Assembly: GCF_020745735.1 (NCBI RefSeq)
Contig: NC_083424.1
Span: 29,684,999 to 29,748,998, forward strand
DNA length: 64,000 nucleotides
Direction of reading: 5' to 3'
Origin: Hemiscyllium ocellatum
Taxonomy: Eukaryota
Shown here: positions 1-64,000 of the stretch, in pieces
Numbering within the stretch: position 1 is the stretch's first letter
Layout: each line of letters opens with the position of its first letter
Made by a program: the position numbers and the translations under genes
Notes under the pieces: model-generated
Told to the model about the DNA's origin: nothing
Seen by the model: only the letters and a program-made list of their open reading frames with translations
Database searches by the model: none

Positions 1-181
1 CAAAATCAGTCCAAAGTGATTCTTGGTTCCTGAGGGTTTACCTCTCATGTTTCCTTTCTCAGCCTGGTAATGTCAAACTGCAGAACATTCATTCACAATT
101 GGAGTATTATTGGAGATCCTCCCTCTAGCAATAGCTAGGCATAACTTACGGTTCTGTTTTAAATCCTCATAGATTTGGTCT

Positions 182-1298
182 TTGACTGTATCGGCGCTAA
201 CCTATGCTTCCACGATGAGGTTAAACATCCGCTTCATCAACACCTTTCACCCCAAACTCAAATTCAACTGGACCATCTTGGACACTTCCTTCCCCTTCTT
301 GGATCAACTAATCATGGACATCTACTACAACCCCATCGACTCCCACAGCTACCTAGACTACATCTTCTTCTACCCTACCTCCTGTAAAAACACCATCCCT
401 TATTTCCATTTCCTCCAACTCCTCCACATCAGTTCCCAGGATGACCAATTTCACCTGAAAAAACCCCAGATGACGTCCTTCTTTCAAGATCGCAATTTCC
501 CTTCCCACATGGTCAACGATGCCCTCGAGTGCATCCCCTCCGTCTCCCACATCAACGCCCTTGAATCCCACCTCTCCCAACGCAGCAAGGATGGAATCCA
601 CCCCCCCCCCCACCGTCCTCACCTTCCATGCCACCAACCTCCGCATGCATCGCAGCATCCTCTGCCAATTCCGCCACATACAAATGGACCACACCACCAG
701 AGACGTAGTTCCCTTCCCACTCCTATCAGCATTCCATGAGACCATTCCCTCCGTGTGTCCCTCACGCCGCTCACCAGCCCACAACGTTGCACCCAATGTG
801 GTATCCTCGACATCGGGGAGACAGGATACTTACTTACAAATCACTTCAGAGAACATCTCTGGGACACCTGCTCCCACCAACCCCAACATCCTTTCACGGA
901 GCACTTCAACTCCTCCTCCCACTCCGTCAAGGAAATGCAGGTCCTGGGCCTCCTCCGTTGCCAAACCCTCACCACCTGACACCTGGAGGAAGAGCACCTC
1001 ATATTCTGCCTTGGGACCCTGCAACCATTGGGGATCAATGTGGACTTCAACATTTTCCTCATTTCCCCTCCCGCCACATTATCGCATTTGCAAACCTCCA
1101 ACCTATCACCTTCTCCCTCACCTTTATCTACCTATTGCTTTCTCAGCTATCATCCCCCTCTCCCTCACATTTATCATTCAGCGCTCCCCAGCCAATAAGC
1201 CTCACTCCTGATGAAGGGCTTATGCCCGAAACATTGATTCTCCTGCTCCTTGGATGCTTCCTGATCTGCTGTGCTTTTCCAACACCATACTCTTGACT
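182..1298 (+). mobile_element. Degenerate Penelope-like retroelement (RT C-terminal part, GIY-YIG endonuclease, 3' pseudo-LTR)
   Basis: ORF 182-739 has FINTFHPKLKFNW...FPFLD...DSHSYLDY (PLE RT-like). ORF 755-979 has CTQCGILDIGETG...FREH...HFN (GIY-YIG-like). Frameshifted. Ends in the CTGATGAAGGGCTTATGCCCGAAAC repeat seen many times in the window. Confidence 0.85.
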
Positions 1299-1375
1299 CA
1301 AAGCATCCTTACCTACAGCGTATGAAATAGATAACATTGGCCGAGTCACATGAGTACCTGCAGTGTATACCGTGT

Positions 1376-1460
1376 ATGATGAAGGAGCAGTGCGTTGAAA
1401 GCTAGTGCTTCCAAATAAACCTGTTAGACTATAACCTGGTGCTGTATGATTTTGAACTTA
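1376..1460 (+). repeat. Short Penelope-derived repeat, family B (GGAGCAGTGCTCC type), degenerate
   Basis: Matches copies at 22485-22570 and 58045-58127 (GAAAGCTAGTGCTTCCAAATAAACCTGTT). Confidence 0.75.
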
Positions 1461-1714
1461 AATGAGTCATTAACATACCTCATACTTTAACTTTTTTTCG
1501 CACGTAGAAAATAATTAAACAGCAATTGCGATCCATATTCTTACAATACAAAATCCATGTTCCCAACATTGTGTTCTCATCATAAAACAAAACATCCTTC
1601 TTAAACAACAGAATAATTTCAGAGGGCAAGCATTTCTGTTTATAAAGCAGTCTGACAGTGGGTGGAGTTGTATCTATTCCGTTCATTTCAGAAATACCTT
1701 TTTTCTCCTAACAT

Positions 1715-2490
1715 TTCCTTCACTCTAGCCTCCAACACATCCTCTGGCAGCTCATTCCATACACATACCAACCTCTGTGTGAAAAAGTTGCTCCTTAGAT
1801 CTCTTTTATATCTTTCTCCTCTCACCATAAACCTATGCCCTCTAGTTCTGGATTCCCCTACTCCAGGGAACAGACTTTGTCTATTTATCCTATCCATGTC
1901 CCGCATAATTTTGTAAGCCTCTATAAGGTCACCCCTCAGCCTCCGCTGCTCCAGGTAAAACAGCCCCAGCCTATTCAGCCTCTCCCTTTAGCTCAGATCC
2001 TCCAATCCTGGCAACATCCTTGCAAATCTTTTCTGAACCCTTTCAAGTTTCACAACATCTTTCCGTTAGGAAGGAGACCAGAATTGCATGAATATTCCAA
2101 CAGTGGCCTAACCAATGTCCGGTACAGCCGCAACTCCTGTACTCAATACTCTGACCAATAAAGGAAAGCATACCAAACATCATCTTCACTATCCTATCTA
2201 CCTGTGACTCCACTTTCAAGGAGCTATGAACATGCACACCCAAGGTGTCTTTGTTCAGCAACACTCCCTAGAACCTTACCATTAAGTGTATAAGTCCTGC
2301 TAAGATTTGCTTTCCCAAAATGCAGCACCTCGCATTTATCTGAATTAAACTCCATCTGCCACTTCTTAGCCCATTGGCCCATCTGGTCCAGATCCTGTTG
2401 AAATCTGAGGTAATCCTCTTTGCTGTCCACTACACCTCCAATTTTGGTGTCATCTGCAAACTTACTAATTGTACCTCTTATGCTCGCATA
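1715..2490 (-). mobile_element. CR1 LINE 3' fragment (ORF2 RT end)
   Basis: Minus ORFs with SKFADDTKIGG, WQMEFNSDKC and RTRGH...FFTQR.V.VWN.LP, typical of CR1 ORF2. Confidence 0.9.
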
Positions 2491-2904
2491 CTCTTTGTTG
2501 AATGAGCACTGCCTTAAAGAGTGCAGCATAACATTCTGTGTAATTAGAATCAAGTAATTTCAAAGAATGTGGCCTGAAAAATTTGGGTGCCATGCTGTAA
2601 AATTGCCGCTTTTCCATCACTATCTGTACCTTACCTGGACCTTTCCATTCTTCCTGATCTTCTCTAGTGATACAGTATGTGCCTTGAATTAAAGTTTATT
2701 AGTTTACTTCTGATGGCTTTAAATAGTGCCATACGGCTTGCCAAGCTTTTTGTGAAACATTAGCCTTAATTAATGCCTTTCTCACTACATGTAAAGTATT
2801 CAAGTGCTCTGAAAAGTTGAAGTTAATTGGTATCCCCTTCTGAAGTCAGGGAATGATTTACTCTGCTTCCGAGAAAAATTTTGGCTTTCTCCCGAAAATC
2901 AGTT

Positions 2905-4015
2905 GATAGAGTTATTGAGATGTATGGCACAGAAACAGACCCTTCAGTCCAAACCATCCATGCCAACCAAATATCTCAATCTAATCTAGTCCCACTTGCC
3001 AGCACCCAGCCCATGTCCATCCAAATCCTACCTATTCATGTACTCATCCAAATACCTCTTAAATGTTGCAATTATACCAGCTGCCACCACTTCCTCTGGC
3101 AGCTCATTCCATACATGAACCACTTTCTGCGTGACAAAGTTGCCCCTTAGGTCTCTTTTATGTCTTTCCCCTCTCACCATAAACCTATGCTCTCTAGTTC
3201 TGGACTGTCCCACCCCAGGGAAAAGACTTTGTCTATTTATCCCATCCATGCCCCTAATGATTTTCTAAACCTCTATAAAGTCACCCCTCAGCCTCTGCAC
3301 TCCAGGGAAAACAGCCCCAGCCTATTCAACCTCTCCAACCCTGCTAACATCCTTGTAAATCTTTTCTGAATCCTTTCAAGTTTCACAACATCCTTCCAAT
3401 AAGAAGGAGACCAGAATTGCACACCATATTCCAAAAGTGTCCTAACCAATGTCCTGTATATTTGCAACATGACCTCCCATCTCCTGTGCTCAATACTCTG
3501 ACTAATAAAGGAAATCATACCTTGTTCACTATCCTTTCAAGGAGGTATGAATCTGAACTCCAAGGTCTCTTTGTTCAGCAACACTACCCAGGACCTTACC
3601 ATTAAGTGTATAAGTCCTGCTAAGATTCGCTTTCCCAAAATGGGGCACTTCACATTTATCTAAATTAAACTTCATCTGCTACCCCTCAGCCCATTGGCCA
3701 ATCTGATCAAGGTCCCTTTGTAATCTGAGGTAACCTTCTTCACTGTTCACTACACCTCTAATTTAGGTGTCATTTTATGTAAATGACCAAAAGCAGTGGA
3801 CCCAGCACCGATCCTTATGGCACTCCACTGGTCACGGGCCTCCAGTCTGAAAAACAACCCACCACCATCACCCTCTGTCTTCTACCTTTGAGCGAGTTCT
3901 GTATCCAAATGGCTAGTTCTCCTGGTATTCCATGAGATCGAACTTTGCTAACCAGTCTCATATAGGGAACCTTGGCAAACACCTTACTGAAGTCCTTATA
4001 AATCACAATACACAC
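2905..4015 (-). mobile_element. CR1 LINE 3' fragment
   Basis: Minus ORFs with DFSKVF.KVP, VTSGVP, LEYGVQFWSP and VWNELP; CR1 3' tail near 2905-2945. Confidence 0.9.
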
Positions 4016-5173
4016 AATTGACTCCAACCATTTGCAGTGAGTTCTTTACTTGGACATTTACAACTTGATTGGCTTCATAGTATTTTATGACACATTTCAT
4101 CTTTTACGGGTGATTTTTAAAAAAACTTTGTGCTATTCAGTACCACTTTTAACTTTTCACTTTTAACCACTAAATCCATACCCTCTCACCACCCACCTTA
4201 TTGTCCGTTCAGAATTTAGCAGATATCCCAGTCTGGTCTGTATCCATTTTTCCATTACTTATCCATTATTACTATTTTCTCTGTACTGTATATTATTGTT
4301 GGTAGGTTCTATCTAGTTACTGTGTCTGAAGTGCAAGATCATTTTTTTGTTCACCTCATCACACACCTTTAAGCCCATTCTAAATATTGTGAAAGTCTTT
4401 TCATCATGGGACTTTCACTGTGGGCTGTGATGGTATCCTTCTTTATGTTCTATAAATATCCACTTTTATTGATGATGTGTTCTAAACTTTAAGGATGCTT
4501 TCATGGTTGAAAAATAAAGTAACTTTGTTACTTGGGTATAAAATGTGTGAAAGTTATCACCGTCCTCAAAATTCTCCATATTAAACAATATTAAAGCCAA
4601 TACTCTCTCCTGATACCACTTTAGGATAGGAAATAGCAAACCCAATCATTGAAAATAAAATGCAGAAGTAAAATTTTAATTTATCTGATATGTTGTTTTT
4701 GGTACTAAATTCCTTAGCCTGGAGAAATTAATTACAGGTTTGCAAAAACTAAACAATTAGGATCTGCATGTGCAGTGGGCTATTAGTGGAACTTAGTACA
4801 TTAAAATCACTTAACTGAGCAGGATGAGACATTCGTAGGTTTCCCAATATTTGTTCAACAAAAATTATTCTTCCTTCTTATGCATTAACAAGGAATTGAA
4901 TCAGAAGATTCTCAGTCACAGCCATGACCGATCTAACCATCTGCCATCCCAAAAAAAAACATTAACGGTGACCATGTTGGCTGATGATTGGAAAATAGCA
5001 AACCTACCTTGCTCAAGTATTTGTTTGTTAAGTCTTGTGAAGAATTACCTCAGTAAGAATGTGGTATGATGCATAAAAAATTAACAAAAAGAAAACAAAA
5101 GAATAAGACCATGGATTTGAATTGAGTAATAGACAATTCTTCCAATTTTAATTCCTCTTTCCATCATCTTCAG

Positions 5174-5303
5174 ACGAACTTGACACCTCTTTTTCTTGGT
5201 GCTGATGTTGTTGCAAAAACTGGCATCCGCACTGAAAATCATCCAAGAATCCATGCAAGATTTGCAAAGAAAGGATTAGCAACCAAGCTCAGCTTTGGTG
5301 CAG
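5174..5303 (+). CDS. Uncharacterised gene, internal coding exon (TNLTPLFLGADVVAKTGIRTENHPRIHARFAKKGLATKLSFGA)
   Basis: Pyrimidine tract + cag|ACG acceptor and CAG|gtatt donor. 130 nt, open, and phase-compatible with the next exon. Confidence 0.8.
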
Positions 5304-6246
5304 GTATTATATTCATTTTCTTTTTAATGTAGCAATTAATTAACAAGGATATTCAAACAAATGTTTGCAAATCTGTGAGGAAAATGTTTCTTTAATGTTT
5401 TATAACTTCCTTCAGCTACATCCTGCTTCCAAGATAATTAAGGACGGTGAAGACTACTTAATCCAGTTTAGTTATCATTCCTATTTTGATGATCAGATAG
5501 ATCCTAAAGTTCTTCCATTGCTTCTTAACCAATTCTTCCTTGAATAATTTCATTCGGCTGTACCTTACCATTTGGATATCCAGTGCCTGTCGTGATCGTT
5601 CTTTGCACAAAAAAACTTTTAATATCAGTTCTGAAAATCCTTATATATCTTTATGTAAAATAATTTTTAGTTTTTCATAATTCAGATACCCTTTCATAAG
5701 AATTGACAGTGTGGTATTTTTCTCTTCCTTGTTTTATTTCCAGGCTTAAATGTCTCAATTTCTTTGTTTTACTGACAAGAACTTGACATAATACTCAGGA
5801 TCTGGTGCAACCAGACTGCTATACAGTTTGCTCATAACTTTCTTTGACATCTTAATGAACAAGATGGTCAGAGATTATCAGAGTAGGTGAGAATTTGTGG
5901 TTAAGGTCACAATCAGGTCAACCATGATCATACTGAATGGCAGAGCAGACTTGATGATACGAATGGCCTACCCTGTTCTAAATTTGTATGTTTGTATACT
6001 TGTAATTGGCTATTTTGTGACCAGCTTTTTACCACTTCTATATGTGGCATTGCCCTCACTGCTATCCTTGTGTTTTTTCAATGTTCTCCCTATTTCTGAT
6101 GATGGCCTCTGCTGTTATCTCCTTTGCAGTCATTCAAATCGGAAGGTTATCCATAAAAGAAAGTTAATTGCAGCCCCTTTCCATAATGGTTCTTCTGCAC
6201 TTCTCTTCTACGCATATTTATAATTTTTACAATTGTTTACTTTCAG

Positions 6247-6380
6247 AATTTCGATTTGAAGGACTGAAGGTACCAACTGTGGTGAACAATTTGTGGTTTT
6301 ACAGCATTCAGGGACTGTTTCAAGTTGCTTTTGAAATGTACACGAAAGACCAACAGTTAGAAGTCCTTGTTGTACTTCAG
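6247..6380 (+). CDS. Uncharacterised gene, penultimate coding exon (EFRFEGLKVPTVVNNLWFYSIQGLFQVAFEMYTKDQQLEVLVVLQ)
   Basis: ttttcag|AA acceptor and CAG|gtact donor. 134 nt, phase 1 in and phase 0 out, joins both neighbours in frame. Confidence 0.82.
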
Positions 6381-6835
6381 GTACTATTAGCGTTTGAAAA
6401 AAATATGTCATTTGTAAAAGATTTTTAAGTTATCGAATTATTCTGAGCTGAAAAGCACTATTTGGCATTATATATTTTCATGTATATGCACCTTAAAATG
6501 ATACCTCCTTCCCTATGTGCTCCATTAATTTGGATATTGCAATACAAAACTCTAGTATTTTACAATAATTAAAATGTTTTTTGATGACTTAATTAAAATG
6601 TTACTCCTAAACAAGTTCTGTGCAGGGAGATTATAGTACTGTAATACAACCCTGGAGGACCATTGTCCACAATTGTGGGTTTCGACTAATGAATGACATG
6701 TCTTGACAAATTGCTGAATTCCTAATTTACCTACATTGTCAAAGGATGTACTAAGCTCTGATGAAAATTAATGCAAGTTAGTTTTCAATCAACGAGGAAA
6801 GTTGATACTTTGGACTACTTTTTTTTTCTTTATAG

Positions 6836-7732
6836 GATTTGTGGAAAGCAAGGATAAATGACCCTAATCTGAATGAAAAGTATGATATTAAGATTCTGCA
6901 AAATTACCCTAAAGAAGGATTGCTTGAAAAACACACTCTTGAAATAAGTGACAACAGAAGTTATAATGCATTGCATTCAAGCATTCAAGGTGGTAATCCT
7001 GAACCTGATATCAATGTGTATAGGACAGCTGCTTCACCTTTGGATTCTACCCACAATAACATCATTGTTAATCAGGATGACCATAACTATTGTATGCAAG
7101 AAGAAAGAATTCTACTGGAAACTGAAAAACCTTGTGTGGATAACCAATTAAATGTGGAGGCTTTGGATTATGATTCTTTGTCTATTAGATTTAGATCAGT
7201 TTATCAGGCTTTTAAAGTTTTACCATTTCAAATACAAAAGGAACATGAGAAAACAATTACACAGTTGCTTGATTTTGTAGAACTCCTAATAAGTGAAAAT
7301 ATATCTGCACAGAAATTGGCTGATATGATGCTACAACTGCTGACACATCTTCAAGACATCATTGTCAAAACAGAAACCACTGCAACGGGAGCTAATTCTA
7401 TTTACTGTAGTCACATGCTTTATAGTGTAAGTAACTGGTTGGGACATCAATTTTATTCTGCTAATGGTTTGATCAGCAAGCAAGTAGAAGAGTTTAAAAC
7501 AACTCACATTGACAGAATCACAGACTTGCCACCTGCTGAGGATTTGGTAGATAAATTATTTCCTGAAGCAATGAAGGTTTTGCTGTTAAGCTGGATGGGG
7601 CTTGATGATAATTCTGCATTGTGGAAACGGCAAAGTGAATATCCAATTGTGCTGCTTATATTAGAGTTTGCTAATCATAATCTAATCACTGGTGTTGCTC
7701 ATGTATTGTATTCTAGTTTGATCTGTAAATAA
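6836..7732 (+). CDS. Uncharacterised gene, terminal coding exon (298 codons to TAA)
   Basis: Long poly-T tract + tatag|GAT acceptor, uninterrupted non-repeat ORF (longest in the window), AATAAA downstream at about 7813. Confidence 0.88.
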   Translation, partial: DLWKARINDPNLNEKYDIKILQNYPKEGLLEKHTLEISDNRSYNALHSSIQGGNPEPDINVYRTAASPLDSTHNNIIVNQDDHNYCMQEERILLETEKPCVDNQLNVEALDYDSLSIRFRSVYQAFKVLPFQIQKEHEKTITQLLDFVELLISENISAQKLADMMLQLLTHLQDIIVKTETTATGANSIYCSHMLYSVSNWLGHQFYSANGLISKQVEEFKTTHIDRITDLPPAEDLVDKLFPEAMKVLLLSWMGLDDNSALWKRQSEYPIVLLILEFANHNLITGVAHVLYSSLICK

Positions 7733-8392
7733 ATAGGAGGTTGAACAGTACTTAACCTAGATATTAATGCTTAAATTTAGATATATTTTGAAGATGTTAC
7801 GTGATGTTGAGCAATAAATAATTTCAGAATCTGCAAAGAGATTTGCAAATGTTATTTTTGCTAAATCTCAATTATCATGAACCTTGGTTTGTTATCAGGG
7901 ATGGATGGGGTAATCTGAGCAATGGACTAAGTCTGAGAGAAACAAGAAGCAGACACTAGTTGTCTGAAATAAAAACAGAAAATGTAGGAGACACACAGTG
8001 AGTGAAAAGGAGACAAGTTCACATATTGTGGATCTGGACCTTATTTGAATCTCCAAGTTAAAATGATGTGGATACTAAACTACAGATCTATCAAAGTATT
8101 CTATTGTCTGCAAAGAATCAATGTATCTATGAACTGCATCTTAAGTTTTGTCTTCTTATGTATGCATGAGTATCTTTATTTCTCATTAGTTTTTTTTCAT
8201 TTAAGATTAGAAAAGTAAATTAATAGGTAATGACCCCTATCTCTTCTCAATCTTTTCACTGATAACTGCTGATGTGACATCAGCCATCACAATTTCTCTA
8301 TTCCTCTTGCTCTGTCTAATCTGTCTACCTCTGAACTTGTTGCACTGTAATATTCATTCCTAACATTTTCATCCAATCTACTGACCAGAGTG

Positions 8393-9150
8393 TCATAGAG
8401 TCATAGAGATGTACAGTAGGGAAACAGACCCTTCAGTCCAATTCATCCATGCCAACCAGATATCTCAACCCAATCTAGTCCCACCTGCCAGCACCCGGCC
8501 CATATCTTTCCAAGCCCTTCCTATTCATATACCCATCCAGATGCCTTTTAAATGTTGCCATTGTACGAGCCTACGCCACTTCTTCAGGCAGCTCATTCCA
8601 TACAGTTACCACCCTCTGCGAGAAAAAGTTTCCCCTTCAGTCTCTTTTATATCTTTCCCCTTTCATCCTAAACCTATGCCCTCTAGTTCTGGATTCCTCC
8701 ACCCCAGGGAAAAGACTTTGTATGTTTGTCCTATCCATGCCCCTCATAATTTTGTAAACCTCTATAAGGTTACCCCTCAGCCTCCGACGCTACAGGGAAA
8801 ACAGCCCCAGCCTATTCAACCTTTCCCTATAGCTCAAATCCTCCAACGTTGACAACATTCTTGTAAATCTTCTCTGAACCCTTTCAAGTTTCACAACATC
8901 CTTCCAATAGGAAGACCAGATTTGCACGAAATATTCCAAAAGTGGCCTAACCAATGTCCTGTGTACAGCTGCAACATGACTTCCCAACTCTGACCAATAA
9001 AGGAAAACATACCAAATGCCTTCTTCACTGTCCTATCTACCTGCGACTCCACTTTCAAGGAGCTATGAACCAGCACTTCAAGGTCTCTTTGTTCAGCAAC
9101 ATTCCTTAGGACCTTACCATTAAGTGTATAAGTCTTACTAAGATTTGCTT
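8393..9150 (-). mobile_element. CR1 LINE 3' fragment with (CTATGACT)n tail
   Basis: Tail GTCATAGAGTCATAGAG on + at about 8391-8408; minus ORFs with LVRPLLEY and [11 protein letters not shown]. Confidence 0.9.
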
Positions 9151-9654
9151 TGGTGCTGCTTTTGTCTAGGGAACCAATCTTTATTTTGCAGAGTCAAACG
9201 TCAACACTTCCTCTGAATTCCCAAGACCATTACCAAACATTCAAGTCATGCAGCAGGGTCTCCAACCTCATAATCCTCAAATACCAATAAGACACCAATT
9301 ATACCTATCTCTTGCAAGATCTCCAAATAGATCTACTAGACCAGTTCTATTAGTTCAACTTTTGCTTGCTCCACTAAACTAGTTTTTTTTAATGTTGACT
9401 CTTATTGTCCAGTGAATTGAACTTAAAGAACAGCATTTCACCTTTTATCTGGTCACTTTGGGTGATAATGATATGAGTGAACGGTTTTGAATGAGAGGCA
9501 AATATGTTGCAATGATATGTGTAAAAATAATGGGGCTAATTACATTGCAACATTGATGAGTCACAGTGGGGGGGGGAATACTTTAGGAAAATCTGTTGCC
9601 CCATTTCTCAAGGTTGGAGAAGTGTTTCCCCAATCAACCTGTTCGGCTGTTAGT

Positions 9655-10330
9655 AGGGCATGAGCTACCAGAGTAAGTGGTGGAGACTGGAACAAAATTC
9701 TACATTTAAAAGGCATCTGGATGGGTACATGAATAGAAATGGTTTAGAGATATGGACCAAGTGCTGGCAAATGGGACTAGATTAGTTTAGGATATACAGG
9801 CTCAAAGGTAGAAGACAGAAGGTGGTGGTGGAGGGTTGCTTTTCAGACTGATTTCACTACTTTTAGTCATTTATATAAACGATTTGGACGTGAACGTAGG
9901 AAGTATAGTTAATAAATTTGCAGACGACACCAAAATTAGAAGTGTAGTAGACAACAAAGGAGGTTACCTCAGAGTACAACGAGATCTTGATCAGTGGCCA
10001 ATTGGCTGAGGATTGACAGATGGGGTTTAATTTAGATAAAAGTGATGTGTAGCATTTTGGAAAAGCAAATCTTAGCAGGGCTTATAATCATGAGGGGCAA
10101 CATTTTCACACAGAGGGGGGTGCGTGTATGGAATGAACTACCAGAGGAAATGGTGAACATTGGTATAATTACAGCATTTAAAAGGCATCTGGATGGATAT
10201 ATGAATAGGAAGGGTTTAGAGGGATATGGACCAAGTGCTGGCAAATGGGACTAGTTACGTGAGGATATCTGGTTGGCATGGACGAGTTGGACCAAAGGAT
10301 CTGTTTCCATGCTGTATGTCTCTATGACTT
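9655..10330 (+). mobile_element. Cluster of CR1 fragments (two 3' ends and an RT piece)
   Basis: TTTAAAAGGCATCTGGATGG occurs twice; a KFADDTK-coding piece at about 9915; tail CTCTATGACT at about 10320. Confidence 0.8.
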
Positions 10331-11505
10331 AATATTCTTTTGGACTCAACTTCGAGTTCAATGATTTCAGATCATAACCTCTGCCTCTGTTTTGTTTCAT
10401 AGAATGCCTCAAAGAGGAGGAAATTAGAAAAAGGGAACATCTGAGCATTTTTGCATTTACAAAAATGACAGCAAGCTTTCAATTAAAATAAACAGTACCA
10501 AGAGTATATGTAAAGATATTTAAAACATGTAGTTTCACTTCAGAAGGTTTGAGAAATTTAATGTTTTTCCCAGTTTTGTAGTTCATCTATTCTGGTGTTA
10601 GATGCATAACCATATTGCAATTAGCAGAAAGCTTCCCTACATCTAAGTTGGCAAAAGGCAATATGTAAAATGGAATTATGCAAATCAGGAAGGTCCTCAT
10701 GCTCCAGAGGTGTATAATAACATCTCTAAACAGCACAACATTGAGGGCCTTTACCATGCTGTACTGTTCTATGTTCTGTACAGGATTGATTTTTAAAAAT
10801 CTATCCTAAGGAACTCCAGAGATTTTCTGGAGAGAAGTCCACAAGTATCTATGTGCTTGATTTGACTCCAAACAGCAGAGTTTTCTCCTATTCCCACTGA
10901 CAATAGATTTACACAGGCTTCTGATGTCACACTTGGTCAAATGCATCCTTAATATCAATTAGTCATTTTTTTCCTCCCCTCTGGAGTTCAGTTCTTTTGT
11001 CCATGTTTGAATTAAGACTATAACAGGTTCAGGAAATGAGTACCACTGGCAGGATTCAAATGGAACCTTGTCAAGCAAATTATTAGTAAACAAATGCTGC
11101 TTGATAGCAACATTGATGACACCTTCTCTAACTTTATTGATCAAGAGTAGATTGGAGATTGGATTTGTTCTTTTACAGTATAGGAAACACCTGGCAATTT
11201 TTCACATCATTCTATAGATGGTTATATTGAGCTGTACTGGAACAGATTAGCTAGGGGTGCAGCAAGTTGTGGAACACAAAATCCTCAGTACTATTGCTGA
11301 AATGTTGTCAGGGCTCCCCATATTTGCAGTATTCTGTGCAGCCTTCAGCCACTTAGCCAATTTGATTCTCATTTATTGAACATCTCCAACAATCAGTGAT
11401 TGTCAGGATCTTTTCAGGAAGCTGACAGATCAGCTACTCGGCAGTTCTGACTGAAGATATTTGCAAATACTTCAGCCATGTCTTTTCCATTAATGTGCTG
11501 CCCCA

Positions 11506-12199
11506 TATAGGTATAGCAGTGTTACTTCTGCAATCATGATTGTTTATGCAAGGTAAATGAACTCACACTAGTGTATAATTGTTTCAGCCAAGAGCTGAGT
11601 TAACAAGAATGAAAACTATGTGAAGAAAATATATAATTGTTTTTGCATTAGCTAAAATGTGCATACAAGAATGAAATGTGCCTGTGAACACAAATAGATA
11701 AGGTGCTGTGAGGGGAAGGGGTGTAGGTTAAGCTCGACATGCCTGTACAAACAGTTACAAGCATCCGGTTCCCGCTTCAGCAAAAACAAAAAAAGACCAA
11801 AAGGTCATAAAGCTCAGTGTGAATAAAGGATAAAAGGAAATATTGCTTTGGTAAGTATGGAAACAGATGGCAGTGAAGAAGGATAAATAACAATAAGACT
11901 ACAGAGGGAGGTGGTCCAACGGCCTTGAGAGGCCAGAGATAAGCATTTTGTCATGGACAAGGCCGGATGAGTTCAGAGATGAACAGCCGGGTTTAGATTA
12001 GAAACAGATGTAAACAGGGGAGGAGAGAAGAGAAACGAATTACATTAATATTGTGTATTAGTTGAATTCAGAGCGTGTATCCCTGCCATGTGGACAGTGG
12101 ACACAACACCCCTCTTGCAAGAGCATAATAAATGATACTACTGATTCAGATCTTGTCTCGGACTGAAATTATTGAAGAGAGTGAGCTTAGTTTCTCACA
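11506..12199 (+). mobile_element. Solo LTR, same family as 37919-38636
   Basis: Aligns over about 700 bp with the reverse complement of 37919-38636; ends ...TTTCTCACA; AATAAA at about 12127; flanked by CCCA(T) on both sides (11502-11506, 12200-12204). Confidence 0.75.
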
Positions 12200-12713
12200 C
12201 CCATAATTGAAAATGGTTATATTTTTAGAGCTGCCTCTTCTAGTGAGGAGCTTAAATTCCACTATCACTCATGAACTGGACGTGGCCACATTGCAGAAAT
12301 TGGTTCTGGAATTGCCTAGCCGTGTGTCTCAGTCACTTGTTGCTCATGCTGTTTTGCATTAAATTAGTTCTGTGTTGCAACTTCACCAGGTTGGTACCAT
12401 TTTTTTGTGGTGGTCACTCCTATCAACTGTAATAGACAGATGCATCAGCAACAGACAAAGATGTTACATTCTTCAGAACATGATTAGCTTAATAGTGCTG
12501 CCAAGCTGTCTAATGATAGCAAAAAAAAGAAAGAAATGCTGAATTATGCTTTGATTATAAGGGAAGTGTCAGAAAAAGGTCAAAATGATGGGGCTTTTAA
12601 AGGGGAGGGGGTCATCTTTTAACTAAAGTACAAGTATACTGGTTTTAGAATTACCGATCATATTCGGAGCATTTTTGGTATCACTATACAAAGTGTGTAT
12701 TGAAAATCATCCA

Positions 12714-12719
12714 TTTATT
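12714..12719 (-). terminator. RSRC2: Candidate RSRC2 polyadenylation signal (AATAAA)
   Basis: TTTATT on +, about 535 nt past the stop codon, at the end of a repeat-free 3' UTR-like tract. Confidence 0.55.
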
Positions 12720-13253
12720 GTCCAGAAAGCTTGATAATGAACAGTGCACTATAAAGCGCTATTCAGCGCTAGAATAAGTACTTACATACAAACTAAATCC
12801 TAATTTACAACTACAGTCATCATTTGCATTTCAAAAAGATGAAAATAACTGTACAAGTTTTAGTACAAAAGCAATCACATAATACAGCAATGTGAAGTAT
12901 TACAACAAAACAGAAATGACAGTGAGCTGTCTTGAATACAGTTCGCATATATCACTTCAAACACAAACAAAAAAACATCCTCTTTTCTAGTCGCAAAACT
13001 GCCATCAACTCTTTCTTCAACGAAGTCCCAATGTTTAGGAAGGATAACTATCACAATATGATTGTTGATACACCCAGTTATCTTGACAATCAAAACCTTT
13101 TTTAATAAATTATTTTGCATTGCAACAACCATGCAAGCTAGAGGGCTAGCTTTTTCAGTAAATGGGAAAGTGAAAGTCAATATGAAGCTTCAAATCTCCA
13201 ACATGGACGAAGACAATATAAAAAAATGTGCTTAAGCACAAGTACGTTTGTTC

Positions 13254-13436
13254 TTAAATTGTGTCCATTCCTCTCATTGAAGAGGAGAAACCCAGGCCCA
13301 TTCCTCTTTGTGTGTGGGTCTGTGATCGTGCCATCTCATACTGCGCATCCAAGTTCCTAAATACTTCTTCCTGCTGTTTTAGAGTTTTGAAACTTTCATC
13401 AGGATTTGGTATTGGGGTTCCTACCTCTTCCTCATC
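13254..13436 (-). CDS. RSRC2: RSRC2 exon 10 (last): DEEEVG...KTLKQQEEVFRNLDAQYEMARSQTHTQRGMGLGFSSSMRGMDTI*
   Basis: Near identity to the remembered C-terminus of human RSRC2; ttttgcag|GAT acceptor; TAA stop. Confidence 0.96.
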   Translation of the reverse strand, partial: DEEEVGTPIPNPDESFKTLKQQEEVFRNLDAQYEMARSQTHTQRGMGLGFSSSMRGMDTI

Positions 13437-15218
13437 CTGCAAAATAATGAAATCAAATGACATGTCACACCAGATAATTAAGATCTCACAACATGCTTTC
13501 ACAGTTGCAAATTATGTCTGCCTTGTGGTTACATGCTTTCCCATCACATTTTCACAAGATCATAGGAAATAGGAGCAGCAGTTCAGTCAGCCCACTGCAA
13601 CTGCTCACTCTGCCATTCAGCAGCTTTGCAGTCACTCTTCTACCTCAATTCCAGTTTCCCATTCCACAATCTCCTATGTATCCAAAAATCTAATCGTCTC
13701 CTCCTTGAATATAATCAACAATTGAGCAAGCACAACCCTTAGGTGTGGAGAATCAAGGGTTTGCAACTTTGTTAACAAAGACACTTGTCAACTCGGCCCT
13801 GAAATGTCAACCCTAGTTTTGGAGCCTCCAATCAGGGAAAACAATCTCAAGCATCCACATTATCAAGCCCACCAAGAATTTTATTTTTAAATAAGATCGC
13901 CTCTTGTAATTGTGAATGTCAGAAACATGGGCGCATTCTACCTAACTTTTCATATGACAACCTGGTTTACCTGTTGGTTTAGAGAAGACTCATTTAGATC
14001 GGTTCCACTTCCCTCAATCTTATTCTTCAATATTTAGCTGACTCATTGACTAGGTGAAGTCAGTTGTGACAGCTGTATCAAATGCTGCTGTTACTGTTGA
14101 TAGCTTTTAAAACATGAACAAAAGCTGGTTGTTGTTGAAAGTGGAATTTTTCACTGTTAATAGCAGGCACTCAGTCTGATCCTTGGCTGAATACAGTATT
14201 ATTGAACAGCCACAAACATAAATTAAGAAATTATTTCTACAGGGTTTTTTTTCCACCAGTTGGCACCAGGATCTCATACTAAAAGCTGAACTTTGCTGGA
14301 GTATTATAATACACAAAAAGAGATAAGATGACCAAAAGCTTGATCAAAGTGGTAAGTACTAAGGAATGTGCTCCTGAAAACAAGAAAGGGAATTCAATAT
14401 AGAGTTCAGACAACTGAAGGTAAAGCCAATTATGTGGAGCAATTAAAATCAGAGATACTCAAGAGGTCAGAATTAGATAAGCATAAATATTACATGGAGC
14501 TGGAGCAGATTACAGACAAAGGGACCGCCAAGGTATGAAGGGATTTCATGATGATGGTGAGAATTTCAGATTAAAAATGTTGCTCACAGGAGCCAACAGA
14601 AGTTAGTGGGCTATGGTAATCAACAAATAAGACATGGTGCAAGACATGAGCGCCAAAATTTTGGATGACCATTGGTTTAAGGACTGTAGAATATCGATAT
14701 TGAAATTGTCAAGTCCACAGCGTACAAAGGGACAAATAAAGTTTTTAGCAGAATATGAGCTGAGACAGGAGCAAAGTTGAACAAGTGTAGGTGAAAGGTT
14801 GCCAAATTGTTTGGGCTGAGCTGAGGGGATCTTTGGACAGACAGCTAGGAATAATAATGCAGAAACAGAAAAAAGCCACTGCAAGTGTATGATGGACACA
14901 ATGACTATGGAACCAAGAAAGATTACGGATGGTCAACAATGTCAGCAAAGAGGCACTGGAAGAGAATGGTATTGTATACTGTCTTTGCCATGGTTGACAA
15001 GTCAAGACGACTAGGACAAGTCAGCTACATTGGATGTTCTTTGTGAATTTGACCAAAAAAAAAGATATTCTGAACTGTGGCAGGGTTAGATGTGAGAGAT
15101 TCAAATGAGTAATCCAGAAAGGATAGGTACATCATTTCATTCCAAAAGTGTTAATGTTTTATAAGAATCAAACTGCGATTTAAAAAAAAGTTTTCTATGA
15201 TTGCTGTTCTTAACTCAC

Positions 15219-15308
15219 CTTGATGCCCATTAATTTTCGGAATTTGACATTTTGGTCCTTGTTACCAAAATTCAATTTTTCCCATAATTCTGCAGTCTGC
15301 GACTTATC
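15219..15308 (-). CDS. RSRC2: RSRC2 exon 9: DKSQTAELWEKLNFGNKDQNVKFRKLMGIK
   Basis: 90 nt, aag|GAT acceptor, AAG|gtgagt donor, matches the RSRC2 SMAP-like domain. Confidence 0.95.
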
Positions 15309-15579
15309 CTTTAACAGAACACAAAAAGCATATGAAAATCCATTAAGTGCACCAAAATGACTTTGAGAAAGAAAACCACCAGTCACAAGTCTAAAAATGC
15401 ATTTTACAGAAAGGTGGAGTGTTCGTTGATAGACAGAAAAAGTAACAAAATTACAAATAGATAACTCGATCTTGTTTTGCTGCTGCTTACAATGATTCTG
15501 TGTTCAGCAGTGTGGTCTTAATGCCTACCATGATACTATTAAAGCCTAAACAAAACAAGTTTGTCTTATGTTGTCGTAT

Positions 15580-15675
15580 AGCTGAAAATGTGTTGCTGGA
15601 AAAGCGCAGCAGGTCAGGCAGCATCCAAGGAACAGGAGAATCGACGTTTCAGGCACAAGCCCTTCTTCAGGAATT
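15580..15675 (-). repeat. Penelope-derived repeat, family A, with intact minimal hammerhead core
   Basis: Minus strand reads ATTC-CTGAAGA-A-GGGC-TTGT-GCCT-GAAA-CG-TC-GATT, followed by the same tail as the PLE at 1205-1298. Confidence 0.8.
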
Positions 15676-16127
15676 ATGTTGCAGTATAACAAATTTATCA
15701 CAATGGCCGACGGTCACTTTCATGCAGGTCCCAGATATTTGAATTATTAACCTGCCACTATAAAAGTGCAAGGAACGTGGGCTTTCCTATTCTAACACCA
15801 GTTCTTCAATTTTTTAATATTACAATTTAATTTGATTTCTGGGACAATTTGCACTAACTGGCTAATAAAAGCTATTTATTTGTTCTGTATCTCAAACTCT
15901 TCTATAACACACTGATATTTACAGCAGAGACTTGTGAATCTCTGCTAGTCAAATTTAAAGCAAATGCCCAGTTATCTATCCATTATTTTGCATCATTCTC
16001 TATTTCAAGTATTTATCTATTTTTTTCCCTCAAAAATAAGCCTCTACTTCAACTATTTCCAGTGGCAAAACATGCCATGTTCCCAATAAATCGTTTCTTT
16101 TTGTAATATTTTAGAATTGTTCATTGT

Positions 16128-16810
16128 TCACTGAATCTCCCACTGTCAACATCCTTGGGGTTACCATTGACCAGAAACTCAACTCGACTCACCACATAAA
16201 CACAGTGGCTACAAGAGCGGGTCAGAGCCTAGGGATACTGCGGTGAGTAACTCATCTCCTGACACCCCAAAGTCTATCCACCATCTACAAGGCACAAGTC
16301 AGGAATGTGATGGAATACTCCCCATTTGCCTGGATAGATGCAGCTCCAACGACACAAGAAGCTTGATATCATCCTGGTCAAAGCAACCTGCTTGATTGGC
16401 ACCGTATCTACGAACACTCAATCCCTCCACCACCGGTGCTCAGTAGCAGCAGCGTGTACTATCTACAAGAAGCGCTGCAGAAATTCAACAAAAGTCCTTA
16501 GCACCTTCCAAATCCACGACCACTTCCATCTAGAAGGACAAGGGCAGCAGGTACTTGGGAGAACACCACCACCTGCAAGTTCCCCTCCAAGCCAGTCACA
16601 TTGTTGACTTGATAACTATACCACCGCTCCTTCACAGTGGTTGGGTCAAAATCCTGGAATTCCCTCCCTACTGACATTGTGGGTCAACCCACAGCAAGTG
16701 GACCGCAGTGATTCAAGGCAGCGGACCACCACCTTCTCAAGGGCAAATAGGGGTGGGCTATCAATGCTAGCCAGCCAGCGACAAAGTCCCACAAATGAAT
16801 TGAAAAAACA
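16128..16810 (+). mobile_element. LINE 3' fragment (CR1/L2 group, second family)
   Basis: Encodes ILGVTIDQKL and IYKAQVRNVMEYSP-like RT-thumb peptides; ends AATGAATTGAAAAAA. Confidence 0.7.
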
Positions 16811-16847
16811 ACTCTTCACTCTCTAACCCTACTTGATCTCCCATTGT

Positions 16848-17162
16848 GGGCGGCACGGTGGCACAGTGGTTAGCACTGCTGCTTCACAGCGCCTGAGACC
16901 CGGGTTCAATTCTCGACTCAGGCGACTGACTGTGTGGAGTTTGCACGTTCTCCCAGTGTCTGCGTGGGTTTCCTCCTGGTGCTCCGGTTTCCTCCCACAG
17001 TCCAAAGATGTGTGGGTCAGGTGAATTGGCCATGATAAATTGCCCGTAGTGTTAGGTAAGGGGTAAATGTAAGGGTAAGGGTGGGTTGCGCTTCAGCGGG
17101 TCGGTGTGGACTTGTTGGGCTGAAGGGCCTGTTTCCACACTGTAAGTAATCTAAAAAAAAAG
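16848..17162 (+). mobile_element. tRNA-derived V-domain SINE (HE1-like), full length
   Basis: A box TGGCACAGTGG, B box GGTTCAATTC, V-domain TGTGTGGAGTTTGCACGTTCTCCC...GGTTTCCTCCCACAGTCCAAAGA, CR1-like 3' end GAAGGGCCTGTTTCC, A tail. Confidence 0.9.
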
Positions 17163-19244
17163 GTCAACTGTTGTTCTGTATGAATTTATGACAACTACTT
17201 TACTACAATCTTTATAAAACCCCAGAATTCAATCTCCTACATTCTTCTATAGCCGAGACCCCAGCCTTTTCCTATTTTAAAGGCAGATATGAAGTGGATA
17301 TCCCAAGCATGATGCAGCTAGTCACACCACTCAGCTTTAAGCAAAAGAGAATTTATTTGAACACGACAGTTGAAACAAATAAAATAATTTAGAATAACTA
17401 AATTACTTGAAAACCCAACTGACTCGATATAGCAACTTAATTATATCAATTCCCATAATATACCAGAAACACAAAAGGCAAATTCAAACAGGTTTTTATA
17501 GGCAGGAGAGATTTCAGAGAGAAAGCTGATCAGTAGCCACATGCTGAAGCTTGGAACCTTTCTGCACTGCAGCAGTTTGTGACTGCCTGCTACAAGCAGC
17601 TGCTCTGTGACAACTAAAAAACTAGAAAAACCTGAAGTGGGAGAACTGACCACTCCCCTGCCAATGTTAAACAAGGCTCTTTCTCAGACACACCTACACC
17701 TCTGCCTTTATGATCTTTCTAACAAAAACCCAGGGACAAAACAACATGACTAAAGGGACAGCATTGTCACACTATCATATGCACCACTTCCAACTCTTCT
17801 CCAGTACAAGCAAAACTGTGTTACCCTCAGTTTTCCTTCTGTCAACCAACTTACTTTCATGACTAGGTTTGCTCCTAAACTGCGAGTGAATTCTCACAAG
17901 CCACTTAAGGCATCATATCAAACAACTTCTGAAAAGCCAATATGCATCAATGCTGCATTCCTTTTGTGGAGACAACTGAAATTCTTTAAAAGAAACAAAG
18001 ATCTTGCCTTTAACAAGTCAATGCCAAACATCCTGGTTTATCCTTTACTTCATTTTCCTAATTTTCACTTCCTACTGTAATGTTGTTATATTGCATGTTC
18101 AAGCTTCCATTAGTTCACACTTTTTCAGTACTGTCAGATGGTCACAATAAAATTGACTATTTTATGCTGATCTTCAGTATTTCCAGATTCTAAATACTCT
18201 TCGCCCCTTGCAATTTCATGAGACAATTGGTGAGAAAATGCAATGTAAAAACGCACACCATTATGGTTCATTTCTTTGAGTCTAAAATTTTGCAGAACAC
18301 AAAAAAAAACTGCCAACTAAGCATTGAAAAGTAGGGAATTTATGCTAAACCCTGCTAAACCTTGGTAGACCCAACTTAAGAGTACCGCAAAAAGTTCTGA
18401 TTGTCACATTATTAAAAGGACACAGAGGCACTTGAGAGAGTGCAAAGATGATCTAAGCGTGGTAACCAACCAGTTGTGTATATATGGAAAGGGTTGACAC
18501 TGTCTTTTTCCCCTCTTGAAATATGAAGTGACTGAGGAGTGACTAGGTTTTGATGCAGGAACTTCAAAAGGGAATATTTGCGCTTGCAGGGAACAGCATA
18601 ACCAGAGGCCATTAATATAAGGCTGTTACCAAGAACTCAAATAAAGAGTTCAGAAGAGTTGCAAGAATGTGGAACCTGCTGCCACCTTTGGTAGAATCAC
18701 AGAATTCCTACAGTGCGGAAGCAGGCCATTCAGCTCATCGGGTCTTGACTTGAAATGCTCCCCGCCCATCTTGTTCAGATAACCGAGGTTGTTCTATAAT
18801 AGGTCTTCAAACCAGATTTCATATTCAGATGGGAAACAGGAGCCCTGATGTGAGAAACATTATGGAGTTTTTATTTTCAAAATTCTTCATTCAGAGACTG
18901 CACTTCTTACAAGGCACTCAACAACTGCCACATCTAGCATATTGCATAATAAAAAAATTACAACTTTGGTTCAGAGACTGTTGCTTGGCAACCTTCAGCA
19001 CAAAACTAAGGTTTTGTTTGTTTCTTTGTGCAACAACGAATCCAAAACTCAATCCCTTCATTATTCTTAAAAGCTTTGCTGGACATGCAATCCAGAATGC
19101 AATTTGACTTTGTAAACAGCAGATAAACTATGTTTTCTTTAAACCCTTCTCCCACAGTACAAATGCAAAGTTCCAGTTTCCCTTTACTCAAAAAGATTTA
19201 TGTATTTCTAACATGATATACATGGCAATAATTTTTCCAAGGCA

Positions 19245-20340
19245 TACAAATGCACAGCATGGAAATCAGACCCCTTAGCCTAACTCTTCCATGCTGACCA
19301 GCTATCCCTAATAAGTGTAGTCCCATTTACAAGCATTTGGCCCACATTCCTATAAACCCTCCGTATTCATATACCCATCGAGATGCCTTTTAAATGTTAT
19401 CATTGTATCAGCCTCCACCACTTCCTCTGGCAGCTTATTGCATATGCTGCGTGAAAAAGTTGCCCCTTAGGTCCTTTTTAAATCTTTTCCCCCCTCATTT
19501 TTAACCTGTGGCCTCAGTTTTAGACTCCCCCACCCCAGGGAAAGGACCATGTCTATTCACCCTATTCACGCCCCTCATGATTATATAAATTTCTAGAAGG
19601 TCACCCCTCAGTCTCTGACACTCCAGGGAAAGTAGCCCCAGCCTATTCAGCCTCTCCCTATAACTCAAACCCTGCAACATCCTTGTAAATCTTTGCTGAA
19701 CTCTTTCGCAACATTCTTTCTGTAGCAGGGAGACCAGCACTGCACACAATATCCAATAGTGGCCTAATCAATGTCTTGTACAGCTGCACTATGACCCCCC
19801 AAGTCCTATACTCAATAAAGGCAAGCGTACCAAACACCTCCTTCACTATAATATCTTGCTGAAACTATCAGCACTCCAAGGTCACTTTGTTCAGCAACTC
19901 TGTCCAGGACCTTACCATTAAGTGTATATGTCATGCCCTGATTTGCCTTTCCAAAATGAACCACCTGACATTTATCTAAATTAAACTCCACCTGCCACTC
20001 CTCAGCCCTTTACCCATCTGATCAAGATCCCGTTGTATTCTTCGCTGTCCACTACACCTCCAATTTTGGTGTCATCCGCAAACGTACTAACGATACCTAT
20101 GTTCACATCTGTGACTATCGATGATACAAATATCTCAGCAAGGGACCCAGCATTCACTTCCCCCAGAGTTTTAGGGTACACCTGATCAGGTCCCAGGGAT
20201 TTATTCACCTTTATGAGTTTTAAGACATCCAGAACACCCTCCTCTGTAATATGGACATTTTCCAAGATGTTGCTATGCATTTCCCCACATTCTCCATCTT
20301 CCATACTCTTCTCCACAGTAAACACTGTTGCAAAATACTC
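19245..20340 (-). mobile_element. CR1 LINE fragment(s)
   Basis: Minus ORFs with KSLGPDQVYP, FADDTKIGG and ERVQQRFTRML. Confidence 0.88.
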
Positions 20341-20436
20341 AAAAAAAAAGGGGAAAAGAAAGAACAAGGGGAAAAGGCAAGAACATGCTGGTGCCAAACT
20401 ATCTAATCTGTGTATGGGATAGACAATAGTCATTTA

Positions 20437-20593
20437 CAGAGGAACCTCGATTATCTGAAGGACATGTGTGGGGAGTATTTCGTTCAATTAATCAAATGCC
20501 GGATAACAGTGTAGCCAAGCACTAGGACCTTGCAATCTTACCAGATAATCTGAAATTTGGATAATCGAATGCTGGATAATCAAGGTTCCTCTG
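20437..20593. mobile_element. Tc1/mariner-pogo type MITE (157 bp)
   Basis: TIRs CAGAGGAACCTCGATTATC / GATAATCAAGGTTCCTCTG (1 mismatch in 19), with TA on both sides (20435-20436, 20594-20595). Confidence 0.85.
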
Positions 20594-22108
20594 TATAATA
20601 CTCACAGAACCCTGGTACCCACAGAGACATCCAAAGTGTGGAGGGAGTGTACATTCTATGAAAGTCGTAACACCTAATGGAACACACTGGGGATAAACAG
20701 AAGCCAAATCTGGGAACACTTCAAAGTTACGTTCACATAATGAAGGAGTAGAAGACCATCCTAACAGATGACTTATCGTGCAAGAGATCAACATACGTAC
20801 AAGTCGAGAACAAAAAAGTGTGAAGTCTAGATCTTCAGTAGGTTGAACTATCACAAGGTTCAGAAGGATTATACAGACTCTTCAACTTGAACTCAAAGTT
20901 TTCAATTCTTGTTTTTAAATCAGCATTTTCTGCAACTGCTTTAATGTATACATATTTTCACAGTTGGTGCATACAATTTTATTTGGGGGGGGGGGGGGGG
21001 GGGAAGAAGGTGGTGGAAAAATGGGAATGATGTACTTTCGGAGGCAAGTATGCTCATGAGTTAAGGACCAGGAAGTCACTGTATAGCAGCAACCAAGACG
21101 ACTCCAACAGCAGTGTGATGGATTAACGACGTGTAACCAGTTGCTCCATAATTGCAGTTGTTTGTTTGTCTATTCATTTGAAGTCCCCTGTTTGGGACTT
21201 CCAAATAAATTGAGCATACGCAGCTTACCAATCCTGTATGTTCAGGAAAACAACACAAGAATACAAAAATTTTCATCCATTTGTTTTCTCCAATTACTTT
21301 TTATTGTCTATGAACTTCCTGATTGATAGAGTCTCACCGTTTTCTGAATATCTAATCAATACCCGAACTATCCAATGTATATTGGAATTAAATTTAATGC
21401 TTTTCTATCTACTATTAAATATATGTAACCTTATGCTGTAGAATCAGCACTCATTATATTGCTGTGTTGCCATTTAGAAAGTTGAATGCTTCAGGTGTTG
21501 TCTACTTCAATCTTCTTTTCACCAGTAAAAGATATATTTCTCAACTTAGCACCGCCTTCTAATAGCTCAGGTGGCTCATTCCAGTCATCATTTGATCAGC
21601 TTTCAAGTGTTGCTTACAGTCTCATTCAATTCGGTAATAGTTGCAAGCCTGGAATTCTAAAGCTTCAACCTTCTCCAGATAACAGATACACGACGCAAGA
21701 GAATTCAACTTAAAATTAAATCTTGTTTGAATAACATTTTTACCTGGTGTAGCAATACCTGCTACTGCAGTCACATTTTCTGACACAGGATTTGGAAGCT
21801 TTAGCCAAATTAGAAAATATGAATTGGAGAAACGCTGTGATCACATAAAGCAACAAGATTTCAAAAGGATTAAGGGTTTTTTAAAAAGAAGATTTAAAAG
21901 TTGAGCAATGTTTTAAAAGTCAAAAGAAAATGGAAAAAGAAATGAATCCATAAAGCTAGGTGGATGGTGAAGGTAGCATAAGGGTTAGGGGAATTGGATG
22001 AAGAAAAGGAACCTGTTTATAAAAAATGTGTAACATTAATTAAAATTGATAAAGAAGTCTGGTGTAACAATGTCAGTGCAACACTGACATGGCTAATAGT
22101 AAACTCAC

Positions 22109-22332
22109 CCCCTCTTTCTTGTTCTGCCAGAGAAGTTTGCGTTTCTTCTCTTGCTCTGCAAACTTCATTGGGTTGACAGCAGTTGGATTGTAGTAACTGG
22201 GCACAGCTATACCGGTTTCAGCCAATGCCTTCGCTTGGAGTGCTGCCATCTGTGCAGCCATTGCAATTTGAGGAGTAACTTGAGTACCGGATGCCAGGAG
22301 AGCAGCAACGTTGAGAACTGATCCACCACTAA
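22109..22332 (-). CDS. RSRC2: RSRC2 exon 8: VSGGSVLNVAALLASGTQVTPQIAMAAQMAALQAKALAETGIAVPSYYNPTAVNPMKFAEQEKKRKLLWQNKKEG
   Basis: Near identity to RSRC2; aacag|TT acceptor, GGG|gtgagt donor; 224 nt. Confidence 0.96.
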
Positions 22333-22394
22333 CTGTTAAGACATCAGAAATACAATTATGTATATTAGCTCAGCATAAATACCTGGATGTACCA

Positions 22395-22603
22395 AAGTTT
22401 AAAGAAAAAACACCATACCACGTTACAGTCCAACAGGTTTATCTGTAAGCACTAGCTTTCAGAGCGCTGCTCCTTCATCAGATGGTGATGAAGGAGCAGT
22501 GCTCTGAAAGCTAGTGCTTCCAGTTAAACCTGTTGGACTACAACCTGGCATGGTATGATTTTTAACTTTGTACACCCCAGTCCAACACCAGCATCTCCAA
22601 ATC
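22395..22603. repeat. Inverted pair of Penelope-derived family B repeats (hairpin centred near 22483)
   Basis: Arms of about 90 bp are reverse complements; each carries TGATGAAGGAGCAG(C/T)GCTCTGAAAGCTAGTG. Confidence 0.85.
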
Positions 22604-25522
22604 CGGATACATCAAGTAGACTGAGTGCGATCAAGAGGCAAAGTCAGAGTGACTGCTCCTTAGATCAAGTATTCTTGATCAAGCCATCTTCTGGTGCTTC
22701 ACCAATAATCTTCACCATTAGAGATAACATTTGATGATTTCAGAATATTCAGCTCCATTCATAATTCTTCACAAAATGAAGCAATCTATGCCAACTGGGA
22801 CTACATCCAGGTCTGGGCTTAAAAATGACAATTTTAATTCTGACTGCTTTTCCTGACAGTTAATGGCACTGTCACCAATACATTCCCTCTCAGTGAAGTG
22901 TGACTTTACTACTTCTCAGAAACTGAACTCTACCAGCCATATAAATAGCGTATTTAAAAGAACATTTCTGGAACTGTGAATTCTGCAGCGAGCAGATCAT
23001 CTGCAAGTCCCTCAGCAACAAGGTGTGTGATGCAATACTCTCCCCCCTTACTTGAATTGGTAAAGCAACAACAATGCTCAAGTTGCTTGGCAACATTAAG
23101 GAGATCAGTCACTCAATTTGACTGGTATCCTATTCACTAGTCTAATCATCTGTTCCTTCTACATGTGACATATTGCAGTGTGACATGCATTATCTACATG
23201 TCACACTGCAATATTATGCTCTATTTCCCACAATAGCAACAAGCAAAAGTTCATGTCTGCAACAGACATGGACAGCACATAGACCCAAACAGTACCACAT
23301 CTAAATCTCGAACAATCAAATTTAGATATGAATTTCTGCTCCTTCAGGACATCAAAACCAACACAGCAGTGCAGAAGCACATTCAGTGTCATCCTGACAT
23401 TCCTGAGTCAACTAGACACTTGTGGCAAGTGCTGGCTATGGCCTTGACACTTACAACTTGAGAATGAAATAAGCAATGGAATTCAGACATGCATGTGCAC
23501 AAACAATTCAAAACTACTTCAAAAGGAACAAAAAGGCTAATGGAATATTAGCTTTTAATTCAAAGGAGTTTAGAATCAAAAATAAATTGTTTGATGCTTT
23601 AGTATACAAAACCTCATTGACCCAAAATGGAATATGGCAGTCAATTACAGGTACCAAACGGAGAAAAAGATATACTGATCTTACAAGTATGTGTAGCTCA
23701 GATACAACAACTTATATGGGGTTTTAAAGGATTAAATTGAAAGAATAGGTTACATTGACTTGGTTGGTATTCTAAATTTAGAAAGTTGATAAATAACTTA
23801 TGTTTGTATTTTTATCTTAAATTATTCAAATGGGGAATTCAGAAGGGAGGTAATCTTCAAGTTGGAAACTGGCAGCATCAGGATTAATCAACAGCTGCAG
23901 ATAGAACTGGTTGAGAGGAGTACTGGGGACCACTGACAAGTATTTCTGTTCTGCGATCTAACAATAAGATCCTTGCAAGTCAACAATGTGATTGGGAAAG
24001 TGCATTAAGGTAATGTCTCAAATCAACTGTGCAAAAATAAGACACCCTTCGTATGTAATTTTAATTTATTTTTGTTTAAAGGAAAACAGGGGCACTAGCA
24101 TAGACTAGTTTAGGGTAGCTATGCCGATCCACCCAACAGCCCTGACACTAAATCTGAACTGATCATGGTCCAAACTACCTGTCCTGAAAACCATAAATAT
24201 CCAAATTCCGTTACAACCTTGACTCCAAAGTTGCCACATCTGAGGTACTTGTACTTTGAAAATGATGAAATATTAAGTTTTCCTACCTGTTGGCTGGTTG
24301 ACACTTCCTAGTGATCCATTAGTTGTATCTATTGAAAATAAATACAGCTTTTTTTTTCATACTATTCAACCAGTCGCTGTTATGCAAAGTTCAGTGTGAA
24401 ATATGACTGTCATTACTGCTTTGAATGCACACTGCAGTTCTTGACATCTGTGGCACCCATGTAATAATTAGAGGAACATCATGATTCTAATAATAAAGAG
24501 CCAGACTTATTTCTTCAATTACCACTTACTTCTTTTGTTTCACATAACCACAGAATTGTCAAATGTCTACAACTTAATTGCAAGTGTTCACAGTCTTTAA
24601 ATTTTCCAACTTTCAAATGTTACCTTTGTTTTTGGAAAAAAGGAGACTGTAAAACCAATATTAAACAATCAAATAATTTACTACAGGGTGACCACCCCCA
24701 TATCTGCAAGTCCTGTTATGGCAGCCCGAACATAATACAGGGAACATTCCAGAACGAGGGACCAGAATGCTGCTGGGAAGGTAAATTTCCCATTGAAATG
24801 AATGGGTTCGCTCCTTTCTGTGGTAAGTTTTGGAACATGTCCCCCGTGGGTATGGGGGAGTGGTGAATTAATGTATTACACTTTAAATCAAGAAGTCCTT
24901 CCTATTACTCTCAGGCCACCTATTTATTACATTTCTTAAATATTAACCACCACAAAATCAGATGCTGTTCAACTGTGTTTTTAAAAATCAAGTGATCAAC
25001 AGTTGCCTATCAAATGATTGTAGCAACTTTTAAACATAATGCAACAAATATACCAAAACATTGACAGGAATAATTGTACATTCTCTTTCCCCCATCCTTG
25101 TTTGAAAAAATGTGTCTTGCACAAAAAAAAAGCCCACTTCAGAGTTGAAGGTCATTTCTCATTTGCTTTCTGTAATCCCAATTCCAAAACTGATTTGCAA
25201 TTCCAATGATGTCCAAGTACCGTGACAGGTTTTTGCAGAAAAGCCATTTGCTACCTAACTTCCTGGAAGCCACAGGCACACTTCAGAGACAGGATTTCAT
25301 TTAGATTGTGAAGCCTACAAATGCAAGGGAATTTTGCTTTCTGGTTTCCAGCATACTACGGAGGTAAAGTAACTGGTTTAAAGAGTCAATTTTTGAAGTG
25401 AAGTTGGAAGTGCTTCGTTGCAGCTAGATTTCAAAGCTTTGCATTTATCTCCATAATTTAGTTGCTACTTCCATTAGTTCTACAAACCTTAAAATTAGCA
25501 GATATTGTAATACTTTAATTAC

Positions 25523-25605
25523 CTGCAACATCTGTTTGCTCCACTTTCTGTTTCTCTAGTAGTTCTTTCTCTTTTTGCTCTTGAAGCTTCTTTGCTCTTT
25601 CAAGT
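25523..25605 (-). CDS. RSRC2: RSRC2 exon 7: LERAKKLQEQKEKELLEKQKVEQTDVA
   Basis: cacag|A acceptor, CAG|gtaatt donor; 83 nt; matches the RSRC2 coiled coil. Confidence 0.94.
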
Positions 25606-25769
25606 CTGTGATTCAAACAATAACAAGTTACTAAATACGGAGCAAAAGACTCTGACTTCAAATGTACCTAGATTTTAATCTTTAGTCTCTCACTATAGTC
25701 TTTCATAGTCATTGCTGCATGCTTCAAATAAGGCTTCGCACAAAGTTTATAAGATCACAAGACACAGGG

Positions 25770-26075
25770 ATAGACTGAATGCACTGTCTTTTTCCTAGGG
25801 ACAAAAGGGCATCGGTTTAAGATTAGAGGGGAAAGAATAAAAGAGAACCTGGGGGGGCAACTTTACGCATATGGAAGGAGCTGCCAGAGTAAGTGGTTGA
25901 GGTAGGTTCAGTATCAACATTTAAAAGGCCTTTGGACAAATACACGCAGAGGAAAAGTTTAGAAGGATATGGGCCCAAGTGCAGGGAAATTAGGTTAAGC
26001 AAGGACAGACATTTTGGATAGCATGAACCAATTTAAGCCAAAGGGCCTGTTTCCATGCTGTAGGACTCTTTGACA
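25770..26075 (+). mobile_element. CR1 3' end fragment
   Basis: GGAGCTGCCAGAG..., TTTAAAAGGC and AAGGGCCTGTTTCCATGCTGTA match the CR1 3' end. Confidence 0.75.
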
Positions 26076-26737
26076 TCTAACTGTAAGACAGCTCACAATC
26101 TATACACCGCTTCCTCTGGCCAGAAGGAAACAACAATCAATGCTAATTGAATAATATCCAGATGTAGTTTAAAAATAAGACATCTCCAAATCAAGAGCAA
26201 CAAGAGGAGAAATCTCTTCTGAGGATCAGTAATTTTTGGAACTTCCTTCCCCAGATAAATATATTCAACGAATTCAGTGTTAAGGACAAATTCAACTGAT
26301 TTTTGATCAGCAAGGGTGTGGAGGGTTTTGTGAGGTCAACAGGAAAATGGCATAATAATAGCACCATTATCGGTTCAGCTATGACTTTACTGAATGGTGC
26401 GGCAGGGAAGTGGGGTCAAATGGATTGATCTAATACATATTTTTTTTACAATCTAGTAGCTTTGTTCGTTCCCCTACACAAACCTGCCAAATGAAAATCA
26501 AACATAATTATTCAGTAGCACAATGAGCCCTCTAACTTACAATTAAATACAGAAAATACTGGTTTCAGCAGTTTGTTTCTATTTCATATCTCCAGCATTA
26601 ACAGTTGTTTTTCCCCCTCGCTACTTACTTTCATATTTTAAAGCAAAAACAAACCTCAGAATATTACAGGACTGCACTGAACCAAAAAAAACCTCAAAAC
26701 CAAGATGGACTGATGAAAAATAAGGAAGAGAAATTAC

Positions 26738-26845
26738 CTTCGGGCCAACGCTTCCTGAGCATCCATAGCAGCATTGCGACCCCTGAATGCTGGAGGCGTT
26801 CGACTCCGACTTCTGCTTCTACTGAACTTGCGTTTTCTTTTTTCT
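26738..26845 (-). CDS. RSRC2: RSRC2 exon 6: EKRKRKFSRSRSRSRTPPAFRGRNAAMDAQEALARR
   Basis: ttgcag|A acceptor, AAG|gtaatt donor; 108 nt; FRGRN.AMDAQEALARR is diagnostic. Confidence 0.95.
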
Positions 26846-27143
26846 CTGCAATATAAATCTTCATTTATGATTTTATTCAAGAGAGGAGTGTATCAAAATG
26901 AAAATACATTAAAAAACCGAAAGAACTGTGGATGCTGTAAATCAGAAACAAGGACTCAAAACTTGTTGAAAAAGTTCTTACATGCCTCAGCATATACAAG
27001 AAACACTCAAAAGTAAAAAGCTAAAGGATTAACTTTCTTAAGGTAACACATTAACTAGAAGATGAGTTTAACGTGAAAATATTTTAGTTTGAAAAGGAAA
27101 TAGACAATGTTTTATAATACAAAGTGGAGGCAAAGGGACTCAC

Positions 27144-27512
27144 TTGCTTCGGCTTCGACTTCTGTGCACCCTGTGCCTTGATCTTGACCGAGATTTTAGG
27201 CGTCGTTTTTTTTCTCTGCTTCTTGAACGCCTGCCCCGGCTCCTCGAACGCCTGCCCCGGCTCCTTGACCGCCTGATCCGGCTCCTGGAGCGCCTGCCCC
27301 GGCTCCTTGAGCGCCTGCCCCGGCTCCTTGAGCGCCTGCCCCGGCTCCTGGAACGCCTGTCCCGGCTTCGAGACCGCTTGTCCCGGCTCCTTGAATGCCT
27401 GTCCCAGCTCCTTGAGCGCTTGTCTCTGCTTTTTGATCGCCTCTCTCGACTCCGAGACCTCTTTTCTCTGCTCCGTGAACGTGACCTCTTCTTTTCACGA
27501 CTCCGATGTCGC
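27144..27512 (-). CDS. RSRC2: RSRC2 exon 5 (RS domain with heptad repeat expansion)
   Basis: ttatag|G acceptor, CAA|gtgagt donor; 369 nt; RHRSREKKRSRSRSREK... Confidence 0.93.
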
Positions 27513-27812
27513 CTATAAATTAGGAACAATATATACACAGGATTACAAAGATAATCAGTCACATGTTAAAATAATCCCAACTGAATAGAATTAGGCATTT
27601 GCTCAACTGCAACATTTGACTAAGACATCTATTTTAATTTAAGTTTTAAAAGAAGCTCAAAACAGCAGTCAGCTCGATTTAAGTAAAGAGGAATTACTTT
27701 TCAATACCTTGCCGTAGAAAAGTGGTCAAGATATTGTCCCAATCAAACCACAAAACACGTTGAAAATTTATTTGAACTCAAAAATATATACATTAAAATT
27801 ATTAATACTGGC

Positions 27813-28003
27813 CTCTCCCTGGACCTGGATCTTGAATAACTGTGTGCTTTTGACGATTTTTTGTCTTTCCGTTTTGGTCTATCTTCTCCATTTTCTGTTG
27901 AACTTAATCGCTCCCTCCCTTTGTCATGCTCCTTGTCACTTTGTTGATCAGAAGATTTTTGTTTTTTGCTGGTACTTCTTTCTTTTATTTCGCGTCTTTG
28001 TTC
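27813..28003 (-). CDS. RSRC2: RSRC2 exon 4: EQRREIKERS...DKGRERLSSTENGEDRPKRK...SRSRSRE
   Basis: aaacag|GAA acceptor; DKGRERL.S.ENGEDR matches RSRC2; 191 nt if the GC donor AG|gccagt is used. Confidence 0.9.
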
Positions 28004-30015
28004 CTGTTTTAAGAAGAAGTTGGTTCTTTCAGGAAAATAGTGCAACAAAGAGAGTTAGTATGGGTAGAAAATACAAAGATTTAATAGTGGGTTGTAAAAG
28101 CAACAATTCTTTGAATGTCTTAGAAGAAGTGAAGTAATAAGCTATCAACATTCAGTGCTTTTTACAACACACCAAACCCAAGAAATAGTAATCAAAAAGT
28201 GTACACTGATACACAGTCAAGGGGTGGAATAATCTACTTGCTTTCCAATAATTAGCCATAAATAACTATTCTATAGGCATGAGACTCATCACTCTACATC
28301 ATCTACTGCCAACACAAAGAACCTCTCCAGCTACACTCAAACCAAAATGAACTTATTTGAATCAAAGACCATTTGTCTTACAAAATTTTCAAATGTGAGT
28401 CACTATACACGTATTTTTCATATAATAGGCACACTGCGCTCAATCCAACTTTGTTATTTATCACATTAGTGACTAAATCTATTTGTATGAAAGTTTCAAA
28501 GACTTCAATTTCAATTGCAAGGCACTATTCAGGTCCTTTCAACTCTCAACACAAGGTAAAACCAAAACACCAATCATAATGCAAATTAGTTACACTTTCA
28601 AGATCTGACCCAAACTCAGTGATATGCATATCTTAAAAACTGTACCTTTCCCACAAATGCTCCTTCCTGTGTACAGTTCCTTGCACTTTACAACTTGGGC
28701 AATCTCAGACTATCACCAACTAATTCTAACCAAGTATTTTTAATTTTGCGAGACCAGTACAAGTGGATGTTTGGGTCAAACGACTAATATCAAAATAAAG
28801 CCAAGCTCTTACAGGAAAAGTGAAAAGGGCTAACTGGGATGCATCAAATGATGCAAATACTAGCCAAAAGATAATGATCTTATGACTGAATTCAAGAAGT
28901 TCAACTTTTCCACTTCTAATGGAAACATATCAATCCTATGCAAGATATCCTCCACATTGAGAAAGAATGATTAATCATGGAACAATTCACAGGGAATAAA
29001 CTTGCCTATCTTCTCGGTGATCATGTCTACTAAGCTTTTTCCTTCAATTAAACAAATTCAAACTATGTTGTTAGATGCTTAAATCCACCAGCAATTTAGA
29101 AAATGACTCAAAAGAATGTTGCACATCCAACTTTCATGCAACTATAATGTTTAAAAAGAATGCTGGTGATTAATTTAAACAACTAGTTGCCATAGAATAT
29201 TTTAGAATTCTAAATCATTTTGTGGTAGCCAATAATCACTCTTCCAAAAATATTTCAGTCCGTAATCAAGAAGTCCAAACACCAACTGTCTATGACAGTA
29301 AAAACCTCACCTCAGTGAAGTTATTTAACAAAGTGCTGATACAAATATTTTGTAAAGATTTTGATATGGCCAAATGTAAACATTTTCAATTTCTACACAT
29401 ACATACACAAAATCACAGGCACACTGAACTTTTACGTCAAAAAACCTACCCATTTGGCGCCTGGTTGGTGGTGGAAAGAACATTCACAAGTTATGTGTTA
29501 TGCATTTAAGCATTAAGTCATTGGAACATGCAAAGGTACTTATGAACATTTTATTTTTTCCAGACCTCAGCATGTTTTTATTAACTACAATTTTGTTATA
29601 TCTATTAGGTATCAGACCTGAAATCAGATTATAATTACAAGCTGAACTCAGTGCCAGCAATGATACTGCGAAAACATACTGCGGCATTTGAAGCAAGAAT
29701 GCCAGCAAGAGTTTTAATGAGCAAGGGTGAAACAAAGTTAGTACCGGGCTAAAGCCCATCAAAATACTAAATATCCAATAATTAGGACATAATTTACAAA
29801 GCAGCATTTATAAAAGGTTGGTCAGTCCTTTGAATTATGCAAAAATCAAATTGAAATATTTGGACATTATCTTATTCAATGTAGTTTGCAGGGAAGAAAA
29901 CGCCTCCTCTCCAAACCAAATTGAATTGACAATTGACTACCACAAACAAAGCAGATTTGCTGGGTGATTCTTTCAAGTTACAAAGCAAATACGAGTGTGA
30001 ATGGCTGATATTTAC

Positions 30016-30098
30016 CTTTTCAGGAGGTAGGCTTATATTTTTTGCTATTTGACTCTGCAGCGTCTTCTGCTCACTGTGTCTCTTCGTGCATTAGCACG
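30016..30098 (-). other. RSRC2: Candidate alternative poison (PTC) exon of RSRC2, 83 nt
   Basis: tactcag|CGT acceptor, AAG|gtaaat donor, in-frame TAG at 30047-30045, GAAGA enhancer-like motifs; resembles my recollection of the human RSRC2 alternative exon. Confidence 0.7.
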
Positions 30099-30461
30099 CT
30101 GAGTACGATTCATTATAGAAATGTTATCATGTGATCTATGTATACAAAGTAAACTTTCCAAACACAAAAATGCCAAAAATCTGTATTGATACCCTCCTAA
30201 ATTGTAATAACTAAATATTAAAATATTTGGTCAATTTTAACCTATTTAATATACTATTCTAATTAGAACTGGGAAGAAAACATTTATAGTCATCTGCTTA
30301 GGTAGGATACAATACTTTGTCATGACAGCTAAGCAATTTTACTTTTGTCTAACAAACTTTGGTACTTACCATCCTGACTGTCAGTACTCAATAAATAAAT
30401 TGTCAGCAGCACAACATTTAGTTCTTAAATTAATTTATATTCTACAGAAAGTATTAATTAC

Positions 30462-30508
30462 CTCTTTGCTTCTGCTGCGACTTTGCCTGGATCTCCGGCT
30501 TTCACTTT
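30462..30508 (-). CDS. RSRC2: RSRC2 exon 3: ESESRRSRQSRSRSKE
   Basis: ttttccag|AA acceptor, GAG|gtaatt donor; 47 nt; phases fit exons 2 and 4. Confidence 0.9.
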
Positions 30509-31600
30509 CTGGAAAATGAAAAACTACTACATGAACAAACTCAGTTGCAAAGAAAACCATGAGCCTATTTATCCATGCATTGTATAATTTTTAAAAATGT
30601 CAGAAAGATCCAGAACAACTGGTCACAAATTCATTTAAGTTCATCAATTCAATCCAGTTTTCAATATGTAATTTAGATATAATTTTGCAACTTGGAGAGT
30701 CGCAAAATTGTCAGTAACCATTACATCAAAAACAACTTCAAACCAAGTTAGATGCTGATCTAACGAATGAGTAATATTCTGACACCCAACCTAAAAATTT
30801 CGAATGCAGCAGAAATATCGACTAATTACTTAACGATTGTCCAATATTCCAGACAAGCAAATAAACTATAGTGTGCAACTAAAATATACTAGTTGCTTTT
30901 ATAAAGGCAGTAACAACGACTCATGCAGCAAATATTTATCAGTAGTTTCATTTTAAGTAGCCTTTTAAGAAATAGAATGGCACTGCTCTTGGATATGGTT
31001 TATAACATCATGGTGTATAACTCTTACTACTAATTTATCTATTTCTCTGTTATATCTGCAGGATCCTTACCTTCAAATATATTAACTATAAAATGCAAAA
31101 ATGTTTTAGCTTCAACTGGAATTTCTCATTTACAGCATTAGACAAAGTGCTCTATTAAAATTTATTGTAGGCAAATGTTCTATGGCTAATAATCCAAATG
31201 AAAACATCCTACATCATTCTCAAACTCAAGATTGCTGCAGCTCTAAAATTATACTATTTAGAAGGCCAATGTGTGCCAACACGTAGTATTCACAATATCC
31301 TGATTTTAGGCTACTTGTCATGACAAGAGCAAAGGAAATCACGTATGTGTTGTGAGAAAAAAGTAAATTGATCCATGATGTCTCTGTACAACTCTAATGC
31401 AATGTTACTCTAGAAATCCAAGAAGAAATCAGCTCCCCTATTAAGTAATGTCAGGAAGTAAGGCCACCTAAATAAGAATATTGTTGGGTGAAAACTGTCA
31501 ACCCTCAAATTGTAACAATTATTCTCCAAGTCAAACTGGAGACTGTAATACCAACATAAAGGTTTAGAATCTTATACGTCAATAGAAACAATGTACACAC

Positions 31601-31961
31601 CAGACTTCCGTTTCTTCTCCCTTGATCTTGATCTCGACCGAGATTGTTTCTTCTCCACAGACCTTGATCTCGACCTGGACCGTTTCTTCTCCACAGATCT
31701 TGACCTTGACCGAGACTGTTTCTTCTCCCTAGATCTTGATCTTGATTGAGACTGTTTTGTGTCCCTGGATCTCGATCTGGTTCGAGACCGTTTCTTCTCC
31801 CTAGATCTTGACCTTGACCGAGATCGAGACCGAGACAGAGATTGGGAAGAACGGTGCTTGTAGCTTTTGGGAGATTTAGACGTTGTCAATCGCTCGCTTT
31901 TCTTTTCTGTGTCTGAAGCAGATTTTTTCAACACCAGCCCATCCTGTTCAGCATCACTTGC
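31601..31961 (-). CDS. RSRC2: RSRC2 exon 2 (ASDAEQDGL... with extra SR decamer repeats)
   Basis: caacag|GCA acceptor, CTG|gtgtgt donor; 361 nt; ASD.E.DGL start and RKS end match RSRC2 exon 2. Confidence 0.9.
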
Positions 31962-34241
31962 CTGTTGGCAGATTTTAAAAGTTGTATCCAGATTAACATT
32001 AATTTTCACAATGTAATTTCTTCTTTTGCTCAGTTTCATCTCCTCCTGAAGTTATTATTCCTCTTCTGGGGCATAACTGCACCATAAACACTAATTTTTA
32101 GTCCTATTGGTTATGACACAAACAACAATCTTGACAGCGTGAGTAAACCAACTTACCTTGTTGAGTGTTGTGGTTCTGGAAGGATCAGAAAGCTGGAGTT
32201 GGTATCATGGTAAAACCTAGCTGTCTCTTACCTAATTCTTACCAATGGGTTACTGGGCGACAACCTGACCGACATTCCTGCTGGGGCCAAGCAGAATGTT
32301 TAACTATCTGGTTTACATTAGCTCACTTAGCACAGACTGAGAATTGAATTTAGGATCTGACCTATATCGTCACTTATTGCAGTAAATTTGCTGAACCACT
32401 ATGGTAGCAGCTACCAAAGAAATTTACAAAGATGACACCTATGTTTAGATGAGTACAGCTTGTCCAATCTCAAGTAAAAGCAAAACAGGATTGGGGTCAC
32501 TAAGTAGTAGTGCACACTCACCTAGTACTCTTTACCTTTTATCTAAAATACTGTGGACAATATAAATCTTTCTGACTGATGTCTCCAAGTTTTCTAAAAT
32601 CTCAGCAAACTGAAAAACAGCAAATGCAATTTCTCATCCTGAAAAAGAGGACAAAGGATTAACCCTCAAATTTACAGGCTGATTATTACTCCAAATATGC
32701 AGTAACTGTTTGAGACAGTTAGGACTGATTATTTGACTGGAGTTTCTTTTGAGGATGGACAGATAAAAAGAGTATGGCTGTGAAAGTCATCTACCCAGTT
32801 TCAGGAAGTCACTGGCCCACGTAACAGACTGAGTCACATTGGATAGATGGCCAATATTAAATTGGACGAATGCATGGCTGAACAGTAGATAACAAGTATC
32901 ACAAACAGCAGGGACTAATAATCTGGCAGCTGTTAATTTCAAACTGTTATAAGTAGCAGAGGTTGGAATATTTCACAACTGAAAATTTTGCAAATCTTGC
33001 AATAAGTGACACCACATGCCTGATACAAAGACTAGATAATTTAACCAATGCATAAGTTAAAGAATTAGCTGGAGGTTGCAACAGAGAAGTGGTAAATGAA
33101 CTTTGAAGAGTGTGAAATCAAGGTTAAGAGGTGACAGTTTGGATTACAACTTAAATAGGAACATACAGTTATCGAAGTCACCTCAATATTTATGTAGTCA
33201 AAAACCTGCTTACTGAATCACAAGGGTTTGTGCAAAGATATCCACTCAGGGAGAAGATGAAGAACAGGGTACACCAGCAGGAGATCTTCAGGATTTTCAA
33301 AAGATGTGAAGGAAGGAAGATTATTCAGTTGAGCAGAAGAATGAATGACTAGGTAACATATCTCAGAATAAATTAACTGAATATGCATTCTTTACATATA
33401 GCTAGTCCACTAAAACAAACTTTGCCCTATAAATTCAGGAATTAGTCCCAGGGTAGACTCCTGACCTCAAGGTGAAACTCAGTGTGGACTCCCTGCTTTA
33501 GAAGGGGCTGTAATGCTGAGCTTCTTTCTTTATTTCTCTAATTTATATCTAATATTTTATATCTTTGTACCCAAGATGATGCTGGAAATGGTGACTTTGT
33601 ATATGTTTCGCTGTACTCATGCATTCCTATACTTGAGTACATGTGACAATAAAGCTAATGCAAAGACATGGTATGTCATTGAAAGGAAATACATCACCAA
33701 AGTTTTAACTTCAACTCAGCATGATAAAAGCAAAAGTATCAAATTGTAAGTCATCAAAACATTTTGTAACACACCTGGAAATGTGACATTTTTGATTGAG
33801 GCTTTGCCATGGGGAACTCTGGGTTTCCCAGGCACTTCAATGAAGGTGCAAGGCTTGTAGGAGTTCCTTTTATTTGCAGAAATGAGGAAAGGGGTCACTT
33901 GAGTGAAGCATTAACAGCAAAATTTAATACAATACATTTTTAAAAAAATGCAAGAAAGCTGCCCTCTGTACAGCACCTCTCACAGAAAGCCCCCTATCGG
34001 TAGCTGACATCAGTGCACGCACAGTAAGGCACCAAGACTAGCGCTGACATTGCACATGTGCAGACTGGCATGGAGAATTCAGTGGAACATCGGCACATGT
34101 GCAAAACAGCAAAGTCCGGTGTGTACATTGGCACATGGGCAGAATGAAGCCCGCAAACTGATCCCAGCTGGAACTGCACTTCTGGTAGAGGTAAGCCATC
34201 TCGAAAACACTGTACCCTAATTCTTCAGCAATGATATTGCC

Positions 34242-34538
34242 AAATCATGCTGCCATTATGCACGCCAATATAACTACCTGTATCCTGCATTGTAATAATC
34301 TATATCACTGAGTTTTAGAACACAGAACAGGAATGCATCCTTTGGCCCAAGATGTTGCGCCAAATATGACGCCAAACTAAACTAATCCCTTCCCTTGGTA
34401 CTAATATCCCTCTACTCCTTGCATATTCATGTGCTTAAATAAAGGTGCCTTAAGCAGCCATACCAAGTTGGCTCTCATCATTCTAGGCAGCCTTGTTCCA
34501 GACTCCTACCACATTTCAAGTAATTCTGAAATTCTGGT
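34242..34538. repeat. Left arm of 297-bp inverted repeat
   Basis: Reverse complement of 35106-35402; I found one mismatch by eye. Confidence 0.93.
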
Positions 34539-34793
34539 AAAATCTGTCAAATACCAATTTGATTTTTCTAGAGCTTAAAGTTGGCATTCAATATGTAATA
34601 TATTAGTAACACTGTCATATTACAGCATTTTAACATACTGGAGCATCATTATTTTTCTACAAATGAGCATCAAGGTTGTTAAGAGTAACCATGTCCCCAT
34701 CAATACCGATTTTGGGTTCTTAGGCTGCAGCAGCATGATTTCATCCTAATACGAACCACCTTTCTTGCCCTGAATCTAGCAACTCTACCAGGT

Positions 34794-35105
34794 TTAGATT
34801 AGATTAGATTAGATTTACAGTGTGGAAACAGGCCCTTCGGCCCAACAAGTCCACACCGACCCGCAACCCACCCATACCCCTACATTTACCCCTTACCTAA
34901 CACTACGGGCAATTTAGCTTGGCCAATTCACCTGACCTGCACATCTTTGTGACTGTGGGAGGAAACCGGAGCACCCGGAGGAAACCCACGCAGACACGGG
35001 GAGAACGTGCAAACTCCACACAGTCAGTCGCCTGAGTCGGGAATTGAACCCGGGTCTACAGCGCTGTGAGGCAGCAGTGCTAACCACTGTGCCACCGTGC
35101 CGCCC
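34794..35105 (-). mobile_element. tRNA-derived V-domain SINE (HE1-like), full length, with (TAATC)n tail
   Basis: Reverse-complement match to 16848-17162; many CpGs retained; TTAGA repeats at 34794-34813. Confidence 0.92.
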
Positions 35106-35402
35106 ACCAGAATTTCAGAATTACTTGAAATGTGGTAGGAGTCTGGAACAAGGCTGCCTAGAATGATGAGAGCCAACTTGGTATGGCTGCTTAAGGCACC
35201 TTTATTTAAGCACATGAATATGCAAGGAGTAGAGGGATATTAGTACCAAGGGAAGGGATTAGTTTAGTTTGGCGTCATATTTGGCGCAACATCTTGGGCC
35301 AAAGGATGCATTCCTATTCTGTGTTCTAAAACTCAGTGATATAGATTATTACAATGCAGGATACAGGTAGTTATATTGGCGTGCATAATGGCAGCATGAT
35401 TT
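35106..35402. repeat. Right arm of 297-bp inverted repeat
   Basis: Reverse complement of 34242-34538; abuts the SINE 5' end. Confidence 0.93.
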
Positions 35403-35489
35403 CTTCAAGGCAAGTTAAAATAATTCATGTTAGGATGATACAATGCTGCTGGAGCCTCAGAATCCAAAATGGGTATTGAAGGAGGCATG

Positions 35490-35582
35490 GTTACTGATGA
35501 AGGGCTTATACCCAAAATGCTGATTCTCCTGGTCCTCAGATACTGCCTGACCTGCTGTGTTTTTCCAGCATCACACTCGACT
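35490..35582 (+). repeat. Penelope-derived repeat, family A, degenerate
   Basis: CTGATGAAGGGCTTATACCCAAAATGCTGATTCTCC followed by the CTGCCTGACCTGCTGTG tail. Confidence 0.75.
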
Positions 35583-36083
35583 AAATTTAAAGCGAGGCGA
35601 GCTATGAATTTAGTTAAAGTTATTAAGTGATTTATTATGCACAATACTACGTTTTGTGAATCGAATACAAACTCCAAGGCCTAATATCCAACAAGGCTAG
35701 AGCTCTAGTCGGTTCTTCAATCTAACAACATGATCCACTGGGCTGAGAAGATCCTTTCGATGCCAAATACACCTCATCATTAGATTTTTCACATGTTAAG
35801 TACATAAAGCTAATGGAAATAGTACAAGTCGTAGAATCTGACAGCCCTTCCGCTAAAAATGATGTGCACAATAAACGAACTTAGAACGCAGTGTCTCATC
35901 ATCACATTTCTTCAACACAGCAGCCAGTGGCTTAACTATGTTATCAAGAAAAGATGCATAAAGCAAAATCGGATTATCTAATAATATTAAACGAGCGACT
36001 GTTAACCTGACATGATGTGAAAAGGGTTTCATAATGATGTCGTCTATATTGAAAGAGACGAATGTTCCAGAAAAAAATATTTC

Positions 36084-36107
36084 CAAGATGGCGCCTACCG
36101 CCATTTT
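36084..36107. promoter_or_regulatory. Two oppositely oriented YY1-type motifs in RSRC2 intron 1
   Basis: CAAGATGGCG (36084-36093) and CCGCCATTTT (36098-36107), about 110 nt downstream of exon 1 in transcript direction. Confidence 0.55.
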
Positions 36108-36212
36108 CTACTCAATGACCGTGCCACCGTACCGTCGTGCAGGCCTCCGAAAAACCCCGAATTTATCACATAAACGGGGAAACATCAATGTTATTTATTT
36201 GAGAATACTCAC

Positions 36213-36218
36213 CGCCAT
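36213..36218 (-). CDS. RSRC2: RSRC2 exon 1 coding part (ATG GCG, MA)
   Basis: ATGGCG|gtgagt in a CpG-rich island; splicing to exon 2 gives MAASD, the known RSRC2 N-terminus. Confidence 0.9.
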
Positions 36219-36380
36219 ATCCCCAAGCGTTTTTGTAAGAGAAACAGCCGTCAATCCGCCGCCGATAGGGTCAGCAGCCACCACAGCCGCCTCCCAGCCG
36301 ACAAAATGCTCAGTGACGAACAGCCTCCTCGCACTGGTGCATTGTGCGCACGCACTGACCCGCCTCCACAGGATTGTCGT
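36219..36380 (-). promoter_or_regulatory. RSRC2: RSRC2 5' UTR / CpG-rich promoter with NRF1-like motif
   Basis: Local CpG enrichment; TGCGCACGCA at 36345-36354; CCCGCC GC-box-like at about 36359-36365. Confidence 0.65.
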
Positions 36381-37918
36381 TCTCAGGCATTTCATCTCAA
36401 TTCAAAAAAACATCATTGCTTGTGGGTTGTATAGATTTTCAATTTATTTAACAATAAATTTCGCTCACGTGGATTTTTGACAGTATCCTGCAACTGCACT
36501 CAGCTCACACAACAGCAATATCATACCTAAAAACGTTGGCTGTTTTTCTCTCTCTCCAGATACTGCTTGATCCGCTGATTCCAAACACAGTATGTTCTTA
36601 TTCCAGGTGTCAAGCTTCTGCAGTACTCTGCTTCCATACACCATAACAATTTCTACTGTATTTATATATTCTGTCTTAAAACCACGTAATGTAACAGATA
36701 CGCACAATCACGTGGGACACTAATCTAGAATAAGGAAACTAGTTCCAATAAATGGATTTCGGAGCTTTTCTTTAAAGGGTTGGAAAGGCTCACAGGGTGA
36801 ACATCCTCTATTAAATGTTAATTTGGAAGCACCAGCTTTCGGAGTGCTGCTCCTTCAGCGCTCCCAAATAAACCTGTTGGACTATAACGCGGTATAGTGT
36901 GATTTTTCAACTTAGTTCACCCCAGTCCAACACCAGCACCTCCAAATCATGATTATTAAAATGGAGCTAGAGGTTGAGCCAATCATGGTGTTAGGATGAT
37001 TACACAACAGTTTGAAGTCAAAGCAAGGTACATAGGTCTACACGTATGTAAAGAGAAAAATATTAGTTAAGGCAACTACACTCAGAAGCTGGGGAAATTA
37101 TTATGGGAAACAAAAAGATGGCACATTTTGGTGCTGTCTTCAGAAGAGGACACAAATAACATCCCAAAAATACCAGGTCTAGTGAGAGATGAGAGGAAAT
37201 CAGTATTAGAAGAGAAATGGTGTTGGGTAAAATGATGGGAGTAAAGGCCAATAAATCCCTAGGACCCAAAAATCAGAGGAAATAATGGTGGTCATCTTTC
37301 AAGATTTTATAAACTCTGGAACAGTTCTCATTGATAGAGAATTTGTAACCCTATAATTTAAAAAAGGAAATACAGAGAAGTAAGGAAATTGTAGCCCAGT
37401 GAGCCTGACATCATTATTAGCAAAAATACTCAAGTCCAGTAGAAAGGATTTAATACCAGAGCATTTGGAAAACAGTGGTAGGATCAGACAGAATAAGTAT
37501 GGAATTACAAAAGGGACATCATGTTTGACAAACATGCTGGAATCATTTTTTGAAGTCATCCAGATGCCTTTTGCATGTTGCAATTGTAAAATCAACATTT
37601 AAAAGGCATCTGGATAGGTATATGAATCGGAAGGGTTTGGAGGAATATGGGCCAGGTTCTGGCAGGTGGGACTAGGTTGGGTTGGGATATCTGGTCGGCA
37701 TGGACAAGTTGGATTGAAGGTTCTGTTTCCGTGGTGTACATCTCTATGACTCTGTGAAAGTGCAATTGTAGAGTAATTAGGGGGATGCAGTAGATGTAGT
37801 TTATTTGGACTCAGAAAGCTTTCATGCTAATAGATTAGCATGTAAACTTAAAGCGCAAAGGATTGAGGGTAGTCTACTGATATGAATAGAGAACCAGTTC
37901 GCAGAAAGGAAACAAAGA

Positions 37919-38636
37919 TGTGAGAAACAAAGCTCACTCTCTTCAATAATTTCAGTCCGAGACAAGATCTGAATCAGTAGTGTCATTTATTTTACCCTTG
38001 TAAGAGGGTGCGATGTCCACTGTCTACAAGGCAGGGACACACACACCCCCTGAATTCAACGAATACACGATATTTATGTAATTTGGTTCTTTTTTTTATA
38101 CCATTGCTCCTCCCCGTTTACATCTTCCACTTCTCTAAGAACTGCAACCATTACTCCTGTTTATCTCTTGCCTTATTCGGCCTTGTCTGTGACAAAATGC
38201 TTATTTCTGGCCTCACAAGGCCGTTTGACTACATCCTGCTGTGGCCCATTGTTAGGTATTATCTACTCCCTCCATCTGTGCTTTCCCCAACCATACTGAT
38301 CCTTATGATCTTCTAATTGGGGTTTGTTCCTGTGTTTCTGTAAAAATGGGAAACAGATGCTCATAACTCTTGCTTGTGCAAGCATATCTGGCTTAACCTA
38401 CATCCTCACAGCACCTTATCTATTTAATGTCTGTAACATCTACCATTGTTTTGCAGTCATGTTTCATTCTTGCATACAATTTTAGCTAATACAAAACAAT
38501 TTGTATTTCCTCCATATAGTTTGCATTCTTGTTGACTCAGCTCTTAGCTGAAACAATTACACACTGGTGTGAGTTCATTTACCTTGCATAAGTAATTATA
38601 ATTGCAGAAGTAACACTACATTACCTACATCCCACA
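37919..38636 (-). mobile_element. Solo LTR, 718 bp, TG...CA, 5-bp TSD AAAGA
   Basis: TGTG/CACA termini; AAAGA at 37914-37918 and 38637-38641; host CR1 sequence resumes across it; homologous to 11506-12199. Confidence 0.85.
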
Positions 38637-39042
38637 AAAGAGTAAAAATAAATAGCTCTTTTTCTGACTGGCAGCCAGTATCTAGTAGGGTCCCATAGGG
38701 ATCAGTGCTTCAACTTAATCGATTCATAATATATATGAATGATTTTGATGAGGGAACTGAAGGTCATATCTCTCAGCTTGCAGACAATACAAAGCTGGTG
38801 GGAGGGTGAACTGTGAGCTTGATGCAGAGATGCTTCAGTGTGATTAGGACAAGTTGACTGAGAGGGGAAATGCATGGCAGATGATGAATAATCGAAATAA
38901 ATTTGTGGTTATCTATTTTAGGAGCAAAAACAGGATGGCAGATTATTGTCTGAAGGACAGGAGATTGGGAAAGAGGAAGATGTAACAAGATCTGGGTGTC
39001 CTTGCACACTAGTCACTGAAAGTAAACAGGACAGAAGCGGGT

Positions 39043-39272
39043 ACTGCAGATACCGGAGATTAGAGTCAAGATTAGAGTGGTGCTGGAAACGCATAGCAGG
39101 TCAGGGAGCATCTGAGGAGCAAGAAATTCGACGTTTTGGGCAAAAGTCCTTCATTCAGAATGAGGCTGGGAGGTTCTGAGGTTATCTCTCCACCTTCGAG
39201 GCTCCCAGCCTCATTCCGGATGAAGGGCTTTTGCCCGAAACATCAATTTTCTTGTTCCTTGGATGCTTGACT
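39043..39272. repeat. Inverted pair of Penelope-derived family A repeats
   Basis: Minus copy (about 39043-39170) and plus copy (about 39200-39272) share CCCAGCCTCATT...TGAAGG.CTTTTGCCC. Confidence 0.8.
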
Positions 39273-39559
39273 TAAAGTAAGCAAGCAAGTACAGCAGGTA
39301 ATGAAGAGATAAATTAATTGTATGTTGGCCTTCATAGCAAGTGGATTCAAGTACAGGAACAGAGATGTCTAACAGAGATATCTTGCAGCAATTGTTCGGA
39401 CTCTTGCTTCGAGTAGATGTGAAGCATTCTGAGTAGTTTTGAGGGAATGATATCTGAGGAAGGCTGTTCAGGCTTCAAACAGAGTGCAAAAAGTTTATCA
39501 GACTAATTGCGAGGATTTTGTATGAGGAGAGACTGGAACACTTAGGATTGTACTCACTG

Positions 39560-39745
39560 GAGTCGAAAAGTGTGGCACTAGAAAAGCTCAGCAGGTCAGG
39601 CATCATCTGAGGTGCAGGAGAGTGAATTTTTCATGCCTGAAACATCGACTCGCCTGCTCCTCGGATGCTGCCTGACTTGCTGTGCTTGTCCATCAACACA
39701 CTTTTCGATTATCACTCTCCAGCATTTGCAGTCCTCACTTACTCC
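39560..39745. repeat. Inverted pair of Penelope-derived family A tails
   Basis: CAGCAGGTCAGGCATCATC versus GATGCTGCCTGACTTGCTG; CACTGGAGTC flanks both sides (about 39555 and 39754). Confidence 0.75.
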
Positions 39746-41139
39746 TTATAGTCACTGGAGTCTCGATAAATGAGGAGGGCATTATCTCATAGAAACCTAT
39801 AAAATTCAAAATGCAGGAAGAATGTTCCTGATGACTGGGGAGTCCAGAACCAAGGATCACATTCTAAACATACTTGGCCAATTAGAACTGAGATGAGGAA
39901 AAATTTCTTCACTCGGACAATGATGAGCCTGTGAAATTTACAGAAAATGGTTGAGGCCAAAATATTGAATGTTCTGAAGGGGGGGTTAGACATAGTTCTT
40001 AGGGCTAAAGGGATCAGAGGGTTATGGGAGAAAATGCGAACGGAGTACTGATTTGGATGATCAGCCATGAGTAGTGGAGTAGTTTTAAAGGGCTGAATAG
40101 CCTAGTCTTGATCCTTTTTGTTATGTTCAAATTTCTCTCCCCAAAATACATGCCGAAAGAATTGTAGTTGTTGCTTGGTGATTACCTGCAAAAGGCTTTC
40201 TTACGTGTCTGCTTCCCTCAATACTCAAATTAGGTGTGTCCAACTAATCCTGATCTTACTTCTCAAAAAACACATCTCTGCTGGCCTTTTACTTTCACTG
40301 TTTTGCTTATACACTCTTTGTAGTAACTTTTAACAGATCTAATTTTGCTTTCTTGTTCAATATTACAAGTCGACATTTCATATCTCAGTAGATTCAAAAT
40401 AATTGTAGAAACAGTACAGAATTCTGTCCAAAGATTAGTTAATAATATCAGTTACTTTTAGCACATTTTGGTATCAGTGAAATTATAAGGACTTCCATTG
40501 GCTGAAGCTGAAATCCAAAATACGGTGTTCCAATTGTACTTTTTAAAAAACCCATTCCCTTTGCATTGCCGTGTTAGTCATTTATATCATTTGAAAAATG
40601 TGTCCTTTCTGTACATAGATCAAAGTTGATCACAAGTTCATCCTCAGAACTAATTTAGGACCACTTATTTGCAGGTCTTTGAAATTTAAAGTCAGTAGCT
40701 AGTCTATAAGACACTTGATCGTTTGGAATTTTTGCTTTTTTACTACATAAAAGTTGTTTTTAACCAGAGAAAGGGCAATGACGAATGCTTCTATAAAAAA
40801 ATGAAGTATCGGAGATGCTGGAAACGTAACATAATATCAGAGAGTGGGATATCTGGGATGGAGAGAGAAAACAACAACATTTTTGCGAATCTGGAATTAC
40901 ACTTTCAAAACTCAGCTTGTTCGCGTAATACATCTGTAGTGGTTTCAAAAATTGTTCAGTGAAATTTATTAATACAAAATATCTGCAAAAGGAACTTGTA
41001 TATTATCTCTAAACGTGTTGTGCTATTCTACCCAGACACTGCCATTCAGCCAGTGTATAAACGTAGACTTCGGAAACTGACCTCTTCGAAAGTGGAATCT
41101 GCACTTATGACCAGCCGGTGGGGGTGGGGAAAAGAACGA

Positions 41140-41330
41140 ATCACGTGCTCCTTCAGCGCGCCGTTGTGGGCGGAGCTTCTCTTCAGTTTGACCGGCCCTC
41201 CTTCCCCTGAGGATCACATGGTGCGGACAACGAAACTGTCCCGCGCGGTGGTGGGCGGAGCTTCTCCTGTCCATGACGTCGACGCGCAGGGAATGCTGGG
41301 AATCTGCCTAATCCCGCCAATTTAAAAAAA
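41140..41330 (+). promoter_or_regulatory. KNTC1: Probable KNTC1 promoter (CpG island; E-box, two GC boxes, CRE-like, E2F + CHR-like)
   Basis: CACGTG 41142-41147; GTGGGCGGAGCTTCTC at 41166-41181 and 41251-41266; TGACGTC 41274-41280; TCCCGCCAA 41312-41320 followed by TTTAAA 41321-41326. Candidate donors for a non-coding exon 1 after 41411 (ACG|gtatgg) or 41452 (AAA|gtgagt). Confidence 0.7.
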
Positions 41331-41979
41331 ATCAATTTTTCTGTAGAGGGTCTGGAATGATTTTTGATGCTTTGATTCATATTTCTGTGGTGTTGGTCTA
41401 ACTTGTTGACGGTATGGGTAATTATAATGATAGTTGATGTATTTGATTAAAAGTGAGTTTTCCCCGATTGACGGAGGATTTGGCATTTACGGCCTTTCGG
41501 TTAGTTGCCGTGAATTACTGCAGCGGCGAGTACGGTTAATTACGGTTACGGTTAATTTGTGAACTATATGCAAGGAAGATCATCCTGAATTTCAGTTAAA
41601 CCAGCATGAATGTTTTGCTGTCGACCCCAGTTGTTAGATTTTGTGTTTATTACTGGAAGATCATTAACCTTTTTGTTACCTGAGTTCATGATACACCTTT
41701 ACTGTTTCCGATGTATAGATCAGTGTCACTGTTTTTTTACCTGTATTCCTACCTCATTGTAGTGAGACAATCAGCTACCAGGATGCTGCTTTCTCCCAGA
41801 CAACCCACTCGCTCCTATTTTGTTTTTCATCTAAGTGCTGCTCCTTGGTAATATTATTCTAAACATGACTTTGCAGTAAATATGTTAGTTAAACTATTGA
41901 CTTTGTGTCATTTTTATTGTTCAGAAACACATGCTAACTTCTGGAATCTGCATTTGTGCGATTTAACTTGAAATTCAGT

Positions 41980-42630
41980 TTTTTATCTTTTTTTCCTTCC
42001 CCACCCCACACACACACACACATTACCGCCTAACCGCGGTAATGTATGTGTATGTGTGCAGGTGTGAGACACAAAGTGCACGAATCTTTATTCAATTTCC
42101 ACCACCAGGAAGATAGGAAAACACCCAGGTGGCCAGTGGCAAGCAGTGCCATTCACATCAAAGGGCAATGTTGTGTGATCAAAACAGTGAAGGGGAGGGC
42201 CAGGACTAAATCAAAATAGAGTTGGAGGGGGAAAAGAACTCAGTTCTTTTTTTCTCTTTTTTTTTGTGCCCTTCACATCAAAGGGCATCTCCTGGTTTTT
42301 TTTTCTCTTTTCTTTTATTTTTTTTGACAAGCAGTGCCCTTACGTTCCTGTTTTTTTTTCTTTCTCTTATTAACCCCCACACTACCGCCTAACTGCGGTA
42401 GTGCTTATTATTTTTATCCCCAGCACCCATGGTGTGTGCGTGCAGCTGTGAGACACAGTGAGAGACAAGGTGTACAAATCTTTATTCAATTTCCACCACC
42501 AGGAAAAATAGGAAAACACCCAAGTGGCCTGTGACAAGCAGTGCCCTTCACATCAAAAGGCATCTCCTGGTTATATTTTTTTTAGTGCCCTTACACTCCT
42601 GTTTATTTTTTTTTTCTTTTTTTTTGTGTG
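41980..42630 (-). repeat. Two tandem copies of a poly(A)-tailed retroposon 3' end, plus shuffled sub-fragments
   Basis: TACCGCCTAAC.GCGGTA...AATCTTTATTCAATTTCCACCACCAGGAA...CAAGCAGTGCC.TTCACATCAAA at about 42000-42170 and 42375-42560; T-runs to the left; AATAAA on minus. Confidence 0.65.
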
Positions 42631-42999
42631 TGCAGCAAGAACTCAGTTCTTATCAGTGTTTCAAAGTGGTCCCATTGGGTGTATTGTTGCTGTCCCTTCA
42701 ATTTGCAGTCAATTTATAAACTGAACTGCTGAAAACTTTTATGGTCTTATGTTGAATGGTTTATTTGGGTTTACAATGAAAAATCTCCTGCTTTTGAAAA
42801 GCAGTGGTGTATTGGTGGAATATGAAACTTTTTCATTAAAAATTGTACAATTTTACAATAGACCAATTTCTATTTCAATCCCAAGCATGCATTTATTTTC
42901 TTTGCCAAAGTTGCTTATAAAGTAAGAATATTAAATCATTTTAATTTCCTGGTTTGTAGGTGTAAAAAGCTTTGTGATCGGTTGTTTGCACTGTGTAGG

Positions 43000-45900
43000 T
43001 TTTCTGGTGATTGCTGACTTAGAGCCTGAGAGATGTACAATGCTCTTTTTTTGACTGCATAACAAATCTGGAGCTGCAGATGGACTCGATGTGGAGCATC
43101 CGCGATGCTGAGGAGGTCATGGATAGCACATTTAGTGAACTGGTCACACCGCAGGTTAGAATTGCTGAGGGAGACAGTGAATGGGTGACCAAAAGGCAGA
43201 AAAAGAGTAGGAAGGCAGTGCAGATGTCACCTGTGGTCATCTCCCTCCAAAACAAGTATACCGTTTTGGATATAGTTGGAGGAGCTGGCTCATCAGGAGA
43301 GGGCAGCAGTTGTCAAGATCATGGCACTGTGGTGGGCACTGCTGTTCAGAAGGAAAAAGACTCGTAGGGCCATAGCCATAGGGGATTCTATTGTGAGGGG
43401 AGAAGATGTGCGGTTCTGTGGCCAAAAACGGGACTCCTGGATGGTATGTTGCCTCCCAGGTGTTTGGGTCAGGGATGTCACCGTTTGGCTACAGAGCATT
43501 CGAAAAGGGGTAGGTAAACAGCCAGTTGTCTTGGTGCATATAGGCACCAATGATATAAGTAGAAAACGAGATGAGGTCCCGAAAGAAGAATTCAGGGAGC
43601 TAGGAGAGAAGTTAAAGAGGACGACCTCAAAGATAGTGATCTCTGGATTACTACCAGTGCCATATGCTAGCCAGCGTAGAAATGAAAAAATAGACAGGAT
43701 GAACACTTGGCTTGAGAGATGGTGTAGGAGGGAGGGGTTCAGATTTGTTGGACATTGGGACCGGTTCTGGGGAAGGTGGGACTATTACAAAATGGACGGT
43801 CTACTTCTGAACCAGACCGGAACCAATGTCCTTGGGGAAGTTTTGCTACTGCTGTTGGGGAAGTTTTAAACTAATGTGGCAGGGGGCTGGGAACCAGAAG
43901 AAAAAACAAGTAGGCAGCGAGGTGGAGACTGTAAGAATCATGAAGATAGCATTAATAAAGGAAAGAGTAGGCAAAGAGCAGATGTGCGCAAAAGATCTGG
44001 TGGCCTGAAAAGCATCTACTTTAATGCAAGGAGTATGGTGTGTAAGGCAGATTAACTTAGGGCTTGGATTGGTGCCTGGGAGTATGACGTTATTGCAACC
44101 ACAGAGACTTGGTTGAAGGAAGGGCAAGATTGACAACTAAATGTTTCAGGATATCGATGCTTCAGACAGGACAGGGAGGGAAGTAAAAGGGAGGGTGGAG
44201 TTACATTTCTGGTCAGGGACGATATCACAGCTGTGCTAAAGGAGGACACTATGGAGGTCTTGGGTGGTGAGGCATTCTGGGTGGAGCTGAGAAATAAGAA
44301 GGGTGCATTTACATTGTTGGGTCTGTATTATAGGCCTCCCAACAGTGAGCGTGAGGTAGAAGAATAAATAAATAAACAGATTATGGAAAGATGTAGAGGC
44401 AATAGGGTAGTGGTGATGGGAAATTTTAATTTTTCCAAGATTGACTGGGATACACTAAGATGTGTGGATGGGATAGAATTTGTAAGAAGTGTCCAGGAGA
44501 ATTTTCTAGAGCAGTATGTCAATAGTCTGATGAGGGAAGGGGCCATATTGGACCTGGTACTGGGGAACGAGCCAGGACAGGTGGTAGAAGTTGCGGTGGG
44601 GGATTTCTTTGGGAACAGTGACCACAATTATGTAAGTTTTAGAATACTCTAGATACAGATGAGGGGTCCTAAGGGAAGAGTACTAAACAGGGCCAAGACC
44701 AATTATATCAAAATTAGGCAGGATCTCTGAGATATAGATTGGACACAACTATTTCAAGGGAAGTCCACATTTGAGATGTGGGAGGCTTTCAAAGGTAGGT
44801 TAAAGTTAGTGCAGGATAAGCATGTCCTGTTGAAGGCAAAGGATAGGAAGGGCAAGATTCGTGAACCATGGATGACAGGAGAAATTTTACGACAAGCCAA
44901 GAGGAAAAGGAAAGTGTACATAAGGTCTAGGCAGCTAAGAACAGAACGGGCTTTGGAGGAATATCGGAAGAGGACAAGTCTGAAATGAGGAATCAAGCGG
45001 GCTAAAAGGGGTCATGAAATAGCTTTAGTGAGCAGAATTAAGGAGAATCCCAAAGCATTTTATTCTTGTATAAGAAGCAAACGGGTAACTAGAGAAAGGA
45101 TTGGTCTACTAAAGGATAATGAAGGAAGGCTGTGTGTCAAACCTGAGCAAACGGGTGAGATTCTGAATGATTACTTTGTATCAGTGTTCGCTGAGGGGAG
45201 TAACATGATGAATGTTGAGGTTAGAGATAGAAGTTTGATTAGTCTGGGTCACATGGTAGACTAATGGAGAAAGTGAAGCCACATGGTGTGCAGGGTGTTC
45301 TTGCTAGGTGGATAAAGAACTGGTTGAGCAATAGGATACAGCGAGTAGTATTTGAAGGGAGTTTCCCGAAATGAAGAAAGGTGACCAGTGGTGTTCCACA
45401 GGGTCAGTGTTGGGGTCACTGTTGTTTGTGATGTATGTAAATGATCTGGAAGAGGGCACTGTTTGCAGATGACATGAAGATTGGTGGAGTAGCAGAAAGC
45501 GTAAGGGACTGTTAGAGAATACAGGAGGATATAGATAGACTGGAGAGTTGAGCGGAAAAGTGGCAGATGGTTTTCAATCCAGACAAATGTGAAGTGATGC
45601 ATTTAGGCCAGACTAATTCTAGAGTGAATTATACAATGAATGGAAGAGCCTTGGGAAAAGTTGATTGGCAGAGAGATCTGGGAGTATTCATTGTACCCTA
45701 AAATTTGCTGCACAGGTGGATAGAGTGGTCAAGAAGACATATAGTATGCTTGCCTTCATTGGACGGGGTATTGACTATAAGAGTTGGCAAGTCGTTAAAA
45801 TTGTATAAGACACTGGATAGGCCGCATTTAGAATACTTTGTGCAATTCTGGTTGCCACATTACCAAAAGGATGTGGATTGTTTGGAGAGGGTGCAGAGAA

Positions 45901-46355
45901 GGTTTACGAGGGTGTTGCTTGCTATGGAAGGTGCTAGCTATGAAGAGAGGTTGAGTAGGTTAGGTTTGTTTTCATTAGAAAAAAGGAGATGGAGGTTTAC
46001 AAAATCATGAAGGGTATAAGCAGGGTGGATAGAAACAAGCATTTCCCCAGGGTGAAGGATTCAATAACAAGAGGTCAGGCTTTCAAGTGAGAGATGGAAA
46101 GTTTAAGGGAGATACACGTGGCAAATACTTCACACAGAGGGTGGTGGGCGTTTGGAACGTGTTGCCAGCAGAGATGGTAGAGGCAGACACGGTGGATTCA
46201 TTTAAGATGTGTCTGGACAGATGCATGAGTAGGTGGGGAACAGAGGGATACAGATGCTTAGGAATTGGGTGACAGGTTTAGGCAGTACATTTGGATTGGC
46301 TCAGGCTTGGCGAACCGAAGGGCCTGTTCCTGGGCTGTAAATTTTCTTTGTTCTT
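43000..46355 (+). mobile_element. Near full-length CR1 LINE (ORF1 SGNH esterase, ORF2 APE endonuclease + RT), inactivated
   Basis: ORF1 has IGDSIVR, CCLPG, VHIGTND and DGLLLN. ORF2 has VVMGNFN and ILDLVL...SDHN (APE), NPKAFYSCI, and RT end VWNVLP. Stops, frameshifts and an internal deletion near 45260. Confidence 0.93.
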
Positions 46356-46359
46356 TAAA

Positions 46360-47580
46360 CAGGTCCTTAGGTCCAACTCTTCCCTGCTGACTGGATATCC
46401 TAAATTAATCTCGTCCCATTTGCCCATATTTGGCCTATATCCCTCTAAACCCCTCCTCTTGATATACCCATTCGGTTGCCTTTGTATGACACAATGGTGA
46501 ACCCTTCTGGTAATTAAACTAAACACCCAGAAAAGCTCACCTCACCTCATGATGGCAAACTCCCAAATTCTACTATTTATAGAAAATAATATCAATTTAT
46601 TCTTTAACACCAGAAGTGAATATTAAACAACAATAATTACATCAACTTAATTTCAAAACCACATGGTCACCTTCAGAGTCTGTCTTCTTCCAGCTAAAGT
46701 TCTCCCTGGGTCGTCTTTCTTTTCACTATGAATATTTTTCATATGAAAGGGTACCTTTGATGGAGAATGTTTCCTAATTTCTTGGATCTGTGTTGATGGC
46801 AGTTGCTCTGACTGATTTTCAAAATGCCTGCATTTTTAAATATCCCAGACATTAGATCATCTCATTGAATTTATTGTTTTGCCAACATTGAACCAAACTC
46901 GATTGGGTTTTAGTATCCTGGGCATAATTTAAACAGGTTAAATTCGAATTGTTATTAAAACAGCTACCAACTCAGGTATCCATTTCACAGCCAAATTTTG
47001 CATATTTTTAGTTTTCCAAAACACTCTGAGACTGCTGTCCACTCATATCACAGGTGCTTGTAAGCTCTCAGTGCAGAACAGCATTCACTCTCTCTGAAAG
47101 GTACAGTACATGTCTTCAACTTCAAAACACACTTTAAATGTTTTAGTTGTATCAGCCTCTACCACTTCTGCTAGCAGCTCATTCCATACATGCACCGCAT
47201 TTTGTGTGAAAAAATTGCCTCTTAGGTTCCTTTTAAATCCTTCCTCTCTCACCCTGATCCAATGCTCTCTAGTTGTGGACTTCCCCACCCCAGTGAAAAG
47301 GCCTTGTTGATTTACCCTATCCATGCCCCTCATGACCTGAGAAATCTCTATAAGGTCACCCCTCAGCTGCCGACGCTCCAGGGAAAATAGCCTCAGTCTA
47401 TTCAGCCTCTCTCTATAGCTCAAACCCTCCAATTTTGGCAAAAATCTTCTAAATCTTTTCTGAACACTTTCAAATTTCACAACATCCTTCCTATAAGAGG
47501 GAGACCAGAATTGCATGCAATATTCCAAAAGTGGCCCAACAATGTCTGTACAGCCACAACATGACCTCTCAATTCCTATA
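46360..47580 (-). mobile_element. CR1 3' fragment split by an unrelated insertion of about 650 bp (about 46483-47130, LTR-like)
   Basis: CR1 tail sequence stops at TGCCTT (about 46482) and resumes at TTTAAATG (about 47133); ORF 47085-47585 is CR1 RT end. Confidence 0.75.
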
Positions 47581-48027
47581 TGCAAGGTGTCAATTTTAAA
47601 CTAACATTTGTCATGGGAAAATCCACACCATACAGATTGGCAGACTTTTATAGTCTAAACGTTCCTTAACATCAGTGCTAAGTGCTGTTGTATTGTCCTG
47701 TCCACAAAATCTGAGCAAATACAAATTTCCACATGTGGACAACACTCAGTTCAACCTGAGCATCCATCCCTCTTTGGCTTCCATACTGTGTTTGGTTTGT
47801 CATGCAATTTTATAATATTGGATGATGTTTGACCAGAAATTTCCTCCTTATAAGAAAGAAAACTAACATGAAGGTTGAATTAATGTAGCCAAACAAAGGA
47901 GGTTGCTCTTTTGGTTAAAGTTATTGTGGATGATTCTATCTTTTAGGTAATCATTGCGATTGTGCTGACTGATGAGTCATCTTTCATTAAGTTTTCATAT
48001 ACTTAACACTTTAACATTCCAAAATAA

Positions 48028-48227
48028 TTAGATTACTTACAGTGTGGAAACAGGCCCTTCGGCCCCACAAGTCCACACCGACCCGCCAAAGCGCAACCCA
48101 CCCATACCCCTACATTTACCCCTTACCTAACACTACGGGCAATTTAGCATAGCCAATTCACCTGACCCACACATCTTTGGACTGTGGGAGGACACCGGAG
48201 CACCCGGAGGAAACCCACGCAGACACG
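48028..48227 (-). mobile_element. 5'-truncated HE1-like SINE
   Basis: Nearly identical to the 3' two-thirds of 34794-35105. Confidence 0.9.
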
Positions 48228-48344
48228 TCTGGAATCAAGTAGTGGGAGTCCTTTAAAGATAGTAAATTGGGGTTGCGGACATCTTGACCATCTGGCACAA
48301 CACTGATTTAATCATTCATCATCATATTTGGTTGAATCACATCT

Positions 48345-48570
48345 GAAAAAGTTAAAAACCACACAATACTAGGTTATAGTCCAACAAGTTATCTAGAAAT
48401 ACTAACGTTTGGAGCACTGCTCCTTCCTCAGGGAGCTGTGGAGCAGCATCATAAAACACAGAATTTATAGCAAAACGTTATAGTGTCATGCAACTGAAAC
48501 GATATATTGAACAACCTAGATTGCTTTTAAGTCTTTCATCTTTCAGAATGGGTTGCAGGTTTCTGCTCCT
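48345..48570 (-). repeat. Penelope-derived family B element
   Basis: Reverse-complement match to about 57905-58127. Confidence 0.75.
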
Positions 48571-49040
48571 ATCACATCACTGAAACATAATAACATAAGA
48601 AATTGGCTGACTCCTGAGCTTATCAACCCCTCAAACTTGCAACACCATTCTATAAAAATCACTATGGATCTGTCTCAGATCTCAACTCTTCTCTTGTGCC
48701 ATCTCCATGTAAACCTCAATTTACTGATCCTTCAAAAATCTATTGCCCTACTTGAAATATCAGTGATCTAGCCTCTACTACTCTGATAGAGAATTTCAGG
48801 TATTCGCTAGTCTGGAGAAGAAATTTTTGGCATCTTGGTTTTAAATGAGTGCCTCCTTATTTTGTAATTATGTTCCTTGATTCAAGATTCCCCTACCAAT
48901 TGCCACATATCTATACTTACTAAGCCAATCCCCTTACCATCTGTATATTTCAAACAGATCACCCCCTTATCCTCTGAATTCTAATTAATAAAGGCCTAAC
49001 CTGTTAAGCATGTCTTGATATGTCAACCTTGTTATCCAAA

Positions 49041-60849: not shown

Positions 60850-61802
60850 CCCTTTTTAAATCTTTCCCTCTCATCCTAAACCTATGCCCTCTCGTTCTGC
60901 ACTCTTTCACCCTAGGGAAAGGGCCTTGTCTATTTACCCTATGCATTGTCCATCATGATTTTATAAACCTCTATGAAGTCATCTCTCAGCCTCTGACGCT
61001 CCAGGGAAAATAGCCTCTGCCTATTCAGCCTCTCCCTACAGCTCAAACCCTCCACCCTGGCAACATCTTTGTAATCTTTTCTGAACCCTTTCAAGTTTCA
61101 CTACATCCTTCCTGTTTTAAGGAGACCAGAATTGCATGCAATATTCCAAAAGTGTCCGGACCAATGTCTGTACAGCCATACTCAATGCTCTGACTAATAA
61201 AGTAAAGCATACCAAATGCCACCTTTGCTATCCTGTCTACCTGTGATTCCACTTTCAAGGAACTATGAACCGGCACTGCAAGGTCTGTTTGTTCCTCAGC
61301 ACTTACTATTAAGTATATAAGTCCTGCCCTGATTTGCCTTTCCACAGTGCAGCATCTCATATTTATCGAAATTAAACACCACCTGCAGCTTCTCGGCCCA
61401 TTGGCCCATCTGATCAAGATCCTGTAACCTTCTTCGCTGTCTGCTACATCTCCAATTTTGGGGTCATCTGCAAACTTACTAACTATACATCTTACGTTCA
61501 CATCATTTATATAAGTGACAAAAAGCAGTGGACTTAGCACTGATCCTTGTGGCACTCCACTGGTCACAGGCCTGCAGTCTGAAAAACAACCCTCTGTCTT
61601 CTACCTTTGAGCCAGTCCAATATCGAAATGGCTAGTTTTCCCCGTATTCCGTGAGATTGAACTTTGCTAACCAGTCTACCATGAAGAACCTTACTGAAGT
61701 CCATATAAATCACATCCACTGCTTTGCCCTCATCAATTCTCTTCGTTACTTCAAAAAACTTAATGAAGTTAGTGAGACATGATTTCCCATGCACAAAGCC
61801 AT
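60850..61802 (-). mobile_element. CR1 LINE RT fragment
   Basis: HGFVHGKSCLTN, DVIYMDFSK, TSGVPQGSVL and SKFADD. Confidence 0.9.
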
Positions 61803-62411
61803 GAAGTGGCAGAAATTGGATTAGAGGGATTGAAATGAATTTTTGAGCAATGGAAATGGAAAAAAAAAGCTTATTACATTCCAAAGTTAGATATTTTTCA
61901 TACGTTTTGTAGTACTTGTGAATCTTCAAAAGGTTTGTTGGACAATGTAAAGACTTATCTTTTATTCTGGTTAACATTTTTAAGGGCGCACAATATTTTA
62001 AAGGTGTAAGTCTCTTTTTTTGGATAAGAGATTGTTTTCAAGAATGCAATTTTTTTGTCAAATTCATCTGATTAAATGTTGTTTAGTTGTATCAAGTTGT
62101 CTTAGTTCAGCGTGCACTTCCTATGTCATGTTGCTGTTTCACCTTCTAGTCACATCTGAGCATTTATTCCCAATATTTCAGTTTGTCTTAATTCTAGCTG
62201 GTTCTTTCTATGCCCATCCCAGTTCCGTTGTTTCATTTCACTATCCCAACTTGAGTTTACTTTTACTATTTATTCATGGAATGTGGGTGTCACTGGTAAA
62301 TCCAGCAAATTTTGCCTATCTGTATTATCTTTTTTCAAATCACTGCAACCCATACGGTGAACATTTTTCCAGAGTTGAGTTAGATATTTGAGCTCAGTTT
62401 CTTGCTGAATC

Positions 62412-62618
62412 GTGTTGGATAGGAAGCTGCCAGAAGGCCTTGGCTTATTGGACGAAGATGTTGAGTTCAAGAAGTTCGCTGCTGAAGGCTGGACTGGTTT
62501 GGCTGAAGATGCCTATGTCTTGAAAGATTCCAAGGATAATAACAATGCAGAGGATGATTTTTCTCATCAGTTAAGAACTAAAGTTGGAAAATTTGGATAC
62601 AAGATTGAAACCTCGTAG
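62412..62618 (+). pseudogene. SEM1: Processed SEM1/DSS1 (SHFM1) retrocopy
   Basis: Intronless. LGLLDEDVEF..F.AE.W.GL...EDDFS.QLR....GYKIETS* aligns end to end with SEM1. Start is GTG, two Trp residues and many acidic residues are lost, and an A-rich tract lies at about 62755-62770. Confidence 0.88.
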
Positions 62619-62899
62619 ATGAAGATCTGCACAACAAGAAATTCTGGAAGATAGAGAAGAACGAATACTGCGTAAATGTTTAAAATTGTTTGTGGCAAAA
62701 ACAATACTGTTATATGAATTTTCATTTTTTATTTTCATAGTAAATTGTTTTGGAATATAAAAGAAAAAGAGGTTTCAAGATTTTGACTCATTGACAGAGA
62801 AGAAGCAACAATAAAATGCCAAGTTAAGATTGTGTGAATTGTAAGAAGAACCTGCAGCAGGGATGTGTTGCAATGCACATTTTACCTGAGCCCTCCTAG

Positions 62900-63553
62900 A
62901 TGCTTCAGGTTTGCAGGTTACTGTTAAATGGTCATCCAGTTCTAATGGAGGTCAGTACCAGCATGGCCACTTCAGTGGTTGCAGAACCAGTCTTTAATAA
63001 CATTTGCTTTAGACTCAAACCCTTAAGTTTGTACAAGACCTTGCCTAGGCTGAGAACTTCCACAGGGGAACGTTTGCAGATTTCGGGTACAACTTCATTT
63101 CTACTGGTTCATTTACCAGTGATTTGTACTAAAGGGCTCTGGGCCAAAGCTTGATGGGTGAATTAGTTGAGAGAAATTCGTCAAGCTTGGCTCAATATTT
63201 TTCAATTTGAAAATGGCTGTTGAGTGAATTCCCAATAAAATACGCAGATTCATCCAGAAAGGTCTAGGGACTCTCAAAAGGAGCCAAGGCCTTGCATGTT
63301 GACCAAGAAGCAATTTTTCAATTCTGCAAGACTCTCCCAATGCCATTTGTCCTCAGGCAAAAATAGAGGCAATACGGTTAGAAAGTTGGAAAGTGAAAGA
63401 GTTACACCAATGCAATGTGCGGAATGGGCAGTACTGAAGTCTGACGGGAAGGGGCGGTTTGCCTTTGAGGCAATTTTAAATAAACATTAAATCACATTTT
63501 GCATCTGGATAAGTACCCAATTCCTCAGATAGATGATTTATATGTATAGCTGG

Positions 63554-63585
<32 letters not shown>

Positions 63586-64000
63586 CGCTCTCCTTCACGA
63601 AGCCGGACATACACTAAGCTTATATGTAATTGCAGTTGGATGAGGATTCCCAGAAGTATGTTGCAGTTAATACCTCTAAGGGTCTGTACCAATATACAAG
63701 GCTGCCATGTGGGCTATCATTGACCTATTAAATTTTTCAGTGGAAGATGGAGAACATTTTGCAAGGACTATCTCAGGTCGCCATTTATTTAGATGATGTG
63801 TTAATAACAGAGAATACTAATAAGGAACACTTGGAGAATGTGGACATAGTCCTTAGACATTTTTCTGAAGTGGGCATATCCTGAAGAAGGGTTAAATGTG
63901 TGCTCCAGGCCCTCCAAATGACCTACTTGGGCTACAGAGTCGACAAGACTGGGTTACACCTGTTGGAAGATTAACTGAGGGCAATCAAAGGTGCCCGACT
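62900..64000 (+). mobile_element. Gypsy/Ty3 LTR retrotransposon pol remnant (protease-like + RT), runs off the window end
   Basis: LLNGHPVLMEVST (decayed aspartic protease), DEDSQKYVAVNTSKGLYQYTRLP at about 63640-63710, IYLDDVLIT at about 63783-63810; stops and frameshifts. Confidence 0.85.

Follow-up and report, generated by a model that had tools for sequence, protein, structure and literature searches.

The window (that is, the whole stretch of 64,000 nucleotides of Hemiscyllium ocellatum DNA analysed here) carries the coding sequence for residues 42-427 of a 427-residue protein (database protein P0003), encoded by a gene for which a genome search found four exons and no second copy. The protein, which was found in a search with the open frame at 6836-7729 and is identical to that frame, is the ortholog of zebrafish si:ch211-110p13.9; both full-length similarity to this ortholog group and single copy were found for the shark gene. 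As listed in Table 1, three of the coding exons lie in the window, with residue 85 spanning the joint between exons 2 and 3. Introns 2 and 3 were both skipped at GT..AG in contigs of two of the four sequencing runs (X1 and X2, which are runs from related organisms and whose RNA status is guessed), while runs X12 and X21 cover the gene in part only. At the 3' end, contigs stop at 7816 and 7834, and an A-run follows 7837 in three reads of run X21. The original prediction, which was limited to 5174..6380, comprised exons 2 and 3 only, with the first and last coding exons outside it; both of its exon peptides were nevertheless present at the limits it gave, with AG/GT ends and identity to P0003, and its description of an uncharacterised, intron-containing host gene was borne out. 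In one X2 contig, exon 3 was skipped (5303-6836), a frameshift that would truncate the protein inside the N-terminal domain (hereafter designated N-domain). Intron 2 contains a short repeat (5912-5956) that attracts many unrelated contigs.

Table 1. Positions of the shark si:ch211-110p13.9 ortholog, its protein features and its neighbours (window coordinates unless a contig or locus is named).
Feature	Position	Strand	Remarks
Coding exon 1	about 4.6 kb upstream of the window; shark contig C59 from 29680365		genome search
Coding exon 2	5174..5303	+	130 nt, AG acceptor/GT donor; residues 42-84; PLFLGADV strand-helix motif and basic second helix; matches P0003; splice joint in contigs
Motif 1, PLFLGADV (residues 46-53)	5186..5209	+	aligns with Bro-N WF.A.DV motif
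Presumed recognition helix and wing start (N63, R66, H68, R70, K73, G75, K79)	5237..5287	+	helix in model; putative DNA contact
Intron 2, phase 1	5304..6246	+	position and phase common to bilaterian-like loci L158, L160-L162
Coding exon 3	6247..6380	+	134 nt, AG/GT; residues 86-129; wing strand, then motif 2 and the helices after it
Motif 2, WFYSIQGLF (residues 101-109)	6294..6320	+	aligns with Bro-N I.E.GLY motif
Intron 3, phase 0	6381..6835	+	position common to L158, L160-L162
Last coding exon (exon 4)	6836..7732	+	residues 130-427 and stop, 100% identical to P0003; N-domain end, disordered linker, helical C-terminal part
DHNY (residues 211-214)	7079..7090	+	matches HCF-1-binding consensus [DE]HxY in disordered linker; putative binding site
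Conserved helical C-terminal region (residues 322-427)	7412..7729	+	low model confidence
Short 3' UTR	7733..7837	+	likely poly(A) site near 7837
PSP-domain gene	L004:701-889; shark contig C59:29658556-29658681	-	head to head with the shark ortholog
RS-rich multi-exon gene with SMAP domain	13257-32051	-	tail to tail with the shark ortholog

The PSP-domain gene, which we take to be ZCCHC8, has its start on the opposite strand, about 610 bases ahead of the shark ortholog's start codon, and the CpG-rich stretch between the two genes is likely a shared promoter. The RS-rich neighbour, presumably RSRC2, has long RS repeats in two frames (27140-27565 and 31572-32051). In the available part of one report, ZCCHC8 and RSRC2 are both placed at human 12q24.31 (PMC2873396). 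A 154-codon frame on the plus strand (36016-36480), giving no Pfam match, lies near the likely start of the RS-rich gene, and pieces of retroelements were recognised by eye at 173-1296, at 43276-43869 and in other long frames (reverse-transcriptase-like and esterase-like).

The named matches of two word-based searches (best 120 of 373 and best 120 of 192) come from cartilaginous fish, bony fish, coelacanth, lungfish and amphibians, with no amniote among the matches listed, which suggests that the gene was lost in amniotes. In a profile search, 194 matches were obtained at E 0.001, 178 of them below 1e-10; thus, the family is a discrete one with few weak members. An organism is named for 21 of the 30 representatives looked up, and all 21 are animals. 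The named relatives include a sponge, Trichoplax, Nematostella, a jellyfish, molluscs, a brachiopod, nemerteans, a bryozoan, myriapods, echinoderms, a hemichordate and amphioxus, so that the gene, previously labelled a vertebrate one, belongs to a family spanning the animals. Pattern-based scans, which are of low sensitivity, yielded no relative in viral contigs and none in prokaryotes beyond one locus with the motif (L133), which was dismissed as chance because its frame is closed by stops just upstream. A Pfam search found no model that covers the family, and in a literature search the zebrafish name si:ch211-110p13.9 occurred in no paper and the family was not found described. In one of 58 scanned homologs (P0217, from a crinoid), a THAP domain is fused before the N-domain, which may be a gene-model fusion.

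The full-length model consists of a confidently predicted N-domain (residues ~7-150), a disordered linker (residues 155-239; pLDDT below 50) and a helical C-terminal part of falling confidence. Folded alone with an alignment of 46 diverse sequences, the N-domain reached a pLDDT of 92 and a pTM of 0.88. Motif 1 is strongly conserved among these sequences, with D52 in all 46, L47 and F48 in 44 each, and L49 in 43, and the invariant residues of the 46 homologs are D52, H68, Y103, G107 and F113. The conservation of the two motifs across homologs this diverse shows that they are not due to chance. The conserved C-terminal region matched nothing in Pfam or PDB, and the full-length model revealed no clear fold counterpart for it.

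The N-domain is predicted to have the fold of the winged-helix group that includes Bro-N, APSES, Dachshund/SKI and SMARCB1. In the comparison with solved structures, 41 of 48,161 PDB chains reached Z 2, and 12 of the best 13 rows were winged-helix domains. The best match was granulovirus Orf22 (Z 6.2, rmsd 4.5, 99 aligned residues), tied with the other three of the four best, and Mbp1 (Z 5.7, rmsd 3.3, 89 aligned), Dachshund (Z 5.5, rmsd 3.6, 92 aligned) and SKIL (Z 4.8-5.4) also ranked high, as did SMARCB1 (Z 3.0-3.3). Further rows among the best were Bqt4, Swi6 and DdrC, which we group with the winged-helix domains, and BCOR was also matched. With this tool a Z of 8 marks a distinctive match, whereas a Z under 8, such as the best value here, can reflect a common arrangement; the argument for the fold rests on the coherence of the match list and not on the height of the score. 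In the available text of PMC4509781, Dachshund/SKI, INI1, BCOR and Mbp1 are grouped by structure. Among predicted viral structures searched with Foldseek, the best 50 rows contained 34 named proteins, namely 25 Bro, 6 repressor-domain or antirepressor and 3 other proteins, and none named KilA-N; the probability was up to 1.00 and TM 0.32-0.47, with E values of 1.3e-3 at best to 4e-2, none reaching 0.001. In a search of the ESM Atlas, which serves as a lead only, the sole Pfam-named row was a Bro-N cluster with a score of 0.86. From these models, the N-domain appears to be a family of its own within the fold group, nearest to Bro-N among the viral structures.

At the sequence level, the N-domain is slightly nearer to Bro-N than to SKI/DACH and resembles Bro-N in fold and motif order, but it fails the Bro-N profile. 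Pfam Bro-N (PF02498) matched none of the 46 isolated N-domains, none of 58 whole proteins and nothing in the shark genome, with 55 of 55 phage Bro-N stretches recognised as a positive control; KilA-N/APSES (PF04383) and SKI/SNO/DAC (PF02437) likewise matched 0 of the 46. In profile-profile comparisons with two phage Bro-N alignments, each of which was selected by one motif and so favours a match at that motif, the score was 16 with the first set (the 55 stretches that Pfam recognised; probability 1.2%, 6 of 60 shuffles as high) and 20.4 with the second (66 of 118 sequences kept after near-duplicate removal; probability 5%, 1 of 60 column shuffles as high). Eight shark SKI/DACH-family domains gave a score of 13.8 (probability 0.5%, 9 of 60 shuffles as high), the positive control gave a probability of 100%, and in a global HH alignment Bro-N did not outscore the shuffles. 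In the second-set alignment, both motifs (F.A.DV and GLY.L) lie in order and in register with those of Bro-N, at strand-helix junctions in the model. The original prediction of a Bro-N/KilA-like domain, made from motifs picked by eye, holds for the predicted fold, with Bro accounting for 25 of the 34 named viral matches, and for the motif register; family membership does not follow, given the negative result of the proposed Pfam check against PF02498 and PF04383, the HH probability of 1-5% and the tie with Mbp1 and Dachshund. Searches of Pfam, PHROG, NCBIfam and PDB sequences revealed no credible family. The phage protein YomS (E 0.02, 32 residues), which is absent from the fold matches, and phrog_27434 (8 of 46 sequences, best E 0.011) each cover motif 2 only and were set aside as chance.

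With Bro-N, which is known from baculovirus BRO proteins and phage antirepressors, the N-domain would share the predicted fold, and it shares the N-terminal position and the motifs F.[AG].DV and GL[YF] in register. It differs in its length (about 145 residues versus the 96 positions of the Bro-N model), in its second helix (N..R.H.[RK]..K.G) and in being joined to an unrelated C-terminal part; moreover, Bro-N is encoded by viruses, prophages and mobile elements, whereas the shark gene is a single copy with introns among host genes. The best solved match, the N-terminal domain of Orf22 (PDB 4YE7), has only 7% identity and belongs to a viral envelope protein, which we take to be a PEP protein. 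A fold common to PEP and Bro-f is described in the accessible part of a preprint (bioRxiv 10.1101/2025.06.19.660566). The APSES/KilA-N domains of Mbp1, Swi6 and PCG2 score similarly in the structural comparison (Z 5.5-5.7, rmsd 3.2-3.6) and likewise have a basic second helix, but identity is 7-9%, no Pfam match was obtained, ankyrin repeats are missing and the present family was found in animals only. Dachshund/SKI and SMARCB1/PHF10 are animal nuclear proteins with a winged-helix fold like the predicted one (Z 3.0-5.5), and they differ in the lack of profile similarity, a shorter aligned range and other C-terminal domains.

The second helix of the N-domain offers a candidate DNA-binding surface. 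Lys or Arg occupies positions 66, 70, 73, 79 and 87 in 100, 93, 85, 100 and 85% of the 46 sequences, respectively, N63 is found in 43 and H68 in all 46, and this basic helix is more conserved than its surroundings. To judge from their spacing (63, 66, 70 and 73), the helix residues are probably surface-exposed. In the part of PMC4509781 available, the same helix enters the major groove in Mbp1 orthologs and is the one that binds DNA in Mbp1 and INI1. By analogy with these two proteins, N63, R66, R70 and K73 would lie in the major groove, and the wing (K79 and R87) would contact the minor groove or the backbone. On the model and this analogy, the N-domain likely binds DNA.

Apart from DHNYC at residues 211-215, little of the linker is conserved. 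As stated in the accessible portion of a preprint, the consensus for HCF-1 binding is [DE]HxY within disordered regions, 66 of 347 human [DE]HxY peptides bound HCF-1 in a screen, and the binding rules favour a small x, an uncharged residue at Y+1, no Pro at Y+2 and a hydrophobic residue at H-4 (bioRxiv 10.64898/2026.03.19.712392). The shark motif has the small x, the uncharged Y+1 and no Pro at Y+2, and lacks the preferred hydrophobic residue at H-4. The consensus is present in 155 of 165 complete vertebrate homologs (shuffle mean 7.8, maximum 17 in 1000), a count inflated by kinship since one rearranged control motif, apparently a conserved site elsewhere, reached 73 of 165 in vertebrates; most of the rearranged controls scored 0-10. 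Among 119 more distant sequences with both C-terminal blocks, it is present in 57 (shuffle mean 4.7, maximum 14), and its position there is the loop between the two C-terminal blocks (55 of 57), compared with the linker in vertebrates. A small middle residue is found in 224 of 226 motifs, the residue after the motif is Cys in 153 of 156 vertebrate cases, and 16 of the 70 motifs in the more distant sequences have Pro at Y+2. Nine of 17 named bilaterian invertebrates have the motif and eight do not; all four named non-bilaterian proteins lack it, and it would thus have been added later to a two-domain protein that already existed. In P0210, P0221, P0233 and P0316, of which P0210 and P0233 are myriapod proteins, 4-5 copies of [DE]HxY occur in one loop.

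HCF Kelch genes were found on three shark contigs (C18, C54 and C216); mammals have two HCF-type Kelch genes, one fewer than the shark. A complex prediction of the bamboo-shark HCF-1 Kelch domain with residues 196-230, made without alignments by a tool unproven on peptides, scored 0.02. From the motif, the protein likely recruits the co-regulator HCF-1: the linker would dock to the Kelch domain and so bring in HCF-1-associated chromatin modifiers. THAP transcription factors are built from an N-terminal DNA-binding domain, a disordered linker and C-terminal helices, and the shark protein, with DHxY in its linker, is laid out in the same way. The HCF-1-binding DHxY motif of THAP11 is described in the portion of the preprint cited above (bioRxiv 10.64898/2026.03.19.712392). 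The DNA-binding domains are nonetheless unrelated, and a THAP domain is present in only one of the 58 scanned homologs.

A metagenome scan gave 14 loci of the family, which fall into intronless cnidarian-like and three-intron bilaterian-like forms when one locus with a frame change (L159) is left out. In nine loci (L149-L157), the whole protein is encoded by one open frame without introns, the nearest named protein being that of Nematostella in eight and, narrowly ahead, that of amphioxus in one; three of the nine are clearly genomic, in that a splice donor closes the adjacent tektin exon at one and the same position. Introns at the shark places and phases are present, within the reach of the contigs, in the four loci whose closest proteins come from an echinoderm, mollusc or myriapod (L158 and L160-L162). 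The sponge protein called on a 1.9-Mb contig equals the RefSeq protein minus three residues, which hints that the sponge gene is also intronless. The simplest reading is that the ancestral gene was intronless and that three introns were gained in early bilaterians. L152, L154 and L155 also carry a long intronless AAA ATPase frame.

Collectively, we consider it somewhat probable, at a little under 60%, that the protein acts in the nucleus as a DNA-binding regulator, with a winged-helix domain of Bro-N-like type and, in many bilaterians, a docking motif for HCF-1. It would likely work in the nucleus, the N-domain likely binding DNA and DHxY likely docking HCF-1, and the conserved C-terminal helices may bind a partner or a second copy. 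Against this regulator stand the best Z of 6.2, below 8, the failure of every profile to find any family of the fold, and the use of the fold for purposes other than DNA binding, as in the PEP fold in what is available of bioRxiv 10.1101/2025.06.19.660566 and in the BCOR rows among the structural matches. An alternative that concerns origin, and is compatible with the DNA-binding regulator, is that the N-domain is a genuine Bro-N domain which the ancestor of animals acquired from a DNA virus or a Polinton and kept as a host regulator; this is possible though doubtful. The dominance of Bro proteins in the viral fold list, the register of both motifs at a score reached by 1 of 60 shuffles and the restriction of all 21 named relatives to animals speak for it, as does the intronless frame of the nine cnidarian-like loci; domesticated genes start intronless according to the available part of PMC3670739, and some Polintons carry Bro-N according to that of PMC12721341. 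An intronless ancestral gene fits capture from a virus or mobile element, but a retrocopy or intron loss would yield the same structure. Moreover, none of 46 domains matches Pfam Bro-N, 6 of 60 shuffles equal the score with the first Bro-N set, both sets were selected by motif, the solved host domains tie with the viral one, and the insensitive pattern scans found no viral or prokaryotic relative. The domestication from a virus that had been proposed would be consistent with the intronless loci, and no viral relative was found for it in those scans.

A different ancestry, from a host winged helix of the Dachshund/SKI, SMARCB1/PHF10 or BCOR type, would mean that the domain mainly mediates protein contacts within a chromatin complex and binds DNA weakly, or not at all, in a sequence-specific way. 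Dachshund, SKIL and SMARCB1 do stand near the top of the structural matches, the group consists of metazoan chromatin-associated domains, and DNA binding of INI1 is weak and non-specific in the text available from PMC4509781. We nevertheless regard this ancestry as unlikely, as profile similarity to the eight shark SKI/DACH domains is lacking, the alignment reaches model residue 126-132 along Orf22 and Mbp1 and only 114 along Dachshund or SKI, and conservation is higher in the basic helix than around it. It is more improbable still that the likeness of fold is coincidental and that the protein works outside the nucleus, for example in cilia, with another task for DHxY. The middling Z values, a flagellar doublet chain matched at Z 3.6 and a tektin-like frame that starts upstream on the other strand in eight of the nine cnidarian-like loci would suit such a role, whereas two fold libraries and the language-model search agree on the fold group, the shark neighbours are not ciliary genes, and a motif recurring at different disordered places is typical of docking motifs.

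New here are the [DE]HxY motif in this family and the difference between intronless cnidarian-like and three-intron bilaterian-like loci. A fuller history, in which a Bro-N was captured intronless when animals arose, its source being a DNA virus or Polinton, three introns and the HCF-1 motif were gained in bilaterians, and the resulting transcription regulator went unrecognised and was lost in amniotes, is offered as a speculative and rather doubtful one. Fungal APSES factors are a precedent for a viral domain turned host regulator, to which this history, if true, would be the animal counterpart; titles and abstract starts in a literature search gave no report of an animal host regulator taken from a DNA virus in this way. 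A family that is conserved from sponges to amphibians and lacks a Pfam model is now given a predicted fold, a candidate surface for DNA binding and a candidate partner, and the winged-helix regulators of animals would gain a new family. If the Bro-N origin is true, a DNA virus would have supplied animals with a transcription regulator when they arose.

Follow-up and report, generated by a model that had tools for sequence, protein, structure and literature searches.

RSRC2 is an arginine/serine-rich, nuclear-speckle protein associated with splicing. Deeply conserved poison exons in SR and SR-like regulators (SRSF3, SRSF5, TRA2B and others) form a well-described class (Lareau & Brenner 2015, PMC4379411), and human RSRC2 has a stop-containing exon of its own. 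The long human isoform, RSRC2l, consists of RSRC2s with an extra stop-containing exon 4, and RT-PCR gives products of 282 bp and 204 bp for the two forms, a difference of 78 bp (PMC9163560). In human cells, overexpression of TRA2A raises RSRC2l in a dose-dependent manner and siTRA2A lowers it (PMC9163560; see also the review PMC10161706). The human isoform that includes the NMD-inducing exon is a standard endogenous target of nonsense-mediated decay (NMD) and accumulates when NMD is inhibited (PMC9108619), as the RSRC2 inclusion isoform also does in a further report (bioRxiv 10.64898/2026.01.12.699048). Later work likewise employs it as such a target. At the level of the gene, RSRC2 is among nine AS-NMD targets common to human, mouse, fly and worm (PMC8652244). 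Recent work ties RSRC2 to mitotic fidelity (PMC12993456).

Gene assignment and anatomy of the cassette exon

The DNA analysed here (the window) is a 64,000-nucleotide stretch of the Hemiscyllium ocellatum genome. Minus-strand open stretches at about 13.2–32 kb of the window encode a protein whose N-terminal part is RS-rich and whose C-terminal part is highly conserved. A 70-residue C-terminal exon matched arginine/serine-rich coiled-coil protein 2 (RSRC2) across vertebrates with 88–96% identity, and the sturgeon RSRC2 protein could be mapped exon by exon onto the window. Judged by exon translations that match RSRC2 proteins, and by blastn matches that are collinear with other vertebrate loci, the gene is RSRC2. 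In a maximum-likelihood tree of RSRC2 the window sequence fell within the vertebrates but in neither the clade of ray-finned fishes (82/92) nor that of tetrapods (97/90), which is consistent with a cartilaginous fish.

All features below are on the minus strand, and a slash marks a splice junction. The RS-rich coding exon 2 of RSRC2 occupies 31601..31961. It is followed by a constitutive coding exon of 47 nt (30462..30508), read from the sequence as ..SESRRSRQSRSRSKE and ending in phase 0: it closes on a whole codon (...AGC AAA GAG, S K E), after which comes GTAATT. The next constitutive coding exon (exon 4) has 191 nt (27813..28003) and a GC donor at 27812-27811. In the intron between the exon ending SRSRSKE (30508..30462) and the coding exon that starts at 28003 lies an 83-nt stop-containing cassette exon (30016..30098), delimited by its AG/GT borders and its frame-0 translation. 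The acceptor, ...ACTCAG/C at 30100-30099/30098, has its AG directly before the exon, and the donor is AAG/GTAAAT at 30016/30015-30014, so that the cassette measures exactly 83 nt. The element is single-copy within the 64-kb window.

Because the upstream exon 30508..30462 closes on a complete codon, the cassette is entered in frame 0. When the upstream exon was joined to it in the frame of the gene, the translation read RANARRDTVSRRRCRVK and then a premature TAG at cassette codon 18 (30045..30047), followed after Q K I by a second in-frame stop, TAA (30033..30035). Stops are present in all three frames of the cassette. A preliminary description, made from the letters of the window, had proposed an 83-nt segment with good splice sites at this place, read it in the exon 3 frame to a TAG at 30047-30045 with a second stop four codons later, and pointed to GAAGA motifs. 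Our reading agreed with it on each of these points: AG and GT border the segment at 30016..30098, the same translation was obtained, the TAA at 30035-30033 stands after Q K I, and GAAGA occurs twice in the cassette.

From the TAG it is 29 nt to the cassette's 3' end and about 220 nt to the exon 4/5 junction, and more junctions lie beyond. By the NMD rule, a stop triggers decay when it is more than 50–55 nt upstream of a junction between two exons, and the second junction downstream (about 220 nt away) puts the TAG well past this distance. As the cassette's own downstream junction is only 29 nt away, NMD would depend on the junctions farther downstream. By simple arithmetic, a random sequence of 83 nt has a chance of about 0.7 of carrying a stop in any one frame, so the stop alone proves nothing; conservation is the feature that exceeds chance.

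Conservation of the cassette and its splice-site flanks

To place the cassette among vertebrates, RSRC2 genomic loci were compared from Polypterus senegalus (bichir), Charadrius vociferus (plover), the Weddell seal and the loach Triplophysa rosa. When the entire shark gene was run by blastn against these four loci, the coding exons were found in order, together with one intronic match per species, covering window positions 30173/30138..29982 (85% over 152–192 nt, E = 5e-43 to 9e-53). No other part of the same intron aligned to the four vertebrate loci in this search. The intronic block equals or beats the coding exons, which were 71–95% identical (some exons 70% or lower). An nhmmer profile built from the block recovered its own four source loci (E = 5e-51 to 3e-55); this serves as a positive control and not as independent evidence. 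The profile had no match in the RSRC2 loci of the tunicate Styela clava or the oyster Pinctada imbricata, a result that at such divergence is uninformative on function, and Rfam gave no match to the block on either strand.

In a multiple alignment of the five species the conserved block comprises the cassette and the adjoining intron, 45 nt upstream and 28 nt downstream, 156 columns in total. Invariant columns number 118/156 in the block, and the window is 83–87% identical to each other species; for the cassette alone the figures are 60/83 invariant columns and 82–89% identity to the window. Between window and seal, 68/83 exon positions and 129/156 block positions are identical (blastn E = 5e-43), and bird and seal share 149/151 positions in the block. 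The upstream intron flank with the 3' splice site (30099..30143) has 37/45 invariant columns, and identity falls to 33–48% farther upstream. The downstream flank with the 5' splice site GTAAAT (29988..30015) has 21/28 invariant columns, with 17–43% identity farther downstream. The AG acceptor and GT donor are invariant in 5/5 species. The end of the upstream exon, ...AGCAGAAGCAAAGAG/GTAA, is likewise identical in 5/5 species, so the frame in which the cassette is entered is the same in all five. By alignment, these data show very strong purifying selection on the cassette and both of its splice-site flanks.

Exon length and stop position varied between the species. The exon has 83 nt in the window, with the in-frame TAG at codon 18; 82 nt in bichir, with TGA at codon 11; 80 nt in loach, with TGA at codon 15; and 78 nt in both bird and seal, with TGA at codon 8. 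These length differences correspond to indels of 1, 2 and 4 nt, which together with stops in all frames exclude coding constraint on the cassette. An in-frame stop that is kept at a shifting codon indicates constraint at the level of the RNA and not of the protein. A stop retained while its position moves, between splice-site flanks that stay fixed, is on the aligned sequences the mark of a regulated poison exon.

The 78-nt exon of seal and bird is the size of the human RT-PCR difference; the match is one of length and stop, with the seal standing in for the human sequence. From this comparison, the window cassette is almost certainly the orthologue of the mammalian RSRC2 stop exon. The preliminary description had named landmarks of a mammalian exon (CGTGCT...CGAAGAGAC, GAAGACGCTGCAGA and ATAAGCCTAC), and the Weddell seal orthologue, which occupies the same place in the intron, has all of them. 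It had also asked for similarity to other vertebrate RSRC2 introns, which 4/4 loci provided at the E values given above, and had dated AS-NMD control of the gene to before the split of sharks and bony vertebrates. For the element itself that age was supported, since the same intron, frame and in-frame stop occur in the window, two ray-finned fishes and two amniotes. As dated by its distribution, the element predates the split of the window's lineage, the ray-finned fishes and the amniotes, and is no younger than the sampled jawed vertebrates. The link to TRA2 proteins that the same description mentioned agrees with the rise of the human stop-exon isoform under TRA2A and its fall under siTRA2A (PMC9163560).

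Two GAAGA motifs within the cassette are invariant. The first, a candidate Tra2/SR enhancer, lies at 30081..30085 and starts at exon position 14 in 5/5 species; the second, at 30063..30067, starts at exon position 32 (28 in amniotes), also in 5/5 species. The 83-nt cassette holds three GAA triplets, a count not above chance. The two invariant copies are candidate Tra2-type activator sites, a function carried over from the human TRA2A data. Our literature search found no Tra2 CLIP report for the RSRC2 exon, and the Tra2 link consists of human overexpression and knockdown.

RNA structure was predicted with RNAalifold on the five-species alignment; five sequences provide a lead and not evidence. 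A hairpin of the form CUC..CGUGC-UAAU-GCACG..GAG (30080..30103) was predicted in 5/5 species to enclose the AG of the 3' splice site, with this AG in an internal loop. Its inner stem has predicted energies of -7.5 to -7.9 kcal/mol, and its sole change is U-A to U.G in amniotes. The predicted helices fall within 30080-30143 and 29988-30070. Two more helices were likewise predicted in 5/5 species: one of 5 bp in the upstream flank, with two changes compatible with wobble pairing, and one that pairs mid-exon sequence with the intron directly beyond the donor. The latter has one compensatory change, A-U to G-C, in the window's lineage, but also one pair broken in two species. It is a tentative and rather unlikely suggestion of this modelling that what is conserved besides the stop and enhancer motifs reflects a structural switch, in which the hairpin and the long-range helix would gate both splice sites, possibly as a sensor for RSRC2 feedback across jawed vertebrates.

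Further features were observed in and around this intron. The donor after the 191-nt exon is GC in the window (GAGAG/GCCAGT) and in bichir (GAAAG/GCAAGT); bird and seal have GT there. Donors of the GC type are weak and often associated with alternative splicing. About 57 nt of intron before the exon at 28003 (window 28004-28060) are 95% identical to loach over 59 nt, which is above the conservation of that exon, and include an alternative acceptor 22 nt upstream. Coupling of the 83-nt cassette to this acceptor (83 + 22 = 105) was considered and rejected as a conserved feature, as the sums in the other species are not multiples of three and stops remain. A database RSRC2 protein of Heterocephalus glaber (356 aa) has exons 1–3 in a shifted frame and regains the frame via the 22-nt upstream acceptor; this entry has the look of a wrongly annotated alternative transcript. 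Close to its 3' end, the cassette of bird and seal carries an ATG (..TTCATGATAAG), which is missing from that place in the window, in bichir and in loach. Counting 2 + 22 nt, this ATG would share the frame of the next exon when splicing uses the acceptor 22 nt upstream. Such an arrangement points to a possible amniote-specific short protein isoform added to an old poison exon.

A proposed switch on RSRC2 output and rival readings

The anatomy, reading frame, stop and orthology of the cassette are established by the present analysis, and human data were carried over to the orthologous element in order to assign it a mechanism; it is on this footing that we infer NMD sensitivity and TRA2A dependence in this species by analogy. 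Where the cassette is skipped, the SRSRSKE exon would join the next coding exon and full-length RSRC2 would be made. Where it is included, translation would end at the TAG (30047-30045) with at least 6 exon junctions downstream, and the resulting mRNA would be degraded by NMD as in human cells, lowering RSRC2 output. Inclusion in this animal, expected from the orthology, would probably depend on enhancers, with the two GAAGA motifs as candidate Tra2-type activator sites as in human cells. Feedback by RSRC2 itself may complete such a circuit, although our literature search found no demonstration of autoregulation by RSRC2. By analogy with the human exon, the cassette very likely acts as a poison exon in this animal, and we hold with similarly high confidence the joint reading of it as the orthologue of the mammalian 78-nt exon and an NMD switch on RSRC2 output.

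Eighteen sequencing runs were found to contain this stretch, none of them recorded as RNA. The RNA data at hand came from Misgurnus-type loach. Contigs from three runs of one study keep the final ~310 nt of intron ahead of the exon orthologous to the one starting at 28003, and the downstream introns are all spliced (retained segments L008:1-310, L009:1-140 and L010:1-306); the called protein begins at an internal Met (MELSDKG...). The cassette was not present in these three contigs, which were the only non-mammalian RNA contigs compared. They speak weakly for intron retention over inclusion and may represent a detained intron or pre-mRNA. Cassette inclusion was considered as the source of the shortened loach isoforms and rejected, as the three contigs show retention of the intron end and not the cassette. 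A look-up of zebrafish RSRC2 returned the canonical mRNA contig only. A protein search with the exon 2 translation gave no match to truncated inclusion products; RS-rich low-complexity sequence swamped the candidates.

Intron retention of this kind brings to mind decoy exons, on which splice factors assemble and stall the surrounding intron, leaving it detained or retained; the exon is rarely joined, and the outcome is nuclear retention and not NMD. The loach contigs, with about 310 nt of the intron kept in three runs and the downstream introns removed, would fit such a decoy, and the conservation spans both splice-site flanks as in known decoy exons. Like the cassette, decoy exons and detained introns involve a conserved exon-like element with both splice sites in a long intron of an RNA-processing gene. 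Unlike them, the mammalian orthologue of the cassette is genuinely included and degraded by NMD: the human exon is demonstrably joined and its product is NMD-sensitive. A pure decoy would also not need an in-frame stop, but one is kept in every lineage despite the indels, and the loach contigs, being from one study, may simply be pre-mRNA. We therefore regard a decoy role as improbable. The N-terminally shortened RSRC2 isoforms that exist in databases raise a different prospect, that the cassette supplies an alternative start codon or 5' leader for a shortened protein and does not serve mRNA destruction. The bird and seal ATG, in frame via the 22-nt upstream acceptor, and a loach cassette ATG in frame with the normal acceptor lend themselves to this idea, but no such ATG is found in the window or bichir cassette. 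An ATG that is not common to all species cannot explain the conservation of the whole block, and such an mRNA would still carry the upstream open frame ending in the cassette, all of which makes this role very improbable.

Deep conservation by itself names no function, and inclusion of the exon in this species is a prediction from sequence; the block could in principle be conserved for a non-coding role unrelated to splicing, as a transcriptional enhancer, antisense transcript or small RNA, and merely resemble an exon. The edges of conservation, however, coincide with the 3' and 5' splice-site regions, whose AG and GT do not vary; in mammals the orthologue is a real exon; and Rfam is without a match on either strand. 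We regard a role unrelated to splicing as very improbable. A poison exon that switches RSRC2 output through NMD remains our preferred reading, and on that reading the switch would be old, with selection acting on features of the RNA while exon length and stop position drift.

Comparison with described poison exons

The nearest counterpart of the window cassette is human RSRC2 exon 4 from isoform RSRC2l (variant 5); it occupies the same intron (after the SRSRSKE exon) and has the same entry frame and an in-frame stop. The human exon is 78 nt long, whereas the 83 nt of the window exon would shift the frame besides stopping it. The early TGA of the amniotes is missing from the window exon, where translation would run ten codons further to the invariant TAG; missing too is the ATG that amniotes have close to the 3' end. 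Inclusion, NMD sensitivity and response to TRA2A are known for the human RSRC2 exon, in human cells only, where the inclusion isoform is a routine read-out of NMD activity.

No paper stating the depth of conservation of the RSRC2 exon was found in our literature search. This depth may be undocumented, yet it is what a specialist would expect. Formally, ultraconserved elements are stretches of at least 200 nt that are 100% identical in human, mouse and rat; the RSRC2 block, at about 156 nt, is shorter. The SRSF5 event has been traced across animals, whereas the RSRC2 block has no detectable similarity in the tunicate or oyster RSRC2 loci.

In its general design, the RSRC2 cassette is like the ultraconserved poison exons of SR genes: it is a stop-containing cassette in an RS-domain gene, it is conserved into the intron on either side, to a degree that matches or surpasses the coding exons, and it carries enhancer-like purine motifs, with a homeostatic logic that is presumed. 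This adds no new principle, deep conservation being the established pattern for poison exons of RS-domain genes. With it, RSRC2 would join the list of deeply conserved poison exons, and its invariant positions offer a short list for mutation.
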